The translations under genes and the position numbers were made by a program. The notes below the pieces were generated by a model, which saw only the letters and a list, made by a program, of their open reading frames with translations, had not been told where the DNA came from and did no database searches. A stretch of 64,000 bases of DNA from an uncultured archaeon (lineage in GTDB: Archaea; Asgardarchaeota; Lokiarchaeia; Sigyniarchaeales; SOKP01), in assembly GCA_964632315.1 (NCBI GenBank), contig CAZWEM010000007.1:16571-80570 (forward strand), written 5' to 3'. This document shows positions 1 to 64,000 of the stretch, in pieces. The number at the start of each line of letters is the position of its first letter. Positions within the stretch are counted from its first letter, which is position 1.

Positions 1-558
1 GCGGAAAAATCATCTTCTTTTGAAGAAAATTATAAAAAAATTATCAAAAACTTATCCATTAAGGCTTTAAAAAAGGACCCCAATGTAGATCTTGCTGAAA
101 TTAGTCAAACTATAGAAAGTAAATTTGATTCAAAAGATCAAATAAGGGGGCTCATTCCTACTAATTCAAAAGTTTATTATTATTTATCATTAGGATTTGG
201 AGCATTTATGGGAATTAATTCTGGATTATTTGGAGGAAGTTCAGGAATGATTATTGTTATTGCGCTTATATTGATATATGGTTATCCTCTTAAAAAAGGT
301 GTGGGCACTGCATTGATTCTTAGTGTATTAGTTAGTGGATTTACTTTCATCGTGTATCAAGCATTAGGAATTACCATAATATCAAGGTCTTTTTTTAATT
401 TAGAAATAAGTCTCTTTTTAGCAATTGGTTCGATTACCTTTGGGGTGCTATCATCTTTGTTTATACAAAATCTTTCAGCTAAAGTAATGGGAAGGAGCAT
501 GGGTGCCGTTATCGCAAGTCTTGGAATAATTGCTCTGGCATTCTACTTAATTTTTTAG
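1..558 (+). CDS. Sulfite exporter TauE/SafE family membrane protein (5'-truncated by window)
   Basis: Frame 1 is open from base 1 to the TAG at 556-558. GINSGLFGGSSGMII...KKGVGTAL matches the TauE GxxxGxxGxGGG / AxGT repeat, with several TM helices. Confidence 0.75.
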   Translation, partial: AEKSSSFEENYKKIIKNLSIKALKKDPNVDLAEISQTIESKFDSKDQIRGLIPTNSKVYYYLSLGFGAFMGINSGLFGGSSGMIIVIALILIYGYPLKKGVGTALILSVLVSGFTFIVYQALGITIISRSFFNLEISLFLAIGSITFGVLSSLFIQNLSAKVMGRSMGAVIASLGIIALAFYLIF

Positions 559-610
559 GTTCTTATTATTAGTGATTAAAATATTAATGATTCAATAAAT
601 GACGAAATTG

Positions 611-1894
611 TTATTGTTCAAGCTTTTTTATTTCCTCTTTTATCTCCTTGTAAGCATTATTTATGATATTAACTGCTATAAATGAGGGTTCATCCTTTGC
701 TTTCTTTTTTAATATCTTACTTTTAAGTCTTAATGAATCTAAGACGAGTTCTTCTTGGATATTTTCCTTTCCATTTAATATGATATCTAAAATATGAAGA
801 GCTAACTGCAGTTTATCATTTTCCACTAAATTCTGCGCATGTGCGAAATATGATTCAGCATTATTTAATTTTAAAAGTTCCGAAGAAATATCGATTGCCT
901 TTGAAGGAAAGAGATCCGTAGGATTTCCTGTATCATACCATCCGTGATATAATCGATAAGTTGCATGAATCGCAAACCTATAGCATCCATAAATTGGACT
1001 AAGAATTTTATGTGCTTTAAATTTCTCTGGAAAAATCTCAAGCATCTCATGGTAAATTTGCTCGAACCACTTACCTTCGTTTAATCTTTTAACCACTTCA
1101 TCATGAACGAAGTGCATTGCCTCAGAGGTTATTGATAGCGCGTCTTTTACTTTTTCTCGACCCTCAATAAATTTACCATGTCCTGGAATAAGGTATTTTG
1201 CTTCTTTTTCTATCATTTTATCCAAGGCTATAGCCCAATCTAAGGGATACCTTTGGACTTTATAAGGGTTACCTACATTCGGAAATGATGAGAGTAATAG
1301 ATCTCCAGTACAAATTGTTTCTTTTTCTGGAATCCATAACCAAATAGAATCATCAGTTTCACCCTTGTCATGATATAAGTGAAAATCAAGTCCACCAAAA
1401 TTAAAAGAATATTTTGCATCATTTCCAACCAAAATTATTGTTGGATCGATAAAAAATTCAGGAGATACTGTATCGACTTTTTTATTTTTCGGGGCTACGG
1501 AAGCAAACTGTTGACTGTTGATCCAGTTATGATATCTATCAAGCATTTGATACTTTTTGACTCTTCTCAAACAATTTTCGTGTCCTATAATCTCTGGCAT
1601 ATCCCAACCATACTCTTTGATCTCTTTAATAAAAGGACCAAACCCAAATGCATGATCAAAATGACCGTGGGAATAGATTAAATATTTGACTTGCTTTTTT
1701 GTTATTTTTCTTATTTCAGTGAACGATTTTTGAGCAGACTGCTTTATTGGCACATCAAATATAACTAAACCTTCACTAGTTTCAAATATTCCAGTATTCC
1801 CAAATCCAGGAATCACATGGCATTTCCCATCAGCAAATGTGATCGGAGGATATATCCCAAACCAAAATTTCATTCCTTCTCTAGGAAGACTCAT
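611..1894 (-). CDS. Metallo-beta-lactamase fold hydrolase, alkyl/aryl-sulfatase-like
   Basis: SHGHFDH (HxHxDH), GETDD, TGDL, PGHG, and GWYDTGNP typical of the alkyl sulfatase dimerisation region. Confidence 0.8.
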   Translation of the reverse strand: MSLPREGMKFWFGIYPPITFADGKCHVIPGFGNTGIFETSEGLVIFDVPIKQSAQKSFTEIRKITKKQVKYLIYSHGHFDHAFGFGPFIKEIKEYGWDMPEIIGHENCLRRVKKYQMLDRYHNWINSQQFASVAPKNKKVDTVSPEFFIDPTIILVGNDAKYSFNFGGLDFHLYHDKGETDDSIWLWIPEKETICTGDLLLSSFPNVGNPYKVQRYPLDWAIALDKMIEKEAKYLIPGHGKFIEGREKVKDALSITSEAMHFVHDEVVKRLNEGKWFEQIYHEMLEIFPEKFKAHKILSPIYGCYRFAIHATYRLYHGWYDTGNPTDLFPSKAIDISSELLKLNNAESYFAHAQNLVENDKLQLALHILDIILNGKENIQEELVLDSLRLKSKILKKKAKDEPSFIAVNIINNAYKEIKEEIKKLEQ

Positions 1895-1992
1895 AATAAT
1901 AATTTTTAATTCTCAATTTAAAATAAATATCCAAGAAAATCAAACATTAAATCGATTAAAAAATCATTTTTAAAAAAAGCGAGAAAAAAAAT

Positions 1993-2883
1993 CTAAAACC
2001 ATTGTGCTCGTGTAGGTTTTCTTGATGGAATCCTTTTATACTTTACTTGGGGATACCCTATAACTAATGAGTATCCAACCATATGATTTTTAGGAAGACC
2101 AATCAGTTCCTTAATCGTATCTGATCGGTTTGTGTGGAAAGTTAAGTATCCTAATGAACAAGTACCTAACCCTAGTGTTTCAGCAGCAAGCATAATATGC
2201 GCAGCAGCTAAAGCAGAATCGGTAAGTACACCTCCCATTGTAGGATTACCGTGAATATATATAATTTCTCCCTCCCAACACCAAAAATCGATTCCCTTTT
2301 CGATATTTTTCAAGATACCTTTTGTTCTTGGAAGACTTTCAATAGCTAATTCATACTCCTCTTTTGGCATCTGAGTTTTCATTATTTCACGTCCTTTAGG
2401 ATCTTCCAGGGTTGTAACAAATCTTTTTACTTTAGTAGTAATGTAATTTGAAATTTTCTTGACGATCTTCTTATCTTGGACTATCGTATAATAAACGTTT
2501 TCAGTATTACTTCCAGTAGGAGAAAATCTTGCTAAATCCAAAATTTCCTCTAGAATATCCTTCGGAACTGGTTTATCTTTGAATTGCCTTATTGATCTCC
2601 TGTTTAAGACTAAATTATAAAATGATTGGAAGTTTGGATACTCTTCGGATTTGAGGATCTCTCTTGTAAACTTTTCCTCGTTCACTTTTAACTCTACCAC
2701 GTTTACCGGGCAAATTGCGACGCAATGACCGCATAAAATACACCTCTCTTCAAAATCATCCACAATTTTGAGTGTGTCTGCTTCAATATAAAATAATCCA
2801 GCAACACAATCATTAACGCACGCTCTACATCGGGTGCAATTTTCAAGATCAATCTTGATTATTGAATTCTCGATTTCAGACAT
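1993..2883 (-). CDS. Nitroreductase with N-terminal 2x[4Fe-4S] ferredoxin domain
   Basis: CTRCRACVNDC and CILCGHCVAICP, followed by RRSIRQF, SPTGSN and LAAETLGLGTC. Confidence 0.9.
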   Translation of the reverse strand: MSEIENSIIKIDLENCTRCRACVNDCVAGLFYIEADTLKIVDDFEERCILCGHCVAICPVNVVELKVNEEKFTREILKSEEYPNFQSFYNLVLNRRSIRQFKDKPVPKDILEEILDLARFSPTGSNTENVYYTIVQDKKIVKKISNYITTKVKRFVTTLEDPKGREIMKTQMPKEEYELAIESLPRTKGILKNIEKGIDFWCWEGEIIYIHGNPTMGGVLTDSALAAAHIMLAAETLGLGTCSLGYLTFHTNRSDTIKELIGLPKNHMVGYSLVIGYPQVKYKRIPSRKPTRAQWF

Positions 2884-2960
2884 GATTAACTCTTTTTTAC
2901 AGTGTTGATTTTTAAAAATGAGGTAAAATAAAAAAAGAATTCTATTAAATAAAGGATTAA

Positions 2961-4073
2961 TTAGTTATTTTTCTCAGCTCTTGCTAATTCTGCTTTCTTA
3001 TCCATTATGGACAAATAAGTCTCAACCGTATTCTTGGGCGGTTTAATCTCATCTTCTTTTTTATATAGCTTTATCGCTTCAGATGTACAAGTTGGTACGC
3101 ACGCACCACATCCAATGCACCTTGCTAAATTAACTACAGCAATATCATCTTCTACGTGAACAGCATTCATATTACATCTTTCTTCGCAAATACCGCATGC
3201 AGTACATTCTTCAGGATCAACTTTAGCATAGTAATTCGTTGCAAAGAATTGTGCGGGCGCTTCGAGCTTATTTTGGTGCGATAATAAACCGCAACAACAT
3301 CCACAACAGCAACAGATGTTCATGGGGCGCTGAGAATTACCTGGTTGAAGAACTAAACCATCTTCTTGAGCTTTTTGTAATATTTCGAGCGCTTCTTCTT
3401 TACTGATTTCTCTGCCAAGACCTTTTTCGATATATATTCTTGCGGCAGTCCTAAATGAAAAACATGCTTCACGTAAATCTGTTTTTTTACATGGTTCTCC
3501 AAGCATATCAGTACCTTTTCTACAAATGCATTCTGCTACCGCAATAGGTCCACCAATAGTTTCGATGACCTGTTTTAAATCATCATATGTAGCGATAGTT
3601 TGTTCATGTTCAATTGTCTGTTCAATAGGTATAGTTCGCAATTGTGGAATACCCGTCTTATTAAATTCATCTAAAAATCCTTCATCGAAATAATCTTCTA
3701 CATCTTTAAAAAACTCTGGTGTTAAATTATTTAATTGATATTCATACATTCCAATGGCTAAAGGTGCTAGTGTATAATATTTAACTTCCACTCCATTTTC
3801 ATTTCTAATTCCGCGATTTATTAAACCATCAAAATACATTTTGTCTAATCGTTCCTCTAATTCTTCCATAGAGTATCTTTTTAATTTTCTTTGAACTTTT
3901 TTAAGATTATCTGGATAAAATCCCAAACGTAAGGCAATTTCAGCTTGCTCTGGAGTAAAAAGATGTTTTAAAATACGCATTTCGATTCCAGATTCAGTCT
4001 CCGGGTATCCAATAGGCAGTTTATCTAGATGTTCTCGAAGTTTTCTATAAATTTCTATACTATTTTCATTCAT
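2961..4073 (-). CDS. Polyferredoxin-like 4Fe-4S binding protein
   Basis: CICRK..C..C, NICCCCGCCC, and C-terminal CTACGICEERC and CIGCGACVPTC. Confidence 0.8.
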   Translation of the reverse strand: MNENSIEIYRKLREHLDKLPIGYPETESGIEMRILKHLFTPEQAEIALRLGFYPDNLKKVQRKLKRYSMEELEERLDKMYFDGLINRGIRNENGVEVKYYTLAPLAIGMYEYQLNNLTPEFFKDVEDYFDEGFLDEFNKTGIPQLRTIPIEQTIEHEQTIATYDDLKQVIETIGGPIAVAECICRKGTDMLGEPCKKTDLREACFSFRTAARIYIEKGLGREISKEEALEILQKAQEDGLVLQPGNSQRPMNICCCCGCCCGLLSHQNKLEAPAQFFATNYYAKVDPEECTACGICEERCNMNAVHVEDDIAVVNLARCIGCGACVPTCTSEAIKLYKKEDEIKPPKNTVETYLSIMDKKAELARAEKNN

Positions 4074-4260
4074 TTCAATTTCACAACAATTTTTTTTTAA
4101 TTATATTTCAAGTAATTCCAAATAAATTAGTATTATTTCTCTTTGAAAATGGCTTAAGCTGGCTCATCTTTCTTGAAAGATTGGTTAATTTTATATGTAA
4201 TGCCAATAATTCATACTATATAAATATAGTAGTATTTACTACATTTTTTTGTGGTGTTCT

Positions 4261-4986
4261 ATGGAACAGGAAAATCTCTCTGTAAATGATGATTTTGATG
4301 AATTGAATAAAAAATTATCAAATTTGAAGAAATCATTTTTGAAGATGAAACTCGATTTTACTTATATAACTAAAACACCTCAACTAATTAATACTACTGA
4401 AGAAATGGTCAATTCTTTCCTAGATAATAGACCATATAATTGTCAAATAATAGATCGATGTTCGACTATCCTTCAAAAAATGGTTATGAAAACTTTACGA
4501 GTATTTTCTGAAAGTGGTTATTATAAAACAAATCAGCTAGTAAATCGATATCTAACAAAGATTGACTCATATGCTGAAGAAGGAAAATGTCAAGACAACT
4601 CTTGTTTAACTAATGCTAAGCTTATCTTAAGAACAATTAGAGATTATTTAGATGAGTCAAACCAAAGTTCAATTTCGGATTTTAGAGAATTATTAAAGAA
4701 AGAGACTGAATTTAAGTTATTAAACGGGAATGAAAAACGAGAAAGCAAAATTATGTCTGTTTTGGGAAACGAAAATCGCCTTAAAATCTTAAAGGAATTA
4801 AGTAAAGGAAAGAACTATTATACAAATTTAGAGCGCATATTAGGTTTAAAAGGAGGCCATTTTAATTTTCATCTCTCACAATTGAAGGATGCAGATCTTG
4901 TATCAATAGATAATGATGATAGATCCTACAATATTACGATCAAAGGATTGAAGGCACTAAAAATGGTTGTTGAATTAGCAAAGTAG
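4261..4986 (+). CDS. ArsR-like winged-helix regulator with N-terminal Cys-containing domain
   Basis: C-terminal LGNENRLKILKEL...GGHFNFHLSQL...YNITIKG wHTH. N-terminal CQIIDRC and CQDNSC. ATG 4261 preferred over GTG 4249. Confidence 0.8.
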   Translation: MEQENLSVNDDFDELNKKLSNLKKSFLKMKLDFTYITKTPQLINTTEEMVNSFLDNRPYNCQIIDRCSTILQKMVMKTLRVFSESGYYKTNQLVNRYLTKIDSYAEEGKCQDNSCLTNAKLILRTIRDYLDESNQSSISDFRELLKKETEFKLLNGNEKRESKIMSVLGNENRLKILKELSKGKNYYTNLERILGLKGGHFNFHLSQLKDADLVSIDNDDRSYNITIKGLKALKMVVELAK

Positions 4987-5287
4987 GAAGGTTTAAGATA
5001 CATAAACGCAAAGCTTACCGATCATTTTTATCCTATATTAATTTTATCAACGGTTTAAGATATATATTTTAATTGATAACTTGATCCTCTTATCCACTGG
5101 ATTTAATATTGTTAAAATTTTTTTTTTTAAAAGTCCACATAAATGGTTTTGATTGAATGAGCAAACTTCACCTAATTTTTTTTAAAATTGAGCCATTAGC
5201 TATTCTGATACATTTAAATAGAAGTTTTTTGATGTAAATATGTAATGGTAATTTATTAAGAAGATTTTCACTTAAGGTATAAGAATT

Positions 5288-6181
5288 ATGAAAAAAAAAG
5301 AAAAATTTGCTATTGCAATTTTAGGGACATTAATGCTCTTTTCCATTGCTACCACAAATGTTTCAGCAGCTCCACCATCTTATGTGGGGGTAAAAATAGG
5401 AGATGAATTTATTTGGCGTGCTTCATTGAACATGGCAAATATTAATGCTACAGCTATTAGTCTTATAGGAGAGGAAAATTGGACTTTGGGATATAACATG
5501 TTAATGGAACTATATAAAAACGCTACTGGTTCGGAGTTTACTGGTTTAGCAGGAGCAGGGATCAAAGTAGAAGTTACAAACGTTACCGATGAAGTGGCAG
5601 TTTCACCTTATCTAAATGCCTCAGCATTATCTTTTGACCTTTATACATCGGGAGGAAATAACAATTGGACATTACAACTTAACTCATCAGCTATATCCTC
5701 TCCTATGGGCTATTTGATAGATCCTACAATGTTAAATGAGTCAACCATATTATACGGACTTATTGGAACGGAAATTCCAATGTTTACACCGATTGGACTT
5801 AATTTCACTATGTTGGCTCAAACGATACAAACATCAATTGATTCTAGTCCGTCTACAGCAGATAATGTTACAGCTGAAGCTCAAGGAACTGGATTAAAAT
5901 TTACTGTACTTGGAACTTATTTAGATAAATTAGTTAATTCGACAGGAGAAATTCCTTTCAACATAACTGGATTTGGAGATATAGTCGCCACGGTGAAATG
6001 GAATAGTAATGGAGTATTTGAGCGCGGCACGGTTGCATATGGTGGTCTTACACTTATTACTATATATTTAGAGACGGGATCAACGTCAATACCGGGATAT
6101 GAGTTTATTATTCTTGCTGTTGTTAGTGGTTTTGCCGTAATTGCAATTATTTATATCCATAAAAAGAAATTTAAAATCTAA
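5288..6181 (+). CDS. Secreted/surface glycoprotein with C-terminal IPGY-TM-basic (Loki-CTERM-like) anchor
   Basis: Signal peptide MKKKEKFAIAILG...VSA, many N-x-S/T sequons, C-terminus SIPGYEFIILAVVSGFAVIAIIYIHKKKFKI. Confidence 0.8.
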   Translation: MKKKEKFAIAILGTLMLFSIATTNVSAAPPSYVGVKIGDEFIWRASLNMANINATAISLIGEENWTLGYNMLMELYKNATGSEFTGLAGAGIKVEVTNVTDEVAVSPYLNASALSFDLYTSGGNNNWTLQLNSSAISSPMGYLIDPTMLNESTILYGLIGTEIPMFTPIGLNFTMLAQTIQTSIDSSPSTADNVTAEAQGTGLKFTVLGTYLDKLVNSTGEIPFNITGFGDIVATVKWNSNGVFERGTVAYGGLTLITIYLETGSTSIPGYEFIILAVVSGFAVIAIIYIHKKKFKI

Positions 6182-6203
6182 TTTAATTCAATTTTTTTTT
6201 ATT

Positions 6204-6476
6204 ATGTTATTCTATGATTTATTATTTTTTCTTGTTCTATTGCTTGCTTTAATTTATGCCATAAAAGCGGATCTATTATTCATGATTTTAGGAATAACAA
6301 TTATCATTTTTCTAATTTTTGAATTGTTTTTAATAAGCCCTTTAGAAGTCTTCACTTCTCTCTTAATATTTATTATTTCTAACCCATTTGGTCTATTAGT
6401 AGCTCTAATTCCATTAATAGTCGCCATTATTAATTTCATATTAAAAAAACTTCGATCTGATAAAGCTATTGAATAG
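6204..6476 (+). CDS. Small hydrophobic membrane protein
   Basis: ATG 6204 avoids overlap with the upstream gene; about 3 TM segments; no recognised family. Confidence 0.45.
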   Translation: MLFYDLLFFLVLLLALIYAIKADLLFMILGITIIIFLIFELFLISPLEVFTSLLIFIISNPFGLLVALIPLIVAIINFILKKLRSDKAIE

Positions 6477-6479
6477 ATT

Positions 6480-8132
6480 TTATTCGATATGATTCAATTT
6501 TCTTAATCCAAACACTAATATCAAGATTGCTAATATCGAAGAAAAAAATAAGGAGCAAACAAGGATTAAAATAAAACCTATTGAATAATCAATATCAAAA
6601 GGAAGAAAGGGAACTAAAATAAAAAGAGGAATTGCAAACGAGATTATTTGAAAAAGCACGATTAAATACACATTAAAATAAACTGATTTTCCTTTCTCAT
6701 CAAAAAGTGGGTTATTAGATTGAATACCTAGAGCTTGGGTCAAAATAATTAATGAGATAAAAAAATAGAAAATAAAGAAAAATAGTATTTCTAAAAAATT
6801 TAATTGAAAAATTATTGAATATATGACCGTTGTTAAAAGGTCAATAAATAAAATTACTTGTGCCATTTGATAAAGATGCGAAAAAATTAATGCCTTAGTT
6901 CCTCTTGAAGACTTTTTGTATAAAAATAAGATTCCTTTTGATGGTATAAAGACAATAACCCCAAAAAAAATACCGAGGGTTAAGCCACCCATCCATGAGA
7001 GAATAATTAATACAAAAAGGTCAAAATATGCTACTTCAAGATTAACTGATGGAAAAATTTGATAAACTATAACATTTAAAAGATTATAATCTAAAGAGGT
7101 TAGAATAAATAGTCCAAATGCTACGTTAAATGAAAATATATAAATGATTCTGTTGAAATTTTCCAATTTTCTAAAAAATTCCTTAAAATGAGTAGAAACC
7201 AGAAGCTTATATTTAGAAGGAGTCAAAAATTTTGCTAAATTTAGGATTTTTGATTCGGTTTTAAGTTTTATTTGAGTTTTTTCAATGTAATATTCTAATT
7301 TGTAAAACCTATCGGCCATCTTATATGAAATAATAAAGCAAAAAATAGGAACTAGAACAATGAGGATGCTACTTGGCCATATACCAATATAATATCCTTG
7401 AATAAGACTTGGTTCTATTAAATATAATATTATATTCGAATACCAAATTGAAGGGAAAAAACTCAACCAATTTTTAAATCCTGGGATATAATCTGGAAGT
7501 GAAAATAGTATGTGAAAGAGGTAAAAAAAGAGAATTACGATGAATGGTAAAAAGACAAAAAAAAGGTTCTTCGCGTCCATTTGTTTCATTTTTTTTATCA
7601 TCCTGAATTCTAACCAAGTACTAATGATGTTTCCCAATAATAATCCAAATACAATGAGATTAATGATTATTGAATAAGTAATAAAAAAGTCCAAAACCGT
7701 CAAATTTGGATTTAATTGGACTAAAAATGAAGTTATTATTGGTCCGATCCCTAAAACAAAGTATAAAAATAAAGGAATTTGGCCCATAAATTCTCCTAAG
7801 AAGATATCTCCAGGTTTAGCGGGAGTCGATACGATGATATCTTTAATTCCCATGTCGATTTTGCGATATAACATGAAAATCGGGTATAGGATAAATATCA
7901 AAAAAAAGACCATAAATGCATATTCTAAAATGGGAGGTAATACAGGAATAAAAGCACTAGAAAAGGATTTTATGATATCGGGGATGATTAAGTCGAAAAG
8001 TTGAGGACCTAAATACAAAGCCCATAATAATAAAATTGAGGTCAAAAGAACGAAAAATGATTTTCTAAAGCGCCTTATTTTTGACGTTTTTATTCTTATC
8101 TCATTTCGAGCGATTTTTTTCCATAGCGTCAT
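6480..8132 (-). CDS. ABC-2-type exporter permease (multi-TM)
   Basis: About 12 hydrophobic segments; directly downstream of an ABC ATPase. Confidence 0.7.
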   Translation of the reverse strand: MTLWKKIARNEIRIKTSKIRRFRKSFFVLLTSILLLWALYLGPQLFDLIIPDIIKSFSSAFIPVLPPILEYAFMVFFLIFILYPIFMLYRKIDMGIKDIIVSTPAKPGDIFLGEFMGQIPLFLYFVLGIGPIITSFLVQLNPNLTVLDFFITYSIIINLIVFGLLLGNIISTWLEFRMIKKMKQMDAKNLFFVFLPFIVILFFYLFHILFSLPDYIPGFKNWLSFFPSIWYSNIILYLIEPSLIQGYYIGIWPSSILIVLVPIFCFIISYKMADRFYKLEYYIEKTQIKLKTESKILNLAKFLTPSKYKLLVSTHFKEFFRKLENFNRIIYIFSFNVAFGLFILTSLDYNLLNVIVYQIFPSVNLEVAYFDLFVLIILSWMGGLTLGIFFGVIVFIPSKGILFLYKKSSRGTKALIFSHLYQMAQVILFIDLLTTVIYSIIFQLNFLEILFFFIFYFFISLIILTQALGIQSNNPLFDEKGKSVYFNVYLIVLFQIISFAIPLFILVPFLPFDIDYSIGFILILVCSLFFSSILAILILVFGLRKLNHIE

Positions 8133-8171
8133 TTAGGTGTGTTCATTTATGATTATTTTTAATTGGTAAAT

Positions 8172-8936
8172 TTATATCCACGATAGCAAATTATCACTAT
8201 CGTCAATATTCATAATTTTTAAATAGGCTTGTTCCAAATTTTCAGCATTTACACTAGCAATAATTTCTTTTGGAGTGCCTTCTACGATTATTGAACCCTT
8301 GTCAATAATTCCTATGACATCGCAAAGTTGTTCTGCAACGTCTAATAAATGCGTACAAACAAATAATGTTTTCTGAGCTTTTTTGACTAAGCTTAGTATT
8401 AAATTTTTTACCATATTTGAGGCTGCGGGATCAAGATTTGAAGTTGGTTCATCTAAAAAAATAATCTCAGGATCATGAATTAGAGTGGCACAAATACAGA
8501 GTTTTTGCTTCATTCCTCGCGAATAGCTTTCAATCAGATCATAATTTTTATTATCTAACTCAAAAAGCCGTAAAAGCTCATTAATTCTTTTATTCATCTT
8601 TTCTTCGTTTAGATAATATAGAGCACCTACAAACTCTAAAAATTCTTTAGCAGTTAACTTTTGATATAAACTAGGTGCTTCAGGTAAAAATCCACAAGTA
8701 GCTTTAACCTTATTACTCTGTGTAACTACGTCAAATCCTGCGACTAGGGCTTTGCCTGAAGTGGGCTTAAGAATTGAGTTTAAAATTCTGACGGTTGTTG
8801 TTTTTCCCGCACCGTTAGGCCCTAAAAGGCCATAAGTGATTCCATAGGGTATGCTCAAACTTAAATCGTTGACAGCATATGTTTTTCTAAATTTTTTTAC
8901 TAAATTTCTTGTAATAATAGCCCCATCTTTGAGCAT
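8172..8936 (-). CDS. ABC transporter ATP-binding protein
   Basis: GPNGAGKT Walker A, YSRGM signature, IFLDEPT Walker B, H-loop. Confidence 0.95.
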   Translation of the reverse strand: MLKDGAIITRNLVKKFRKTYAVNDLSLSIPYGITYGLLGPNGAGKTTTVRILNSILKPTSGKALVAGFDVVTQSNKVKATCGFLPEAPSLYQKLTAKEFLEFVGALYYLNEEKMNKRINELLRLFELDNKNYDLIESYSRGMKQKLCICATLIHDPEIIFLDEPTSNLDPAASNMVKNLILSLVKKAQKTLFVCTHLLDVAEQLCDVIGIIDKGSIIVEGTPKEIIASVNAENLEQAYLKIMNIDDSDNLLSWI

Positions 8937-9059
8937 AATAATAATTTAAATTAGATCAATAAAAAGTTAATTGCCATTAAAAGGATTTAAAGCGTTAAGT
9001 GTCACTATCGATCCTATAAATTGATTAATCATAATACGGGGAAATTAAAATCTTTTGCT

Positions 9060-9749
9060 TCACTTTTGTCCTACAACAATATAATCTACGCCTTTTGATT
9101 TAAATTTAACTTGGAAATTTAGTTCTCTCATCCAATTTTCCATACGTTGAGGGCTAATCCAATGATGTGAACTCTGATAATAATGTTTAGCTCGTTGCTT
9201 TCCCATCTTGAATCTTAAAAAATAAAAATATATCTTCATTTTCCATTTTGGATAACTAGGATTTTTATCTTTTAGAATAAAAATTCCATTTTTTTCTAAG
9301 ACTCTGTGCACTTCACTAAGAGCTTTCTTAGGCTCTTTAAAGTCATGAAAACTATTAAAACAAGTGATAATTGAATAAGAATTATCTTCAAGCGGGATAG
9401 ATTCGGCTTTCCCTTGTTTAAATTCAATCCCTTGAACTGAATATTCTTCTAATTTTTGTTGAGCATATTTTATCATTTTTTTAGATGCATCAACCCCAAG
9501 GAAGGAAGCATTGGGGATCCTTTTATGGATCTCCATTAATAGGAATGCAGGACCACAAGCTAGATCCATAATCTTTGGATTCTCCGAAATCCGATATTCA
9601 AGATAAATCTTAGCGATTTCCTTAGCAAATGGTTCATATCTACTCTGGAGTTGCCCTTCCATTCGTTTAACAAATTGTTCTGCGTGATCATCTGTCCATT
9701 GATGGTTTATATGCTCGTGAGAATCATCATCCAACTTGAATAACCTCAA
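9060..9749 (-). CDS. Class I SAM-dependent methyltransferase
   Basis: IMDLACGPA motif I, GVDAS, GKAESIPL, RVLEKNG. Confidence 0.85.
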   Translation of the reverse strand: MRLFKLDDDSHEHINHQWTDDHAEQFVKRMEGQLQSRYEPFAKEIAKIYLEYRISENPKIMDLACGPAFLLMEIHKRIPNASFLGVDASKKMIKYAQQKLEEYSVQGIEFKQGKAESIPLEDNSYSIITCFNSFHDFKEPKKALSEVHRVLEKNGIFILKDKNPSYPKWKMKIYFYFLRFKMGKQRAKHYYQSSHHWISPQRMENWMRELNFQVKFKSKGVDYIVVGQK

Positions 9750-9784
9750 AGAAAAAAATTAAATCTCTATTATGTATTTTGCCT

Positions 9785-10996
9785 TTATAATTTATTTAAT
9801 AGAGATTTTACTTGAATTGCGATTGCTTTTGCCATCAAGGGCGGAACAGCATTTCCAATTTGTTTTAAAATAGCACTTTTTGTTCCTTGAAATGTGAAAT
9901 CTTCATTAAAAGATTGTAATGCAGCCAGTTCTCGAGGAGTACAAACTCGATCCAATTTATAGTGGATGAATACTCCTCCATGGTTTTCTTTAACCGTTCT
10001 TGCTGGCTTATTCGGTATTAATCTCCACCAAGCATCACTATAATTTTTATATAGATTTTCTCCTTGTTTAACTTTCTTAATTCTTTTGATAAATTCCTCA
10101 GAATGACGAGTAAAATTGTGATTCTTCTCGGGATTTTCTGGCCAAGTTTCATAATGTCTTAATACATCGGATGCAGAAATCCAAAGTGAAAGAGGTTTTT
10201 CTCGAGTAAATTCATTTATAGATTTTTGTGTTTTGCCTTCTCTATGAGTTTTTTTTGGAAATTTTATTTCTAAATTAGGATGATGTGTACCTATAAAAAT
10301 GACTCTTTCTCTGGTTTGAGCGACTCCAAAATCGGCTGAATTTAATACTCTCCATTTTACACGGTAATTGATATCTTCAAACTCATGAATAATCTTATCA
10401 ACTAAGGGGATTAGGTGTGATTCTACCCCTTTATTAATCGTAGATATATTCAGAGTCAATTCGTCAAATTCTTCTTTCTCTTCTAGTTCAAACTCTCTTT
10501 GAGCACCATATCTTTTAAGATCTTTATATCGCTGTAGTTTTGAACAATTAGTTTGGAAATCACTCTTCTGATCATTCGTTAAATTCGGATCAACGTGTTT
10601 CATATGGATTAATCCCTTTACATTTTCCATTATAAAAATGTCTGGCTTTACATGTTTAATTACATCGACAAATTCCAAGTATAATTGACCTCTAGGATCA
10701 TCGGGATTTCGATTACCCGCAATACTATATGCTTGACAAGGAGGCCCTCCAATTATTACATTTATTTTCCTTGATTGAATTTGATTAAAAAGTTTCTTTT
10801 TAATTTCGGGATTCCTGATATCCCCTTCAATCATTTTTGTTTTTTTATGATTATATTCATATGTTTCTACAGCGGGGTGCCAATATTCATTTGCTGCAAC
10901 CACCTCAAAACCAGCTTTAATAAATCCTTGACTAAAACCTCCACATCCAGCAAACAGATCAATTACTGTAAAATTATTCTTTGTCAGAAGTACCAC
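9785..10996 (-). CDS. DNA (cytosine-5)-methyltransferase
   Basis: DLFAGCGG (I), GGPPCQ (IV), ENVKG (VI), QTRER (VIII), RELAALQSF (IX), QIGNAVP (X). Start uncertain (GTG 10996 or CTG 10987); overlaps the upstream glycosylase stop. Confidence 0.95.
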   Translation of the reverse strand: MVLLTKNNFTVIDLFAGCGGFSQGFIKAGFEVVAANEYWHPAVETYEYNHKKTKMIEGDIRNPEIKKKLFNQIQSRKINVIIGGPPCQAYSIAGNRNPDDPRGQLYLEFVDVIKHVKPDIFIMENVKGLIHMKHVDPNLTNDQKSDFQTNCSKLQRYKDLKRYGAQREFELEEKEEFDELTLNISTINKGVESHLIPLVDKIIHEFEDINYRVKWRVLNSADFGVAQTRERVIFIGTHHPNLEIKFPKKTHREGKTQKSINEFTREKPLSLWISASDVLRHYETWPENPEKNHNFTRHSEEFIKRIKKVKQGENLYKNYSDAWWRLIPNKPARTVKENHGGVFIHYKLDRVCTPRELAALQSFNEDFTFQGTKSAILKQIGNAVPPLMAKAIAIQVKSLLNKL

Positions 10997-11636
10997 CTTG
11001 ATAATAATCACAAAAATCACATAAAGGACATTCATCACATCTTGGATTTCTTGGTAGACAGAGTAATGCTGCGAAGTCTAATATAGCATAATTGAAACTC
11101 TTAAAATATTTATCAGGTATGATTTCTTGCATTCGTTCCGTTAACTTTTTATCTCTTGAAGGCGCCCCTTTTACGGGAAATGAGTAAATTCTTTTCATTA
11201 TTCTTCCTACATTTGCATCAATAATTGGGACTTTAATGTTAAAAGCAAAGCAAAGTAAAGCGTTAGCAATATAATCTCCTACTCCTGGTAATTCAAGAAG
11301 TTGCTTTTTACTTTTGGGAATTGTATTATTATCGCTGATGATCATCTCAGTAAGCTTTTTCAAATCTCGAGCTCTTCTATTGTATAAACCAAGAGGTTTA
11401 AGTAAATCTGACAAAAAAGATTCTTCTAATTCGCTTATACTAAGAGGATTGGGATATTTATCAATAAAATCAGGAAAAATCTTCTCCACTTGTGCTGCAT
11501 TTGTCTTTTGAAGCATTAATTCTGCCATTAGTAATTGAAATGGCGTTAAATTTTCATTCCGCCAAGGAAATTCACGTTTGTTGGTTTTATACCATTTCAG
11601 CAGTGCTTTAACAAAAGTCTTATCTTTATCTTCCAT
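10974..11636 (-). CDS. HhH-GPD DNA glycosylase with [4Fe-4S] cluster, MIG/TDG (T:G mismatch)-like
   Basis: REFPWR, ELMLQKT, LPGVGDY (HhH), DANVGR, CLPRNPRCDECPLCDFC. No MutY C-terminal domain. Confidence 0.85.
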   Translation of the reverse strand: MEDKDKTFVKALLKWYKTNKREFPWRNENLTPFQLLMAELMLQKTNAAQVEKIFPDFIDKYPNPLSISELEESFLSDLLKPLGLYNRRARDLKKLTEMIISDNNTIPKSKKQLLELPGVGDYIANALLCFAFNIKVPIIDANVGRIMKRIYSFPVKGAPSRDKKLTERMQEIIPDKYFKSFNYAILDFAALLCLPRNPRCDECPLCDFCDYYQGGTSDKE

Positions 11637-11704
11637 TTTTTATTGAAAATTATACAAAATCGTAGCTATATCTATTTAATTTACTTTAATAAAATATTTT
11701 GTTA

Positions 11705-12364
11705 TTAATTGTTTGACTTCTTACTCGCAACTACAGTTATCCAGCCTTCTTCGACGTTTTCATATATTCTAACGTTTGAAAATCCAGCTTCTGTCAAGAG
11801 TTTCTCAAATTGACTGGGATTGTGGAGCTCAAAATTGCATAACTCTGCCCACTTTCGAGTATTTTCCATTTTCTCTGGATTTTCACATTCATACATTTCA
11901 TTTACTAAGAGAAAAATTGCGTCTTCACTCATCACTCTCAAAACTTCCTTCAAATCGTTTATTAAATCAGGCCAAAAATAGTAGGTTTCGAAAGCAGTAA
12001 CTAAATTAAATTTATTATCATCATATGGAATTGCAGAAACAGTTCCCTTTTTAATCTCGACGATCCCATTTTTAATGTATTCCTTATTTAGTTCTGAGCT
12101 AACTTTCACAGAAGTATCTGAATAATCTATCCCGAACACTTTACCCTCATGAATTGATTTTGCGAATCTATAGATGTTACGTCCCCCGCCACAACCAATA
12201 TCTAATATTTGATAATCTTCCTCAATTTTTATGTGAGTCAATCCCCATCTTGCTAAAGATTCATGATGATCATTCATCTCTTTTGCAATTTTTCTGCCAA
12301 AAATCCCTTGAGGCTTACGGACGTTTTCTGCAATTTTACGTTCTTTTCTCATTTTATTACTCAA
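11705..12364 (-). CDS. Class I SAM-dependent methyltransferase
   Basis: ILDIGCGGG, GIDYS, AFETYYFWPD. Confidence 0.9.
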   Translation of the reverse strand: MSNKMRKERKIAENVRKPQGIFGRKIAKEMNDHHESLARWGLTHIKIEEDYQILDIGCGGGRNIYRFAKSIHEGKVFGIDYSDTSVKVSSELNKEYIKNGIVEIKKGTVSAIPYDDNKFNLVTAFETYYFWPDLINDLKEVLRVMSEDAIFLLVNEMYECENPEKMENTRKWAELCNFELHNPSQFEKLLTEAGFSNVRIYENVEEGWITVVASKKSNN

Positions 12365-12458
12365 TTGATGGAATAGGGATTGTTTTATGAATTTTATTCA
12401 TAATATTTAAAATAAAATGCTTTTTAGATTAGAAATAACATTTAGAAAAAGATTAAAA

Positions 12459-13028
12459 ATGAAAAAGAAAGAAATACATGTCGGACCATACTTATATCCA
12501 ATGCCTGTAGTTTTAGTTGGTGCTAATGTAGATAAAAGGGCAAATTTCATGCCTATAGCATGGGTAAGTATCGTTGAGCATAAACCTCCAATGATCTCTA
12601 TCTCTGCAAATCAAAATCATTATACTAATAAAGGAATCGAAGAAAATAAGGCTTTCAGTATTAACACTCCTGATGAAAATATGATAATTCCCATGGATTA
12701 TTGTGGATTAAAATCTGGAAAAGAAACGGATAAATCCTCCGTTTTTGAAGTATTCTATGGAGAATCCAAGAATGTTCCAATGATTAAAGAATCCCCTCTA
12801 AATTTGGAATGTGAAGTTGTTCATAGCTATGATACACAGAAAGGGCATTCAATATTTATAGGTGAAATAAAACATGCCTATGCTGATGAGGATGTTTTAC
12901 ATAATGGAATACCAGAAATTTCAAAATTGAATCCAATTATATTTTCCATGAATGATAATAATTATTGGAAAGTAGGCAAACATCTAGGACGTGCTTGGTC
13001 AATTGGTAAAAATTTTGAACTAAAATAA
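12459..13028 (+). CDS. Flavin reductase / flavoredoxin family protein
   Basis: YPMPVVLVG, DYCGLKSG, PMIKESPLNLEC, HSIFIGEI. Confidence 0.9.
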   Translation: MKKKEIHVGPYLYPMPVVLVGANVDKRANFMPIAWVSIVEHKPPMISISANQNHYTNKGIEENKAFSINTPDENMIIPMDYCGLKSGKETDKSSVFEVFYGESKNVPMIKESPLNLECEVVHSYDTQKGHSIFIGEIKHAYADEDVLHNGIPEISKLNPIIFSMNDNNYWKVGKHLGRAWSIGKNFELK

Positions 13029-13035
13029 AAGGTTA

Positions 13036-13770
13036 TTACCGAAATTTAATTTTACCTTTTTGTATTAGCCCTTTGCTTAGTAAAATGTCTATTTCTCCGT
13101 TAAGCCAACATAATTCATCGTAAGTAATTGAGGAGTTGAAAATCTCTTCTGCTTTTTTGCGAATATCATCTAAAGTTGCCATCCCAAGAGAGATACGTTC
13201 AATTTTTTCAGCTAAAAACCAGCATAATTCATCATAACTAAAATTCTTTAAAGAAGTGAAATAAGCTGCTTCTTGAATTTGAGCTTCAAATTCTGTCGAT
13301 TTATCCTCATACATATCTTCCGTGATATCTGAAATAGATTTTCGGTGTAGCCTCTGTTGTTCTAGCCAAGCAAGAATTTGATATTCGGATTTATCACGAA
13401 TTTCTTTAGATTTCAATTCAATTTCCTTTTCTCCATGTTTCATTTGCATGTTCAGTTTCATTTCAGCTCTTCTCTCCATATGTTTACCCGGAATTAACCC
13501 CTTTTTCAAATCCTCCATCATGGCTAAAAAAGATCCGTATTCTCGATTTTGCTTCATTACTAGTATTCTGATTTTGCCAGATTGTTCTCGTTCAATCTGT
13601 CTGGCAAATTCTGCACCATATTCTTTCTTTTTCTCTGATGAATTAACTCCTGCCCAGATATAAACCGTATTTTCTTCAATATCATCAATTACATATATTT
13701 CATTATCCTTAAACTCTAACTTATAGATTTCAACGAATTCTCCATTATTATTGATTCTATATAACCTCAT
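13036..13770 (-). CDS. Gelsolin-like domain protein with C-terminal tandem-repeat domain (Asgard 1DGelX-type)
   Basis: N-terminal F..NEIYVID...VYIWAGVNSS..KK...A...Q.RE..SF follows the gelsolin-repeat pattern. C-terminal YDELCW motif occurs twice. Confidence 0.7.
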   Translation of the reverse strand: MRLYRINNNGEFVEIYKLEFKDNEIYVIDDIEENTVYIWAGVNSSEKKKEYGAEFARQIEREQSGKIRILVMKQNREYGSFLAMMEDLKKGLIPGKHMERRAEMKLNMQMKHGEKEIELKSKEIRDKSEYQILAWLEQQRLHRKSISDITEDMYEDKSTEFEAQIQEAAYFTSLKNFSYDELCWFLAEKIERISLGMATLDDIRKKAEEIFNSSITYDELCWLNGEIDILLSKGLIQKGKIKFR

Positions 13771-13955
13771 TGGACATCTATATCATAAATATTTACTATT
13801 ATTGAATTAAATCTTTTTTAGTTATAAAAAGTATTTCTTTATTTTTAGAGAACGTATATATACCATTTAATTAAAAAAGCTTCACAGTCTCATGGATTGT
13901 TTTTATATTTTCATTTGAAATAATATTATAGTTTAAATTTTGAGTTTGATTTTGA

Positions 13956-16112
13956 TTGATAATGCCTTCTCAAAAAGAAAATTCAGAAGAAAAATTTACT
14001 TTTGAGTTTTATGATGAAGAATATGCCAATAGTTTGGAAGACGAAGATGTAGAAGTATTTGAAGATTATAATGAAGTAAATTTTGAGAAGGATTTAAATG
14101 ATGAACAATTGGCAATTGTAAATGATTTAAAAGGGCCAATGTTAGTCATTGCGGGTGCAGGTTCGGGAAAAACACGCACTATCGTTTATTCTGTTGCTAA
14201 ATTATTAGTGTCAGGGATCAAACCAAGCGAAATTATGCTAGTAACATTTACAAATAAAGCGGCTAATGAAATGATCGAGAGAGTGAAAGTTCTTCTTGGA
14301 AAGAAACCAAAGGGAATATGGGCAGGAACATTTCATGCATTAGCTAATAGATTTCTAAGGAAGTATGCTAAAACACTCGGATTAAAATCAAATTACACTA
14401 TAATGGATGAAACTGATTCAAAAGCTTTAATGAAAATTGTAATTAGCCAATCCAATACAAAAGAATTAGAAGAAAGATTTCCCACTCCAGCAATGACTAA
14501 AGCAATTTTATCATATTCAATTAACTGTAATAAATCTATCAAAGAAGTTATCCAGTGGCGATACAATCAGTTTGATAATGAAAAAATTATCATGAAACTG
14601 AAGGAGGTCTTTAGAAAATATGCTTCAAAAAAAGCTGAAGATAACCTAGTGGACTTTGATGATTTGCTAGTATTTTGGAATAGCCTTTTAGATGAAAGAA
14701 ATGTTGCGAGATTAATAGCTAAAAGGATTAAATACGTGTTAGTCGATGAGTATCAAGATACCAATTACATACAAGATGAGATCATTCATAAAATAGTTAA
14801 ACAAAATCCTACTCAAAATGTTATGGTAGTAGGAGATGATGCACAAAGCATTTATGCATTTCGTGGTGCAAACTATGAAAATATTCTAAATTTTTCAAAA
14901 AAATATGAGAATTGTAAAACGAGAGCAATTACATACAATTATCGGAGCATTCCTGAAATTCTTAAACTTGCAAATAATTCAATCATTCATAATAAAAAGC
15001 AATACAAGAAGCAAATGCAACCTACTCGTTCTAATGGAATGAAACCATTCCAAGTAGATGTCGAAGATGATAAAACCCAAGCTAGGTTTATCGTCAATCA
15101 AATTTTGAAATTACGTTCTGAAGGAATTAAGCTAGAAGATATGGCAATACTCATTCGTGCGGGTCATCATTCAATGAAAATCGAGTTAGAGCTCCAAGAA
15201 AAGAACATACCATATGAAGTAAGAGCAGGAGTAGCATTTTTTGAAAAAGCACATATAAAAGATATGATTGCGCATCTTCATATTATTGAAAACCCGTATG
15301 ATGAGATTTCTTGGTCTCGAATTTTTAATATTATACCTGGAATAGGTACTAAATCAGCATCAAAAATTTTCAAAGCTATTTCTCAAACAGAAAATCCAAT
15401 TCAATCTGCTGCAGATCCCCTATTCTTTGAGCAAAAGCTTAAGGGATCAAGGATCTCACATCAAGGTAAAAAAAATATCATTAGCCACATGAAAAATCTT
15501 AAAGGATTCAGTTTAAATGACGAACCACCTAACGTCATTAAAAATTTGATTAAGCTTCTTGAGAATCATTTAAAAAATAACTATGATAATTGGCAAGAGA
15601 GGATTGAAGATTTAAATCAACTAAGTGTTTATGCTCAAAATTTTGAATCAATCAGGAAATTGCTTGAGACTTTGAGTTTAAATGGTTCAAATCTTGAATC
15701 AAAAACAGTTCTAATGGGAGATCAATCTGAAGAAGAGAACCCATTAGTAATATCAACCATCCATCGAGCTAAAGGGTTAGAATGGAGAGTAGTTTTTATT
15801 CCAATGTTAAGTCAAGATTACTTTCCATCAAGTCAAGTTATTGGTGATCAAGATGCATTAGAAGAAGAAAGAAGAGTGTTTTATGTAGCAGTGACCAGAG
15901 CAAAAGACCAATTATACCTCATTTCCCCAGCATTAATCCAATCTTTTGGAGGAAATCAGATTGCTAGATTATCTCAATTCATTTTTGAGTTAAATCCAAA
16001 TGTTTATAGAGAATCCAATGTCAGATTTAAATCAAAGTTAAATTCCCCTACCCGAGACAGAGGATCTCTCTTTAAGTCAGCAAAAGATTTGTTAGATGAA
16101 AAAAATAATTGA
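13956..16112 (+). CDS. uvrD: UvrD/PcrA family ATP-dependent DNA helicase
   Basis: AGAGSGKT, VTFTNKAA, GTFH, VDEYQD, VGDDAQSIY, NYRS, TIHRAKGLE, EERRVFYVAVTRAK. Confidence 0.95.
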   Translation: MIMPSQKENSEEKFTFEFYDEEYANSLEDEDVEVFEDYNEVNFEKDLNDEQLAIVNDLKGPMLVIAGAGSGKTRTIVYSVAKLLVSGIKPSEIMLVTFTNKAANEMIERVKVLLGKKPKGIWAGTFHALANRFLRKYAKTLGLKSNYTIMDETDSKALMKIVISQSNTKELEERFPTPAMTKAILSYSINCNKSIKEVIQWRYNQFDNEKIIMKLKEVFRKYASKKAEDNLVDFDDLLVFWNSLLDERNVARLIAKRIKYVLVDEYQDTNYIQDEIIHKIVKQNPTQNVMVVGDDAQSIYAFRGANYENILNFSKKYENCKTRAITYNYRSIPEILKLANNSIIHNKKQYKKQMQPTRSNGMKPFQVDVEDDKTQARFIVNQILKLRSEGIKLEDMAILIRAGHHSMKIELELQEKNIPYEVRAGVAFFEKAHIKDMIAHLHIIENPYDEISWSRIFNIIPGIGTKSASKIFKAISQTENPIQSAADPLFFEQKLKGSRISHQGKKNIISHMKNLKGFSLNDEPPNVIKNLIKLLENHLKNNYDNWQERIEDLNQLSVYAQNFESIRKLLETLSLNGSNLESKTVLMGDQSEEENPLVISTIHRAKGLEWRVVFIPMLSQDYFPSSQVIGDQDALEEERRVFYVAVTRAKDQLYLISPALIQSFGGNQIARLSQFIFELNPNVYRESNVRFKSKLNSPTRDRGSLFKSAKDLLDEKNN

Positions 16113-16163
16113 AAATACTAATCCTATTTAATTTCACCAAGGATTGTTCAAAAATTAGATCCC

Positions 16164-16595
16164 TTATTTTAAATATGATTCTAAACTTGATGCTCGGTAT
16201 TTCGCTGCTTTTTTAAGAAGATTTTTACTGTTTTTAAAACTTGCCCGCTTTATGGCGTCCTCAAGCCTTAACCATGCATAATCCACATGCTCATAACTAA
16301 TCCTTACTTCTTTTGTATGAGACCGGATTAAATAACACTTTACCCTTTTATGAATTTTTTCCCCTTTAAAATTAAAATAATACTCGTAATCTTCTTGGAA
16401 TCCTTTAATTATGGTTGCATCAGTAATTCCAGATTCCTCCTCTAATTCTCTTAATATGGTCTCTTCATCTGATTCTCCTTTCTCTTTATGACCTTTTACA
16501 AATCCCCAATGACCTAATCCATATTTAAGTAATAAATACTCCTCTCCATTATAAACTACTGCCGCTACAGAAAACTCTTCTTTCATAAGGATCAT
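16164..16595 (-). CDS. NUDIX hydrolase, bis(5'-nucleosyl)-tetraphosphatase-like
   Basis: HWGFVKGHKEKGE..ETILRELEEESG Nudix box, plus SYEH. Confidence 0.85.
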   Translation of the reverse strand: MILMKEEFSVAAVVYNGEEYLLLKYGLGHWGFVKGHKEKGESDEETILRELEEESGITDATIIKGFQEDYEYYFNFKGEKIHKRVKCYLIRSHTKEVRISYEHVDYAWLRLEDAIKRASFKNSKNLLKKAAKYRASSLESYLK

Positions 16596-16598
16596 CGG

Positions 16599-17609
16599 CT
16601 ATTTTAAAATCGACTTAAAAACTCGAATAAAATTCTCTCCTGCTATTTTTTTTATTTCTTTTTTAGTGAAACCTCTTTTCTTTAGAGATTTAAAAATTTG
16701 AGAAAACTCTGAAACGTTTGCTAAGATTCTAGGATATTGTATTTGAATTGGATTTTCTCTCGCTTCTTCTGATGATGTATCAATAAGCTGTATGTTATCT
16801 TCAACAGCATAATCTAATAAATCAGCTCCAATTCCAATATATTCAATACCAACTAAATCTACTATATAATCAACATGATCTATTAATCTGTTAAGGGTTA
16901 CGTGCTCTGGATTTAAGTCAATGAAACCACCATAAAGATTCATTCCGATTACTCCTTCTTTATTTGCGATTGCTTCAATCTGATTATCTGTTAAATTTCT
17001 AACATTATTACAAATTGATTTTACGTTGGAATGTGAAGTTATACAAGGTACATCTATCGTTCTTATTACGTCCCAAAATAATGGACTTGAAGAATGAGAA
17101 AGATCGATAATAATCCCTATTTCCATCATTCTAGAAATTGCCTTTTTTCCAAAAGTAGTTAATCCTCTCGGATTTTTAACTCCTATTCCATCACCAATCT
17201 TATTTCTCTCATTATGAGTAAGAGTGATAAGCCTAATTCCTTTTTTATAAAATTTTGTAAGAAGGTTAAGGTTGGAACCAATCGATCCCGCTCCTTCTAA
17301 GGCTAAAACAAAACAAATTCTTTTAGATAATGCATCTAAATCAGTTCTCGTAGTAATTTGACGAAATATGTGAGATTTCGTTTCGATTTCAATATTAATA
17401 ATATCTATTATTTTAAAAATTACCTCAGCATTTCTTGAGTCTATTTGGGGATAAAAATCAAAATCTCCTCCAACGACTAAGCATTCAAGATTTACTCCTC
17501 CTTTTTTTAATCGATTCAGATGGACTCCTCCTAATATATCATAATTTCCTCTCTGATGTTCAAACATTACTTTGATTCCAAAATCGGAGTGACAATCTAC
17601 AACATTCAT
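16599..17609 (-). CDS. Membrane dipeptidase (peptidase M19) family
   Basis: DCHSD, LEG, TLTHN, DLSH, SHSN...RNLTD, IGIGAD. Confidence 0.9.
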   Translation of the reverse strand: MNVVDCHSDFGIKVMFEHQRGNYDILGGVHLNRLKKGGVNLECLVVGGDFDFYPQIDSRNAEVIFKIIDIINIEIETKSHIFRQITTRTDLDALSKRICFVLALEGAGSIGSNLNLLTKFYKKGIRLITLTHNERNKIGDGIGVKNPRGLTTFGKKAISRMMEIGIIIDLSHSSSPLFWDVIRTIDVPCITSHSNVKSICNNVRNLTDNQIEAIANKEGVIGMNLYGGFIDLNPEHVTLNRLIDHVDYIVDLVGIEYIGIGADLLDYAVEDNIQLIDTSSEEARENPIQIQYPRILANVSEFSQIFKSLKKRGFTKKEIKKIAGENFIRVFKSILK

Positions 17610-17620
17610 GGGGTGATCAT

Positions 17621-18685
17621 TTAATTCGGATTATTTTTCAACACTTTTTCAATTTTTTGAACTGCATACGCGATATCATCTTCATTTATTCCATAATGAG
17701 TCACGAATCTTATCCTTTTACGAGGTGATTCAATAAAAGCAAGTACTCCTTCTTCATATAAATGAGAAAGGATTTTATTTAAATCAATATCATTGGGAAA
17801 GTCAACCATAAGGATATTGGTTTCGGGTTCTTGAACCTGTATCGGGAACTTAATTTGTTTTAATCCTTCTGAAAGTAGTTTTGCATTATCATGATCTTCC
17901 TTTAATCTTTTAACCCAATTATCCTCAAGTGCAATTAAACCAAAAACAGCGATAATTCCTGCTTGACGCATTCCCCCACCTAACATTTTTCGAAACTTTC
18001 TCGCTTTATCAATAAATTCACTTGACCCTGCTACAATAGAACCAATCGGACAACTCAATCCCTTAGATAAACAGAACATTATGGAATCTACATTTTTAGT
18101 AAACTCTTTAACAGGTAAGTTAGAAGCAATTGAAGCATTGAATATCCTAGCTCCATCTAAGTGAAATCTTAATCCGTTATACTCAGAAAAACTTTTCATA
18201 TCTTCCAATTGAGAAGGGTAAATAATTCTTCCTCCATGGGCGTTATGTGTATTTTCAGCACATAATAAAGTAGTAGGAGGCTCGTGAATATCTTCTTTAT
18301 TACGGATTTTTAATTGAAGCTCATTCAATGAAGGAACTCCTGATTCAGTTAGATAAGTTCTGGTCATTAAACCTCCAATTCTTGCAGCGCTTCCCACCTC
18401 ATGAATAAAGATATGGCTTTCCTCTTCGACCAGAATTTCATTCCCTGGACGAGTGTGTGATAACAATGATACTAAATTTCCTTGAGTACCAGAAGTGACT
18501 AATAAAGACGCTTCTTTACCCATAATCTTTGCTGCTTTTTCTTCCAATTCATTTACTAATGGATCCTCTCTCATTACATCATCCCCAATTTTGGAATGAT
18601 CCAAATTTTTAACTGCTGTCCACATTTCTGGAGAGGGTTTTGTCACCGTATCAGAACGTAAGTCAATAATTCGCAAAAAGTACAC
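17621..18685 (-). CDS. ltaE: Low-specificity L-threonine aldolase (PLP)
   Basis: IDLRSDTVTKP, SGTQGN, ENTHN, HLDGARIFNA, CLSKGL. Confidence 0.93.
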   Translation of the reverse strand: MYFLRIIDLRSDTVTKPSPEMWTAVKNLDHSKIGDDVMREDPLVNELEEKAAKIMGKEASLLVTSGTQGNLVSLLSHTRPGNEILVEEESHIFIHEVGSAARIGGLMTRTYLTESGVPSLNELQLKIRNKEDIHEPPTTLLCAENTHNAHGGRIIYPSQLEDMKSFSEYNGLRFHLDGARIFNASIASNLPVKEFTKNVDSIMFCLSKGLSCPIGSIVAGSSEFIDKARKFRKMLGGGMRQAGIIAVFGLIALEDNWVKRLKEDHDNAKLLSEGLKQIKFPIQVQEPETNILMVDFPNDIDLNKILSHLYEEGVLAFIESPRKRIRFVTHYGINEDDIAYAVQKIEKVLKNNPN

Positions 18686-18871
18686 TTTACTCTTTAAAGT
18701 TAAGTTAATGAAAAAAACAGATTATTGTATTTAATTTTAAGTATTTTTATATTTTCTTTTATAATGCTAAAATTTTATAATAGTTTACTTTTATTATTTA
18801 AACGCTGGTAAATGTAGATTTAGACGTATCATAAATCAAGAAATTGAACATATAGGTATAAAAAAAGAATA

Positions 18872-19405
18872 ATGCATAGAAGTTCTCAGATTACTTGGAA
18901 AATCATTATTGTCGGAAATTCTGGTGTTGGTAAAACTACTTTACTACATCAATATTTATCTAAGAAATTTAAATCTAAAGCAGAAACTACTATTGGCTCT
19001 AACTTCTTTGTAAAATACTTAAACATCCCAGAAAAGAAAGAACTTATAGCACTTCAAGTATGGGATCTTGCTGGGCAAGAACGATTTAAATGGGTTCGAA
19101 ATGCATTCTATAAAGGGGCCAAAGGAATAGTTTATGTTTTTGATCTTACTGATAAAAATTCTTTTGATGTACTCATGAACTGGAAACACGAAGTTGAGAA
19201 CGTAATAGGGTTAATTCCATGTGTTTTAGTTGGGAACAAACTTGATCTGATTGACACTATCGATAGATCTATTGAAAATAATGAATCGGACTTTTTAAAA
19301 AGAGAACTTGGAGCCGTAGCTTACATTGAAACAAGTGCAAAATTGGGTACCAATGTTGAAGAAGCGTTTTATAATCTTGCCGTTGAACTTATTAAAAAGT
19401 ATTAA
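18872..19405 (+). CDS. Rab-like small GTPase (Ras superfamily)
   Basis: G1 GNSGVGKT, G2 TIG, G3 WDLAGQ, G4 NKLD, G5 ETSAK. No C-terminal Cys prenylation motif. Confidence 0.93.
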   Translation: MHRSSQITWKIIIVGNSGVGKTTLLHQYLSKKFKSKAETTIGSNFFVKYLNIPEKKELIALQVWDLAGQERFKWVRNAFYKGAKGIVYVFDLTDKNSFDVLMNWKHEVENVIGLIPCVLVGNKLDLIDTIDRSIENNESDFLKRELGAVAYIETSAKLGTNVEEAFYNLAVELIKKY

Positions 19406-19499
19406 TCTTAACTTTTTATAAATATCCTTGAAGAATGTATAAGTGAATTTTATAAACTATAATCAATTTCCTTAAAATTTATGGATTCGTGTAAAAATT

Positions 19500-20876
19500 A
19501 TGGAAATTGATAAGCCTTCAAAAGAAGAACTACTTAGAAAATCAAAACTTCCTGGAATAAATTCGCTTAAAATGCATAAGTTCTATCAAGGTAAAATGCA
19601 ACTCATTCCTCGATGTCAAGTTCGAAATTATAATGATTTTAGCATATGGTATTCACCTGGAGTTGCTTCACCAAGCATGGCAATTTATGAAGATGTGAAA
19701 AAAGTTTATGATTATACGAGTAAATGGAATTACGTGGCAATAGTAAGTGATGGGTCAAGGGTATTAGGGCTTGGTGATATAGGCCCAGAAGCAGCAATGC
19801 CAGTTATGGAAGGAAAATCTCTTTTATTTAAATATTTAGGTGGTGTTGACGCATTTCCTTTATGTATTGGTAAAAATGAGTGTTGCGATGCAAATCAAAT
19901 AATAAATTTCGTGAAAATGATTCAACCTAGCTTTGGAGGAATTAACTTAGAAGATATTAGTAATCCAAAATGCTTTACTGTATTAGACACCTTACGTAAG
20001 GACCCAGAGATAAACATTCCTGTTTGGCATGATGATCAACAAGGAACTGCATGCGTAACCCTTTCTGGATTACTAAACTCTCTAAGGATTGTTGGAAAGA
20101 ACAAAAATGAAGTAAAGATCGTTTTTAATGGAATAGGAGCTGCGAACTTCGGAATTTATAGATTATTAAAAGCGGATGGTTTTGATCCTAAAAAATTTCT
20201 ATTTGTAGATTCAAAAGGTATTTTATACAAAGAAAGAAGAGATTTGGCGTCTAAAAGTAATTACAAAGTTGAAGTTTTAGAAGAGAGTAATCCGGAAGGA
20301 TTACAAGGAGAATGTGGTGATGCTTTAATTGGAGCTGATGTGTTAATATCCTCTAGTATTCCTGGGCCCAGAATAATTAGAAAGGAATGGATTTCTAAGA
20401 TGGCAGATGATGCAATAGTTTTCGCATTAGCTAATCCTATACCTGAAATTTATCCTTGGGAGGCAATAGAGGCAGGTGCTAAAATTGTTGCTACAGGGCG
20501 TTCGGATTTTCCAAACCAAGTGAATAATTCCCTCTGTTTTCCAGGCATATTTAGAGGTACTTTAGATGTTAGAGCTGAAACGATCACCGACGAGATGTGC
20601 ATTGCTGCATCATATGCTTTAGCAGATTATGTGGAAGAAATTGAAGGATGTTTAATTGACACATGTATTCTTCCAAGTATGGATTATGAAAATATCTTTA
20701 TAAAAGAAGCAGTAGCAGTGGGGTCAAAAGCAATAGAACAAGGACTTGCAAGATTAAAATTAAGTGAACAAGAATTAGCAAATCGCGCAAAATTAAATAT
20801 AGACAATTCTAGGACACAATTTGAATCCTTGATGAGAGAAGGATTGATTCCTCCTTTCGAGGATTATTCGAAATAG
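19500..20876 (+). CDS. NAD(P)-dependent malic enzyme
   Basis: YSPGVA, VLGLGDIG, PVMEGK, INLEDI, HDDQQGT, ATGRSDFPNQVNN. Confidence 0.95.
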   Translation: MEIDKPSKEELLRKSKLPGINSLKMHKFYQGKMQLIPRCQVRNYNDFSIWYSPGVASPSMAIYEDVKKVYDYTSKWNYVAIVSDGSRVLGLGDIGPEAAMPVMEGKSLLFKYLGGVDAFPLCIGKNECCDANQIINFVKMIQPSFGGINLEDISNPKCFTVLDTLRKDPEINIPVWHDDQQGTACVTLSGLLNSLRIVGKNKNEVKIVFNGIGAANFGIYRLLKADGFDPKKFLFVDSKGILYKERRDLASKSNYKVEVLEESNPEGLQGECGDALIGADVLISSSIPGPRIIRKEWISKMADDAIVFALANPIPEIYPWEAIEAGAKIVATGRSDFPNQVNNSLCFPGIFRGTLDVRAETITDEMCIAASYALADYVEEIEGCLIDTCILPSMDYENIFIKEAVAVGSKAIEQGLARLKLSEQELANRAKLNIDNSRTQFESLMREGLIPPFEDYSK

Positions 20877-21026
20877 TTAGTTAACAAGAATTTTTTATCT
20901 TTTGATTGTTTTGATGATATTAAACTCCTGAAGTTTTTCAAGAACTTTTAAGATATTATTATTAGGTAAAAATTAAAATTCTTAAGTTTAAAACAATTTT
21001 AGAACATATTGTACTTTATTATGTGA

Positions 21027-21587
21027 ATGTACTTGGTAAATCAAAATACCGAGAAAGTTGAGAAAAAAGAGTTTCCAAGACCAGATACTCCTTTATTTGA
21101 TCTATTAAGTGAGGATGAAGAAACTAAAAAAAAAACATTAAAGAAGTGGAATTTGTTTAATAAGTGGCTTATAATTCCATTATATAGAATTTATCTCTTG
21201 CCATTGTTTGGATTGGGGAAAATTTTTCTTTTATTGCAAACTGAGGGTAGGATTTCAGGAAAAAAACGATATACTCCTTTAGAATACCGGAAGGTAGATG
21301 GTATCGTAACTGTTGTATCAAGTCGTGGAAATGAATCAGGTTGGATGAAAAATATTAGAAAAAGTCCTGATAAAGTCAAAGTGAGAATTGGATTTCATAA
21401 GTATAAACCAAAAATTGAAATAATCGATGATGAGCTATCCAAAGAACAATTTTATAACTATTATGTTTCTCACTATGGAAGTTCAGCCAAATTTCTCTTT
21501 GGATGGGATCCTAAAACTGATGAAATAGAATCCTCCGACTTTAGCAAGTTGATTCAAGGAACGACAGTAGTAAAATTCATTCAGTAA
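21027..21587 (+). CDS. Deazaflavin (F420)-dependent nitroreductase / Ddn family oxidoreductase
   Basis: LLLQTEGRISGKKRYTPL, SSRG, WMKNI. Confidence 0.8.
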   Translation: MYLVNQNTEKVEKKEFPRPDTPLFDLLSEDEETKKKTLKKWNLFNKWLIIPLYRIYLLPLFGLGKIFLLLQTEGRISGKKRYTPLEYRKVDGIVTVVSSRGNESGWMKNIRKSPDKVKVRIGFHKYKPKIEIIDDELSKEQFYNYYVSHYGSSAKFLFGWDPKTDEIESSDFSKLIQGTTVVKFIQ

Positions 21588-21975
21588 TCCTTGGATCGGA
21601 AACAATTTGTACTCTATTTCCCTCAGGATCTGTCATATTGAAGTAAGAGACCATATCTGGAATATCGGTGATTTCCGAAGTTTCAATTCCGTTCTTTTTT
21701 AAAAAATTCCTTGTTTCTACTAAATTTTTAACTTGAATGGTAAATACTCCAGAATCCATTTCAAATTCCTCTCCCTCTTCAACTGAATTTAACCCCAGAT
21801 GGGGAGAATCACCGGGTAGATTAAATTCTGTCCATCCTATCTCGGAACCTTCGTACCATATATTCTCAAAACCAAAAATCTCTTCGTAAAATTTCTTTGC
21901 CCGCTCTATATCTCTTACTTTTATTTGAAAAATCATTCTATCAAATATTATTGGACTCTTCTTTTTTTGAGACAT
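21577..21975 (-). CDS. VOC/glyoxalase family protein
   Basis: VRDIERAKKFYEEIFG and DPEGNRVQI. Confidence 0.88.
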   Translation of the reverse strand: MSQKKKSPIIFDRMIFQIKVRDIERAKKFYEEIFGFENIWYEGSEIGWTEFNLPGDSPHLGLNSVEEGEEFEMDSGVFTIQVKNLVETRNFLKKNGIETSEITDIPDMVSYFNMTDPEGNRVQIVSDPRITE

Positions 21976-22099
21976 ATTAATCCATATTAATCCTAATCTT
22001 TTAAACCATTCACATCATTGAATTTGTGATATTTAAAACTGAATCCTTCTTATTTATGAAATTATTATTTAAGATGAAGATATAAGAGAGAAATGATGA

Positions 22100-26340
<4,241 letters not shown>

Positions 26341-26346
26341 TTTTAA

Positions 26347-26751
26347 TTATTTTAGAAAGTTAAAAATTTTTAATACAGTGAGTAAATTTAATATTCCTTT
26401 CATTGTCACTTTTTTGGATATCCATTTAACAATAATTCCCATCATTGAGATTCTATTCATAGCTAAAGCAAGAAAAATTTGAGAATCCATTGAAATGTAT
26501 CCGTCCCAATGAATAATTTCCTTATTAAGATTAGACTCTGGCTTGTTTGGAACACTTTCCACTTTCACTTTTCCATCAATGACACTTAATATGGCTGCAT
26601 AATGTAAATTTGGGGCATTGATAAGAAATTTTTTATTTACTTTTTTAAATTTTACCTCAAAATCAGGATTTGCATTTAAGGGGTCCATTAAATTTTTAAT
26701 CAATCCTGCAAATCCTCGAGCATTAGTATTTACAATTGTTTTTTCACTCAT
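26347..26751 (-). CDS. SCP2 sterol/lipid-binding domain protein
   Basis: About 134 aa ending in DGYISMDSQIFLALA...WISKKVTMKG, the SCP2-like C-terminal pattern. ATG 26751 avoids overlap. Confidence 0.6.
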   Translation of the reverse strand: MSEKTIVNTNARGFAGLIKNLMDPLNANPDFEVKFKKVNKKFLINAPNLHYAAILSVIDGKVKVESVPNKPESNLNKEIIHWDGYISMDSQIFLALAMNRISMMGIIVKWISKKVTMKGILNLLTVLKIFNFLK

Positions 26752-26761
26752 ATCATACTCC

Positions 26762-28327
26762 TCATTCAGCAGAAATGTAGAATCCCGAATCTGCAATTCC
26801 CTTTGGATCGAAAGCTTTTTTAATTTTTCTAAGCCAAACGTGATAATTCATCATGTGAGGCCCATATAAGTTATGGACTCTGTCTCCTTCAACAAAAAAA
26901 GGTGCTCCCAAGTGTTTAACAAGATCAAATTCATTATTTTCTTCCATATTTTCAGCCATTCCTTTAACACTTTTTTCATCAGTTTGGTCGAACATCGTGG
27001 GAGACTCGATATGAAAGTAATGCCCCGACTCATAAGAAGTTATCCATACTCCTTCTCCAAAATCATTTCCAATTACCCCCTTTTTTATATATTTCAATTT
27101 TATGGGGATGCTCATCTCGGTCGTTTTAATACAATTTAAGGCAGTATCACATTGCCCCTTGGATGATTGAAACCCTCCCGTCGCAATAAATCCATGAAGC
27201 CCTAAATTTGAACGAAGAGCCTCAGCATAAAATATAGAATTTGGAGTGTATTTCTCACCGATAACATTTTCTAATTTATAATCCTTGAGCAGTTTATTCA
27301 TGACTTTTTTCTTATATTCGAATTCTCTTTCAGTTCTCGCAGTAACGAGTACTACTAACGGAACACGCATTCCAGCTATAACCATTTTATCCATTAAAGA
27401 TTCAATACTATTAGAAAATATCGCACTTAAACCATAACCTGATAAATGACTACAAATAAAAGATATCTCTTCTTCCTCGACCTTTAGAAAGACTTTTTCA
27501 AGATGTTTATAAGTTTTACAATCCATTACATACAATTTCATATAATCTGGAATCTCAAATTCATAATTGGGAGAATTTCCTTTTAATTCAAACTTAGTGC
27601 TGCAAGGGTAGGGAAACAGCTTAAATGCAACCTTAGTGAACACGCCTAATCCAGATTTTGCACCTGCCCACCCTCTCATTATTCCTCTCAAACTAGGGCC
27701 AGGACCATCACCAATAAACCAATCTGGATCGTTTTTCATACCAGCTGATCCTAACCTTAAAATTTCACCATCGGGTAGCACCCATTCTACTGCTAATACA
27801 TTACGCGCACTATGTCCAGTATGAGGAGAAGTGAAACCCGGACCATTCATGCTAGTAGCACTAGCTAAAGGAGAGACTTGGGGACCTGCTCCTGGCATGT
27901 GAACTGTTAAACCATATTTCATTGTTTCAGCTTGCAATTGAGCTCCACTTACATATGGTTCTACTAAAGCGTAAAGATTTTTTTCATCAATTTTTACTAT
28001 TCGATTCATCCTCCTTAAATCGAGAATTATTGAATTATCTGTTGAGGGTTGATTCCAAGGACCAAGCCCAGTAGATTGTGCCTTGAATTGAATTCCATAC
28101 TCATTACAAACCCTTACAATCTTCTGAACTTCTTCGACTGTAGATGGCAATATTACTGCCTTAGGTTTTGGAGAAAAAGGCGAAGGATCCTTTCCTTCCA
28201 TAATATTTACAAATTCCATGCACCAATTGTAGGAATATGCAGCAGTCATGACTTCACCATCATCTACATTTTCGGGACCAACGATAGTTTGAAATTTTTC
28301 TAAAATCTGATTAGATAACACTTTCAA
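26762..28327 (-). CDS. FAD-binding oxidoreductase (VAO/PCMH, GlcD-like)
   Basis: PKAVILPSTVEEVQ, DLRRMNRI, VEPYV, EWVLPDG, GLGVFTK, KKAFDPKG. Confidence 0.88.
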   Translation of the reverse strand: MKVLSNQILEKFQTIVGPENVDDGEVMTAAYSYNWCMEFVNIMEGKDPSPFSPKPKAVILPSTVEEVQKIVRVCNEYGIQFKAQSTGLGPWNQPSTDNSIILDLRRMNRIVKIDEKNLYALVEPYVSGAQLQAETMKYGLTVHMPGAGPQVSPLASATSMNGPGFTSPHTGHSARNVLAVEWVLPDGEILRLGSAGMKNDPDWFIGDGPGPSLRGIMRGWAGAKSGLGVFTKVAFKLFPYPCSTKFELKGNSPNYEFEIPDYMKLYVMDCKTYKHLEKVFLKVEEEEISFICSHLSGYGLSAIFSNSIESLMDKMVIAGMRVPLVVLVTARTEREFEYKKKVMNKLLKDYKLENVIGEKYTPNSIFYAEALRSNLGLHGFIATGGFQSSKGQCDTALNCIKTTEMSIPIKLKYIKKGVIGNDFGEGVWITSYESGHYFHIESPTMFDQTDEKSVKGMAENMEENNEFDLVKHLGAPFFVEGDRVHNLYGPHMMNYHVWLRKIKKAFDPKGIADSGFYISAE

Positions 28328-29634
28328 TCACCCAAATTTTTAATGATTCTTAATTTTTCAGGCTCTAAACCTAATGCCATTAATATAAGCTCATTTATGT
28401 CAAAATATTTTAATTTTGAACTGCTTGATTTAATTCCATCCTGTAAATTCGTGGAACAAAATGGACACGCAGATACTATGGCATCTACTCCGGTATCTTC
28501 AGCTTCTTCTATCCTTAACTCAGCGGTCTTGATGGCCATTTCTGGGAAAGCAGATTTAACTCCCCCACCTGCTCCACAACAATAAGCATATTCCCTTATT
28601 CTTTCCATTTCTTTAAATTTTAATCCGGGAATATTTTTTAAAATATTACGTGGAGGATCATAAATCCCGCCTTTTCCAGTCCTTTTTGGTTTTGGTGGGA
28701 TGTTAATTGAGATGAGGGGGATGATTTGAACTTCATCTCCGTCCCAACTCTCATACCTTTCTGAATTCCTTCCTAAATGGCACGGATCATGATAAGTTAC
28801 AGTAATGGGAATTTGAGTATTGAACTTCAATTTTCCTTCTTCAATTAATTCATTAAAAAATTCCACAGTATGATAAACTTCAAAACTATAACTTCTATAA
28901 AGAGGATAATCAACCTTGAAAGTATCATAACACCCGGCACAGCTAAAAATTACTTTTTCAATACCTTTTGATTCAATAACGTCCAGATTCTTATTTAACA
29001 CCTTAGTGAATGTACTTATATCTCCTGTTCTTAATATCGGACTTCCACAACAAAATTCCTCATCATATAAGATATTAAAAGGAACTCCTGCGTTGTTCAT
29101 TATTCTAGCAGCAGCTATAGCCATTTCCTTTCTTCGATAAGAAGATGTGCATCCAATATAGTAGAGGATATTTGCGTCTGGATTAATCTTAATATCTTCG
29201 GGTAACCAATCAGTTCTTTGTTCATGTGGTTCTCCATATGGATTATTATTAATCTCTACGGATTGGGTGTAAGCTGCTTGGCTCGGCATGGGCCCACATC
29301 CAACTTCAACTAACTTTTCTCTCAATTTCATCATAATTTCTAATGGTTCTAAAGTATTTAGAAACTTGCAAGCGACAGCACAATTTCCACATTCAGTACA
29401 TTTGTAGACAATCTCTCTTAACTCATCAGAAGGTTTAATCTTGCCCATCTCTAATGCTAATGCAAGGATGATCTTTCCACCTCCACTATATGGATGATAA
29501 TTATACAAATCAACTGCTGGGCAAGCAGTGGCATATTTTTGACTTTTTATCTGAACTTGTGGAATCCACTTACAAATTGAACACCTTAAACACATCTTTA
29601 TCATCTTAAGATACTCTTCTTCTTTTAGCACCAT
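28324..29634 (-). CDS. Fe-S oxidoreductase with CCG domains (GlpC/HdrD-like)
   Basis: CLRCSIC, CTECGNC..C, CCGSP, SCAGC, YHDPCHLGR, CCGAGGG, ACPFC. Confidence 0.9.
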   Translation of the reverse strand: MVLKEEEYLKMIKMCLRCSICKWIPQVQIKSQKYATACPAVDLYNYHPYSGGGKIILALALEMGKIKPSDELREIVYKCTECGNCAVACKFLNTLEPLEIMMKLREKLVEVGCGPMPSQAAYTQSVEINNNPYGEPHEQRTDWLPEDIKINPDANILYYIGCTSSYRRKEMAIAAARIMNNAGVPFNILYDEEFCCGSPILRTGDISTFTKVLNKNLDVIESKGIEKVIFSCAGCYDTFKVDYPLYRSYSFEVYHTVEFFNELIEEGKLKFNTQIPITVTYHDPCHLGRNSERYESWDGDEVQIIPLISINIPPKPKRTGKGGIYDPPRNILKNIPGLKFKEMERIREYAYCCGAGGGVKSAFPEMAIKTAELRIEEAEDTGVDAIVSACPFCSTNLQDGIKSSSSKLKYFDINELILMALGLEPEKLRIIKNLGD

Positions 29635-29646
29635 AATTTTACACCA

Positions 29647-31116
29647 TTAATCGTAAAAACATAAAACTCCGGGATTAAGTATGTTGTTAGGGTCAAAAAT
29701 GTTTTTTATTTTTTTCATTGCAATGCTAGTTTGTTCACTCTGGTTCCTAAACACTTCTTTTGCCCAAGAACCATACGGGCGATTGAAGAATGCTCCATTC
29801 TCCATTAGTTTAGTCCTAATTTCATTCAATTTTTTTTCAAGTCCTTCTTTTTCAACCTTATTTATATAATCATAATAATAATCAAACTCACAATGATAAG
29901 ACGTACCTTGGTTTATTGGTTGAATATAAACACCCAAACTTTTAGGGATTTTATCACTTACTTGTTCTATATATATAGGGATGTTTTCAAGTTTGCTAAT
30001 GAAGAAAATATCTTGAAAGCTATCTCTAAATCTTAATCTCCATGGTTTAGATGCAAAGCCATTTATCGATCTTAAAAACTCTTCATTATCGATCAATTTT
30101 GGAGCTTCTAAATGTTCAAGATTAGCTTGATTTATTATATCAGTAACATCTCCTTCAAGATAATCCAATTTATCGTTAGCTAAATCACCTTTACCAGATA
30201 ATACATAAATTAAATTCCATTTTAAAAGAGATTCTGAAAATGCTGTTATCTTTTCTCTTGTATCTTTAAGAATGGAAGCTAAATTTAATCGATTCATTAT
30301 GAAAGTCTCATCGCATAATCTATATTTAGCAAGTTGTTGTTGAAAATCTAGCAACTCTTCGATATTATTAGAGTGATAATGAAATACTTCTTGAATTGTT
30401 GGTTTTAATTCTAATTTCAAGGTCGCCCATGTCACTATCCCTAAACTCCCCTGAGCTCCTTGTATTACTCGAAAGGGACTAAATTGAGTAGGTCCCATTG
30501 GATTTACTTGTGCCCGTCCCATTTTCTTTTGTTGTGAAATTGTCCCCGGCCCTGCTGCAGTACCAGTTCTAAATAAATCTCCTGTTCCAAATACAACCTC
30601 AGTACATAATAACGGATCAGAACTGTCCCAATGATACCGTGGTATAGTAATAGGTTCTCGTTCGAGGGCACTGGTAACAACTGATTTAGAACCGGTAGGA
30701 TATAATGGAGTTAACAACCTTAGTCCCTTCTTTTCTAATTTAGGAATTAATTGTTCAAAGGTAACTCCAGGTTCGATCATCACAATTCGATTTTTTTTGT
30801 CAATAGATAAAATCTTATCCATCTTAGTTAAATCTACAATTATACTGTTTTCATTTCTTGGGATAGTATCCCCATGATGTTTTAATTTTGAAGATGAACT
30901 AACAGGAACTAAGGAGAACTTCAAGAGATTTACTAATTTTAGGAATTCAATAATTTGCTTTGTTTTTGACACTTTAATTAATAGTATTGGAATTTTTCCC
31001 TTTAAAAACCCTAAATCCTCCGAATAATCTTTTAAAATTCTTTGGTCTTCTATGATATTTTTAGAACCACAAATTTGGGCAAATTGTTTAACAAGATTAT
31101 CCTTATCATTAGCCAT
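29647..31116 (-). CDS. FAD-binding oxidoreductase (VAO/PCMH, GlcD-like)
   Basis: DLTKMDKI, IEPGVT, EVVFGTG, QGSLGIVT, FDPNNILNPG. Confidence 0.88.
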   Translation of the reverse strand: MANDKDNLVKQFAQICGSKNIIEDQRILKDYSEDLGFLKGKIPILLIKVSKTKQIIEFLKLVNLLKFSLVPVSSSSKLKHHGDTIPRNENSIIVDLTKMDKILSIDKKNRIVMIEPGVTFEQLIPKLEKKGLRLLTPLYPTGSKSVVTSALEREPITIPRYHWDSSDPLLCTEVVFGTGDLFRTGTAAGPGTISQQKKMGRAQVNPMGPTQFSPFRVIQGAQGSLGIVTWATLKLELKPTIQEVFHYHSNNIEELLDFQQQLAKYRLCDETFIMNRLNLASILKDTREKITAFSESLLKWNLIYVLSGKGDLANDKLDYLEGDVTDIINQANLEHLEAPKLIDNEEFLRSINGFASKPWRLRFRDSFQDIFFISKLENIPIYIEQVSDKIPKSLGVYIQPINQGTSYHCEFDYYYDYINKVEKEGLEKKLNEIRTKLMENGAFFNRPYGSWAKEVFRNQSEQTSIAMKKIKNIFDPNNILNPGVLCFYD

Positions 31117-31264
31117 AAAATCTTCACAAAATAATTATTAAAAGAAATTAACTATAATGATCAATTGCTATGTTTGATAATAAAGGTATTTTTATACCAT
31201 AATAGGTTTTTTTATTTCAATTCTTCTTATTTATTACTAAATAAATTAAAAATGAGAAATAATA

Positions 31265-32155
31265 ATGAAAATACTACAAACGCCAGATGATAGATTCAAA
31301 GATCTTATAGATTTTCCTTTTAAACCAAATTATCTCGATGTAGATGATTTAAGAATACACTACGTAGATGAGGGTAAAAATGATTCAGAAGTAATTTTAC
31401 TGATGCATGGTGAACCTTCTTGGTCATTTTTATATCGATTCATGATTCCACCTTTATTGGAAGCCGGATTTAGAGTAATTGCACCCGATCTTGTGGGGTT
31501 TGGACGATCCGATAAGCCAACAGAACAAACAGACCATACTTATCAAAAACACGTAGAATGGATCAAAAAATGGCTACTGTCATTAAATCTTAAAAACCTT
31601 ACCTTATTTTGCCAAGATTGGGGTTCACTCATAGGTTTAAGAGTTGCAATTGAGAATCAGGATCGATTTAAAAGAATTATCTTAGCCAATGGGGGATTAC
31701 CTACCGGAGAACAGCAGATGGGGGAAGCTTTTACCAATTGGAGGGAATTTTCAAGAACCGCGACTGAGTTTAACATAGCTTCAATAATACAAAGTGGTAC
31801 AATTAAAAAACTCTCCAAAAAAGAAATCGAGGCATATGATGCACCATTTCCTGACGATAATTATAAAGCAGGAGCAAGAATATTACCTTCCTTAGTTCCC
31901 ATTAGTGTTGAGGACCCAGAACACGAAGCAAATACAAAGGCAATAGAGTTATTTAAACAATGGGATAAACCATTTTTAACTGCTTTTTCAGATGGGGATC
32001 CGATCACTAAAGGTGGGGAAAGATTTTGGCAAAAACATGTTCCCGGTGCTAAAGGACAGAACCATACAACTATTAAAGGTGCGGGGCATTTCCTTCAAGA
32101 AGATAAAGGAGAAGAACTCGCTCAGGTAATAATAGAATTTATTACAAAAAACTGA
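31265..32155 (+). CDS. Haloalkane dehalogenase (alpha/beta hydrolase)
   Basis: HGEPSWSFLYR, DLVGFGRSDKP, nucleophile QDWG, YDAPFPD, HFLQED. Confidence 0.9.
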   Translation: MKILQTPDDRFKDLIDFPFKPNYLDVDDLRIHYVDEGKNDSEVILLMHGEPSWSFLYRFMIPPLLEAGFRVIAPDLVGFGRSDKPTEQTDHTYQKHVEWIKKWLLSLNLKNLTLFCQDWGSLIGLRVAIENQDRFKRIILANGGLPTGEQQMGEAFTNWREFSRTATEFNIASIIQSGTIKKLSKKEIEAYDAPFPDDNYKAGARILPSLVPISVEDPEHEANTKAIELFKQWDKPFLTAFSDGDPITKGGERFWQKHVPGAKGQNHTTIKGAGHFLQEDKGEELAQVIIEFITKN

Positions 32156-32205
32156 TTTTTTCTTTATTTTTTATTACAGATAATAATATCTGAACCGAAA
32201 GAAAT

Positions 32206-32691
32206 TCAAATATAACGACTTCTTAAAATTCCAATAACGGACATATTAACTATAGCTATAATGTGCACTAAAATTAAAAGAATCAAAATTTGCATAAAAA
32301 TTGAAGGATTGGTAGCGATTGTTACTGGGATTGAAATTCCCATACTCACCCAACAAAGATAAGATACAATATAGATGTTCCACAAATTTCTTCTAAATCT
32401 TGACATTTTTATTGATTGATCTGTCTTTGTAAGAAGAACTAATGCTGCTCTTCCAATATCAGAAAAAGTATATTTAGATTTTTTTTGAATTAAGAATTAT
32501 CGCATAGTTTTAAGATGATAAGAAAGTGTAGGACTATCTATTTCTAATTTCTTTTGAATTTGTGAGAAGGTAAGGTCACGTTCTCCCAATACTTTTATAA
32601 TATTTCGACGAGTTTGATGTGTTAATAATTTAAAAATTTCATCTTCCTTTGTAATAGGGATTTCTTCTTGGTGAGTTTTATTTTGATTCAT
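32206..32691 (-). pseudogene. wHTH + 2TM regulator interrupted by an in-frame TAA; paralog of 34910-35431
   Basis: Reads ...YHLKTMR*FLIQKKSKYTFSDIGRAALVLLTKTDQSIKMSRFRRN... in one frame. The TAA at 32497-32499 aligns with Glu in the paralog (YHLKSMKELLTQRDSKYTFSDIGRAAL). Confidence 0.85.
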
Positions 32692-33084
32692 TATGATTAA
32701 TAATTTGAATTTATTACTTATATACATTAATATCGATTTTGGATTACTAAATTCATTTAATTAAATTGGTCTATTTGTAGGGATTTAAATGGTTTACTCA
32801 AATTTGGAGGAATAAGTTTACAGAATTAACCCAAAAGCTTTAATCAATATCTCCTTTATCTTATAAAAGAAAATCATAAAATAATTTTAAGATTGAAGCA
32901 TTTGCTACAACTAAGTAAGCGAATTAATTAGAAAAATTTTCGATAGTAAACACTTCTTTACTACTTTTTAATGGTCAAAGTTTCTATACTAAAGGCTCCT
33001 ACACTCGCTATCTTATATATTTTGGATTTCTTACTAAAATTAAGCAAATTAAGCTTTAAAAAATAAAAAAAAAGGAGTGTATGA

Positions 33085-33903
33085 ATGTTAAAAATAAAAA
33101 AGATGAATTTAGTAGATAGTAAAAATGTCCATGAGCCTTATAATAGCAATGCAATTGAAGTTTTAAATTTAAGAAAAATATACAGGAATAAGAAAACTAT
33201 AGAAGAAGTTAAAGCTGTAAATGGTGTATCATTTTCGGTAAAACAAGGAGAAATTTTTGGTTTATTAGGACCAAATGGGGCGGGGAAAACCACTACAATA
33301 AACATATTATGTGGATTAATATCTCCAACTGAAGGTGATGCTTATGTGGAAGGACATAATGTAAAAAAGGATCTAAAAAAGATAAGGGAATTAATCGGTG
33401 TATGTCCACAACAAGCAGCTGTTTATCAATACCTTAATGCTAAAGAAAATATTGAACTTTTTGGTAAATTGCATCTCGTAGAAAAAGAAGATATAAACAA
33501 AAGAATGAACGAGCTGCTTAATTTATTGGGGTTATCTGAAGCAAGCAAGAGAAAAGCCAAACATTATAGTGGTGGAATGATTAGGCAATTAAATCTCATC
33601 ATGGCGTTGATAAATGATCCCCCAATCTTATTTTTAGATGAACCGACGATTGGAATGGATCCTCGAGTTAGGCGAAAAACCTGGAATTTTATAAATTCTT
33701 TAAAACAAACTAATAAAACGGTTATTTTGACGACCCATTACATTGAAGAAGCCGAATCACTATGCGATAGAGTTGCAATTATAGACTACGGTAAGCTAAT
33801 AGCGATAGGAACCCCAAGAGAATTGATTGAGAAATATAATTCTGAGGATCTGGAAGAGGTGTTTTTGAATATTACAGGAAGAAGAATATTGGAGGGATTT
33901 TAA
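33085..33903 (+). CDS. ABC transporter ATP-binding protein (DrrA-like exporter)
   Basis: GPNGAGKT, YSGGM, FLDEPT, TTHY. Confidence 0.95.
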   Translation: MLKIKKMNLVDSKNVHEPYNSNAIEVLNLRKIYRNKKTIEEVKAVNGVSFSVKQGEIFGLLGPNGAGKTTTINILCGLISPTEGDAYVEGHNVKKDLKKIRELIGVCPQQAAVYQYLNAKENIELFGKLHLVEKEDINKRMNELLNLLGLSEASKRKAKHYSGGMIRQLNLIMALINDPPILFLDEPTIGMDPRVRRKTWNFINSLKQTNKTVILTTHYIEEAESLCDRVAIIDYGKLIAIGTPRELIEKYNSEDLEEVFLNITGRRILEGF

Positions 33904-33905
33904 AG

Positions 33906-34658
33906 ATGAACTTCAAACGAGTATCAGCTTTTATGAATGTGCAATTTAAGAGTTTAATAAGAGTACCATCAGCGTTATGTATGATTCTGTTACTCCCAAT
34001 AGTATTAGCTTTAACATTTGGATTGCTATTTGGATCAATAGTAATAGATGAAACGGGATTAACTGTTTTTGAATTTCTCGTTCCAGGATTGTTTTCAATT
34101 AGTGCCCTCTATATGGCCATGCCTGTTTCATATTCATTTGCAGAAGATCGGGAACAAGGCTTGTTAAAACGGATTAAAACAACGCCGACGACAGCTTTAG
34201 AGTTTATAGGGAGTCATATAATATCAAATATTGGTATGGTAATCATTCAAGTGGCAATAATTGCACTCATCTGTTATTTTTTGGGTTATCATCCCGTTGG
34301 ATCAGCTTTTAACTTAACCTTTGCATTTATTTTTATGATTGTATTTTCCCTCTCTACGATTGGGTTTGGGTTAATCACAGCGACAATCGCTAAAAATGCT
34401 AAAACGGCAGCAGGAATTATTTGGATTTTTATGCTTCCACAACAAATGCTAGCATCGGGCTTGTATCCATTACCCAGTGAAGCTGCAATGATCAGTAAGT
34501 TTATGCCATTATACTATGTAACAGATGCAATAACTAAACTCTTTAATGGTGGTTCTTTAGGTGAACTAACTATCTGGTGGGACTTAGTTGTTCTTACCAT
34601 ATTTAGCGTTGTATTAGTTACTGCTGGAATTTTACTATTTAAAAAATATGGAAAATAA
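33906..34658 (+). CDS. ABC-2 type transporter permease
   Basis: Six TM helices, FLVPG, DREQGLLKRIKTTP, FMPLYY. Confidence 0.9.
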   Translation: MNFKRVSAFMNVQFKSLIRVPSALCMILLLPIVLALTFGLLFGSIVIDETGLTVFEFLVPGLFSISALYMAMPVSYSFAEDREQGLLKRIKTTPTTALEFIGSHIISNIGMVIIQVAIIALICYFLGYHPVGSAFNLTFAFIFMIVFSLSTIGFGLITATIAKNAKTAAGIIWIFMLPQQMLASGLYPLPSEAAMISKFMPLYYVTDAITKLFNGGSLGELTIWWDLVVLTIFSVVLVTAGILLFKKYGK

Positions 34659-34683
34659 TTTTTTTTAATTTTAATTTTTTAAA

Positions 34684-34883
34684 AATATTTAGGAATATAT
34701 AGTCAATTGTTTATATATTGAGAGATGTTAAATATCGAATTTTCCTAATTTATCTCAGAATAAGCAAATCACGATATAAATTGCCTTACTTTTTTGTAAT
34801 CCCCTCTTTGATTTTAGAAATTTGCTTATCCTTGGCCTGTAGACTAGTTCTACAGCATTCCTTATTTTCTATTGAAGAAATAA
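34684..34883. repeat. Copy A of a diverged ~200-bp intergenic direct repeat
   Basis: Shares collinear blocks AATATTTAGGAATATA, TTATATATTGAGAG, AATAAGCAAATCA, CCCCTCTTTGATTT and GTTCTACAG with 36368-36565. Confidence 0.85.
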
Positions 34884-34909
34884 ACCATATTTAGACAAAA
34901 TTATTAATC

Positions 34910-35431
34910 TTAAGTATAACGACCTCTTAATAATCCAAGTACGATTAAATTTATTGTACAAATCCCATTTATTATGATTTGGATTATTATATTAGAGACT
35001 TGTTTTGGTGAAACGAACCAAAAAGCGAGAGGAGTAAATATTTCTGCCGTTATCCAACAAAATAGAGTTATCAAATATGCATAAAAAAAATTTCTTCTAT
35101 ACCTCGAAATTTTGAAAGAATGATCGGTTTTTGTAAGAAGAACCAATGCCGCTCTTCCAATGTCGGAAAAAGTGTACTTTGAATCTCTTTGAGTTAATAA
35201 TTCTTTCATGCTTTTAAGATGATAGGAGAGGGTTGGACTATCAATTGAACCCAACTCCATCTGAATTTGGCTAAATGTTAAATCTCGTTCTCCTAAAACT
35301 TTTATAATATTTCTCCGAATGGGATGGGTTAACAACTTGAAAATCTCATCTTCTTTGGAACTTTCATCCGTGTTCGGTTTATTTTTTAACATTTGTTTCA
35401 ATATTGTAAGTAATATTTTTTTTGCTTTCAA
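34910..35431 (-). CDS. ArsR-like wHTH regulator with two C-terminal TM helices
   Basis: IFKLLTHPIRRNIIKVL...SPTLSYHLKSM...YTFSDIG followed by two hydrophobic segments. Confidence 0.85.
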   Translation of the reverse strand: MKAKKILLTILKQMLKNKPNTDESSKEDEIFKLLTHPIRRNIIKVLGERDLTFSQIQMELGSIDSPTLSYHLKSMKELLTQRDSKYTFSDIGRAALVLLTKTDHSFKISRYRRNFFYAYLITLFCWITAEIFTPLAFWFVSPKQVSNIIIQIIINGICTINLIVLGLLRGRYT

Positions 35432-35696
35432 GATAATATTTATATTCTGTTATATATACATTTTTCTCCTCCCCTTTATTACCAACTGGTATTTCGCTTT
35501 TCTATCAATTTTTTTCAATTATATCTCTTTTAAAGGGTGAAATAATTACATATACTCTATGTGCATCGATACTATTAATACTTAATTTCCAAAAATAATG
35601 GATTATACTCTTTTGTCAAAAATGGAATTTATACGAATATTGAACTTCCTAAAAGTACAATCTAAGATAAACAATCAACAAATAACTGTACTATCT

Positions 35697-36095
35697 TTAT
35701 TTGGGTTTCCATTGTTGGAAATATTGAAACAATTCTATAAGATTTCCCGAAGGATCTAAAAGAAGGATTTGTTTACCTCCTACTCCGATAACTATATCAT
35801 TGCGAAACTTGCCACCAAGTTTTTTAAGTTCTTCGACTTTTAAATCTAAATCATCAATTTCAATTGATATTCTGTTCCATCCTCCTGGTGATTGCATTGT
35901 ACCATCTGACATTTTCTGTCCTCCCCCACCCTTTTCACTCGGTTTTGTAAGATATAATCTAACACCACTTTGCTTCACAATCGCGAATTCCGGAGCTGGA
36001 TGCATAATTAATTTGAAGTTTAACAGTTTAGTGTAAAATTCGATAGCTGAATCAACATCATTAACAATATAACGAACACTTATATTACTTTCCAA
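35697..36095 (-). CDS. VOC/glyoxalase family protein
   Basis: VRYIVNDVDSAIEFY, PGGWNRI, DPSGNLIELF. Confidence 0.9.
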   Translation of the reverse strand: MESNISVRYIVNDVDSAIEFYTKLLNFKLIMHPAPEFAIVKQSGVRLYLTKPSEKGGGGQKMSDGTMQSPGGWNRISIEIDDLDLKVEELKKLGGKFRNDIVIGVGGKQILLLDPSGNLIELFQYFQQWKPK

Positions 36096-36367
36096 TGTAG
36101 TACCTCTGTTATTTATTAATTTAATGGTACAGAAATCTATGATAATTGTTGAATATAAAAAAGTTACTATTATTACTTATACTAATTATCTCGATTGTGT
36201 TTCATATTTAAAAGAACACTATTCAGTTTCAATCTCAACGTATTGATTTCTCAATTCATATTTTTGTATAAAAGATTAGTAAATTCCCAAATTAGAAATG
36301 TACAAAATATAATTCAAATTCTTGATTTCTCTTATAATCATTTTTATCGATTTATTCATAGATAAAT

Positions 36368-36565
36368 AATATTTAGGAATATACTGCCAATTGGTTATAT
36401 ATTGAGAGGAGTTAAATATACGAATATCCAAAATTATCTCAAAATAAGCAAATCATAAAAAAGACTGCCTTTCTTTTTTGTAGTCCCCCTCTTTGATTTA
36501 ATATATTTGGTTATGTGAGCTTATATATTTGTTCTACAGTTCTGCTCATTTTCCATAAAAAATAA
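36368..36565. repeat. Copy B of the diverged ~200-bp intergenic direct repeat
   Basis: Collinear with 34684-34883 and in the same orientation. Confidence 0.85.
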
Positions 36566-36706
36566 CAATTTTGATTAAGATACTTACTCATATTTGAGTA
36601 TTGATTTAAAGCTTAGGTATTTCTATTTTTTATTACTCCAAATATGATTATATTGATATTAAAATTACATTGATCTTGATTTGGCTTATTAAATATATTT
36701 CTACCG

Positions 36707-37351
36707 CTATTTAACTTTATATACTTTTTTCTCCTCCCCTTTATTGCCAACCTGTATCTCACTTTCCCCTCCATTTTTTTCAATAAAATCTCTTATGAGA
36801 GGTGATATAATGTCATATACTTTATGTGCATCAACATCATCAGTACTTAATATCCAAAAACTAATATGATGGTTTCCCTTGTCATAATCATCTATTTCAC
36901 GAGGATAATACATCAATTCTTCTTCAATTTTATATTCTAGATCTTCAACAAAACAATTCTTCAATTCTTTATTAATTTTCTTTTCTGTTTTCCATGTTAC
37001 TCTAATTATTTCTATATCCATTGGTTCCTCCTCTTCTTTTTCTACACGCTTAAGTTCTTGATCGAACCATTCTCTATACTTTTTAACAGCTTCTTCATAC
37101 TCTGATTCTGAGAACTCGGTAAATATTCCTTTTGTCTTATTTCCTTGAGTTTTACAATATTGTAATTTAGTTTTTTCTTTCATTTTTCCATTTAAAATCA
37201 ATGTTTTAATAGTAGTTCTGAGCTCATCATAACTCGCTATTTCCCGTTGCCTAAAATCAATCCAGGAAATTAGTTGCCACAATTCAATAGGATCTTCTGG
37301 TTTATTATTTTCTAAAACCCAAAGAATATCTTTTTCAAATTTCATAATCAC
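36707..37351 (-). CDS. Hypothetical protein
   Basis: 214-aa acidic ORF; no recognised motif. Confidence 0.6.
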   Translation of the reverse strand: MIMKFEKDILWVLENNKPEDPIELWQLISWIDFRQREIASYDELRTTIKTLILNGKMKEKTKLQYCKTQGNKTKGIFTEFSESEYEEAVKKYREWFDQELKRVEKEEEEPMDIEIIRVTWKTEKKINKELKNCFVEDLEYKIEEELMYYPREIDDYDKGNHHISFWILSTDDVDAHKVYDIISPLIRDFIEKNGGESEIQVGNKGEEKKVYKVK

Positions 37352-37654
37352 TACATTTTCTTCTCTTTTTAATCAGTCGAACTCTTTTCTATTTACTACA
37401 TAAAGTAGTTTTTAGTTTTTACGCCTAAATGTTAATTAGGATATAAAAACAAGAAAATATCTTTAAATCTTATGGTACATAAATAAATGAAGGAAAAACC
37501 CGAGATCGTTGATAAAACCTAAAAATTTATCTTTTTTTAGTAGAGAAAGAATAAATTTAAGTTAATTAGTTACATTAAACATCGTTCTCTATTTGACAAA
37601 AGTTTTATGAAATATTAAAAATTTTTATTTTCAATCATTAAGAAAGGTTTTTTC

Positions 37655-38911
37655 GTGTCATTCTCGAGTAGATCAGTGGATAAAAAGTTAAAATCTAACC
37701 ATAATACTATTCGCGCGTGGCCTTTATTCGTTATTTCATTCATAAGATTGTTTTACTCCTCAATATTCGATAGAGCTTTACTAAATCATCTTTATTTTGC
37801 GATAGGAATTGATGAAAGCACTTTAGGAATTATTTCTTCTGCTGGAGCACTAGCTTACATATTTACACCCTTGATTGGCCAACAAATAACAAAGAAAACG
37901 GGGATTCGTAATGCACTTATAATATCTTGCATTTCCACTCCTATTCTTACTTTTGTTCAAATAATATATTTTGAAATTTGGTATCTGATTTTGATTAGAG
38001 TAATGCTAAGTTTAGCAATCGGTTTGAATTGGCCGAATTGTTTTAATTTATTGAGCAAGTGGCAAGAAGTTAGCAATCCAGAAAAAGCAAGTAGGCATTT
38101 TAACTACTTTAATTTCTCTTGGAATGTTGGTTTTATTGGAGGTCTTCTTACGGGATATTTATGGGCGTTTGTATGGAACGATTATTTTGCGATGGTGATT
38201 TCATTTTTTATCTCGTTCCTATTGATACCTTTCTCTTTCTATTTGCAAGATGTTCCAAGCCAGAAAGCATTATATTTTGTTCCAATGGATGAAATTGTTG
38301 AAAAATTACCACCAGTTACAGAAGACAAAGATCCTAAAGTGGAGACAATGATGATGGCCTTTCCAATATTGTTCTCATGGATAGGTTTGGTCATGATGTC
38401 GATCTCGAAATCAATTGTCATCTTCAGTTATCCAATAATAATTAAAGATATTAATGAGAATCTCTCTGATCTTACATATCTAATACAAGCTGGAATTCAA
38501 ACAGGTCAGGTTCTTGGTATAACTTGGACTAATTCAATGAATCCTTCCCATCGCAAGCTTTCTGTTCCTATAAGTGTGATGGTAATTACATTTTCAATGC
38601 TCCTAATTTTTATTTTCAGACAAGTTGTTTTAATCAGCATAATAAGCATTTCTATGGGATTATTTTTCGGATTGATTCATGGAGTTTCCATGAAAATAAT
38701 GCTTGATTATGGCACAGCAAAAATTACCTCAAAGTATTCAACCATAAACGAAGTAATTATAGGTATGGGTTTTGGTATTACTCCAATAATTGCTGGTTAT
38801 GTCGCTGAAATAAGCATTTATTCAATGTTTTCATTTAATGTTTTGCTTGGAATTCCAATCTTCATTTACTTTATTTTAGTGTCAAAGAAAATAAAGTGGA
38901 GAAATAGTTAA
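37655..38911 (+). CDS. MFS transporter
   Basis: About 12 TM helices in 6+6 arrangement, with GQQITKKTGIR in the motif A position. Confidence 0.85.
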   Translation: MSFSSRSVDKKLKSNHNTIRAWPLFVISFIRLFYSSIFDRALLNHLYFAIGIDESTLGIISSAGALAYIFTPLIGQQITKKTGIRNALIISCISTPILTFVQIIYFEIWYLILIRVMLSLAIGLNWPNCFNLLSKWQEVSNPEKASRHFNYFNFSWNVGFIGGLLTGYLWAFVWNDYFAMVISFFISFLLIPFSFYLQDVPSQKALYFVPMDEIVEKLPPVTEDKDPKVETMMMAFPILFSWIGLVMMSISKSIVIFSYPIIIKDINENLSDLTYLIQAGIQTGQVLGITWTNSMNPSHRKLSVPISVMVITFSMLLIFIFRQVVLISIISISMGLFFGLIHGVSMKIMLDYGTAKITSKYSTINEVIIGMGFGITPIIAGYVAEISIYSMFSFNVLLGIPIFIYFILVSKKIKWRNS

Positions 38912-39057
38912 AGATGCATCCATGACGTTTAATAGGGTAAAATGAGCTAAATATTACAGTATTTACGTCTCCATAATCTTAAAGGAATGAAATATAACCA
39001 AAAGATTCTTAATTTTAGAAAGAGTTATTAATATAATATAGACAAGAGATAAATTAA

Positions 39058-40278
39058 ATGAATTATCGAGAAATGGGTTCTCTGGGATGGAAGGTATCTG
39101 CTCTTGGATTTGGTGCTATGAGATTACCTGTAGATCCAGAAACTAGAGAAGTAATTGAAGAAGATGCCATAAAAATGATACGTTATGCCATTGATAATGG
39201 TGTAAATTATGTAGACACTGCTTATCCTTATCATGATGGTAAAAGTGAAATTATTGTTGGAAAAGCCCTCCAAGATGGGTATCGAGAAAAAGTAACGCTT
39301 ACAACTAAACTTCCAATGTGGCTTGTTAAAGAAACGAGCGATTTTGATAGATATCTTAGTGAACAAATTGAAAGATTACAATCTACACCAGATATTTATC
39401 TATTTCATGGGTTAAATAAAGGACGACTTGAAAAAATCAAGGAGTTAAACTTAATAGAAAAGATGAAAGACGCACGTGCTAATGGTTTGTTTAAATTTAT
39501 CGGATTCTCGTTTCATGACGGATTGGATATTTTTAAAGAGATCATTGACTATTTTGATTGGGATTGTTGCCAAATTCAATTAAATTATTCGGATGTTAAT
39601 TATCAAGCGGGTTTAAGCGGTTTAGGATATGCAGCTGAAAAAGGAATAGCTGTCATTATTATGGAACCATTACGTGGGGGAAAATTGACCATTCCCGATG
39701 ATAAGCTACCAGATGTACCTGAAATTAAAAATGTGTTGGATAATGCAAAAATTAAAAGGACTATGGCAGACTGGGGTTTGCAATTCCTTTGGAATCGCCC
39801 AGAAGTGTCTGTTGTCTTGAGTGGGATGAGTAATCTACAACAAGTTAAAGAAAATGTTCGATCAGCTAGTAATTCAGGAATTGGCTCGCTAAGTGAAGAA
39901 GAATTGGCAATAATTAAAAATTTACAGAAAGCCTTTAAAAATTACCAGTTAATCCCTTGTACTAGCTGTGGGTATTGTATGCCTTGCCCTAATGGAGTTT
40001 CTATCAAAAATGTCATATATGTATTAAACGAGTTAGCATACTGGGGTGAAAATGGTAGGCAGAGAATTGCTTTCTTTTATGACCGGATGGCAAAATCGCA
40101 AGAAGAACTTGAAAAGAAAATTTCAGAAGGAGAAGAAGCGGATGGATCAGCGGTCTTATGTATTGAATGTGGTGAATGTTTAGATAAATGTCCTCAGCAA
40201 ATTGACATTCCAGAATACATGAAAAAAGCAGTTGCCATCCTTAGCGAGGGTAAAAAAATCTCAGAAGTCCTTATATAG
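39058..40278 (+). CDS. Aldo/keto reductase with C-terminal 4Fe-4S domain
   Basis: LGFGAMRLP, YVDTAYPYH, TKLP, GFSFH, MEPLRGG, CTSCGYCMPCP, CIECGECLDKCP. Confidence 0.92.
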   Translation: MNYREMGSLGWKVSALGFGAMRLPVDPETREVIEEDAIKMIRYAIDNGVNYVDTAYPYHDGKSEIIVGKALQDGYREKVTLTTKLPMWLVKETSDFDRYLSEQIERLQSTPDIYLFHGLNKGRLEKIKELNLIEKMKDARANGLFKFIGFSFHDGLDIFKEIIDYFDWDCCQIQLNYSDVNYQAGLSGLGYAAEKGIAVIIMEPLRGGKLTIPDDKLPDVPEIKNVLDNAKIKRTMADWGLQFLWNRPEVSVVLSGMSNLQQVKENVRSASNSGIGSLSEEELAIIKNLQKAFKNYQLIPCTSCGYCMPCPNGVSIKNVIYVLNELAYWGENGRQRIAFFYDRMAKSQEELEKKISEGEEADGSAVLCIECGECLDKCPQQIDIPEYMKKAVAILSEGKKISEVLI

Positions 40279-40351
40279 AATTAATTAAACATGTTCGTCC
40301 TAAATTTTAATATCATTATTTTATATAATTAACTCATAATACTAAGAAAGT

Positions 40352-40678
40352 TTGAGGATTATGTCAAAGGAAGAAATTTTAAACTTAGATAAAATGTTAG
40401 CTTATCAAGAAGGGTCTGTTGTTAGCAGGGCGTTAATTAACAAGAATGAGGGAACGGTTACTCTATTTTCATTTGATAAAAATGAAGGATTGAGCGAGCA
40501 TTCCGCGCCATTCGATGCCTTAGTTTATGTATTCGAGGGAAAAGCAAAAATTACCATCTCTGGAGTAGATTATATTCTAGAAAAAGGTCAAATGATTACG
40601 ATGCCAGCAAATGAACCACATGCATTAAGTGCTATTGAAAAATTCAAAATGATGCTTATAATGATCAAATCTAATTAA
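40352..40678 (+). CDS. Cupin domain protein
   Basis: LSEHSAPFDA...EG...MPANEPHAL. Confidence 0.88.
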   Translation: MRIMSKEEILNLDKMLAYQEGSVVSRALINKNEGTVTLFSFDKNEGLSEHSAPFDALVYVFEGKAKITISGVDYILEKGQMITMPANEPHALSAIEKFKMMLIMIKSN

Positions 40679-40840
40679 TTCAATAATATAATCATGATTA
40701 TAATGTTCCTAATTGCCTTTAGAATAGTAGGAGCATACTAAAAAAACAATTTTTTTACTTTTTTTAAATTTTTCAGAAAATTTTACCGAGAATGCTTCAA
40801 AAAATTAATTTAAATCGAAAGTCTGCCTTTAATTATCAAG

Positions 40841-41269
40841 ATGAAAATTAATATAGATCCTGATAAGATTTTAAAAGTTTATACTGATGGAGCGGCTCGT
40901 GGAAATCCTGGTCCAGCAGCTTGTGCTTTTATAGTTGTTCAATCTTCTAGAATCCTATTCTCTGATGTAGAATACATCAATCATGCGACAAACAATGTGG
41001 CTGAGTACAAAGCAATAATTAATGCCTTAAATTTTGTTAAAGATACCTTCTCTGGTGAAATAGAAATTAATTCCGACAGTAATCTAGCGATACAGCAAAT
41101 AAACGGTAAATGGAAGATTAATTATCCGCATTTAGCAAAATTACAGAAAGAAGTTTTAACAATAAGTAAAAAATTTAAACAAGTAAGATTTACTCACGTT
41201 CCCAGAGAAAATCGCTTTATCAAAAAATGTGATGATTTATGTAATCATAAACTTGATGAACAATTATAA
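40841..41269 (+). CDS. rnhA: Ribonuclease HI
   Basis: YTDGAARGNPGPA, TNNVAEY, SDS, HVPRE.N..CD.LCN. Confidence 0.92.
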   Translation: MKINIDPDKILKVYTDGAARGNPGPAACAFIVVQSSRILFSDVEYINHATNNVAEYKAIINALNFVKDTFSGEIEINSDSNLAIQQINGKWKINYPHLAKLQKEVLTISKKFKQVRFTHVPRENRFIKKCDDLCNHKLDEQL

Positions 41270-41301
41270 ATTCCTTATTATTCTTTAATTATTAAGAAAG
41301 G

Positions 41302-41922
41302 GTGACAAATATGGTAATTAAATATGGATTTTTTAGAATTCCAATCATATTAGAAAAAGTATATGATACTACCTTAGAATTTTGGAGAAATAAAAATGGG
41401 AACATCATTGAAGAGGGAAATTCAAGTGATGGGGCAATCAAAATTTTGAAAATCCAACGTGGGATGTCTTTGAGTTCAAATGGGGAACATTATGTGATGA
41501 GATTCAAGTTTAATGAGCAGGAAGCAACCACATATGTTGCGATTGAAGTTTCTTTGTCATTTGGATATGGAATTCAATGGTTAACTCCACAAAAGCTTAT
41601 CAAGCAATGGGGTAGACAATTTGATTCCTATAGTTCTTTTAACCTCATACGAAATGGAGACATGAATAAATTCTTTGAATTCAAGAAACCCCCCTCAGTA
41701 GCAATAACAATTAAAAGTACCGAGCCAGAAATCATCTCGAATGCTATAACTCAAAAACAGTTTAAAGAAGAGATAAGTTATATTCAGCCTCAAAAAATTG
41801 GGAAGTACTTTGCGATTCGAAACGCTCCAAAAGTTAAAATAAATTTCTGTACTAATTGTGGTGCTGCAGCAAGCGAAGATCATCGATTCTGCGTAAACTG
41901 TGGACAAAAACTTAGGGAATAG
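41302..41922 (+). CDS. Hypothetical protein with C-terminal double zinc ribbon
   Basis: FCTNCG...FCVNCG at the C-terminus. Confidence 0.75.
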   Translation: MTNMVIKYGFFRIPIILEKVYDTTLEFWRNKNGNIIEEGNSSDGAIKILKIQRGMSLSSNGEHYVMRFKFNEQEATTYVAIEVSLSFGYGIQWLTPQKLIKQWGRQFDSYSSFNLIRNGDMNKFFEFKKPPSVAITIKSTEPEIISNAITQKQFKEEISYIQPQKIGKYFAIRNAPKVKINFCTNCGAAASEDHRFCVNCGQKLRE

Positions 41923-42006
41923 ATAAGGATTTTATCTATAGTTGAAAATTAATCTTTATTAAATCTCAAGGCAATATACACTATAATTACTTACTATTCG
42001 ATTTTT

Positions 42007-43377
42007 ATGAATAACATTAAAACTCCCCGAGATGAGAAAATTTCTTCGAAAAGAATTTTTGGATACGTTATAGGAACTGTACCGTTAATAATCTTAGCCG
42101 GTTTCTTTAGTCTGGTCTATGTGAATTTTTTCTATGACGATTTAAAACTCGATGAGGGGTTATGGATAATCGGTCTTATTATATATATGGTGGTAAATGC
42201 CTTAAATGACCCAATCGTTGGTTATTATAGCGATAATATGGATGTTAAGCGATGGGGAAGTAGACGCATTTTCTTTATAAAATATTTTAGTCCATTTCTG
42301 ATTGTTAGCTTCATTTTCATCTGGTTTCCTTGGAGTTTGGATAATCAAATCGTCATATTCCTTCATTTTGTCATAACAGTATGTACTTATGAGACGTTAT
42401 TTACAATCGTAACCATGACTTGGTATGCTCTTTTACCTGATATGACTTCAAATATTGATTCAAGGAATAAAATTGGATTGATAAGTGGTATAATAGGCTT
42501 TTTTGCGTCCATTCCTATAATGATAGTTCCATATATTATGGATAATCGATTCTTACTCCAGATAAGTAGTATCTTTGTAGCAGGAATCAGCTTGGTTTGC
42601 TACGTATTTGTAGTAAAATTTTCAAAAGAGACTCCAGAATATCAGCACGACAAAAGCCCACCATTATTAAAAGCAGTTAAGCAAACTTTGAAGTCAAAAA
42701 GCTACATTTTATTTATGGGATATAATTTTGCTGCCATATTGCAAACTTCTGTAGGTTTATCCTATTTGTTCGTGTACTCATTGATTCTGGGATCTGAAGG
42801 GATATTATATTTCTTTTTAATTTATATATTAGTTGGATATTCTTCAAACATTATCTGTGTGAAATTACGCTTTAAATATGGCATGAAAAAGATTATGATG
42901 TCCTATATGTCATTACAAATAATCGGAGGGACCATATCGTTTTTAATGATCCTTAATCCTGCAACAGAATGGTTTATCTGGATTGGAATCCTATGGACTA
43001 GCTTCTTTGGTGGATCTGGTGTCTTTTCAACTTCACTACAAACCCTACCAATAGATGAAGACGAGTTAAAATACGGTTCACGACGAGAGGGTATGTTTTT
43101 TGGAGTGAATGCATTATTCACAATGCCCGCTTATAGTATTGGCCCAATCATTGCAACTTTCATCCTGGGCGTTCTCAACTATATAAGAGATGCTCCAGTC
43201 GAAGTTCAACCAGCTTCTGCTATCATTGGAATTAAGTTTCTTTTTTTTATGTTACCACAGATATTCACCGCAATAGCATTGCTTTTTATTGCATTTTACC
43301 CTGCGGCATATCTTGAAAGTAATGAGTTCCAAGATCAGCTTAGTTTACTTCATAATAAAAAAAAAGAATCATTTTAA
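42007..43377 (+). CDS. MFS transporter, glycoside-pentoside-hexuronide (MelB-like) family
   Basis: NALNDPIVGYYSD, GSRR, ALLPDMT, IDEDELKYGSRREGMFFG. Confidence 0.9.
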   Translation: MNNIKTPRDEKISSKRIFGYVIGTVPLIILAGFFSLVYVNFFYDDLKLDEGLWIIGLIIYMVVNALNDPIVGYYSDNMDVKRWGSRRIFFIKYFSPFLIVSFIFIWFPWSLDNQIVIFLHFVITVCTYETLFTIVTMTWYALLPDMTSNIDSRNKIGLISGIIGFFASIPIMIVPYIMDNRFLLQISSIFVAGISLVCYVFVVKFSKETPEYQHDKSPPLLKAVKQTLKSKSYILFMGYNFAAILQTSVGLSYLFVYSLILGSEGILYFFLIYILVGYSSNIICVKLRFKYGMKKIMMSYMSLQIIGGTISFLMILNPATEWFIWIGILWTSFFGGSGVFSTSLQTLPIDEDELKYGSRREGMFFGVNALFTMPAYSIGPIIATFILGVLNYIRDAPVEVQPASAIIGIKFLFFMLPQIFTAIALLFIAFYPAAYLESNEFQDQLSLLHNKKKESF

Positions 43378-43450
43378 TCCGTTAATTTGATTTTTTATTT
43401 ATTTTTTCATATCTCTTTTCAGATTGAAACGTTTATATTAAAAAATTATC

Positions 43451-43605
43451 CGTAAAAAGGTCGGTAAAACGAATAAAATGCATCTAATTATTTGATTCCC
43501 GAATATGATTCGATATATTTAAATAAAATAAATCCATATTCTATTATGTAAATCATTGTAAAATAAAGTTCATAGTTTAATTAAAAATAATCGAATTTTA
43601 TTCGA
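43451..43605. promoter_or_regulatory. Cluster of 13-bp palindromes (CGAAT-N3-ATTCG type), candidate Lrp/FFRP operators
   Basis: CGAAT-AAA-ATGCA 43470-82, CGAAT-ATG-ATTCG 43500-12, CGAAT-TTT-ATTCG 43592-604. TATA-like TTTAAATA near 43518. Confidence 0.55.
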
Positions 43606-43609
43606 ATAG

Positions 43610-43840
43610 GTGAAAATTTTGGTTAAATGTCCAAAGTGTGGAATGGAGTATAGTTTGGGTACAAGAATATATCATTCTTGTGAAGATTATGAAATCTGTC
43701 ATGGGGTAGTATTTGGGGATGATAGGGTTTGCAGACCTTGGAATTGCAACCCAATTGAAGATTATAACCCCCCCGAAATTAATTTAGAAGCGGATTCTAC
43801 CTATCGAGATGAAAATATGGTTTTAAGCATCAAACAATAA
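43610..43840 (+). CDS. Small Cys-rich putative zinc-binding protein
   Basis: CPKCG...HSC...C...C...C; GTG start. Confidence 0.55.
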   Translation: MKILVKCPKCGMEYSLGTRIYHSCEDYEICHGVVFGDDRVCRPWNCNPIEDYNPPEINLEADSTYRDENMVLSIKQ

Positions 43841-43866
43841 TCACATTTCCCTCTTTTTTATAAATC

Positions 43867-44292
43867 TTAGATATTCGAAAGTTTTACAGTTATGAAAAAG
43901 AAGTTTACGATGGAACTCATTATATCATAAAATTCTTTTATCTCCAAAGGTTTATTTATATAGCAGTTAGCATGTAAGTCATAAGCTTTAATTAAATCTT
44001 CCTCATTAGTTGAAATCGTTAATATTATTACTGGAATTCGTCTAAATTTTTCATGTTCTTTTATTTCCTTTAAAACTTCAAGCCCTGTCATTTTAGGTAA
44101 ATTAAGGTCTAAAAAGATGAGATCAGGACGAGATTTTTTTTCTAGGAAGTTTAATGCCTCAACTCCATTGTGAACTACGTGAATTTCGTTGACAATCTCA
44201 TTTCTATTTAGTGCTTCTTTTGTAAGACTAATGTCAGCCGGATTATCTTCCACTAACAATATTCTGAACTTCTTATTCTGTTGATCATTCAT
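43867..44292 (-). CDS. Stand-alone response regulator (REC only, Rcp1-like)
   Basis: LLVEDNPAD, LDLNLP, ILTIS, AYDLHANCYINKP. Confidence 0.93.
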   Translation of the reverse strand: MNDQQNKKFRILLVEDNPADISLTKEALNRNEIVNEIHVVHNGVEALNFLEKKSRPDLIFLDLNLPKMTGLEVLKEIKEHEKFRRIPVIILTISTNEEDLIKAYDLHANCYINKPLEIKEFYDIMSSIVNFFFITVKLSNI

Positions 44293-45374
44293 GGATTACG
44301 CTCTCCTCGCTGAGGATTCTTAATTTTCTTAGTTTTAATTGTAAAATAAAAGGTAGAACCTTTTCCAAGTTCTGATTCCACCCATACTTCCCCACCATAT
44401 CTCTGAACGATTTTTTTACATATTGGTAGTCCTATCCCTGTTCCGGGATATTCTTCTTTTGTATGTAGTCGATAAAATATATTATATAGTCGATCGTGAT
44501 ATTTCGGATCTATTCCAATACCATTATCCTTAATTGAAAAAATCCAGTAATTGCTTAATCTTTTCACTCCTATGTGGATTTTTGGAGGGTCTACATTACG
44601 AAATTTAATCGCATTACTTAGAAAGTTTTGAAATAATTGTAAGAATTGTATACGATCGACTTTTAAAGTAGGTAGTGGATCATGAGTAATAACTGCTCCA
44701 CTTTCTTTTATTGCTTCTTGTAAATTAAAAATAACATCATTTAAAATGGGTTCAAGGTCATGCCATTCTATTGGATTTGCTTGGGTTGTGATTCTAGAAT
44801 AGCTTAATAAATCTTTTATGAGAACGTTCATCTTTTTCGCTCCATCTGTAATAAAGTATATATATTCTTTACCATCCTCATCTAATTTATCATGATACTT
44901 TTCCTCGAGAAGTTGAGAAAAACTAATGATCGCTCTTAGAGGTTCCTGTAGATCATGAGATGCCACATAAGCGAATTGTTGAAGATCTTCATTTGATCGC
45001 TTTAAATCTTTAATAATCTCATTTAATTCTAATTCTTTCTTTAAAATTTTCTCAGATAAAAATGCGATTACTACACCAACTATTAGGACTGAAATCTTGA
45101 TTGAAAAGCCGTTTATCGCATCTTCACCAAAAAAAGACACACCTTGAGAAATTTGGACAATCAACAAAAATAATATTAAAAAAATAGGAATAGTAAGCCC
45201 TTTTCTCTTCCACCACAAAGTAGCTAAAATGGTAGGAAAATAGAAAAAATTAACAATATAAAAATTGATTTTAAGTATTACTTCAAAGTAGATAACTAAT
45301 AAGCAAGAGATTACTATTAAAGCTATTATTATCCCAAATTTTATGCATTCCTTTCGATCATTTAAGCTTATCAT
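44289..45374 (-). CDS. Membrane-anchored sensor histidine kinase
   Basis: N-terminal TM helices; H-box FAYVASHDLQEPLR; N-box NFLSNAIKF; DNGIG; GTGIGL; GKGSTFYF. Confidence 0.95.
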   Translation of the reverse strand: MISLNDRKECIKFGIIIALIVISCLLVIYFEVILKINFYIVNFFYFPTILATLWWKRKGLTIPIFLILFLLIVQISQGVSFFGEDAINGFSIKISVLIVGVVIAFLSEKILKKELELNEIIKDLKRSNEDLQQFAYVASHDLQEPLRAIISFSQLLEEKYHDKLDEDGKEYIYFITDGAKKMNVLIKDLLSYSRITTQANPIEWHDLEPILNDVIFNLQEAIKESGAVITHDPLPTLKVDRIQFLQLFQNFLSNAIKFRNVDPPKIHIGVKRLSNYWIFSIKDNGIGIDPKYHDRLYNIFYRLHTKEEYPGTGIGLPICKKIVQRYGGEVWVESELGKGSTFYFTIKTKKIKNPQRGERNP

Positions 45375-45561
45375 TTATAATCAAGCAAGCTACACGTTCT
45401 AAAGCTCCCTATATATGAAAATGAATTTATCTATTTAAATATCGTAGTGATAAATCGTATAATTACAAATTTGATTCATTTTTTTTTTAATTTTCCGAAT
45501 GAAAAATAGGTGAATAACATATTTCATTGATTAACTTCCATCTTACCAATCAAATCATTGT

Positions 45562-45635
45562 TGAAAGAATTTCGAAAAAACTGATTGAATTGATCTCTTG
45601 ATGGACTAATTATATATAAAAATGAATATTATTCA
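45562..45635. promoter_or_regulatory. Promoter of the REC-Lrp gene with 13-bp palindromes
   Basis: TGAAA-GAA-TTTCG 45562-74, TATA-like TATATATAAA 45611-20, TGAAT-ATT-ATTCA 45623-35. Confidence 0.5.
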
Positions 45636-45678
45636 GAATTACTATTATTAATATAAATAAAGGGAGAAGACTCTTACA

Positions 45679-46551
45679 ATGAAAATATTATTAATTGAAG
45701 ATAATGCAGCTGATATTAAACTTATAGAAGAGTTTTTAAAAAAATCCTCCACTTTTCAATACGAACTTCATTCATTTACGCGTCTTTCAGAAGGATTAGA
45801 TTATGTTAATAATAATGAAGTGGATGTTATCTTACTAGATCTGACCCTACCAGATAGTGATAAAGAATCCTCTCTTGATACGATCCTAGAATACACATCT
45901 AAATATCCTGTTATTATTTTAACTGGATTTGATGATAAAGAAATTGCCTTAAATTCTCTTAAAAAAGGAATTCAAGACTATTTAGTAAAGGGAGATTTAA
46001 CTGATACCATCTTAAATCGTTCGATTTTATATGGAATCGAACGCCACAAAATCAAGCCTGAAGGTGCAATCAAAAAAGAAATCGAATTACCTTTAGATAA
46101 AAAGGATAAATTAATTCTAAACATTTTACAAGATAATTACAAAATATCTTATAAAGAAATAAGTAGTAAAGTGCATCTAGCAGCGAGCACAATCCATAAT
46201 CGCGTACAAAATATGATTACTACGGGGATTATTAAAGAAATCGATACAATTGTGGATCCATATAAAGTCGGTTTTAATACCATTACCATTGTGAGTTTAT
46301 CTGTAGATCCCTTAAAAATAGATGAGATTGCCCAAAAACTAAAAATATATGATAACATTCAACTCATTGCCTCTAGTGGAGGAGAATATAACTTAATAAT
46401 AAAAATTATAGTGGAAAATGAGAAAACCCTCTGGAAATTTATTAATGAAAAAATTAAAACAATTTCGGGAATATCAACCCAAATAAATGTTTCAAGCTTA
46501 ATTGAAATTTTTAAAAACACATCAAGAGTAAAATTTAAAGTAGAAAAATAA
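45679..46551 (+). CDS. Response regulator: REC domain fused to an Lrp/AsnC regulator (HTH + RAM)
   Basis: REC: LLIEDN, LLDLTLPD, ILTG, YLVKG. Lrp: LDKKDKLILNILQDNYKISYKEISSKVHLAASTIHNRV...VDPYKVG...SSGGEYNL. Confidence 0.9.
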   Translation: MKILLIEDNAADIKLIEEFLKKSSTFQYELHSFTRLSEGLDYVNNNEVDVILLDLTLPDSDKESSLDTILEYTSKYPVIILTGFDDKEIALNSLKKGIQDYLVKGDLTDTILNRSILYGIERHKIKPEGAIKKEIELPLDKKDKLILNILQDNYKISYKEISSKVHLAASTIHNRVQNMITTGIIKEIDTIVDPYKVGFNTITIVSLSVDPLKIDEIAQKLKIYDNIQLIASSGGEYNLIIKIIVENEKTLWKFINEKIKTISGISTQINVSSLIEIFKNTSRVKFKVEK

Positions 46552-46556
46552 AAGAT

Positions 46557-47888
46557 TTAAGGAAAAATTCCTCTTAATTCAATAGCTCTTGCTAATCTTG
46601 AAACGGCTATTATATATGCAGCAGTTCTTAAAGTTGTATTTTTCTTCAAAGAGAGATCATAAACTTCCGAAAATGTGTTAACCATAATACCTTCTAATTC
46701 TTGGTTTATTCGATCAAGTTTCCAAAAGTAGCTATGAATATCTTGGATATACTCAAAATAACTTACGCAAACTCCCCCAGCATTTGCTAAAATATCAGGT
46801 ACAACAATTATCCCCCTCTCTCTTAATATTTCATCAGCTTCTGGTGTCGTTGGACCGTTTGCTCCTTCTAAAATTATTCCACAATTAATATTGTCAGCGT
46901 TATCGAGGGTTATCTGATTTTCTATTGCAGCTGGGATTAAGACATCACAATCAATATTTAGTAATTTGTCGTTAGGAATAAATTCGTAGTTTTCTTCCCT
47001 ATAGTCTTTTAAAAAGTGATTTTGATCGACCCATTCTGATAATTTTTTGATATCTAAGCCTTTATTATCATATAATCCCCCACTAATATCTGAAATCGCA
47101 ATAATCTTTGCTCCTTTTTCATATAGTATCCTAGCTATTGTTCCTCCAACGTTTCCAAAACCTTGGACTACGATGCTACTACCTTTGAGAGCTAAATTCA
47201 TTTTTTTATATAATGCATCTAATACATAATATAATCCCATTCCCGTTGCACTTTCTCTTCCCACTGATCCTCCTATTTCTATAGGTTTTCCGGTAACCAC
47301 TCCTGGAACAGAACGCCCTTTCTGCATTGAATACACATCCATAATCCATGCCATTATCCTTTTATCAGTTCCCACATCTGGAGCAGGAATATCAATATCA
47401 GGACCAATAATATTAATGATTTCAGCTGTGTATCTTCTTGTCAGTCTTTCAAGCTCTCCTAATGAAAGTTTTCTTGGATCAACACATACTCCTCCTTTAG
47501 CACCCCCTAAAGGGAGGTTTAATAAGCTGTTTTTCCAAGTCATCCATGTTGCAAGTGCCTTTACTTCATCTAAACACACGTTGGGAGAAAACCGAATGCC
47601 TCCCTTTCCTGGACCCCTGACGGTAGAATGCTGGGCTCTATATCCCTCAAATACTTCAAGTTCTCCATTATCCATAACTACAGGAATTGAAACAATCAGA
47701 GAGCGCTCTACTCTTTTTAGATATTTGGTAATATTTTTGTCTAGTCTCATCTCTTTAGCGACAATGTCGATTTGTTGTTTCGCCATCTCAAAGGGATTTC
47801 GAATTACTTTCTGAGGCCTTTTATATTCTTCTGATGGTTCGATCTCATTTGATACTACTATTGCTTTTTTATAAATAATTCTCCCCAC
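46557..47888 (-). CDS. gdhA: Glutamate dehydrogenase (Glu/Leu/Phe/Val family)
   Basis: RGPGKGGIRF, MTWK, GGAKGG, PAPDVGT, VTGKP, QGFGNVG, EGANGPTT, PDILANAGGV. Confidence 0.95.
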   Translation of the reverse strand: MGRIIYKKAIVVSNEIEPSEEYKRPQKVIRNPFEMAKQQIDIVAKEMRLDKNITKYLKRVERSLIVSIPVVMDNGELEVFEGYRAQHSTVRGPGKGGIRFSPNVCLDEVKALATWMTWKNSLLNLPLGGAKGGVCVDPRKLSLGELERLTRRYTAEIINIIGPDIDIPAPDVGTDKRIMAWIMDVYSMQKGRSVPGVVTGKPIEIGGSVGRESATGMGLYYVLDALYKKMNLALKGSSIVVQGFGNVGGTIARILYEKGAKIIAISDISGGLYDNKGLDIKKLSEWVDQNHFLKDYREENYEFIPNDKLLNIDCDVLIPAAIENQITLDNADNINCGIILEGANGPTTPEADEILRERGIIVVPDILANAGGVCVSYFEYIQDIHSYFWKLDRINQELEGIMVNTFSEVYDLSLKKNTTLRTAAYIIAVSRLARAIELRGIFP

Positions 47889-47902
47889 TTGTTTATTATA
47901 AA

Positions 47903-48069
47903 CGAATAAAGTTCATTCTTAATTTTTTTTGTAAGATTGGTAAAAACGATTAAATACATGTTAATTATGGGGTTTATTGGTTATAAATCTATCGAACAAG
48001 ATACGGGAAATCTATGGGATCTCGAATGATGTTCGATTTATCTCGAAAAGGAATACAAAACTTTAAATA
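47903..48069. promoter_or_regulatory. Divergent gdhA / small-ORF-TauE promoter with 13-bp palindromes
   Basis: CGAAT-AAA-GTTCA 47903-15, CGAAC-AAG-ATACG 47993-48005, CGAAT-GAT-GTTCG 48023-35. TATA-like TTTAAATA 48062-69. Confidence 0.55.
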
Positions 48070-48122
48070 ATGGTGAGTCATTACATTTAATTAAATCTAA
48101 TTATTTGTAATTATATCCTAAA

Positions 48123-48278
48123 ATGACTACTGAATGCAACATTGGAAAAGAAGCAAAAGAAATTGATCGCCTCCCCATTAAAGAAAAGATGAAAATATCA
48201 AAGAACACGTTACATAAATTTCTTGGGGCAATTGGGATATACTTTTTAGTAATGACATTATTTTTTTTTACATTATAG
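48123..48278 (+). CDS. Small protein with C-terminal TM helix (51 aa; not in ORF track)
   Basis: MTTECNIGKEAKEIDRLPIKEKMKISKNTLHKFLGAIGIYFLVMTLFFFTL*; ends 12 nt before the TauE start. Confidence 0.55.
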   Translation: MTTECNIGKEAKEIDRLPIKEKMKISKNTLHKFLGAIGIYFLVMTLFFFTL

Positions 48279-48290
48279 GGTAAATCACCT

Positions 48291-49079
48291 ATGGAATTAT
48301 TGATTCATATAATTCTCATTGCATTTATATTTGAGTCTATGGACTCAATGGCCGGAATGGGTTTTGGAACCGCCTTGACTCCTTTGTTATTAGCTCTTGG
48401 TTATGTCCCGCTTCAGATTGTTCCCACGATCTTAATATCAGAAGCTATAACTGGATTAATTGATAGTTTTTTTGATCATGAATTTGGGAACGTACGCTAT
48501 TCATTCATCCCTCTCAATCAAGCAACGAAAGTGTCATTGATAATGGCATTTTTTGGTTGTTGTGCAATTTTTACATCAATTTTTATTGGTTATTTTGCTA
48601 TCAAATTTCCCCTAAATATTATTAAAATCTATGTAGCAGTTTTGGTTGTTTTTATGGGTTTGTCTGGTTTCATCAAGTTAAAATTAAGTAAGATAGAGAA
48701 TATTGGGTATAAACCAAAACTAATTTATGGATTTTCTGCTTTAGCTGGTTTTAATAAGGGGATTGGAGGAGGAGGGTATGGACCAGTATTAACAATGGGA
48801 CAGATTTTTTCAGGTATATATGAAAAAAGCGCTACTGCTTTAGTTTCTTTTTCGGAATCTATTGTTTCAATAGTTGGGATTTTTACATTCTTTGGGATAA
48901 GTTACGCTGGAATAAATATCGATCTGGTATTGTTACCTTCACTCTTTACGGGAGGATTTTTTGCTGCACTGATTTCACCTTATCTAGTAAGAATCCTTCC
49001 GAATAAATTATGGAAATATCTAATACCTATCTACGCTTTTGGAATAGGTTTATACACATTATTCGAAATTTTTATGTAA
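48291..49079 (+). CDS. Sulfite exporter TauE/SafE family protein
   Basis: DSMAGMGFGTALTPLL and GFNKGIGGGGYGP; about 8 TM helices. Confidence 0.88.
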   Translation: MELLIHIILIAFIFESMDSMAGMGFGTALTPLLLALGYVPLQIVPTILISEAITGLIDSFFDHEFGNVRYSFIPLNQATKVSLIMAFFGCCAIFTSIFIGYFAIKFPLNIIKIYVAVLVVFMGLSGFIKLKLSKIENIGYKPKLIYGFSALAGFNKGIGGGGYGPVLTMGQIFSGIYEKSATALVSFSESIVSIVGIFTFFGISYAGINIDLVLLPSLFTGGFFAALISPYLVRILPNKLWKYLIPIYAFGIGLYTLFEIFM

Positions 49080-49081
49080 TC

Positions 49082-50029
49082 TTATTTCAAAATTGCTAAT
49101 TGCTCTAAAGAAATTTGCTTTGAAAAAATAATATCTTCTTTTAAGATCTCTTTAATTGTAATTAAAATAGTAGTATCAATTATACAATAGGGAAAAGTAA
49201 AAACTATTTCTTCTTCAAATAGCCATTGTTCGACATCAATATTCATTACTTCTTTTTCAAACAAATCGTAAATATGAGAGATTCGAATATTTAGGGCTTC
49301 AAATATCTTCTCTGTTATATTTTTAATTATGATTTCAATTTCTTCACATAAGTTGTTAACTTTTATAGTCTTTACTTCAAAGATATTCTTATCTTCGCTT
49401 AATTTAGAAATTGATTCAAAGATATTAATATTCGAAAAATTTTCCTGAGATATTTGTTCTAGATGAGAAACATTCATTCCCATCGATTCTAAAAAAGTTA
49501 TGGCTTTTTGTAATTTAGTACATTTTGCGTCAGGGAAACCTGTAATAGAGTTTAAAAAAATTGAACATACAAAATTGATAAGTTCTAATACTCGTTTTTT
49601 GAGGATTTCTCCTTTAAGAATTATTTGTTGCTTTTTCACATTTTGTACTATATCATATTTATTTATTTCAGATTCCACAATCGTATAAAGTGAATATTTA
49701 TATCGTTTTATAATGTAATTCTCTAATAAACTTAACAAGTTCTCTCCAATTATATGTAATTCTACAGGTAATATTAGACAAATCGCACAACATTCAAACT
49801 GATTTGAGCTTTCTGAAAACAATTCTAATTTTTTAGCGAAGTATACTTTTTTTCCCAATTCTAAAACTAAGGTGCTGTTTTTTTCTTGTTCATCAAAATA
49901 AAGTGCAAGAGTTCCTAACATTCGTGTTCTTTCGTGATCTAATTTAATAGAATCATAAGGGTATATTACAAAAGGCACGTAACCAAATAATCGGTCAAAA
50001 TATAATAATAATACTTCGAACCTACTCAT
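49082..50029 (-). CDS. Hypothetical protein; N-terminus resembles a longin/uDENN-type domain
   Basis: Probable start ATG 50029: MSRFEVLLLYFDRLFGYVPFVIYP resembles the hhhhhFD..xG.....hP opening of longin/uDENN domains. Fold call is tentative. Confidence 0.5.
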   Translation of the reverse strand: MSRFEVLLLYFDRLFGYVPFVIYPYDSIKLDHERTRMLGTLALYFDEQEKNSTLVLELGKKVYFAKKLELFSESSNQFECCAICLILPVELHIIGENLLSLLENYIIKRYKYSLYTIVESEINKYDIVQNVKKQQIILKGEILKKRVLELINFVCSIFLNSITGFPDAKCTKLQKAITFLESMGMNVSHLEQISQENFSNINIFESISKLSEDKNIFEVKTIKVNNLCEEIEIIIKNITEKIFEALNIRISHIYDLFEKEVMNIDVEQWLFEEEIVFTFPYCIIDTTILITIKEILKEDIIFSKQISLEQLAILK

Positions 50030-50078
50030 TTCCGTTATTTGAGTCTTTTCAAATATAAGAATCACCCTATAAATTATT

Positions 50079-51386
50079 TTAATGACTCGCACACGAGACA
50101 CATGGATCAAAAGATCTTATAATTTGTTGAACATCACATTTAACTCCATTAATATCGCCAGTTTTTTGATATAATCTTCGAGCATAATTCGTTATCATTG
50201 TATTTATGAGTGGAATGTTTATTTCTGTTGCTATGAGCAATTTTACTTCCTTTACTATCTTATTCTCATCAATCTTGTAGTGATGGATCAATGTGCCACG
50301 AGGAGCCTCTAAAATTCCAACACCATCTTTTCTTTCAATTTTTTTTAAATTTGAGAGATTCCTTTTTCCCTTTAGTGCAGGATTATCTAAAATTGCTAAA
50401 GCTTGGTTTGCTTCTACAAAAATTTCAATTAATCTGAGAAAGTTCATAAACAAGGTCGATCTTTTCCAGGATTTATCGAAATTTGTGAAATATTTATCAA
50501 CATCCTCAACGTTATAACTTTCAATCAGATTATAACGTGCAAGAGGACCAACTAAAATGCTTGAATCTTTTTCTAAATTAAAATTGATCCCTCGTAGATC
50601 AGGATCTTTATCAAAATATCTTTCATAATTATTAAATTGAAAGTCTACGGGTTTAGATTGATCGGTGAGTAATCTCAATATACCATTGTATCTTCCGTAA
50701 TTGCCATGAAAATGTTGACTGAGAAATGTTGTATTTGGTAAGGTGAATTGTTCTGGAGGCTCAAAATTTGAAAATAGGTTTATAAATTTATCTAACACAT
50801 AATCTATACTTACAATAACTTTTTGGAAGTAGCGTTTTACGGTTGTAAAATCTTTTTTTATTGGAGTATAAATTACTCCTCCTGGAATTGTATTAATTAA
50901 ATGTACCGAACGACCACCAAATATCTTGTCAATTTCGTTCCCAAATTTGACTAGCTCATACATGTATGAGGTTAATTGAGGATCAAAATGGGTTAATTCA
51001 TATGGATTAGGAACATTTTTAAAATGTCCAAAAATATGTAAAAGATCTGGTAATGCTTGAAAGAAATAATGCATTGAATGAGATTTGATTAGTTCGCCTG
51101 TCAATAATAATTTTCTTAGAAGTATCATTTGTTCATCTGGTTCAACATTAAATATGTGTTCAATTGCCTTGCAACTTACGATACTTTGAGAAGCATGGCA
51201 TAGCCCACATATCCTACTTACAATTCGGGGAAGTTCTATTAATCTCTTTCCAATAAGAATTTGTTCAAATCCTCTTAAAGTATTAATTTCGAAATCTACC
51301 GTGGAAATATTATCATCTTGAAGAATTATTTTTACATTTCCATGGCCTTCTATTCTAGTACATAGATCTACGATCTTTAACATCAT
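50079..51386 (-). CDS. mvhA: [NiFe]-hydrogenase large subunit, group 3 (MvhA-like), atypical
   Basis: TRIEGHG, RGFE, RICGLCHASQ, SHSMH, EAPRGTLIHHY, DPCVSCASH followed immediately by stop. Confidence 0.88.
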   Translation of the reverse strand: MMLKIVDLCTRIEGHGNVKIILQDDNISTVDFEINTLRGFEQILIGKRLIELPRIVSRICGLCHASQSIVSCKAIEHIFNVEPDEQMILLRKLLLTGELIKSHSMHYFFQALPDLLHIFGHFKNVPNPYELTHFDPQLTSYMYELVKFGNEIDKIFGGRSVHLINTIPGGVIYTPIKKDFTTVKRYFQKVIVSIDYVLDKFINLFSNFEPPEQFTLPNTTFLSQHFHGNYGRYNGILRLLTDQSKPVDFQFNNYERYFDKDPDLRGINFNLEKDSSILVGPLARYNLIESYNVEDVDKYFTNFDKSWKRSTLFMNFLRLIEIFVEANQALAILDNPALKGKRNLSNLKKIERKDGVGILEAPRGTLIHHYKIDENKIVKEVKLLIATEINIPLINTMITNYARRLYQKTGDINGVKCDVQQIIRSFDPCVSCASH

Positions 51387-51387
51387 T

Positions 51388-52146
51388 TCACCTCTCTAAA
51401 ACTGGTCTTGAAAATCTGTAGAAAATTCCATCATATTTACGCAAAGTTGCAGATAGATTTATGAGGCTCAAAAAATTAATAACATTTGAAGTATAATCCT
51501 TAGAAATGGGCCCCATACATCCCTCACAAGGCATTCCTTGATTAATACATTTGTGCTCGCATCCTTCTCGTGTAATGGGACCTAAACATAAAATTCCCCT
51601 TTTTAAAAAGCAGATCCCATTTGTTTCAAAATCCGAAATCTCTTCAGGATTAGGTTCAAATCGAGAAATTTCAATTTCTGTGTTTAGAGTTATGTCCGCT
51701 TTTAATGGGCAATTTGCACATAAATTTTTGTTTGATAATTCGATTTCTTTATTTTCGATTATATGTAGTAAAATGTTACCTAACATTTTAGAAGGAGGAG
51801 GACAACCGGGAATAATTCCATCAATTTCTATGTATTTAGAAATAGGTTCTGCATTTTTAACTTTAGAAAGACTCAAGATACCACCAAAAGTAGCACAAGA
51901 TCCTAAAGAAAATACTTTTTTAGCATAATATCTTATAGTTTTAACCAGGTCAATTTGCTCTTTTTCAGAGATGCATCCTTCTATGAGAGCAATATCACAA
52001 TCCTTTATTTCTATTTCATCATTAATAAACGGAAAGATAACGTCTCGGGTTCTCTCGAGAAACTGGGGAAAGATATCTAATGCCATTAACGTTGATATAC
52101 ATCCACTACAAGATGTTAATGAATAAATGAGAATTTTAGGCTTCAA
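51388..52146 (-). CDS. mvhG: [NiFe]-hydrogenase small subunit (MvhG-like)
   Basis: SCSGC, GSCATFGG, PGCPP, CANC, CFL..G.LCLGPITREGC...C...CEGC.GP. TTG start at 52146 after GAGGTGG, overlapping the upstream stop. Confidence 0.88.
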   Translation of the reverse strand: MKPKILIYSLTSCSGCISTLMALDIFPQFLERTRDVIFPFINDEIEIKDCDIALIEGCISEKEQIDLVKTIRYYAKKVFSLGSCATFGGILSLSKVKNAEPISKYIEIDGIIPGCPPPSKMLGNILLHIIENKEIELSNKNLCANCPLKADITLNTEIEISRFEPNPEEISDFETNGICFLKRGILCLGPITREGCEHKCINQGMPCEGCMGPISKDYTSNVINFLSLINLSATLRKYDGIFYRFSRPVLER

Positions 52147-54697
52147 TTTCTCCCACCTCTTCCAATTCTTTGTAAAATTTTTGAATGATTTCAGAAAACT
52201 TACTTCCTTCCACAGCATTTACATGTTTCAATATGACTCGGTGGGCGAATTTTGGACCAAGAATACTCTTTAATAAGTGAACTTTCTTTCTTACGTTCTC
52301 AATACCATCAATGTATCTGCAAGAGTTTTTTCGGCATCCAATGATCAAAATTCCATCAAACCCTAATTCAAAAGATTTTATAATAAAGCTTGAATCGACC
52401 CTTCCGGTACATGGTACTTGAATTATGAAGATATTAGGATAATATGTTATCTTCTTCAATCCAGCATCATCAGCTGCAGCATAACCACAAGATCGACAAC
52501 AAAATGCGATAATTTTAGGCGAATTTTTAAATTTGGAAAATATTTCTATACTTTTTAATATTTTTTCAGAGCTGTCTATGTTCATGCTCAAAGCATTAGT
52601 AGGACAGACGCTTACACAAGTACCACATCCCTTACACTTGAATTTATCAATGTTTAATTTATCAACTTCAAAAGTTATAGCATTATAAGGACATACTTTT
52701 AAGCATAGTCCACAGAGACCACATCTTTCATAATTTATTTCAATTCCTCCAAATTCAGCTAATAAATAATCATTAGAAAGTAAAGAAATTACTTTTAACG
52801 CAACTTGGTTTGCTGATATAATAACCTCCTTATAACTTAATGGCCCAAAAATCGAGCCTGCCCCGTAGACTCCTGAAGCAAGTGTTTCTTCGCTCATAAA
52901 TCCAAAATCATTTAATGTAAAATCCATTTGTTTACGAAGAACTTTTAAATCTTTATTGGGAATTAAATTAGGATTCAGAATTATTAAATCAGAAGGATAT
53001 TCTTTATCATCAGCAACGACAACATTTTGGTTATATGTGTTTTTAATTTCTAACTTTTCAGCGTAATGAATCCTATCATCAAAAATACTAAATCTATATG
53101 AGGGAGTTTTCACCTTATTTTGAATTTGATAAAACACATTTATGTTTATTTCTGGATTCTTTTGGCGAATTTCTTCCATGTATTTTAATACTAAGACGTT
53201 AGCTAAATCTAATTGTGAGTTGCTCTCAGTTGCATTCTGAATTATGGAGATATCATTCGGTACTGCTTTATCTGAAAGACGAATGATTTTTCCTTCTGTT
53301 ATTCCATCTGAAGATAATATTCTTTCAAATTCAGCTGAAGTTATTATATCATTCATTGGATTATGGGAGAAATTATCAAATTTATCAGGAAGGTCAGTAC
53401 CAATAGCAACCACCTTAGTACCTGCTTTAATTCGTATTTCTTCTGGTTTTTGAGATAGATCAATTGCTTTGTTTGGACATGCCCGTTCGCATATTCCGCA
53501 ATTAAGACAGTTCTTTATGTCTTCTTGATCAATTATGGGAGCATATGGATAACAATGAATAAATGGTAAGTATATTATTTTTCGCTCCTCCAAATTAAAC
53601 TCATATTGATTTGGTTTTTGAACACTACATAAATCGATACATTGCTTACAACCAGTACATTTGGTTTCATCTACAAACCTTGGATTTTTTCTTAAATCAA
53701 TGGTAAAATTACCAACCTCTCCAGAGATATTCATAACTTCTGTATTAGTAAAAATTTTGATATTAGATTCTTTTACAAGTTCAGAAATGAATTCTGAAAT
53801 AAAACATATCGAACAATCTCCCATTTCATAAATTTTATGCCATCTTGCTACTTTTCCTCCAAGTGTTGCCGATTTTTCAATTAAATACACTTTTATTCCC
53901 GCCCTTGCTAGATTAAGAGCAACAGTCATCCCAGCAATACCTCCTCCAAGAACTGCGCAACTCCGTTCAACTTCTACCTTTTTAACCCTAATTGCTTTTT
54001 GAAGTATTGCTCTCTCGACTGCAGCTTCTATTAATAATTTAGCTTTTTCTAGGGTTAAAGCAGGATCTATTATTTCGTTTAAATTATTATGAACCCACGC
54101 ACATTGTTCTCTAATATTCGCAAATTCAATATAAGTATGATCAACTGTATTTTCAAAAATATGCTCAAAGAGATGTTGATGAGTCTTGGGAGAACAAGCA
54201 GCAATAACAATCTTATTTAAGTAGTTATCTTTAACCCAATTTTTAATTTGATCAAAATTTTTCTGTTGACATAAATTTTGAAAACGTTTAACTGAAACCA
54301 CGTTTCTTAAACGGGTAATGTAATTCTCAAGTGCGGAAATATTGATAACACTAGAAATTTCCTCATTACAATTACAAATTATTACGCCTACTCTACTGAT
54401 CTCACTTCCTTTGGAGTGAAAATAATCATCTATGTCCTCACCTGAGAGAATTCGTTTATTAAGATTCATAATAGTCATAATCCTTTTGCCATCTTCGGTG
54501 AGAAAATAGGATTTATTATCCTTTCCAATAAGAGAACCAAGTTTCTTAAGGTGAAAATTAAGTTGACCAGTCGTATCTAACCCAAGGCGTTCCATTAACT
54601 CTGTGTAAGGAATATAACCTTCTTTTTCCAAAAGGAGTAAAATTTTTCTTCGAAAAGGGTGGGATAAAATTGAATAAACATCCATTTCTTTTAACAT
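52136..54697 (-). CDS. Fusion protein: winged-helix DNA-binding domain + HdrA-like flavo-FeS protein + MvhD
   Basis: N-term LSHPFRRKILLLL...TGQLNFHLKKL...YFLTEDG. HdrA motifs VGVIICNC, AACSP, NIREQCAWVH, GGGIAG, DCSIC and two ferredoxin modules. MvhD motifs AFCCRSCGYAAAD, CTGRVD, GC....CRY. Confidence 0.9.
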   Translation of the reverse strand: MLKEMDVYSILSHPFRRKILLLLEKEGYIPYTELMERLGLDTTGQLNFHLKKLGSLIGKDNKSYFLTEDGKRIMTIMNLNKRILSGEDIDDYFHSKGSEISRVGVIICNCNEEISSVINISALENYITRLRNVVSVKRFQNLCQQKNFDQIKNWVKDNYLNKIVIAACSPKTHQHLFEHIFENTVDHTYIEFANIREQCAWVHNNLNEIIDPALTLEKAKLLIEAAVERAILQKAIRVKKVEVERSCAVLGGGIAGMTVALNLARAGIKVYLIEKSATLGGKVARWHKIYEMGDCSICFISEFISELVKESNIKIFTNTEVMNISGEVGNFTIDLRKNPRFVDETKCTGCKQCIDLCSVQKPNQYEFNLEERKIIYLPFIHCYPYAPIIDQEDIKNCLNCGICERACPNKAIDLSQKPEEIRIKAGTKVVAIGTDLPDKFDNFSHNPMNDIITSAEFERILSSDGITEGKIIRLSDKAVPNDISIIQNATESNSQLDLANVLVLKYMEEIRQKNPEININVFYQIQNKVKTPSYRFSIFDDRIHYAEKLEIKNTYNQNVVVADDKEYPSDLIILNPNLIPNKDLKVLRKQMDFTLNDFGFMSEETLASGVYGAGSIFGPLSYKEVIISANQVALKVISLLSNDYLLAEFGGIEINYERCGLCGLCLKVCPYNAITFEVDKLNIDKFKCKGCGTCVSVCPTNALSMNIDSSEKILKSIEIFSKFKNSPKIIAFCCRSCGYAAADDAGLKKITYYPNIFIIQVPCTGRVDSSFIIKSFELGFDGILIIGCRKNSCRYIDGIENVRKKVHLLKSILGPKFAHRVILKHVNAVEGSKFSEIIQKFYKELEEVGEIEA

Positions 54698-54741
54698 CCC
54701 TCTGACTTTTTATGATAAATAAATTGATAAATTTTTTAATA

Positions 54742-55019
54742 TGATAATTTTTTTTATCAACATGACAAATGATGTGATCAAGATATATAAATCTATGTTG
54801 TAAATCGATCATATAATGTTGCATTCCAAAAATAGCGATCCTCAATTTCAATAATATTGAGTATTTTTCTATAAAAAATCCGGTAATTAATACCAAAAAA
54901 CTATAAAAGTAGGGGTTGTTACAGCAAAATAGGTTCAAATCTTAATTGACAACACTTTTAGTTAAGCATTTTTTTTGATAAGATTTGTTGTCAAATTTAG
55001 CATTAATTTTGTTGTCAAA
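54742..55019. promoter_or_regulatory. Divergent promoter with TGATAA-N6-TTRTCA palindromes and TGTTGTCAA repeats
   Basis: TGATAA-tttttt-TTATCA 54742-59 and TGATAA-gatttg-TTGTCA 54976-93. TTGACAACA 54946-54. TTTGTTGTCAAA at 54984 and 55008. Confidence 0.5.
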
Positions 55020-55100
55020 CTCTTTAAATTTGGAATAAATGGTTTTTCAATTAGAAAACTGTATTCAACTAATTTCCAACGAAAAAAAGGTGGTAAAAAA

Positions 55101-55721
55101 ATGGAAGTATTAGAATTGAACGGTCCCAAGGATGTAAAAATTATTGTATACATGGCAAAGTCAGAAAAGTCAGATATTCAGAAGGGATTCGATAGTAGAG
55201 TCCTTTCTTTTATCAAGGAAAAAGGAGTAAAGTTTGTAACCATTGATTTTCAAATTGACATTAAATCATTCAAAAATACAGACTTAGGAAAAGTATTAGA
55301 AAAGTCAGGAATTCCATTTTATCAAGTTGATATTCCTGAATATGCTATGGGATATATTTATGAGGAAATAGTGGAGAAGGAAGAATTAATGAATGAGTTA
55401 TGCGATGAATATGAATCAATGGAGAATAAGGATAGTTATAAAGGAGAAAGCTTGAAAAATTGGATTGACCTGCTTCATGAAGAAATCCAGCAGAAAGAAA
55501 ATTATATTAGTCTAAAATTAAGACCGCAGTGGATTGTTAAAAAAATGTTGGATCTATCTAAAACTCATAGAGCAAATCGAGTAGTATTCCTTCATTATGT
55601 CCAAACGGACATTTGTGAAGATATTTGCCCACAAGTCACACAACAATTAAGAGAAGTGGGCGTTAAGGTAATTAATTATAATGTAAAAAAACATTTAAGA
55701 GAAATATTAGCAAAATCTTAA
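55101..55721 (+). CDS. Hypothetical protein, paralog of the N-terminal domain of the next gene
   Basis: ATG 55101 follows AGGTGG. IPFYQVDIPEYA...W...L.EE..QKE......R..W..K.L aligns with the N-terminus of the downstream protein. Confidence 0.75.
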   Translation: MEVLELNGPKDVKIIVYMAKSEKSDIQKGFDSRVLSFIKEKGVKFVTIDFQIDIKSFKNTDLGKVLEKSGIPFYQVDIPEYAMGYIYEEIVEKEELMNELCDEYESMENKDSYKGESLKNWIDLLHEEIQQKENYISLKLRPQWIVKKMLDLSKTHRANRVVFLHYVQTDICEDICPQVTQQLREVGVKVINYNVKKHLREILAKS

Positions 55722-55737
55722 AAAGGTGAAAATAAAA

Positions 55738-57432
55738 ATGTCTGAAACCTTAGAATTAAAAGCAATAAAGGACAAAAACCTAAAATTGGTAATGGTAGAA
55801 AGCGAATTTCCTATAGATTGGTTTTTTAATAAGGAAAAAAATGATGATTCATTACTTTTGAATTTACATTTTGTCTCTAAACAATATCTACACGTCATTG
55901 AAGGTTTGATTGATCAGTATAAACCCAAGTTTATTTTGGAAGAAAAAGGTAATCGAGACGAAGCTTTTACTGAGGATGATCCTTTAAAAGACCTCTTTAA
56001 AAGTAGAAATATTCCTTATGAAATGGTCGATATTTCTGAACAAGCAGAAGATTATTTGCGAGCATCTTTAGATGATCATAAAGCATTAATTAAACAGTTA
56101 ACTGGAAAGATTGATCAAATGATAAAAGTGAACCATGGAGCACCCCCCATTAATGATGAGACATTCTCTCAATTAATCATGTGGAGGGAACATTTACAAG
56201 AAGAATATGACCAGAAAGAAGATGAGGTAAGATATAAAGTTCGGGAAGCGTGGATGATGATGAAGGTATTAAAACAAGCCAAAAGTTTTACGGATAAAAA
56301 GCTTTCAGGCCTCTTCATTTGCGATGAGCGCCATTTTGAGGGATTAGAAAATCTAGCAACAAATTTAAATGTCTTGACGGAGCAAATAAAGATTAAAAAA
56401 GAGATTGCAATAGAACAACCAATGCTTTTAAACACCGATGGAAGCATTTCTACTGCTAATGAAAGTCCAAGCGCTGTAGGAAAATCAATGTGGGAATTGT
56501 CTGCCATAAAGATAAAAAAAGCAGATACTTCTGATAAGATATGTTATTTCTTTGATACTGATGAGATGGCTTCTCCATTTGACATTAACATGGCATATGA
56601 TGCTGGGTTTGATGTGGTAGTACCTGTACCTAGTATTAATGCTGATAAAGTACCAAAATTAGTTCAAGACGCAATCTTCTCTCGTAAACCAAATGCTCCC
56701 ACAACCTTCTTTATAGGAGGATCAAATGTCCTTGAAGGAGAAAAAATAGCAAAAAAGGTAATAAAATCATTGGTTCCTCCTTTTGAATGTCCTGTAATCA
56801 TTGATCCTCGTGGTTCTCATACCACTGCATCTGCTGTTGTAGCCATGACCATAGATATTGCAAGAAAAGAGCATGGAATAAAGGATGTTAAAGGAAAAAA
56901 AGTGATTATCTTTGGGGCAGGCCCCGTTGGTAGGATTGCTGCTATACTTGGAGCTAAGTTAAAGTGTGACACTTATCTTATCGAAACTTGGGATAAAGGA
57001 TCTAAGAAAGCAATTGAAAAGCTAGCAGAGGAACTCACTAAAGAAGCTGGAGAAAACGCAACGAAGGTCAAGGGTATATTTGCACCAACAATAGAAGAAA
57101 GAGTTGAGATTAGCAAAGATGCAAGTTTCATATGGTCCTTAGCAGCTGCGGGTGTAGAAGTTTTACCTGTTCACGCTATGCAGAAACTCTCAGGAAAGAA
57201 GATAGTCGTGGATATTAATCTGGTCCCTCCATATGGAATTGAAGGAATCAAACCAAAACACAAGAATGATGAGATTTATCCTGGAATTTTCGGAATAGGA
57301 GCTCTGGCTTTAGGAAGACTGAAATCAGAATCAGAAGGCCAAATTTTAAAAGAAGCAGCTCAAACTAAGGGTAAAAGGATTTTTGATTATAATTATGCAT
57401 TTGAAAAGGCAAATGAACTCTTAGCTAAATAA
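55738..57432 (+). CDS. mtdB: Fusion: unknown N-terminal domain + NAD(P)-dependent methylene-H4MPT dehydrogenase (MtdA/MtdB family)
   Basis: ATG 55738 follows AGGTGA. C-terminal half has SPFDINMAYDAG, VQDAIFSR, FIGG, DPRGSHTTASA, FGAGPVG, AAAGV, DINLVPPYGIEG, IGALALG.LK. Confidence 0.8.
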   Translation: MSETLELKAIKDKNLKLVMVESEFPIDWFFNKEKNDDSLLLNLHFVSKQYLHVIEGLIDQYKPKFILEEKGNRDEAFTEDDPLKDLFKSRNIPYEMVDISEQAEDYLRASLDDHKALIKQLTGKIDQMIKVNHGAPPINDETFSQLIMWREHLQEEYDQKEDEVRYKVREAWMMMKVLKQAKSFTDKKLSGLFICDERHFEGLENLATNLNVLTEQIKIKKEIAIEQPMLLNTDGSISTANESPSAVGKSMWELSAIKIKKADTSDKICYFFDTDEMASPFDINMAYDAGFDVVVPVPSINADKVPKLVQDAIFSRKPNAPTTFFIGGSNVLEGEKIAKKVIKSLVPPFECPVIIDPRGSHTTASAVVAMTIDIARKEHGIKDVKGKKVIIFGAGPVGRIAAILGAKLKCDTYLIETWDKGSKKAIEKLAEELTKEAGENATKVKGIFAPTIEERVEISKDASFIWSLAAAGVEVLPVHAMQKLSGKKIVVDINLVPPYGIEGIKPKHKNDEIYPGIFGIGALALGRLKSESEGQILKEAAQTKGKRIFDYNYAFEKANELLAK

Positions 57433-57433
57433 T

Positions 57434-57448
57434 TCTTTTTTTTATTTT
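57434..57448 (+). terminator. Oligo-T archaeal intrinsic terminator candidate
   Basis: T-rich tract immediately after the stop of 55738-57432. Confidence 0.35.
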
Positions 57449-57488
57449 AAATTCAAAAATTATCAAACTTTAAACGGGGGCTTTAAAA

Positions 57489-59708
57489 GTGGATAGGAAT
57501 GTAAATTTTAAAAATGATCCATCAGAATTGAGAGTTAAGGATGCATTTAAAGAAGACGCGGGAAAGGGAATTGTAAGAATAGATACGTCCATCATGCAGG
57601 AATTGAATTTAAAAGCTGGTGATGTCATAGAGATTGTACACCCCCATGTTAATAAAAAAACTGTAGCCTTGGTGAGTCCTGGAAAGGAGGAGGAAAAGGA
57701 AAAAAATATTATCCGCATTGATCCTTCTATAAGAAGAAATTTGGGGTCTTCTATTGATGATATAATCAAAATACGCAAAATTGAAGCAAGTATTGCTAAT
57801 AGTGTAATATTTACTGGAGTTGATGACTCTTTGATACTGAGGAATACTCAACAACTCGCAAGAAGATTAGAAAATAGAGTTGTAACAAAGGGAGATATTT
57901 TAAGTTTTTATACCTATGGTAAAAGAATTGATTTGGTAGTTCTTGATTTCACGCCTAAATCAGAAGCTGTTCGAATTTTTTTAACTACAAAATTTGAACT
58001 TACTGATCATGTTCAAGTTCAAAAAGAATATAAAAAAATAGAAACAGGACATATAACATATGAAGATATTGGCGGATTAGATGAGACAATACAGAAAATT
58101 CGGGAGATGATTGAAGTCCCTATTAGGCATCCTGAATTATTCAAAAGAATAGGAGTTTCAGCTCCTAAAGGAGTATTATTATATGGTCCTCCAGGAACGG
58201 GAAAAACTTTATTAGCTAGAGCTGTAGCTTATGAAACAGACGCTCATTTCTTTACTATTAGTGGCCCAGAAATAATGAGTAAATTTTACGGGCAGAGTGA
58301 AGAAAACCTAAGGAAAATATTTGATGAAGCGAAGGAAAAAGCACCAGCTATCATTTTTCTTGATGAAATGGATTCGATCGCTCCTAAACGTGGTGAAACT
58401 GGAGAAGTAGAAAGAAGAGTGGTTGCTCAACTGCTAGCTTTAATGGATGGCTTAGAAAGTAGAGGGGAAATCATTGTAATGGGTGCAACAAATCGCGTGA
58501 ATGATATTGATGAAGCTTTAAGGAGGCCTGGTAGATTTGATAGAGAAATTGAAATAATAGTGCCCGATTCAAAGGGTAGATATGAAGTATTGCAAATTCA
58601 TACAAGAGGCATGCCTTTAGATAATGACGTCGATTTAAGATTTATTGCTGAAAAAACACATGGTTTTGTAGGAGCAGATATCGAACTTTTAGCAAAAGAA
58701 GTTGCGATTTTAGCTATTCGAGACTTTTTGCCTAATGTTGATTTAGAAAAAGCAATTCCTCCAGACGTTCTCAGTAATATTAAGATAAAGATGAAACATT
58801 TTCTTCAAGCCCTTACCACGATTCAGCCTTCTGCTTTAAGGGAAGTTTTAATATCTACTCCAACTGAAACGTGGGAGGATATTGGGGGATTAGAAGATGC
58901 TATACTTCAATTAAAGGAAGTAGTAGAATGGCCATTGAAATATCCAAAGTTGTATAAACGGATGGATTCTGAACCTCCTAACGGAATATTATTATATGGT
59001 CCACCCGGAACCGGTAAGACCTTGATTGCAAGAGCTTTAGCACACGAGAGTGAGGCAAACTTTATTTCCATAAAAGGTCCAGAAATTTTATCAAAATGGG
59101 TGGGAGAAAGTGAAAAAGCAATTAGAGAAACTTTTAGAAAAGCGAGATCTACCACTCCGTGTATAATATTTTTTGATGAAATTGATGCGATAGCTAGCGC
59201 TAGAGGGCGATATGCACAGAACCAAACGATAGAAAATGTAGTTTCACAATTACTCACAGAAATGGATGGTTTAGAGGATGTAAAAGGCATAATATTATTA
59301 GCTGCAACTAATAGACCAGACATGTTAGACACCGCTCTTTTACGTTCAGGAAGATTTGGAAGGCATATAGAGATTTCTTTACCTGACTTGTCTGCAAGGA
59401 AAGATATTTTAAACATTCATTTTAAAGATAAACCTATATCAAATGAGGTAGACTTGAATCAAGTTGCTGAGATATTGAGTGGATTTTCCGGGGCAGACAT
59501 TAAAGCATTATGCCAAGAAGCTATATTACTGACTATTAGAAAGGCTATAAAAGGTGATATTGATGATGAAGATGAGCATTCTTTAGCTAACGTCCTTATT
59601 ACCGAAAATGAGATAAACGAAGCATTTCATAAAGTTGGAAAATCTATTGCCAGAGCTAAAAAAACATATGAAAAAGAAAAACTGAACTCTGAAAGGATAT
59701 ATTTATAG
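57489..59708 (+). CDS. cdc48: CDC48/VCP family AAA+ ATPase
   Basis: Double-psi N domain ([10 protein letters not shown]), two GPPGTGKT Walker A motifs, [17 protein letters not shown] and LRSGRF. C-terminal IYL (HbYX). Confidence 0.96.
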
Positions 59709-59894
59709 ATCCTTTCCATTTTTTTTATTTTGTAAAGAAAATACAGGTTTTCATTTATGAAAAAAAAAAATCTCAAAACAAAAATTTGATTAAAAAAATT
59801 ATCAAAAACTCCAAAATTTCTCTTATCAAATTTTTTATATTGGAATTGGATTATTTATCATTTAGTAATAACAAAATAAAAAAGTGATTGAAAA

Positions 59895-60113
59895 ATGACT
59901 ACGACTATTCAAGTTTTTAAGAAAGATTTTCATAATGATCAAGTTGCTAATAGGAGCTTTTTTGAAGAAATGAAAAAAGGATGGGAGTGGTTCGAAAATG
60001 ATCAAGAACTTCAGAGATTACAAGAATTTAAAAAGGCTTATGAAGAAGAAGTTGATAAAGATTCATTTAATGCCCAAATGTTGGCAACTTATATAGATTT
60101 ACTCGAAAAATAA
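59895..60113 (+). CDS. Small hypothetical protein
   Basis: 72-aa helical acidic ORF preceded by AAGTGA and followed by a T-rich tract. Confidence 0.6.
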   Translation: MTTTIQVFKKDFHNDQVANRSFFEEMKKGWEWFENDQELQRLQEFKKAYEEEVDKDSFNAQMLATYIDLLEK

Positions 60114-60230
60114 TTAAAATTATTTTTTCCCTCTTATTTTTCTCGCATTAGACATTTTGCAATCATAAAAAGAGTTCTTAAAATATAGGTTATTATTACT
60201 TTATAGTTCAACAATGGATGAGATGCAAAA

Positions 60231-61220
60231 ATGGTCAGAATTCTAACTAAGCAAGATGTTTTTGAGTTGTTATCGATGAATGATGCCTTAAAATATGTTG
60301 AAGAGGCATATAAACAACTTACACTAGGAAAAGCGATTGTTCCTCAGAGAATCGCTATAACAGATCCAGCTCCTGGTTTAACTTTAATCATGCCGGGAAT
60401 AATTGGTGGAGAAATGAATGCTTTGGCAACAAAAATTGTATCAGTATACAAACAAAATCCTGAAAAATACAATATGCCAACTGTTTTGGCTAAAATAATG
60501 GTTCAAGACATAAACACAGGAGATATTGTCGGGATAATGGATGGGAGTCTAATTACTGCAATGAGAACTGGCGCTGCTACAGGAGTTTCTGTGAAGTACT
60601 TAGCTCGCAAGAATAGTAAAACTATGGGTATATATAGTGCTGGAGTACAAGCAAGAAAACAAGTTGTGGGTGTTTATTGGGGTTTAAATAAGAAATTAGA
60701 AAAATGCAAAGTCTATGATTTAAAAAGAGAGACAGCTTTAGAATTCAAGAAAGAACTTGAAAAAGAGTTAGGAATTGAAATAGAAATAGTCAACTCTGGT
60801 GATGATGTACTTAGAGATACAGACATTATAGTTGCTGCTACAACTAGTACTACTCCCTTATTTGATGGAAATAAGGTTCGTGAGGGGACTCATATTTCAT
60901 CAATCGGAGCTCATGCTGCAGAAATAAGGGAATTAGATTCGACTATTATAAAACGAGCAAGCGTCTTAGTAGCTGGCTTAAAAGAAGCCTGTTTAGCAGA
61001 AGCGGGAGATTATATAATTCCTATTAATGAAGGGATTATTATGTCTGATAAAGTAGTTTCGATTGGGGATATTATAACGGGAAAAGCCACAGGCCGCGGA
61101 AAAGAATCGGATATCACGATATTCAAATCAGTGGGAATTAGTGCTCAAGATGTTGCCACGGCTAAGCTTGTTTATGACAGAGCAATCGAACAAGGAATAG
61201 GACAAGATATTAATTTTTAA
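60231..61220 (+). CDS. Ornithine cyclodeaminase / mu-crystallin family (archaeal alanine dehydrogenase-like)
   Basis: MPG, TKIVSVY, ITAMRTGAA, AGVQA, GTHISSIGA, FKSVGISAQD. Confidence 0.9.
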   Translation: MVRILTKQDVFELLSMNDALKYVEEAYKQLTLGKAIVPQRIAITDPAPGLTLIMPGIIGGEMNALATKIVSVYKQNPEKYNMPTVLAKIMVQDINTGDIVGIMDGSLITAMRTGAATGVSVKYLARKNSKTMGIYSAGVQARKQVVGVYWGLNKKLEKCKVYDLKRETALEFKKELEKELGIEIEIVNSGDDVLRDTDIIVAATTSTTPLFDGNKVREGTHISSIGAHAAEIRELDSTIIKRASVLVAGLKEACLAEAGDYIIPINEGIIMSDKVVSIGDIITGKATGRGKESDITIFKSVGISAQDVATAKLVYDRAIEQGIGQDINF

Positions 61221-61284
61221 TTTATTTTTTCACACTTTATCATAATTAAGTCAAGAGAAAGGGAATTCTATGTTTTCCGATCAG

Positions 61285-63423
61285 TTAATCCTTTAAAATT
61301 TGGTAAGCTACTATTGAGAATATGCCAGGAATGCTAAAACCAAGGATTAGAGTCAACCAATCAGGGAATTTGAATGACATCGCTCCCAAAAAATCAAGAA
61401 CTAGGCTCCCTAATGTAAAAACGCCAAGCATTGTGAGAAATAATTCAACTCTCCTACTCCTCCTAGCAGATTCAATCTCATCTAATTGACTTATTAAATC
61501 TCGTAAATTTTCCATTTTTGAGGTTGCTGCTTCAAGGATTTCATCAGTTCTCCATGATTTTCTTATCCTTTCAATAAATGTCATGCTATAATAAGTAGAG
61601 GTCACATTCCTAGACTTATGAGTGTCTAATACTAAAATTATGTGATTCAACAAAGCATTTACAGCATAAACATCTCTATATCCTTCAGTTCTTTTATGTT
61701 TCAAGTGAGAAGTCACTACATTTAACAAGAGATAAAATCCTCTATCTAATTCCCAAACTATTTTCCAAGTATAATGTTGAATCGCGATCCATTGAACCCA
61801 ATCTTCATTAGCAATAAGCTTTGGTGATCTATTCTGTATATCTGGAACATTTGGCAAACAGATCAATGAATCTCCTGATTCAACATACGCAAACACTTTA
61901 GGAAATATCGAATAATTGTAAATTCCATCTTGGTTGAGGTTCAAGAGGGTTTCCTGAAAATGATTAGATTCAAGATCAAAATCATTTGGCATAATTGCAA
62001 CTAACGTACTGTGAGTCCAAAATAATTGTGTAGTGATTTCTTCAGATAATTGAGTAAAATCTAAAATTGGGGTCTTAAGAATTGGTGGCTTTATATCTTT
62101 TACAACTTTTGTCAAGATAGAGTTTATTTCAATGATTATCGGTGCGAAAATTGATTCCATATCTATCCCAAACTCTGTTAAAAGATGCGAATGCCGCTGT
62201 ATAAAAAACCTTACTCTTTTTATTACTGCACTATCTTGCCAAGATTCGGGAGGAATATAAACTATAAAGTGAAGAATTGCACAATTAAAGTGATATATAT
62301 TAATATAAATCTCATCTAATCTAACATCAATATATTTGTTATCATTAATCCTTATATTAAATTCCCTTATTGGTAATGCATTTGTCACGTCAACACTGAG
62401 AAATGTCCCAACTTTAGGTGGAGAATAATTATCTACCGCTCCAGAAGCTAGAACTCCAGCACCCTCATCAGACCAATCAAATTTATCATGATTTTTTGTT
62501 AAATATTCGAGAATTATTTTACGATATTTTTTTTCATCAGCGATTGTATCAAAATCGAATATATAATCTGGACTAAATACGCCCGTTCCATAAAAGTAAA
62601 GTTCTTCAGCTTTAGGTAAATCCTGTGAATAATTGGTTGGTTCTTGTTCTTTATTGACACTAGCTATAATTCTAACTCCAAATTTAAATCCCTCGTCAAT
62701 CATTTTCAAAAGCATATTATGCCATTTATCTGGAACTTTTAGCTTTTGATGATAAATTTTTTCCATTCCACGCATATGTTTAAAATAGATTTCACTAAGA
62801 TCTTCAAAAATGATATTAGAAAAACCAGCATCTTTTAGATCTTGAATAAAGTCATACACCGAGATCCTAATCATCTCTGGAGATCCAACTTCACGGTTGA
62901 CCTTTTCAAATTGCTTGATCTTCTCTTTAGGTACATTAGAGAATGGAATCCATAATTGAAATCCTAACCTTCCATGATTTTTCAGGACTCGTCTAATTTC
63001 CTTAAAAATTGTCTTTCTATTTTTATGTGCTAATCCATCAGGATCTTGCCCATAAACTACGTCAAAGGAAGAATCGTGGTAAGGTAAATCAAATACATCA
63101 CCAACTTTAAAATCTACCAAATCGGAGACTTCTTGAGATTTTGCTTTTTCCTTCGCGGCTGAAATAGCCTTGTCTAGTATATCTATTCCACTGACCTTAA
63201 GACTATACTCTTTTGCTAGCCAACACGCAGTGCTACCTTCACCACAGCATACATCAAGTACTTTTTGAGAATTCGATAATTCTAATCTTTTAACAAGATC
63301 AAAAGTAGCCTTCCAACCACCGAAATGCAACTGTTCACGTGGCTCAGGCCAAAATTCAGCAAGTCGTTCGATAATGGTCTTATCAACAGTTCCGCTTGGT
63401 AATTCTTTTTTAGGTTTTTTCAA
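61285..63423 (-). CDS. Fusion: class I SAM methyltransferase + C-terminal domain with CorA-like 2TM end
   Basis: N-term HFGG..AT, VLDVCCGEG, GIDI, GDVFDLPY..SSFDVV, RVLK..G. C-term long helix then RRVELFLTMLGVFTL and a second TM; no GMN motif. Confidence 0.7.
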   Translation of the reverse strand: MKKPKKELPSGTVDKTIIERLAEFWPEPREQLHFGGWKATFDLVKRLELSNSQKVLDVCCGEGSTACWLAKEYSLKVSGIDILDKAISAAKEKAKSQEVSDLVDFKVGDVFDLPYHDSSFDVVYGQDPDGLAHKNRKTIFKEIRRVLKNHGRLGFQLWIPFSNVPKEKIKQFEKVNREVGSPEMIRISVYDFIQDLKDAGFSNIIFEDLSEIYFKHMRGMEKIYHQKLKVPDKWHNMLLKMIDEGFKFGVRIIASVNKEQEPTNYSQDLPKAEELYFYGTGVFSPDYIFDFDTIADEKKYRKIILEYLTKNHDKFDWSDEGAGVLASGAVDNYSPPKVGTFLSVDVTNALPIREFNIRINDNKYIDVRLDEIYINIYHFNCAILHFIVYIPPESWQDSAVIKRVRFFIQRHSHLLTEFGIDMESIFAPIIIEINSILTKVVKDIKPPILKTPILDFTQLSEEITTQLFWTHSTLVAIMPNDFDLESNHFQETLLNLNQDGIYNYSIFPKVFAYVESGDSLICLPNVPDIQNRSPKLIANEDWVQWIAIQHYTWKIVWELDRGFYLLLNVVTSHLKHKRTEGYRDVYAVNALLNHIILVLDTHKSRNVTSTYYSMTFIERIRKSWRTDEILEAATSKMENLRDLISQLDEIESARRSRRVELFLTMLGVFTLGSLVLDFLGAMSFKFPDWLTLILGFSIPGIFSIVAYQILKD

Positions 63424-63630
63424 GAATTATTACCCTTTTAAGTTAAATACTCTTAGATTGCATTTTAAATAAATGCACCTCTTATAATAGGCTCCAGTTA
63501 TACAGAAACGAAACTGAATCGATCTTTTAATGTATTTACTTGTGAAAATGCAAATTTAGAATCTAATAAATTGGACCTTTTTTCCTTCCAGTTTCCTTTA
63601 ATTTTCTGACCCGCTGACTCAACGCGCGTT

Positions 63631-63999
63631 TTAAATTTTTGAATTAAATTGATAATCTTTTATTTTACCATGAATCTCGATTTTATTATATTTAGATCTT
63701 GTAGATTGAAAATGGACAATGACCGGTGTTTCTTTTAGCAATGGAAAGTGATCAAATAATTCAGAATCTCCATAGATAATAGCGTCTAATACCATAGGTA
63801 AGTGATAACGGAAAATTTTGTCTCGCATTGCTGCCCATCCAAATATAAATCCCCCACTTACATGTAAGTATACATGAAGCTCTTTTCTATCACCATTAAG
63901 AATCCATTCCGCTAAAACTTCATCACGCATAAAGCGAGTATAAAAAGAGGAAATTTGCTTAATATCATAATCACAATCAATTTTTAAAAATAATTCGCC
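63631..63999 (-). CDS. Staygreen (SGR, Mg-dechelatase-like) family protein, 5'-truncated by window
   Basis: Open to the window end: GELFLKID...YTRFMRDEVLAEW, LHVYLHVSG, R.KIF...LP.VL.AI.YGD..LF, VHFQS..KYN..E. Confidence 0.85.
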   Translation of the reverse strand, partial: GELFLKIDCDYDIKQISSFYTRFMRDEVLAEWILNGDRKELHVYLHVSGGFIFGWAAMRDKIFRYHLPMVLDAIIYGDSELFDHFPLLKETPVIVHFQSTRSKYNKIEIHGKIKDYQFNSKI

Positions 64000-64000
64000 T

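Follow-up and report, generated by a model that had tools for sequence, protein, structure and literature searches.

A winged-helix HdrA–MvhD fusion with a conserved predicted operator, encoded beside a [NiFe] hydrogenase in Asgard archaea

PutA of enteric bacteria is both a flavoenzyme and the repressor of the divergent put genes, and BirA and NadR are other trigger enzymes. The regulatory hydrogenases HoxBC and HupUV (group 2b) work with a kinase (HoxJ or HupT) and with HoxA or HupR; a Gln in place of a conserved His and a missing C-terminal extension are the hallmarks of regulatory hydrogenases (PMC5665086, PMC8159394). In MvhAGD–HdrABC, the H2:heterodisulfide/ferredoxin bifurcating complex of methanogens (PDB 5ODC, 8RVU and 9SW2-6), the FAD-proximal cluster HA4 passes electrons from FAD to HdrBC, and a mobile arm that includes the HdrA N-terminal domain swings between two states in turnover (PMC13580544).

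Here we describe an Asgard locus in which MvhG and MvhA homologues are encoded beside an HdrA–MvhD fusion that begins with a winged helix (wHTH). Coordinates refer to the 64 kb stretch of DNA that was analysed (the window; Table 1). A literature search found no paper on a hydrogenase flavin/FeS partner subunit wired to a DNA-binding domain. The hydrogenase complex, by way of this domain, probably reports H2 or redox state directly to gene expression.

A conserved Asgard fusion encoded with MvhG and MvhA

The fusion, MvhG, MvhA and an uncharacterised gene all lie on the minus strand. The fusion frame is open over 52136-54697, and its start was placed at the ATG at 54685 because homologues are 849 aa long. 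Its domain order is an ArsR/MarR-like winged helix, the HdrA N-terminal [4Fe-4S] domain, FAD, an inserted and a C-terminal ferredoxin domain and an MvhD [2Fe-2S] domain. Pfam recovered DUF7347/wHTH above cut-off (residues 6-75, E 2e-11), a Rossmann FAD motif, the inserted ferredoxin domain, the C-terminal 2x[4Fe-4S] domain and FlpD/MvhD (residues 729-849, E 1e-34), while PDB searches matched HdrA (8rvu_a) to residues 99-719 (E 3e-105) and also returned MvhD chains (E 1e-24). MvhG overlaps the fusion by 11 nt, and its orthologues are 252 aa long with the same overlap. The best PDB matches of MvhA are 7t2r_D and MvhA 5odc_F (E about 1e-52); both Ni-Fe ligand motifs are present, L1 (RxCGxC) as RICGLCHASQ and L2 (DPCxxCxxH) as DPCVSCASH followed by the stop codon, and the catalytic Glu (RIEGHG) and Arg (APRG) are conserved.

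Searching 400 Asgard genomes for the wHTH, HdrA and MvhD architecture revealed more than 100 full-length matches, wHTH included, in eight families. The fusion has over 120 homologue clusters (63-100% identity), with PF24038 in nearly all, and its cofactor Cys residues and GGGxAG motif are invariant. Among 1.84 billion representative proteins, the combination of wHTH and HdrA N-domain occurs in only about seven clusters at 50% identity. In all 36 related loci (35-100% identity), the genes for the fusion, MvhG and MvhA lie side by side; the original prediction had allowed that the fusion might be an artefact, but it is a real and conserved Asgard family. That prediction also described a four-gene operon, and while the gene positions were confirmed, homologues of the fourth gene follow MvhA in only six of the 36 loci (29-35% identity). 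Its product has no Pfam match even at E 10 and gave a poor AF2 model (pLDDT 60).

Table 1. Genes, domain and predicted operator sites of the locus, in window coordinates
Feature	Coordinates	Strand	Evidence and remarks
Uncharacterised accessory protein, 315 aa	49082..50029	-	Probable start Met28; 50 nt after MvhA
MvhA, group-3c-like [NiFe] large subunit	50079..51386	-	PDB matches, motifs; abuts MvhG
MvhG, [NiFe] small subunit, 252 aa	51388..52146	-	TTG start; Oxidored_q6 E 1.5e-17
wHTH-HdrA*-MvhD fusion, 849 aa	52136..54685	-	Pfam, PDB matches, homologue clusters
wHTH domain, residues 1-85 of the 849 aa fusion	54431..54685	-	DUF7347, AF2, Foldseek; recognition helix TTGQLNFHLKKL
Operator O2, TGATAAAAAAAATTATCA, perfect palindrome	54742..54759	.	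Strict match
Operator O1, TGATCACATCATTTGTCA (read towards the fusion)	54763..54780	.	Strict match
Operator O3, TGATAAGATTTGTTGTCA	54976..54993	.	Strict match and sequence context
First gene of divergent operon, Asgard-specific protein, 206 aa	55101..55721	+	BLASTP, atlas clusters
Asgard-specific domain fused to MtdB-like methylene-H4MPT dehydrogenase	55726..57432	+	Mpt_N E 2e-24, residues 284-361; Mpt_N and Rossmann
Probable fourth operator, TGATTAAAAAAATTATCA, one mismatch	59787..59804	.	Motif search and homologous loci

The winged helix and its predicted operator

The wHTH scores 44 bits with PF24038 (cut-off 27.6), and the AF2 model (pLDDT 87) has the topology a-a-b-a-a-b-b-a. Foldseek placed YodB, CadC, NolR, SarZ, MarR and Sso10a on top (TM 0.6-0.78 for the first three), and the best structural matches are all DNA-binding repressors. 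This fold matches that of dimeric repressors, in line with the dimeric DNA-binding module proposed earlier. Within the family, the wHTH is the most conserved domain of the fusion (72-88% identity), with R12, T39, G40, N43, H45, K48, K55 and Y60 invariant or nearly so.

The palindromes that had been noticed in the shared promoter are real and far above chance. The window holds three strict TGAYMA-N6-TKRTCA sites compared with 0.22 expected, a number reached in none of 100 shuffles, and the 4.45 Mb genome holds 12, including the three between the fusion and the MtdB operon; seven of the others fall inside ORFs. O1 starts 3 nt past a TATA-like box (TTTATATA, 54784-54791), a position repeated in orthologous promoters. 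O2 is spaced 21 bp (two helical turns) from O1 and overlaps the expected transcription start, and tandem sites 21 bp apart recur in five other loci. From O3 it is about 115 nt to the ATG of the divergent operon, and a second TATA-like box (CTTTAAATTT) follows about 40 nt downstream of the site; in orthologous loci, a distal site is again present at -220 to -260. TATA boxes and transcription starts were assigned by eye. The probable fourth site has its centre about 100 nt ahead of a 72 aa ORF (59895-60113); in four related loci, the homologue of this ORF is likewise preceded by a site, at -111 to -122.

Across the 36 loci, 51 of 108 matches with at most one mismatch lie within 300 bp before the fusion, and in loci where an FrhB gene comes first in the operon the sites precede that gene instead. 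The palindrome precedes the hydrogenase operon in four Asgard families. It is just as rare in distant genomes, with one copy before the fusion: the 3.8 Mb of G122 contain two sites, including one about 90 nt upstream of the fusion; G118 has 6 and G107 has 14. At ten loci of HdrA–MvhD paralogues that lack the wHTH, there is no upstream palindrome, no MvhGA and no MtdB gene. The palindrome is a conserved predicted operator linked to the wHTH fusion and, as originally suggested, lies on both the fusion's own promoter and the divergent MtdB operon. We infer that the fusion's wHTH is what binds it.

Winged helices have non-DNA roles in some proteins, including MCM, cullins and DsrD, and this genome encodes at least six other DUF7347 proteins that share an LN[FY]HL core and could in principle bind the palindrome sites. 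The wHTH might then be a protein-contact or assembly module, with the palindrome belonging to a separate transcription factor that controls the locus. We regard this as distinctly improbable, because the palindrome follows the fusion through four families and is absent from the wHTH-less loci, the exposed polar residues of the recognition helix stay unchanged even where overall identity falls to 35%, the other DUF7347 proteins have different recognition helices, and no other regulator gene is conserved in the related loci examined. The operon itself contains no kinase or response regulator; a kinase and a REC-AsnC pair lie 2-5 kb away and are unlinked in distant families.

Loss of the HA4 ligands and the order of trait gain

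The HdrA part lacks one cluster motif, as first read from the window: all four Cys of CxGSR...CSxxCC, the HA4 ligands, are replaced. They are replaced throughout the crown clade and kept in families f19, f28 and f31 and in the wHTH-less paralogues. FAD, four other [4Fe-4S] sites per HdrA, the Cys pair beside FAD and the MvhD cluster are conserved in the fusion family. With the HA4 ligands lost, the route to HdrBC is gone in the crown clade.

The first reading that the window holds no HdrB or HdrC gene needs qualifying, since a CCG-domain protein is encoded at 28324-29634; this protein is GlcF-like, is flanked by two FAD-oxidase genes and is no HdrBC partner. The genome as a whole encodes roughly 25 CCG-domain proteins, a HycI-type protease (contig C8) and, on contig C11, a second, Vhu-type hydrogenase that adjoins HdrCB and has no HdrA or MvhD genes of its own. 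An ordinary MvhAGD–HdrABC bifurcating enzyme could borrow HdrBC from C11 or from other CCG-domain proteins and carry the wHTH as a neutral add-on. This is very unlikely: the cluster lost in all four of its Cys is the one that leads from FAD to HdrBC (PMC13580544), which argues against coupling to HdrBC encoded elsewhere; none of the 36 operons contains an HdrBC gene; and no other domain is as strongly constrained as the wHTH.

Both sensor-type features reported for the large subunit are genuine and match the hallmarks of regulatory hydrogenases (PMC5665086, PMC8159394). Gln replaces the L1 His (CGLCHASQ aligned to CGICQVAH of PDB MvhA), and the protein ends at the L2 His with no C-terminal extension, PDB MvhA chains being about 25 residues longer. 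Every crown-clade locus in which the motif could be read has Gln; in the single exception the ORF is truncated. Across the family, MvhA sequences share 44-58% identity, compared with 80-90% for the large subunit of the genome's Vhu-type hydrogenase over the same sample of the family. MvhA, the catalytic subunit, is the fastest-evolving part of the complex, the wHTH the slowest.

In a tree rooted with the wHTH-less paralogues, HA4 loss, Gln and tail loss arise stepwise toward the present clade. Deep relatives also have the wHTH and the operator, but combine them with the L1 His, the MvhA tail and HA4. The sensor-like traits, though genuine, are derived, and the wHTH and operator are older; since these accompany an apparently canonical hydrogenase in deep relatives, the wHTH alone does not imply a sensor.

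In the divergent operon, BLASTP identifies the first product as a paralogue of the second product's N-terminal half (E 1e-7, matching residues 80-187 of P0128). The first product belongs to atlas clusters that are all Promethearchaeota 'hypothetical' and has orthologues in the same position in at least 12 loci. In two deep families (f19 and f31), orthologues of the MtdB fusion come fourth in the hydrogenase operon; they are divergent in f21, f4 and the present genome, and are split into separate genes in part of f1. MtdB is an old partner of the hydrogenase operon, and the proposed link to H4MPT-type C1 genes is borne out as ancient. In about a quarter of close relatives (part of f1), the operon includes a gene for an FrhB-type redox subunit.

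Several of these observations would also suit a trigger enzyme, that is, a working oxidoreductase first (H2 to or from ferredoxin, or H2-linked reductant for an MtdB/FrhB module), in which the wHTH serves only negative autoregulation and partner-gene co-ordination, as in PutA and BirA, and the Gln, tail and HA4 losses are catalytic or partner adaptations. No other cofactor site varies, and this holds for the inserted ferredoxin domain, through which electrons leave to ferredoxin in Mvh-Hdr; such conservation suits an enzyme no less than a sensor; MtdB or FrhB is co-operonic in the families named above, and the FrhB gene looks like enzyme modularity; basal lineages retain His, tail and HA4; and the operators form a local set, at the operon's own and its partner genes. 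Even so, we rate this account as possible but rather unlikely, given the convergence on both regulatory-hydrogenase hallmarks (PMC5665086, PMC8159394) and the opposite evolutionary rates of catalytic subunit and wHTH. Without HA4 and HdrBC there is, moreover, no obvious high-potential acceptor, so that the known bifurcation cannot run, and the highly conserved Vhu-HdrCB hydrogenase is available for metabolism.

Proposed mechanism and comparison with known systems

The reading we favour, to which the sequence evidence lends about even confidence, is a self-regulating, redox-responsive hydrogenase–flavoprotein complex whose wHTH would bind the palindrome and which would have shifted toward a sensor role. 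MvhA, MvhG and the fusion would form a three-subunit complex, with the ArsR/MarR-type winged helix contacting TGAYMA-N6-TKRTCA. Binding at O1 and O2, directly after the TATA-like box of its own promoter, should shut the hydrogenase operon off; O3 lies upstream of the TATA-like box of the operon for the Asgard-specific protein and the MtdB fusion, and the probable fourth site before the small gene 5 kb away. Electrons from H2 split at Ni-Fe would pass through the MvhG FeS chain and the MvhD [2Fe-2S] cluster to FAD. Because the wHTH is attached to the HdrA N-terminal domain, part of the mobile arm in methanogen Mvh-Hdr, redox or conformational state may control the presentation of the pair of wHTHs in an HdrA dimer and, through it, DNA affinity. 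Both the redox dependence of binding and the direction of regulation are predicted.

HA4 loss together with both H2-sensing hallmarks in MvhA makes signalling probably the main job of the complex in the present clade, with at most ferredoxin-linked turnover left, although the data fit a pure sensor and a bifunctional enzyme alike. The original prediction, a metabolic Mvh-HdrA module turned sensor, stands for the fusion, operator, C1 link and MvhA hallmarks; the complex may be a dedicated sensor or an enzyme that also regulates itself, and wHTH and operator predate the sensor-like traits. More tentatively, and at less than even confidence, the locus may encode a one-component H2 sensor that runs from [NiFe] hydrogenase to flavin/FeS transcription factor and controls H4MPT-linked C1 metabolism. 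Its ancestor would be a self-regulating Mvh-HdrA enzyme of Asgard archaea, which lost the HdrBC branch step by step and converged on the two bacterial hallmarks. On this view, H2 pressure would be read out on DNA without a kinase or second messenger.

Compared with MvhAGD–HdrABC, MvhA, MvhG, MvhD and HdrA are clear homologues (E of the order of 1e-52 for MvhA, 1e-24 for MvhD and 1e-105 for HdrA), and FAD, the N-terminal cluster, both ferredoxin domains and the Cys pair beside FAD are shared. The Asgard complex differs in the fusion of HdrA to MvhD behind an N-terminal wHTH, in lacking HA4 ligands and operon-encoded HdrBC, in the Gln and absent C-terminal extension of MvhA, and in having its own predicted operator. 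HdrA2–MvhD of the Methanosarcina HdrA2B2C2 complex and the wHTH-less Asgard paralogues share the fusion architecture (33-35% identity from residue 100 on), but the paralogues keep CxGSRD...CSRxCC and have no wHTH, adjacent MvhGA, MtdB gene or palindrome.

Like PutA, the fusion joins an N-terminal DNA-binding domain to a flavoenzyme and has predicted operators in its own divergent control region, and FAD redox state is a plausible switch. It differs in carrying a wHTH rather than a ribbon-helix-helix, in its chemistry, in taking its input from a docked [NiFe] hydrogenase and in having no known membrane-association step. With HoxBC/HupUV the complex shares the Gln near the active site, the lack of a C-terminal extension (PMC5665086, PMC8159394) and the company of a metabolic hydrogenase in the same genome. 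Unlike them, its MvhA is related to group 3c, not 2b, with group 3 enzymes as nearest relatives; in place of an operon-encoded kinase and response regulator, the electron-accepting subunit itself carries the output domain, and a flavin and five further FeS clusters lie between hydrogenase and DNA-binding domain.

The fusion protein and its operon

The hydrogenase operon comprises four genes on the minus strand (49082-54697) of a 4.45 Mb Asgard assembly in 119 contigs, homologues of which carry the names Promethearchaeota, Loki-, Thor-, Hod-, Hermod- and Odinarchaeota. According to Pfam, its first product joins a DUF7347 winged helix (wHTH) to, in order, a Rossmann FAD motif, an inserted 2x[4Fe-4S] ferredoxin domain, a C-terminal 2x[4Fe-4S] domain and FlpD/MvhD. 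Comparison with solved structures matched residues 99-719 to HdrA of methanogen Mvh-Hdr complexes (E 3e-105) and residues 726-851 to MvhD (E 1e-24). MvhG and an abutting MvhA follow, and then a gene that most likely starts at Met28, 50 nt past MvhA. This fourth gene was found again in only 6 of 36 related loci; its product matched no Pfam family even at E up to 10, its AF2 model (pLDDT 60) was too poor for a fold search, and the modelled N-terminal b-b-a-b-b-b-a order may, with low confidence, be compatible with a longin-like fold. A few kb downstream of the operon lie a REC-AsnC/Lrp regulator, a histidine kinase, a receiver and gdhA, a block that is syntenic in several same-family loci (L010, L012, L013).

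Coordinates of the operon, its predicted operators and other features (window positions unless a contig is named)
Feature	Position	Strand	Remarks
wHTH-HdrA*-MvhD fusion, 849 aa	ATG at 54685	-	Start common to all homologues
DUF7347 winged helix	Residues 6-75 of fusion		Pfam E 2e-11, above cut-off
FlpD/MvhD domain	Residues 729-849 of fusion		Pfam
MvhG, 252 aa	TTG at 52146	-	11 nt overlap with fusion
O1 (predicted operator)	54763-54780	.	Starts 3 nt past TTTATATA box
O2 (predicted operator)	54742-54759	.	3 nt past O1; O1-O2 centres 21 bp apart
O3 (predicted operator)	54976-54993	.	~115 nt before ATG at 55101; ~40 nt upstream of TTTAAAT-like box
Small ORF, 72 aa	59895-60113		5 kb away; one-mismatch site ~100 nt upstream
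Asgard-specific ~200 aa domain, two copies	55101-55721; 55726-56550		One free, one fused to MtdB
Cdc48-type AAA ATPase	57489-59708		Directly after MtdB fusion, same strand
REC-AsnC/Lrp, histidine kinase, receiver, gdhA	43867-47888
Small DUF7347 wHTH genes	32443-32643; 35147-35350		Paralogous, ~3 kb apart
638 aa ORF with DUF7347 wHTH	C1:160232-162148
GlcD/GlcF/GlcE-like cluster	26762-31116		FAD oxidase, Fer4+CCG protein, FAD oxidase
Second [NiFe] hydrogenase operon	C11:36581-40805 (L009:6581-10805)		Small and large subunit, then HdrC, HdrB; HypE adjoining

Sought across 400 Asgard genomes, the wHTH-HdrA-MvhD architecture returned well over 100 matches spanning residue ~5 to ~848, in eight families and with identity down to 36%; wHTH-less HdrA-MvhD paralogues in these genomes aligned with the fusion only from residue ~100. 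Same length and 63-100% identity were shared by more than 120 protein clusters, nearly all with PF24038, and a library of 1.84 billion representatives held only ~7 clusters (at 50% identity) joining a wHTH to the HdrA N-domain. Fusion, MvhG and MvhA were contiguous in 36/36 loci. Given this conserved family and unbroken trio, we rejected an assembly artefact as the source of the fusion. High abundance has been reported for 'the' [NiFe] hydrogenase of cultured Asgard archaea (PMC11216029), a result that we did not transfer to the window's hydrogenase because two single-contig genomes of the sister family (6.0 and 4.4 Mb) were without a full-length orthologue of the fusion. HdrA-MvhD fusions in Asgard archaea have been listed without mention of the wHTH (PMC11237513), and in our literature search we found no paper on an HdrA that binds DNA or on a regulator fused to a hydrogenase.

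AF2 modelled residues 1-100 of the fusion with confidence (pLDDT 87; element order a1-a2-b-a3-a4-b-b-a5), and the best structural matches were all dimeric repressors or DNA binders (YodB, CadC, NolR, SarZ, MarR proteins and Sso10a). Residues R12, T39, G40, N43, H45, K48, K55 and Y60 were invariant or nearly so among orthologues sharing only 35% identity overall, and within its own family the wHTH was the most conserved domain of the fusion (72-88% identity versus 50-80% for the others). Judged by model and conservation, the wHTH appears to be a functional DNA-binding domain. The DUF7347 wHTH also occurs in a 638 aa ORF elsewhere in the genome, with an apparent ATP-cone and a long uncharacterised C-terminal region, and in two small genes of the window, one of which, interrupted by an in-frame TAA, may be a pseudogene.

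A predicted operator and the link to C1 genes

The promoter palindromes noted in the original prediction are real. The inverted repeat TGAYMA-N6-TKRTCA, recognised by eye in aligned upstream regions, had three strict matches in the 64 kb window versus 0.22 expected (three were reached by 0/100 shuffles), all of them in the region that separates the fusion from the divergent gene; the genome as a whole holds 12, and 7 of the 9 outside this intergenic region fall inside ORFs. With promoter boxes assigned by eye, O1 and O2 lie across the expected start of transcription, where archaeal repressors classically bind, and O3 lies upstream of a TATA-like box, where archaeal sites are more often activating.

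Across the 36 loci (557 kb), 51 of 108 matches at <=1 mismatch fell within 300 bp before the fusion, a raw count that overstates independence because the loci are kin. In the 5 loci with an FrhB-like gene ahead of the fusion, two perfect sites precede that gene with the same geometry. The motif was equally rare in distant genomes, with one copy just before the fusion: ~90 nt before it in G122 (2 sites in 3.8 Mb), at -88 in G118 (6 sites) and 45 nt before it in G107 (14 sites), while two of the 12 sites in G189 precede an FrhB-fusion operon. What carries weight is that the motif recurs in four families whose promoters otherwise cannot be aligned. Ten loci (110 kb) of wHTH-less HdrA-MvhD paralogues, taken as a negative control, had no upstream site, no MvhGA and no MtdB gene. 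Site and domain were absent together from the control loci, and we consider it improbable that something other than the wHTH binds the palindrome. A two-copy homodimer prediction for wHTH residues 1-100 scored 0.39 (mark, 0.42) and counts neither for nor against any reading.

A wider search of the genome at <=1 mismatch gave 347 matches, mostly chance, with nothing convincing beyond O1-O3 and the site before a 72 aa ORF, whose homologues in four other loci are preceded by a site at -111 to -122. The GC-richer palindrome TGACCA-N6-TGGTCA, full in 3 of the 14 pattern matches in G107 and represented by one such half-site in 8 more, occurs once in the window's genome, in an intergenic position (C42:10597); another regulator probably recognises it.

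The genes of the divergent operon specify an Asgard-only protein (206 aa) and a 568 aa fusion, in which a domain paralogous to that protein precedes an MtdB-like methylene-H4MPT dehydrogenase. In families f19 and f31 an orthologue of this MtdB fusion occupies the fourth position of the hydrogenase operon; in f21, f4 and the window it is divergent, and in part of the window's own family its parts are separate genes. The neighbour in ~9 close loci is instead a split HdrA-like pair or an FrhB-like gene. Coincidence was rejected as an explanation of the MtdB neighbour on the strength of these co-operonic or divergent arrangements, which also bear out the proposed tie to H4MPT-linked C1 genes and indicate that the link is old. 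In some genomes the wHTH-HdrA-MvhD gene is present twice (G304, on C88 and C257; G223, on C61 and C115), and the MtdB- or FrhB-partner subtypes may therefore be paralogues, not variants of one locus.

The Asgard-specific ~200 aa domain always accompanies an MtdB-like gene. Neither the 206 aa protein nor the N-terminal half of the MtdB fusion matched a Pfam family at E up to 10, an Atlas search with the 206 aa protein alone likewise gave none, and the sole lead is a weak TraB/GumN match at 0.81. The AAA ATPase gene comes right after the MtdB fusion in the window, L016 and L033, and may therefore be co-transcribed with the regulated operon.

Sensor-like traits and evolutionary rates

The window's MvhA has CGLCHASQ in place of the CGICQVAH of MvhA structures and ends at the L2 His; Gln for the L1 His and a missing C-terminal extension are characteristic of regulatory hydrogenases (PMC5665086, PMC8159394). 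In the HdrA part of the fusion, all four Cys of CxGSR...CSxxCC are replaced, the motif of HA4, the FAD-proximal [4Fe-4S] cluster that passes the high-potential electron from FAD to HdrBC (PMC13580544). Both sensor-type features and the lost cluster motif were thus correctly read in the original prediction. In a fusion tree rooted on wHTH-less paralogues, all of which retain HA4, the wHTH fusions formed one clade. The basal families f19 and f31 keep the His, a 7-13 aa tail and HA4, with MtdB within the operon; f21 keeps His and tail but has lost most of the HA4 Cys; in f4 and f6 Gln is combined with a short tail; and the crown clade, which includes the window's copy, has Gln, no tail and no HA4. 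The rooted tree and trait tables therefore place wHTH and operator first, on an apparently ordinary enzyme, with the sensor hallmarks accumulating later; the sensor-like traits are real but derived.

Large subunits of the operon were 44-58% identical to the window's in a 40-genome family sample, versus 80-90% for the genome's other, Vhu-type large subunit, and 49-50% versus 89-90% in three same-genus genomes, a gap that may in part reflect paralogy or transfer since the window's copy sits on a long branch and its closest relatives are not those of its own genus. Within the operon, conservation falls from the wHTH through the rest of the fusion and MvhG to MvhA.

The Vhu-type hydrogenase, on contig C11, consists of a small subunit of 409 aa and a large subunit whose 435 aa end short of DPCxxCxxH, which suggests a split VhuA/VhuU selenoprotein; a 284 nt gap would fit VhuU. 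Its operon contains no HdrA and no MvhD, and with its Vhu-type subunits, HdrC and HdrB it provides the genome with a metabolic Hdr-linked hydrogenase outside the window. The one gene for a HycI-type protease is on C8. The genome also has 12 MvhD/FlpD-like genes on several contigs, 4 of them with an in-frame TGA that is consistent with selenoproteins; selenoprotein MvhD/HdrA has been reported for Asgard archaea. The window's only CCG-domain gene belongs to a GlcD/GlcF/GlcE-like cluster unrelated to the hydrogenase operon, and its product was rejected as HdrB because it is GlcF-like, in agreement with the predicted absence of HdrB and HdrC from the window. Genes for HdrB and HdrC do exist on C11, the HA4 ligands are gone, and a canonical Hdr partner for the complex is in our estimate highly improbable.

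Regulatory versus catalytic function

These data support a hydrogenase-flavoprotein complex that would bind at two promoters, its own and the one of its C1 partner genes. The wHTH is joined to the HdrA N-terminal domain, which in methanogen complexes forms, with MvhAGD and the HdrA C-terminal domain, a mobile arm with a two-state swing during turnover (PMC13580544). Such a swing is a plausible route by which redox state could alter how the paired wHTHs of an HdrA dimer are arranged.

We give about even chances to a redox-responsive regulator complex that mainly signals, and a clearly lower probability to a PutA-like enzyme that merely autoregulates. In the crown clade, four traits tilt the balance toward a mainly regulatory role: HA4 is lost, both hallmarks of regulatory hydrogenases are present, the catalytic subunit evolves fast and the wHTH very slowly. 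The strict conservation of every cofactor site other than HA4 and the presence of FrhB and MtdB modules argue against a pure sensor. Of the proposal that a metabolic MvhAGD-HdrA module was repurposed as a one-component H2/redox sensor acting directly on transcription, the repurposing thus gains from derived hallmarks on an older enzyme-like form, whereas sensing as the sole function does not hold up as well.

Whichever role dominates, the family ranges naturally from enzyme-like to sensor-like members, so that one can test how a sensor evolves from an enzyme, and the predicted operator, small DNA-binding domain and few target genes are defined material for bench work. The operon also connects a group 3c hydrogenase with an MtdB-type dehydrogenase of the archaeal Wood-Ljungdahl pathway, a link that had gone unrecognised. 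H2 is the currency of the syntrophies of Asgard archaea and central to models of eukaryogenesis, and we know of no H2-sensing route in these organisms. Known H2 sensors signal by way of a kinase cascade (HoxBC-HoxJ-HoxA) or are putative ones, the PAS-linked [FeFe] enzymes. If a hydrogenase does dock on a flavoprotein that binds DNA, no known path from H2 to a promoter would be shorter, and the complex would represent a new class of trigger enzyme.

Follow-up and report, generated by a model that had tools for sequence, protein, structure and literature searches.

The 64,000-nucleotide window, the whole stretch of DNA analysed here, carries a minus-strand hydrogenase cassette that runs from a wHTH–HdrA-like flavoprotein–MvhD fusion through the small subunit to the large subunit, its last hydrogenase gene, and on into a conserved downstream gene (Table 1). 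The original prediction gave the right coordinates for the large-subunit gene, with the strand now corrected to minus: on that strand the interval reads as one open 435-aa frame, and the plus strand is full of stops.

Table 1. Features of the hydrogenase cassette and its upstream region, in window coordinates
Feature	Position	Strand	Basis or remark
Downstream conserved gene, ~315-342 aa, Asgard-only family	49082-50110	-	Homologue directly downstream in ~20 related loci
[NiFe]-hydrogenase large subunit, 435 aa (P0001)	50079-51386	-	Span includes TAA stop at 50079-50081
L2 motif DPCVSCASH, residues 427-435 (Cys429, Cys432, His435), C-terminus	50082-50108	-	Translation
Gln110 codon CAA, gas-channel gate position	51057-51059	-	Alignment with pHG1 HoxC and HoxG
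L1 metal motif RICGLCHASQS, residues 58-68 (Cys60, Leu62, Cys63, His64, Gln67)	51183-51215	-	Translation
Gln67 codon CAA	51186-51188	-	Translation
Hydrogenase small subunit, 276 aa	51388-52218	-	Pfam Oxidored_q6; abuts large-subunit gene
wHTH (DUF7347)–HdrA-like flavoprotein–MvhD fusion, 853 aa	52136-54697	-	Pfam DUF7347, HTH_24, FAD, Fer4, FlpD
Divergent intergenic region, TGACAA-N6-TTGTCA-type inverted repeats	54698-55100		Repeats at 54763-54780 and 54976-54993

The large subunit matches Pfam NiFeSe_Hases (PF00374) at 89 bits (cut-off 25.8). Among solved structures, MvhA, HydABCSL, NAD-reducing and sulfhydrogenase chains match it at E 1e-36 to 1e-53, the best full-length matches being MvhA (5odc_F, E 2.6e-52) and the HydABCSL large subunit (7t2r_D, E 8e-53). 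Its scores against NCBIfam equivalogs lie far below every cut-off, with 181 of 800 bits for VhuA and 181 of 700 bits for ShyA. By sequence comparison, the protein is assigned to the group 3 type of [NiFe] enzyme, as had been proposed. The ligand set is complete: RIEGHG spans residues 11-16 and keeps Glu13, Arg363 sits in EAPRG, and Cys60, Cys63, Cys429 and Cys432 are all present. At the L1 position normally held by His stands Gln67, and the TAA stop follows DPCVSCASH directly, leaving no C-terminal extension. Each of these readings from the original prediction was confirmed by the translation.

The small subunit contains 12 Cys, suited to three Fe-S clusters as read from the translation, and its best NCBIfam match is VhuG, far below cut-off; it adjoins the large subunit in all related loci fetched. 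The fusion protein matches HdrA (E 2.6e-105) and MvhD (E 1e-24) in the PDB and scores best in NCBIfam against HdrA2 (574 of 1100 bits), with its FlpD (MvhD) domain at residues 729-849. Its HdrA part keeps both ferredoxin domains. Alignment to the CVGSR...CSRVCC motif revealed that none of the four Cys belonging to the cluster of the thioredoxin-reductase domain is present in the fusion. These are putative ligands of HA4, the cluster leading from FAD to HdrBC in methanogens and described as the FAD-to-HdrB branch of Hdr (PMC13580544). Neither HdrB nor HdrC was found inside the cassette, and the wHTH–HdrA–MvhD fusion is the predicted electron acceptor of the hydrogenase. The downstream gene has no match in Pfam or NCBIfam, and its nearest Atlas clusters are unnamed archaeal proteins. 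Elsewhere in the source genome, DUF7347 occurs in small stand-alone open frames of 115-260 aa.

Conservation was assessed against the 120 nearest homologues in the database, which are 428-441 aa long and 50-100% identical. Gln67 is present in all 120, and the tail is absent from all 120, the last residue being the end of the L2 motif (119 His, 1 Tyr); the combination is therefore a clade trait rather than a private oddity. Glu13, Cys60, Cys63 and Arg363 are likewise invariant (120/120), indicating that the metal site and the proton/hydride machinery are under purifying selection, and every homologue matches the C-terminal DP-C-x-x-C motif. Around this constant core, Leu62 is found in 119/120 homologues, compared with Ile or Val elsewhere in group 3, and position 64 is Tyr (64/120) or His (53/120) rather than the Pro or Ser of other group 3 enzymes. 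Position 110 is Gln in 113 homologues and His in the remaining 7; other group 3 representatives have Leu (56/67) or Met (8/67), and a polar Gln at this gas-channel gate occurs in 0 of 73 other group 3 sequences compared. With positions 62, 64, 67 and 110 all altered, the pocket has been remodelled jointly at several second-sphere positions. The position-110 change, joined by that at position 64, accompanies Gln67 and is a third, previously unreported change.

The L1 His is conserved across all [NiFe]-hydrogenases except the bacterial sensors (PMC5665086). We aligned the large subunit with HoxC (sensor) and HoxG (membrane-bound enzyme) encoded on pHG1 of C. necator H16. HoxC, with the L1 motif PRVCGICSVSQS, has Gln at the same residue number, 67, and ends at the L2 His (DPCMVCTVH) without a tail, whereas HoxG has His82 and a 15-aa tail. 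The earlier description of the sensor was therefore accurate, as was that of MvhA, whose solved chains read RICGICxxxHH and continue for ~25 residues beyond the His; the HydABCSL large subunit 7t2r_D shares both features. The residues forming the gas-channel bottleneck are Val and Leu in standard enzymes, with Ile and Phe as their counterparts in sensors (PMC11023054); accordingly, HoxG carries Val77/Leu125 and HoxC carries Ile62/Phe110. The window's large subunit is also non-standard at the gate, but with Leu62/Gln110 instead of the bulky sensor pair; basal cassette members have Leu/Phe, resembling the HoxC Ile/Phe. By homology with the positions described in PMC11023054, we infer that residues 64, 67 and 110 are equivalent to active-site and gate contacts. 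Gate obstruction slows H2 evolution more than H2 oxidation (PMC11023054), and the probable effect of Gln110 is extrapolated from variants made in a remote enzyme of group 1, Gln differing from the sensor's bulky Phe. The two systems are otherwise far apart. Sensors of the HoxC/HupV type turn over slowly, are O2-insensitive, show only the Ni-SI and Ni-C states and adjust transcription to H2; the C. necator enzyme reaches about 2 U/mg (PMC11023054). HoxBC/HupUV belong to a distant lineage (group 2b, labelled 2c in PMC11023054; C. necator, R. capsulatus) and work with a HoxJ/HupT kinase, whereas the partner here is an HdrA–MvhD flavoprotein with its own wHTH, and no HoxJ/HupT-type histidine kinase was found in the cassette across the ~55 loci examined.

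We then compared the gene neighborhoods of ~60 related loci, fetched from species genomes and public contigs and scored with phmmer. The suggested co-occurrence of Gln and tail loss with a wHTH–HdrA fusion was upheld in one direction: the wHTH–HdrA–MvhD partner is encoded in 43/43 Gln-type loci whose upstream gene lies wholly on the contig, and among these 43 loci with enough flank there is no Gln-type large subunit without it, the case named beforehand as a refutation. It failed in the other direction, as the same partner stands beside 11 large subunits that keep the L1 His. These are L046, which has no tail; L048, L090, L091 and L093, with a Phe gate and a tail of 7-8 aa (7 aa in L048); L094-L097 and L112, in which the terminal His is replaced; and L111, with a 3-aa tail. 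Thus, if the complex regulates, the proposed hallmarks are not what makes it a regulator, because cassette members with His and a tail share the wHTH partner. In all related loci with sufficient flank, the cassette of wHTH–HdrA–MvhD fusion, small subunit and large subunit is kept.

The order of these changes was traced on a phylogeny of 61 large subunits (IQ-TREE), with HoxC and HoxG as the root. Cassette-linked sequences form one clade (99/94) outside the 3b-like rows and the long-tail 3c-like rows. Gln67 marks a clade with support of 100/99 and one reversal (L046), and the polar gate at position 110 requires one state change, coincident with the Gln67 clade. HoxC groups with HoxG in the outgroup, so its Gln is a separate event, and the convergence with the bacterial sensor that had been proposed holds at the level of the residue. 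Tail presence is far more labile, with 7 state changes over the whole tree: four early Gln rows retain tails of 5-11 aa, as in L047 (Gln triad, 11-aa tail), and tail-less group 3 large subunits with a normal His recur, one set lying closest to the catalytic sulfhydrogenase I alpha. In the alignment of HdrA partners, the four cluster Cys are present in the basal His-type loci L094, L111 and L112 and absent from L048 onwards. On this evidence, the wHTH partner predates both Gln67 and tail loss, and in the reconstructed series the wHTH partner came first, the HdrBC-directed cluster was lost next, the Gln67/His-Tyr64/Gln110 triad followed, and the tail disappeared last. Because two subunits were altered in the same direction, a functional shift is favored over drift. 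Neither Gln nor tail loss identifies a sensor by itself: for the bacterial sensor, the residue "seems not to be involved in H2 sensing" (PMC5665086), and the tail comes and goes over the tree. The two traits are weak evidence for sensing, and the partner protein together with stepwise co-evolution gives stronger indications.

The distribution of the lineage is narrow. In an even sample of 300 species genomes, orthologues of at least 43% identity occur only in the source family (~50/68 genomes) and in two more families of the same class; remoter cassette members occur in two further families, and the cassette was found in none of the 7 sister-family genomes sampled. Submitter labels on close homologues include Thor-, Odin-, Heimdall-, Hod- and Hermodarchaeota; given the narrow spread in the sample, we do not describe the cassette as Asgard-wide. 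Taken with the tree, these data indicate that cytosolic group 3 [NiFe]-hydrogenases of Asgard archaea include a lineage of their own, held mostly by one Lokiarchaeia-type family, and that the gene encodes its predicted H2-splitting subunit.

The nearest characterized relatives are MvhAGD/VhuAGDU–HdrABC of methanogens (group 3c; PDB 5ODC, 9SW2, 8RVU), which provide the best full-length structure matches (E ~1e-52) and share an MvhD [2Fe-2S] link to an HdrA flavoprotein and a small subunit whose Cys suffice for three clusters. They differ in having His rather than Gln67, Leu rather than Gln110, and a tail of 20-30 aa; the 3c-like rows of the tree likewise combine an L1 His with tails of 20-34 aa, neither of which is found in the window enzyme. 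In the cassette, moreover, HdrA and MvhD form a single polypeptide, an arrangement shared with HdrA2; its HdrA part has a wHTH and none of the four Cys for the cluster that supplies HdrBC. HdrB and HdrC are missing from the cassette and sit instead with VhuGAU on contig C11 of the source genome. Both the tree position and the VhuA score given above set the clade apart from group 3c. Sulfhydrogenases I and II of Thermococcales (group 3b; PDB 5YXY, 9E15) are also cytosolic group 3 enzymes of similar size, with short tails (4 aa) that some relatives lack altogether, and the ShyA bit score equals that of VhuA. However, they have an L1 His and a Leu gate, and their partners are beta/gamma NAD(P)-binding subunits rather than HdrA–MvhD.

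The source genome (4.45-Mb assembly, 99.5% complete) contains a second, canonical locus on contig C11, with a small subunit resembling VhuG and a large one resembling VhuA (RICGICPIPHH). Behind the VhuA-like gene come, in order, a VhuU-like peptide (in-frame TGA, Sec-type; 21-aa tail), HdrC and HdrB, and HypD is encoded ~5 kb from this vhu locus (C11:44571-45614). One HycI-type protease is present, on C8; group 4 and [FeFe] hydrogenases were not found in the source genome. Given the canonical VhuGAU–HdrCB–Hyp locus, the cassette is an additional hydrogenase beside the standard energy-converting one. Three family bins, G049 (99% complete), G234 and G077, have the cassette as their only PF00374/PF00346/PF02906 match, which was considered as an argument against a sensor role and rejected. 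HypD was not found in the same three bins and is present in 83/101 family genomes; because HypD adjoins the vhu locus in the source genome, the bins probably just lack that locus, and no conclusion is drawn from them. The expectation that genomes holding the tail-less enzyme alone would be devoid of the endopeptidase was also discarded, as a HycI-like gene occurs in 4/5 such bins.

Upstream of the fusion gene, the repeat-bearing intergenic region is shared with a divergent pair that encodes a ~205-aa protein without significant Pfam match and an Mpt_N-domain protein. A repeat site with at most one mismatch lies upstream of the wHTH gene in 22/53 loci, compared with 0.13% of shuffles, and with at most two mismatches in 40/53 loci, compared with 2.6% after shuffling; the motif had been picked out by eye in these very loci, which are related and not independent. 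The distant His-type loci L048, L090, L091 and L093 carry the repeat without a mismatch. Across the source genome, 11 sites with at most one mismatch were counted against ~19 expected by composition. This absence of enrichment gives no support for a wider regulon there, and a genome-wide regulon built on the repeat was rejected. Three of the 11 sites are intergenic, two of them lying before a thiolase/PurE pair and before a pyridine-nucleotide-disulphide oxidoreductase.

PutA of enterobacteria, a flavoenzyme with an N-terminal DNA-binding domain, switches between repressor and enzyme roles with the redox state of its flavin. It offers a functional analogy for the present complex, being an unrelated protein of a different fold (ribbon-helix-helix, proline dehydrogenase) whose substrate is proline, not H2. 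In the mechanism that we propose, the large subunit would bind NiFe(CN)2CO and split H2 through the retained Cys60, Cys63, Cys429, Cys432, Glu13 and Arg363, and electrons would pass over the three clusters of the small subunit to the [2Fe-2S] MvhD domain and on to the fused HdrA2-like flavoprotein with its wHTH. In a single remodelling step, Gln67 replaced the His that in other enzymes forms a hydrogen bond to a bridging Cys, as it does in bacterial H2 sensors, while position 64 became His or Tyr and the hydrophobic gas-channel gate residue became Gln110; the C-terminal maturation tail was lost later. H2 turnover would be retained behind a restricted polar gas gate and with an altered active-site hydrogen bond, and slow uptake of H2 would probably prevail over its release. 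The enzyme would serve mainly to control the redox state of the putative DNA-binding flavoprotein, either as a pure sensor or as a PutA-like enzyme that also regulates genes.

We consider a regulatory role of one of these two forms to be evenly balanced between true and false, and the "low-activity sensor" of the original prediction to be plausible at a level that at best approaches such a balance. More tentatively still, the large subunit may be the H2-detecting head of a single-complex, kinase-free sensor, in which H2 oxidation at a slow, remodelled NiFe site would reduce the flavin and Fe-S centres of the fusion and shift its binding to the candidate TGACAA-N6-TTGTCA operators in its own divergent promoter. 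The three-cluster small subunit and the two HdrA ferredoxin domains also fit a metabolic electron route to ferredoxin, and the cassette might encode an ordinary metabolic hydrogenase, namely an HdrA2-type oxidoreductase linking H2 to ferredoxin or another acceptor in fermentation or Wood–Ljungdahl redox balance. We give this serious weight while doubting it. Gln67, His/Tyr64 and Gln110 would then represent clade-specific kinetic tuning, the missing tail would reflect protease-independent maturation only, and the wHTH would be structural or at most autoregulatory. Such a role accords with the invariance of all catalytic residues, the complete Fe-S relay with both HdrA ferredoxin domains kept, the tail-less His-type enzymes near catalytic sulfhydrogenase, the occurrence of the cassette in ~50/68 sampled genomes of its family, and the fact that Gln is not required for bacterial sensing (PMC5665086); Asgard group 3 enzymes are, moreover, treated in the literature as bidirectional cofactor-coupled hydrogenases to which a specific function is not assigned. 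It accounts less well for the fusion of a wHTH to the acceptor subunit, conserved over a deep clade, for the loss of the HdrBC-directed HdrA cluster in a cassette without HdrBC, for the canonical Vhu–Hdr enzyme already present in the source genome and for the conserved inverted repeat in the promoter region, and the polar gas-gate residue is expected to slow H2 egress.

Two further explanations carry much less weight. A narrowed polar gate and Gln67 could shield the site of an otherwise normal metabolic enzyme against O2, CO or sulfide, a function also suggested for bacterial sensors that are insensitive to O2. In those sensors O2 resistance has been associated with the gate pair (PMC11023054), and the Leu/Phe gate of basal cassette members recalls the Ile/Phe of HoxC, but channel blocking alone is insufficient for O2 tolerance (PMC11023054) and inhibitor resistance leaves both the wHTH and the HdrA cluster loss unexplained; we regard it as improbable. 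Even less credible is a large subunit that no longer reacts with H2 and serves as a structural or redox scaffold, an idea suggested by HypD not being found in the three bins in which the cassette is the only hydrogenase found. Against it stand the four Cys, Glu13 and Arg363, which do not vary in 120/120 homologues, the HypD genes of the source genome and of 83/101 family genomes, and the likelihood that the three bins lost the vhu-hyp locus through binning.

The limited literature searched contained nothing relevant on a wHTH–HdrA fusion or an Asgard H2 sensor. Were a kinase-free sensor to be borne out, it would be the first archaeal H2 sensor, the first in group 3 and the second independent His-to-Gln sensor pocket, and a direct route of signalling from hydrogenase to DNA would be new. 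Syntrophy models for how eukaryotes arose rely centrally on the exchange of hydrogen. Asgard group 3 hydrogenases have so far been labelled "bidirectional" by analogy only; should the enzyme prove to be a regulator, estimates from genomes of how much H2 Asgard archaea produce or consume would have to be revised where they count it. In terms of the active site itself, the clade is a second, independent exception to the L1 His rule stated in PMC5665086, and adds to it the polar Gln gas gate absent from the 73 other group 3 sequences compared. Its graded natural intermediates, which comprise His with a tail, Gln with a tail, Gln without a tail and one His revertant, can reveal the roles of the second-sphere residues.

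The HdrA part of the wHTH-HdrA-MvhD fusion has lost a set of cluster cysteines. In alignment, the fusion is without the four Cys that match CVGSR...CSRVCC of methanogen HdrA. Among related loci, these residues are kept beside the basal His-type hydrogenases of L094, L111, and L112, and all four are missing from the L048 group onwards. The large subunits of some basal loci also deviate at the C-terminus: in L094–L097, which come from g30, a genus in another family, and in L112, Val or Leu takes the place of the last His of DPCxxCxxH; one example reads DPCISCSSV and then runs on into an 8-aa tail.

Upstream of the wHTH gene, the divergent promoter region contains two inverted repeats of the TGACAA-N6-TTGTCA type. 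Similar sites occupy this position in 40 of 53 related loci, counted at two mismatches or fewer against a pattern read by eye from the same loci. A subclade with FrhB-like and split HdrA-like upstream neighbors lacks such a site (4–5 mismatches). The Mpt_N-domain protein, one of the gene pair divergent from the cassette, is a single frame in the window and in distant relatives (L048, L090). In many genomes of the same genus or family, exemplified by L079, it appears divided over two successive frames, one of about 240 aa and the next of about 230 aa or more, which may reflect a true split, a recoded stop or a frameshift. For the product of the conserved gene next to the large subunit, neither Pfam nor NCBIfam gives a match, and the closest Atlas clusters consist of unnamed archaeal proteins. 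Distant relatives repeatedly carry a glutamate dehydrogenase gene within a few kb on the downstream side of the cassette.

Coordinates of features in the window, its own genome and related loci
Feature	Location	Strand	Remark
HdrA fusion, residues about 450–510	window 53175–53345		
TGACAA-N6-TTGTCA-type repeats	window 54763–54780, 54976–54993		divergent promoter region
Conserved gene, about 315–342 aa	window 49082–50110	-	about 20 related loci have it directly 3' of the large-subunit gene
Mpt_N-domain protein, 568 aa	window 55726–57432	+	
Mpt_N-domain protein, two frames	L079 7070–7801, 7853–8503		
Glutamate dehydrogenase	window 46557–47888	-	
Glutamate dehydrogenase	L014 9402–10748; L046 10541–11794		
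Canonical Sec-type group 3c locus	G000 contig C11, about 36.6–39.6 kb		L001 and downstream
HypD	C11 44571–45614		own genome

The group 3c locus on contig C11 of the same genome encodes a 409-aa small subunit of VhuG-like type, together with a VhuA-like large subunit whose frame stops short of the C-terminal L2 motif. A separate small VhuU-like frame follows, reading ...RCFDC-TGA-LSCAAH with a 21-aa tail, in which TGA is presumably a Sec codon; HdrC-like and HdrB-like frames come next. Across this genome, FlpD/MvhD domains occur in 12 places, and the in-frame TGA codons in five of them (one or two each) suggest that it encodes several Sec-containing MvhD/HdrA-type proteins.

Follow-up and report, generated by a model that had tools for sequence, protein, structure and literature searches.

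In HdrA, the thioredoxin-reductase domain binds FAD and one iron-sulfur cluster (PMC12054007), and the high-potential electron passes from the FAD to HdrBC via the cluster HA4 (PMC12350162, PMC13580544). What, then, would be the role of an HdrA that has lost the site of this cluster and carries a winged helix at its N-terminus? Such a protein, P0001, is encoded in the window analysed here, a 64,000-nucleotide stretch of DNA from an uncultured Asgard archaeon. The reading that we tentatively favor, with chances just short of even, is that P0001 is the flavin and iron-sulfur subunit of an Asgard-specific [NiFe] hydrogenase complex (fusion, MvhG and MvhA) that brings its own DNA-binding head and serves as a PutA-like autoregulator responsive to H2 or redox state. 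Models of Asgard syntrophy and eukaryogenesis give hydrogen exchange a central place.

Architecture of the fusion protein

The gene and its parts, all on the minus strand, are as follows.

52136 to 54697, minus strand: wHTH-HdrA-MvhD fusion gene (P0001), 853 aa from the first ATG; probable start at M5 (54685), giving 849 aa
54443 to 54685, minus strand: ArsR-type winged helix-turn-helix (DUF7347), residues 5-85; recognition helix TGQLNFHLKK
54398 to 54442, minus strand: linker, residues 86-100; pLDDT under 50, sequence conservation 0.76
53993 to 54397, minus strand: HdrA N-terminal Fe-S domain, residues 101-235, with C108, C110, C143, C168 and C199
53804 to 53947, minus strand: FAD loop GGGIAG (residues 251-256) to the DCSIC pair, C295 and C298, equivalents of C197/C200
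53456 to 53677, minus strand: inserted ferredoxin domain with 8 invariant Cys, the HA5/HA6 equivalents
53180 to 53242, minus strand: former HA4 site, residues 486-506 (IQNATESNSQLDLANVLVLKY), without the four cluster Cys; K505 (= K409) retained
52538 to 52762, minus strand: C-terminal ferredoxin domain with 8 Cys
52139 to 52525, minus strand: MvhD/FlpD domain ([2Fe-2S] carrier), residues 725-853

An initial sequence-only reading had placed the winged helix and HdrA in one uninterrupted frame, and P0001 is indeed a single unbroken ORF; its real start is probably M5 because the identical database cluster comprises 849 aa. Pfam matches cover the winged helix (residues 6-75; PF24038, 44.3 bits against a cut-off of 27.6), the FAD Rossmann fold (246-287), two Fer4 pairs (346-410 and 652-706) and FlpD/MvhD (729-849; PF02662, 119 bits against 22.3). 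The cofactor sites that the same reading had listed as kept are confirmed in a 67-sequence alignment: G251, G253 and G256 of the FAD loop are invariant, the ligand Cys of the N-terminal cluster, the DCSIC pair, both 8-Cys ferredoxins and MvhD are invariant or nearly so, and the MvhD set (C734, C737, C763, C788, C793) is conserved.

The AF2 model (pLDDT 86) has the HdrA fold, with Foldseek TM values of 0.70-0.84 to 8rvu, 5odc and 7bkb. P0001 shares fold and domain order with HdrA2 and with the HdrA of MvhAGD-HdrABC (5ODC, 8RVU, 7BKB), along with the FAD loop, E356/K409, the C197/C200 pair, the N-terminal cluster, both ferredoxin pairs and the partnership with MvhG and MvhA. Like HdrA2, an HdrA-MvhD fusion (NF040770), it carries a fused MvhD. 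It scores below the curated cut-off of the HdrA2 profile (574 bits vs 1100). Unlike either, it has an N-terminal winged helix, lacks the HA4 Cys, is about 26 residues shorter in the surrounding subdomain and has no HdrBC neighbor. The sHdrA of sulfur oxidisers (6TJR; Foldseek TMt 0.80) is likewise a non-canonical HdrA with a reduced cofactor set. It is the mirror image of P0001: the FAD-proximal cluster is kept, and sHdrA is not known to have the N-terminal, inserted and C-terminal Fe-S domains.

An unusual fusion in a single contig could in principle arise from a misassembled junction, and a missing cluster site from pseudogenisation. The chance of either is close to nil. The fused ORF of about 849 aa occurs in more than 120 protein clusters, with full-length copies in about 100 independently assembled genomes from eight Asgard families; it is lacking in two single-contig genomes of family f3, presumably those of cultured Lokiarchaeia, and expression data from the cultured strains (PMC11216029) therefore have no bearing on it. 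Mean pairwise identity is 0.68-0.82 outside the former HA4 part, and the cofactor ligands are invariant in a protein predicted with confidence to adopt the HdrA fold.

Targeted loss of the HA4 site

The segment IQNATESNSQLD...LANVLVLKY aligns in HMMER alignments with the HA4-site stretch of solved HdrA (8rvu, 5odc), and C386, C399, C403 and C404 of these proteins have no Cys counterpart in P0001, which is free of Cys between C407 and C659. The motif reported missing at first sight, IQCVGSRD...YCSxxCC, is therefore truly absent. These four Cys are assigned to HA4 by elimination because the other Cys sets cover the other five clusters; they are also the residues that we take to be the HA4 ligands in the HdrA structure of 2017, in keeping with their initial description as ligands of the FAD-proximal [4Fe-4S] cluster.

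The loss is both conserved and targeted. CSxxCC is absent in all 120 relatives of 63-90% identity, which speaks against random decay, and all four Cys are missing throughout the clade of 54% identity or more, with K505 invariant only 5 residues downstream of the lost motif. The former HA4 subdomain is the least conserved part of the protein (mean pairwise identity 0.51). The degenerate motifs (YxDIR reads FYQIQ, GPKDI reads GPLSY) and the shortening noted at the outset are all observed, the aligned thioredoxin-reductase stretch being about 26 residues shorter than in 5odc_A. However, the shortening and the degenerate YxDIR are traits of the whole fused family, Cys-keeping clades included, and do not belong to the loss.

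Does this disable bifurcation? As far as electron flow to HdrBC is concerned, the initial proposal is in keeping with the role of HA4 and with the neighborhood, since no HdrBC (CCG-domain) gene adjoins the fusion in any of about 57 loci checked, Cys-keeping ones among them. Disabled flavin chemistry, on the other hand, is unsupported because the bifurcation-signature residues are retained. E356 and K409, which stabilize FAD, have been named as key bifurcation residues (PMC12054007); all 120 relatives and every deep clade have their equivalents, E458 and K505, unchanged. An HA4-less P0001 that retains this pair would be a natural "HA4 knockout" for research on flavin-based bifurcation.

Order of events

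All fused proteins fall into one clade (SH-aLRT 100), inside which the Cys number descends as a ladder from four (f19, f31, P0130 and f28) through one (f21) to none (f4, f5, f6 and f1). The older fused clades f19, f31, f28 and P0125-P0130 retain all four; the fusion therefore preceded the loss, which was single and stepwise. Gain of the DNA-binding head and loss of the cluster were separate events.

The divergent MtdA-linked operon

Two genes on the opposite strand run divergently from the fusion.

55101 to 55721, plus strand: P0275, divergent gene, 206 aa if counted from M43; a paralog of the N-terminal half of P0274
55726 to 57432, plus strand: P0274, in which residues 269-565 form a complete MtdA-type NADP-dependent methylene-H4MPT dehydrogenase

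P0274 is linked to the fusion in five Asgard families, on the same strand in f19 and f31 and divergently in f1, f4 and f21, and is co-distributed with it, being present in every fusion-bearing f19 and f31 genome. No PDB entry matches the predicted fold of P0275 (pLDDT 83) with an E value of 0.001 or better.

One alternative is that the protein still bifurcates, with a new high-potential partner acting directly at the flavin so that HA4 is unneeded: NADP+, F420 or the linked MtdA-type dehydrogenase with its P0275-like domain. Access to the FAD site would be opened by the reduced subdomain, in line with a proposal made for HdrA2 and F420; direct access of F420 to FAD has been discussed for HdrA2 (PMC12054007). 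The invariant E458/K505 pair, a subdomain shortened across the whole fused family and the recurrent MtdA linkage all agree with such a partner. Nevertheless, it seems improbable: the segment lacks a nucleotide-binding GxGxxG, neither P0274 nor P0275 has Fe-S or flavin motifs, and the HA4-keeping clades share the MtdA linkage, so this partner is no replacement for HA4. The winged helix and the promoter dyad described below would also be left without explanation.

Sensor-like traits in the hydrogenase large subunit

Three genes follow the fusion on the same strand.

51388 to 52218, minus strand: P0002, [NiFe] hydrogenase small subunit of the MvhG type; retains the conserved Cys motifs of 5odc MvhG
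50079 to 51386, minus strand: P0003, MvhA-type [NiFe] large subunit; L1 motif RICGLCHASQ, C-terminus DPCVSCASH
49082 to 50110, minus strand: P0004, fourth same-strand gene, of an Asgard-only hypothetical family without a Pfam match

Counted from its first ATG, the P0002 ORF shares 52136-52218 with the end of the fusion gene; in a 90% relative, the called genes overlap by 11 nt. P0004 has relatives in Asgard hypothetical clusters only.

P0003 departs from known MvhA at two places. Throughout the Cys-less clade, Gln replaces the universal L1 His and the C-terminal tail is missing; 5odc MvhA extends about 25 residues further, and the Cys-keeping clades have the L1 His and tails of 7-12 aa. Both changes came after the loss of the HA4 Cys. 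Gln in place of the L1 His is characteristic of regulatory hydrogenases (PMC5665086), which also lack the C-terminal tail (PMC8229454). The regulatory HoxC of C. necator reads RVCGICSVSQ and ends in ...CTVH, and the membrane-bound HoxG has His and a 15-aa tail. P0003 accordingly resembles the group 2b regulatory hydrogenase (HoxBC-HoxJ-HoxA, Cupriavidus necator) in its L1 Gln, which is His in all other [NiFe] hydrogenases, in ending at the L2 His with no cleavable tail, and in coexisting with a separate canonical hydrogenase. It differs in being archaeal and of the group 3c Mvh/Vhu type, closest by sequence to VhuA and MvhA of group 3 and not to group 2b. No kinase is encoded in the fusion operon; in place of a histidine kinase and response regulator, the DNA-binding domain on the HdrA-MvhD subunit is proposed to provide the output. 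In the regulatory hydrogenases themselves, the Gln "seems not to be involved in H2 sensing" (PMC5665086), which counts against a sensor. The loss of HA4, the His-to-Gln change and the loss of the tail each happened once, in a single lineage, so their co-occurrence is beyond statistical test.

The same genes might instead make up a purely catalytic, non-bifurcating hydrogenase, a linear wire between NiFe and ferredoxin via MvhD, FAD, HA3 and HA5/6. A fermenting or syntrophic Asgard archaeon would use it for ferredoxin-dependent H2 evolution or to oxidize H2, and the role of the winged helix would then be structural or at most that of a minor autoregulatory add-on. The NiFe motifs of P0003 are intact, and the MvhG Cys motifs, the FAD-tuning E/K pair and all other ligands are retained. 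The gene order fusion-MvhG-MvhA is fixed across loci as expected of an enzyme, and HdrA classes differ widely in how many Fe-S clusters they hold (PMC12054007). Indeed, the E/K pair, the remaining clusters and the intact NiFe site would equally suit an active enzyme. We consider this reading rather unlikely: it does not account for two hallmarks of sensor hydrogenases in MvhA, and the genome already has, elsewhere, a canonical Mvh-HdrCB cluster whose MvhA retains the L1 His. It fares no better with the two features of the DNA-binding head to which we now turn.

The winged helix and its putative operator

The winged helix is the best conserved domain of P0001 (mean pairwise identity 0.82). Its best PDB match is 1y0u, a putative ArsR repressor (E 0.006), and it is, as first supposed, of the same type as the proteins encoded at 34910 and 4249 of the window, both of which match DUF7347 (BLASTP E 3e-9 and 1e-6). 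A two-copy complex prediction for residues 1-100 gave a median of 0.40 against a mark of 0.42, a value that speaks neither for nor against a dimer, and the linker to HdrA is flexible in the predicted model. Family membership, conservation and co-occurrence with a promoter motif together suggest that the domain binds DNA; a literature search turned up no paper describing a DNA-binding HdrA or DUF7347.

The motif, GAYAA-N6-TTRTC, is present twice in the divergent promoter.

54743 to 54758, no strand: dyad GATAA-N6-TTATC, immediately preceded by a TATA-like box (54783-54792); the dyad is shared by the 90% and the 79% relative
54977 to 54992, no strand: second dyad GACAA-N6-TTATC, towards the divergent gene P0275, within a TTGACAA/TTGTCAA repeat cluster

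It recurs upstream of the fusion in distant clades. Among 44 non-redundant upstream regions, TGACAA/TTGTCA occurs in 23 (5.5 expected) and an inverted GACAA/TTGTC pair, 0-25 nt apart, in 10 (five of them N6; 0.28 in shuffles). A dyad that tracks this promoter across clades of only 36% protein identity, next to the best conserved domain, is what a merely catalytic hydrogenase leaves unexplained.

A parallel is PutA of proline utilisation, a flavoenzyme with its own N-terminal DNA-binding domain (a ribbon-helix-helix), with membrane association and with an operator in its own divergent promoter, for which the redox state of the flavin is the proposed switch. P0001 is likewise a flavoenzyme with an N-terminal DNA-binding domain and an operator-like dyad in its own divergent promoter. 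The two are unrelated in fold and chemistry, and a redox switch in P0001 is a proposal. Winged helix and dyad are also found in clades with HA4 and the L1 His, so the regulation, if real, is independent of the loss.

A possible route from hydrogen to DNA

Within the autoregulator reading, electrons from H2 would run from NiFe through the MvhG clusters and the MvhD [2Fe-2S] to FAD, and on to HA3 and HA5/HA6. In solved HdrA, HA3 is the "shuttle" cluster of the C-terminal ferredoxin domain (PMC13580544). With no exit for electrons to HdrBC, there would be no heterodisulfide-coupled bifurcation. The winged helix is attached to the N-terminal domain. Solved Hdr complexes show this domain as part of the mobile arm, swinging with the hydrogenase (PMC12350162). 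The redox or conformational state of the arm may thus determine the way in which the paired heads of an HdrA dimer engage the dyad, and this contact could switch both the hydrogenase operon and the divergent P0275/MtdA operon. On this view the protein of the Cys-less clade is a PutA-like "trigger" that has shifted towards a one-component H2/redox sensor. The sensor-like changes in MvhA and the operator-like dyad lend indirect support to the original suggestion of a "redox-reporting" role for the remaining chain, as opposed to a catalytic one.

A more specific form, which we hold with greater doubt, is a direct one-component sensor from H2 to DNA. The archaeal [NiFe] hydrogenase would pass electrons via MvhD to an HdrA flavoprotein that contacts the promoter through its own winged helix, without a kinase or any other regulator in between. 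Transcription of the hydrogenase operon and of MtdA, a dehydrogenase of the Wood-Ljungdahl branch, would then follow H2 pressure or ferredoxin poise. If this is true, the losses of HA4, the L1 His and the tail record a stepwise path from bifurcating enzyme to sensor, convergent with bacterial regulatory hydrogenases. The family is a concrete candidate for archaeal H2 sensing with a defined protein and a defined DNA element. Its clades offer a natural series for biochemical comparison, from full cofactors to HA4-less and from His with a tail to Gln without one.

The dyad elsewhere in the genome

The genome holds 45 GAYAA-N6-TTRTC sites, 2 of them inside the 415-nt upstream region of P0001. About 10 of the 45 are intergenic, close to a rough chance expectation, and a genome-wide search for the dyad therefore gave no evident regulon beyond the local locus. 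A lone TTGTCA in the promoter of the canonical hydrogenase is without significance. Genome-wide, 4 clusters with at least three TGACAA sites were counted where 2.8 are expected, and such clustering is therefore no general feature of the genome. The dyad could be bound instead by another of the many DUF7347 regulators of this genome. Genes beside the other dyads, which are leads only, encode a 2-oxoacid:ferredoxin oxidoreductase, acyl-CoA synthetases, a CoA transferase, a YaaH channel and a rubredoxin-reductase-like protein.

A conserved fusion of a winged helix to HdrA

The fusion protein P0001 is encoded by one uninterrupted open reading frame, as the sequence-only reading had it, and carries the following Pfam domains.

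52136-54697 (-), P0001: winged helix-HdrA-MvhD fusion gene
Residues 6-75: DUF7347 winged helix
FAD Rossmann loop
Two ferredoxin pairs
Residues 729-849: MvhD/FlpD domain

Because the identical database cluster is 849 residues long, M5 (position 54685) is the probable start. The NCBIfam HdrA2 model aligns to residues 102-852 with 574 bits, below its cut-off of 1100, and the AF2 model (pLDDT 86) folds like HdrA (TM-scores of 0.70-0.84 to 8rvu, 5odc and 7bkb). A short conserved linker joins the winged helix to the N-terminal domain of HdrA; residues 86-98 and the linker conformation are predicted with low confidence. The nearest solved relative of the winged helix is 1y0u, a putative ArsR repressor. 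Its likeness to two regulators, previously placed at 34910 and 4261, holds for the stand-alone proteins at 34910 and 4249.

A protein search with P0001 returned more than 120 clusters at 63-90% identity, nearly all of about 849 residues with DUF7347 and FlpD, and labelled as Promethearchaeota, Loki-, Thor-, Hod-, Hermod- or Odinarchaeota. Full-length fusions are present in about 100 genomes from eight families when 400 genomes of the phylum are scanned. Such conservation of the fusion rules out a pseudogenised HdrA or a misassembled junction. Within the P0001 family the winged helix has the highest mean pairwise identity of all domains (0.82), and its recognition helix, TGQLNFHLKK, is nearly invariant. 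An ACG codon is aligned with the initiator methionine in three of about 50 loci (L039, L044 and L053), and several others have TTG or GTG, which may reflect non-canonical initiation or a mis-set start. Metagenomic contigs hold the nearest relatives (79-90%) of the window's fusion; it shares 68-70% identity with species of genus g12 and 59-67% with most g1 species, g1 being its own genus. Such a pattern may point to two sub-lineages, or to a transfer inside the family.

Targeted loss of one cluster

When the P0001 segment IQNATESNSQLD...LANVLVLKY is aligned to solved HdrA, no cysteine faces C386, C399, C403 or C404 (5odc numbering), and none lies between residues 407 and 659; the reported absence of the CxGSR...CSxxCC motif is thus borne out. 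The remaining ligand sets had been described as kept, and in a 67-sequence alignment the N-terminal cluster, the DCSIC pair, MvhD and the eight cysteines of each of the two ferredoxin domains are indeed invariant or nearly so.

The thioredoxin-reductase domain of HdrA holds FAD and one Fe-S cluster (PMC12054007), and through HA4 the high-potential electron leaves FAD for HdrC/HdrB (PMC12350162, PMC13580544). The C-terminal 'shuttle' cluster is called HA3, and the inserted ferredoxin holds HA5 and HA6. By elimination, the missing cysteines are presumably the HA4 ligands, so the earlier statement that this motif binds the FAD-proximal [4Fe-4S] cluster is sound. The ex-HA4 subdomain has the lowest mean pairwise identity in the P0001 family (0.51). 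K505, within this relaxed segment, is invariant, as is E458; they correspond to K409, which touches N5 of FAD, and to E356 (PMC12054007). Between a conserved, targeted loss and random decay, this invariance and the absence of CSxxCC from all aligned relatives (0 of 120) decide for the former: a single cofactor has been taken out selectively, and the flavin site has been spared.

More distant fused proteins at 35-51% identity (P0125, P0126, P0127, P0130 and those of families f19, f31 and f28) keep all four HA4 cysteines, one is left in f21, and f4, f5, f6 and f1 (the window's own family) have none, or vestigial non-homologous cysteines only. A quick maximum-likelihood search with fused and unfused HdrA-MvhD proteins places the fused ones in a single clade (SH-aLRT 100) with unfused proteins as its sister group, and nests the cysteine-less sequences in a ladder of P0130, f28, f21, f4, f5 and f1/f6. 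The four-cysteine deeper clades and the nested ladder argue strongly that the fusion preceded a single, stepwise loss of HA4. Both the shortened subdomain and the degenerate YxDIR motif, noted earlier alongside this loss, are present, but they characterise the fused family as a whole and do not belong to the loss.

Hydrogenase subunits

Wherever a locus extends far enough to cover the three genes, their order is fusion-MvhG-MvhA. No HdrBC genes lie next to the fusion in any locus whose genes were checked, the four-cysteine loci included. The small subunit (P0002) retains the cysteine motifs conserved in solved MvhG.

L1 motif and C-terminus of [NiFe] large subunits
MvhA here (P0003): RICGLCHASQ; ends exactly at DPCVSCASH
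Solved MvhA (5odc_F): about 25 residues longer at the C-terminus
C. necator regulatory HoxC: RVCGICSVSQ; terminates ...CTVH
C. necator membrane-bound HoxG: RICGVCTGCH; 15-residue tail

Glutamine in place of the otherwise universal L1 histidine is characteristic of regulatory hydrogenases (PMC5665086), which are without the C-terminal tail (PMC8229454).

HA4 cysteines, L1 residue and MvhA tail by clade
f19, f31, P0127: 4; His; 7-12 residues
f28: 4; His; non-canonical end
f21: 1; His; 7-8 residues
f4: 0; Gln; 6 residues
f6: 0; Gln; 11 residues
f5: 0; masked or off locus; none
f1: 0; Gln; none

Read across the clades, these states place the loss of HA4 first, the change from histidine to glutamine second and the loss of the tail last. 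As the changes are single events in one lineage, this is a trend and not a statistical correlation.

Elsewhere in the same genome, at G000:C11:36584-40832, a canonical Mvh-type cluster comprises a small subunit, a second [NiFe] large subunit with an L1 His (RICGICPIPH), HdrC and HdrB, with hyp genes nearby. The large-subunit frame there stops before a DPCxxC motif is reached, a pattern shared with split VhuA/VhuU selenoprotein systems. The genome has about 25 CCG-domain genes. Its contigs C2, C9, C52 and C40 carry, at loci L002-L008, nine or more additional HdrA paralogues of 30-34% identity. Several of these, and likewise adjoining MvhD-like genes, contain one to three in-frame TGA codons, consistent with the use of selenocysteine, which is reported for Asgard HdrA/FrhD (PMC11227280).

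A candidate operator and a proposed mechanism

The 415-nt region between the fusion and the divergent gene P0275 has two blocks conserved against relatives at 90% and 79%: a TATA-like box with TTGATCAC...TTTGTCATGTTGATAAAAAAAATTATCAT after it, and, on the other side, repeats of TTTGACAAC, TTATCAA and GTTGTCAAT. Among 44 non-redundant upstream regions, TGACAA/TTGTCA is found in 23 (5.5 expected), ATTGTCA in 17 (2.1 expected) and an inverted GACAA/TTGTC pair spaced by 0-25 nt in 10 (0.28 in shuffles, with a maximum of 3 in 500). Five of these pairs are spaced by N6, and the ten regions come from f31, f19, f28, f21 and f1. GAYAA-N6-TTRTC has 45 sites in the 4.45-Mb genome; the 415-nt region has two of them (54743-54758 and 54977-54992), against an expectation of about 0.004. 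These counts support the dyad upstream of the fusion as a conserved candidate operator, which the fusion's own winged helix may bind.

The mobile arm of solved Hdr complexes takes in the N-terminal domain of HdrA (PMC12350162), which bears the winged helix here. In the mechanism proposed here, electrons would follow a linear chain from the NiFe site through MvhG, MvhD and FAD to HA3 and HA5/6, the exit to HdrBC being gone, and the position of the arm or the state of the flavin would set the fit of the dimer's two winged-helix heads to the dyad. PutA is the closest concept to P0001, and the closest functional analogue of the complex is the bacterial regulatory hydrogenase. Rival readings of the complex are a plain ferredoxin-linked hydrogenase and an enzyme that still bifurcates, its high-potential partner reacting directly at FAD.

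Neighbouring genes

49082-50110 (-): fourth gene of the operon, 342 residues
55101-55721 (+), P0275: divergent gene
55726-57432 (+), P0274: MtdA-type fusion gene

The fourth gene recurs after MvhA in relatives (L053, L060); its product has no Pfam or NCBIfam match, and ESM Atlas gives Asgard hypothetical clusters only. Residues 269-565 of P0274 make up a complete NADP-dependent methylene-H4MPT dehydrogenase of MtdA type (E 1e-31 to 6tlk and 1lu9), fused to a domain of roughly 265 residues that is paralogous to P0275, whose fold has no match in the PDB. P0274 is divergent from the fusion in f1, f4 and f21 and directly downstream of MvhA in f19 and f31, and its phyletic pattern matches that of the fusion. 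Its two halves are split in many f1 genomes, own genus included.

In the P0127 lineage, where the four cysteines are kept, the fused operon is preceded by NuoF-like, NuoG-like and Oxidored_q6+Fer4 genes (L066:1-3589), a possible NAD-linked module. The gene at 45679-46551 (+) in the window joins a response-regulator receiver domain to a winged helix and ligand-binding domain of AsnC/Lrp type.
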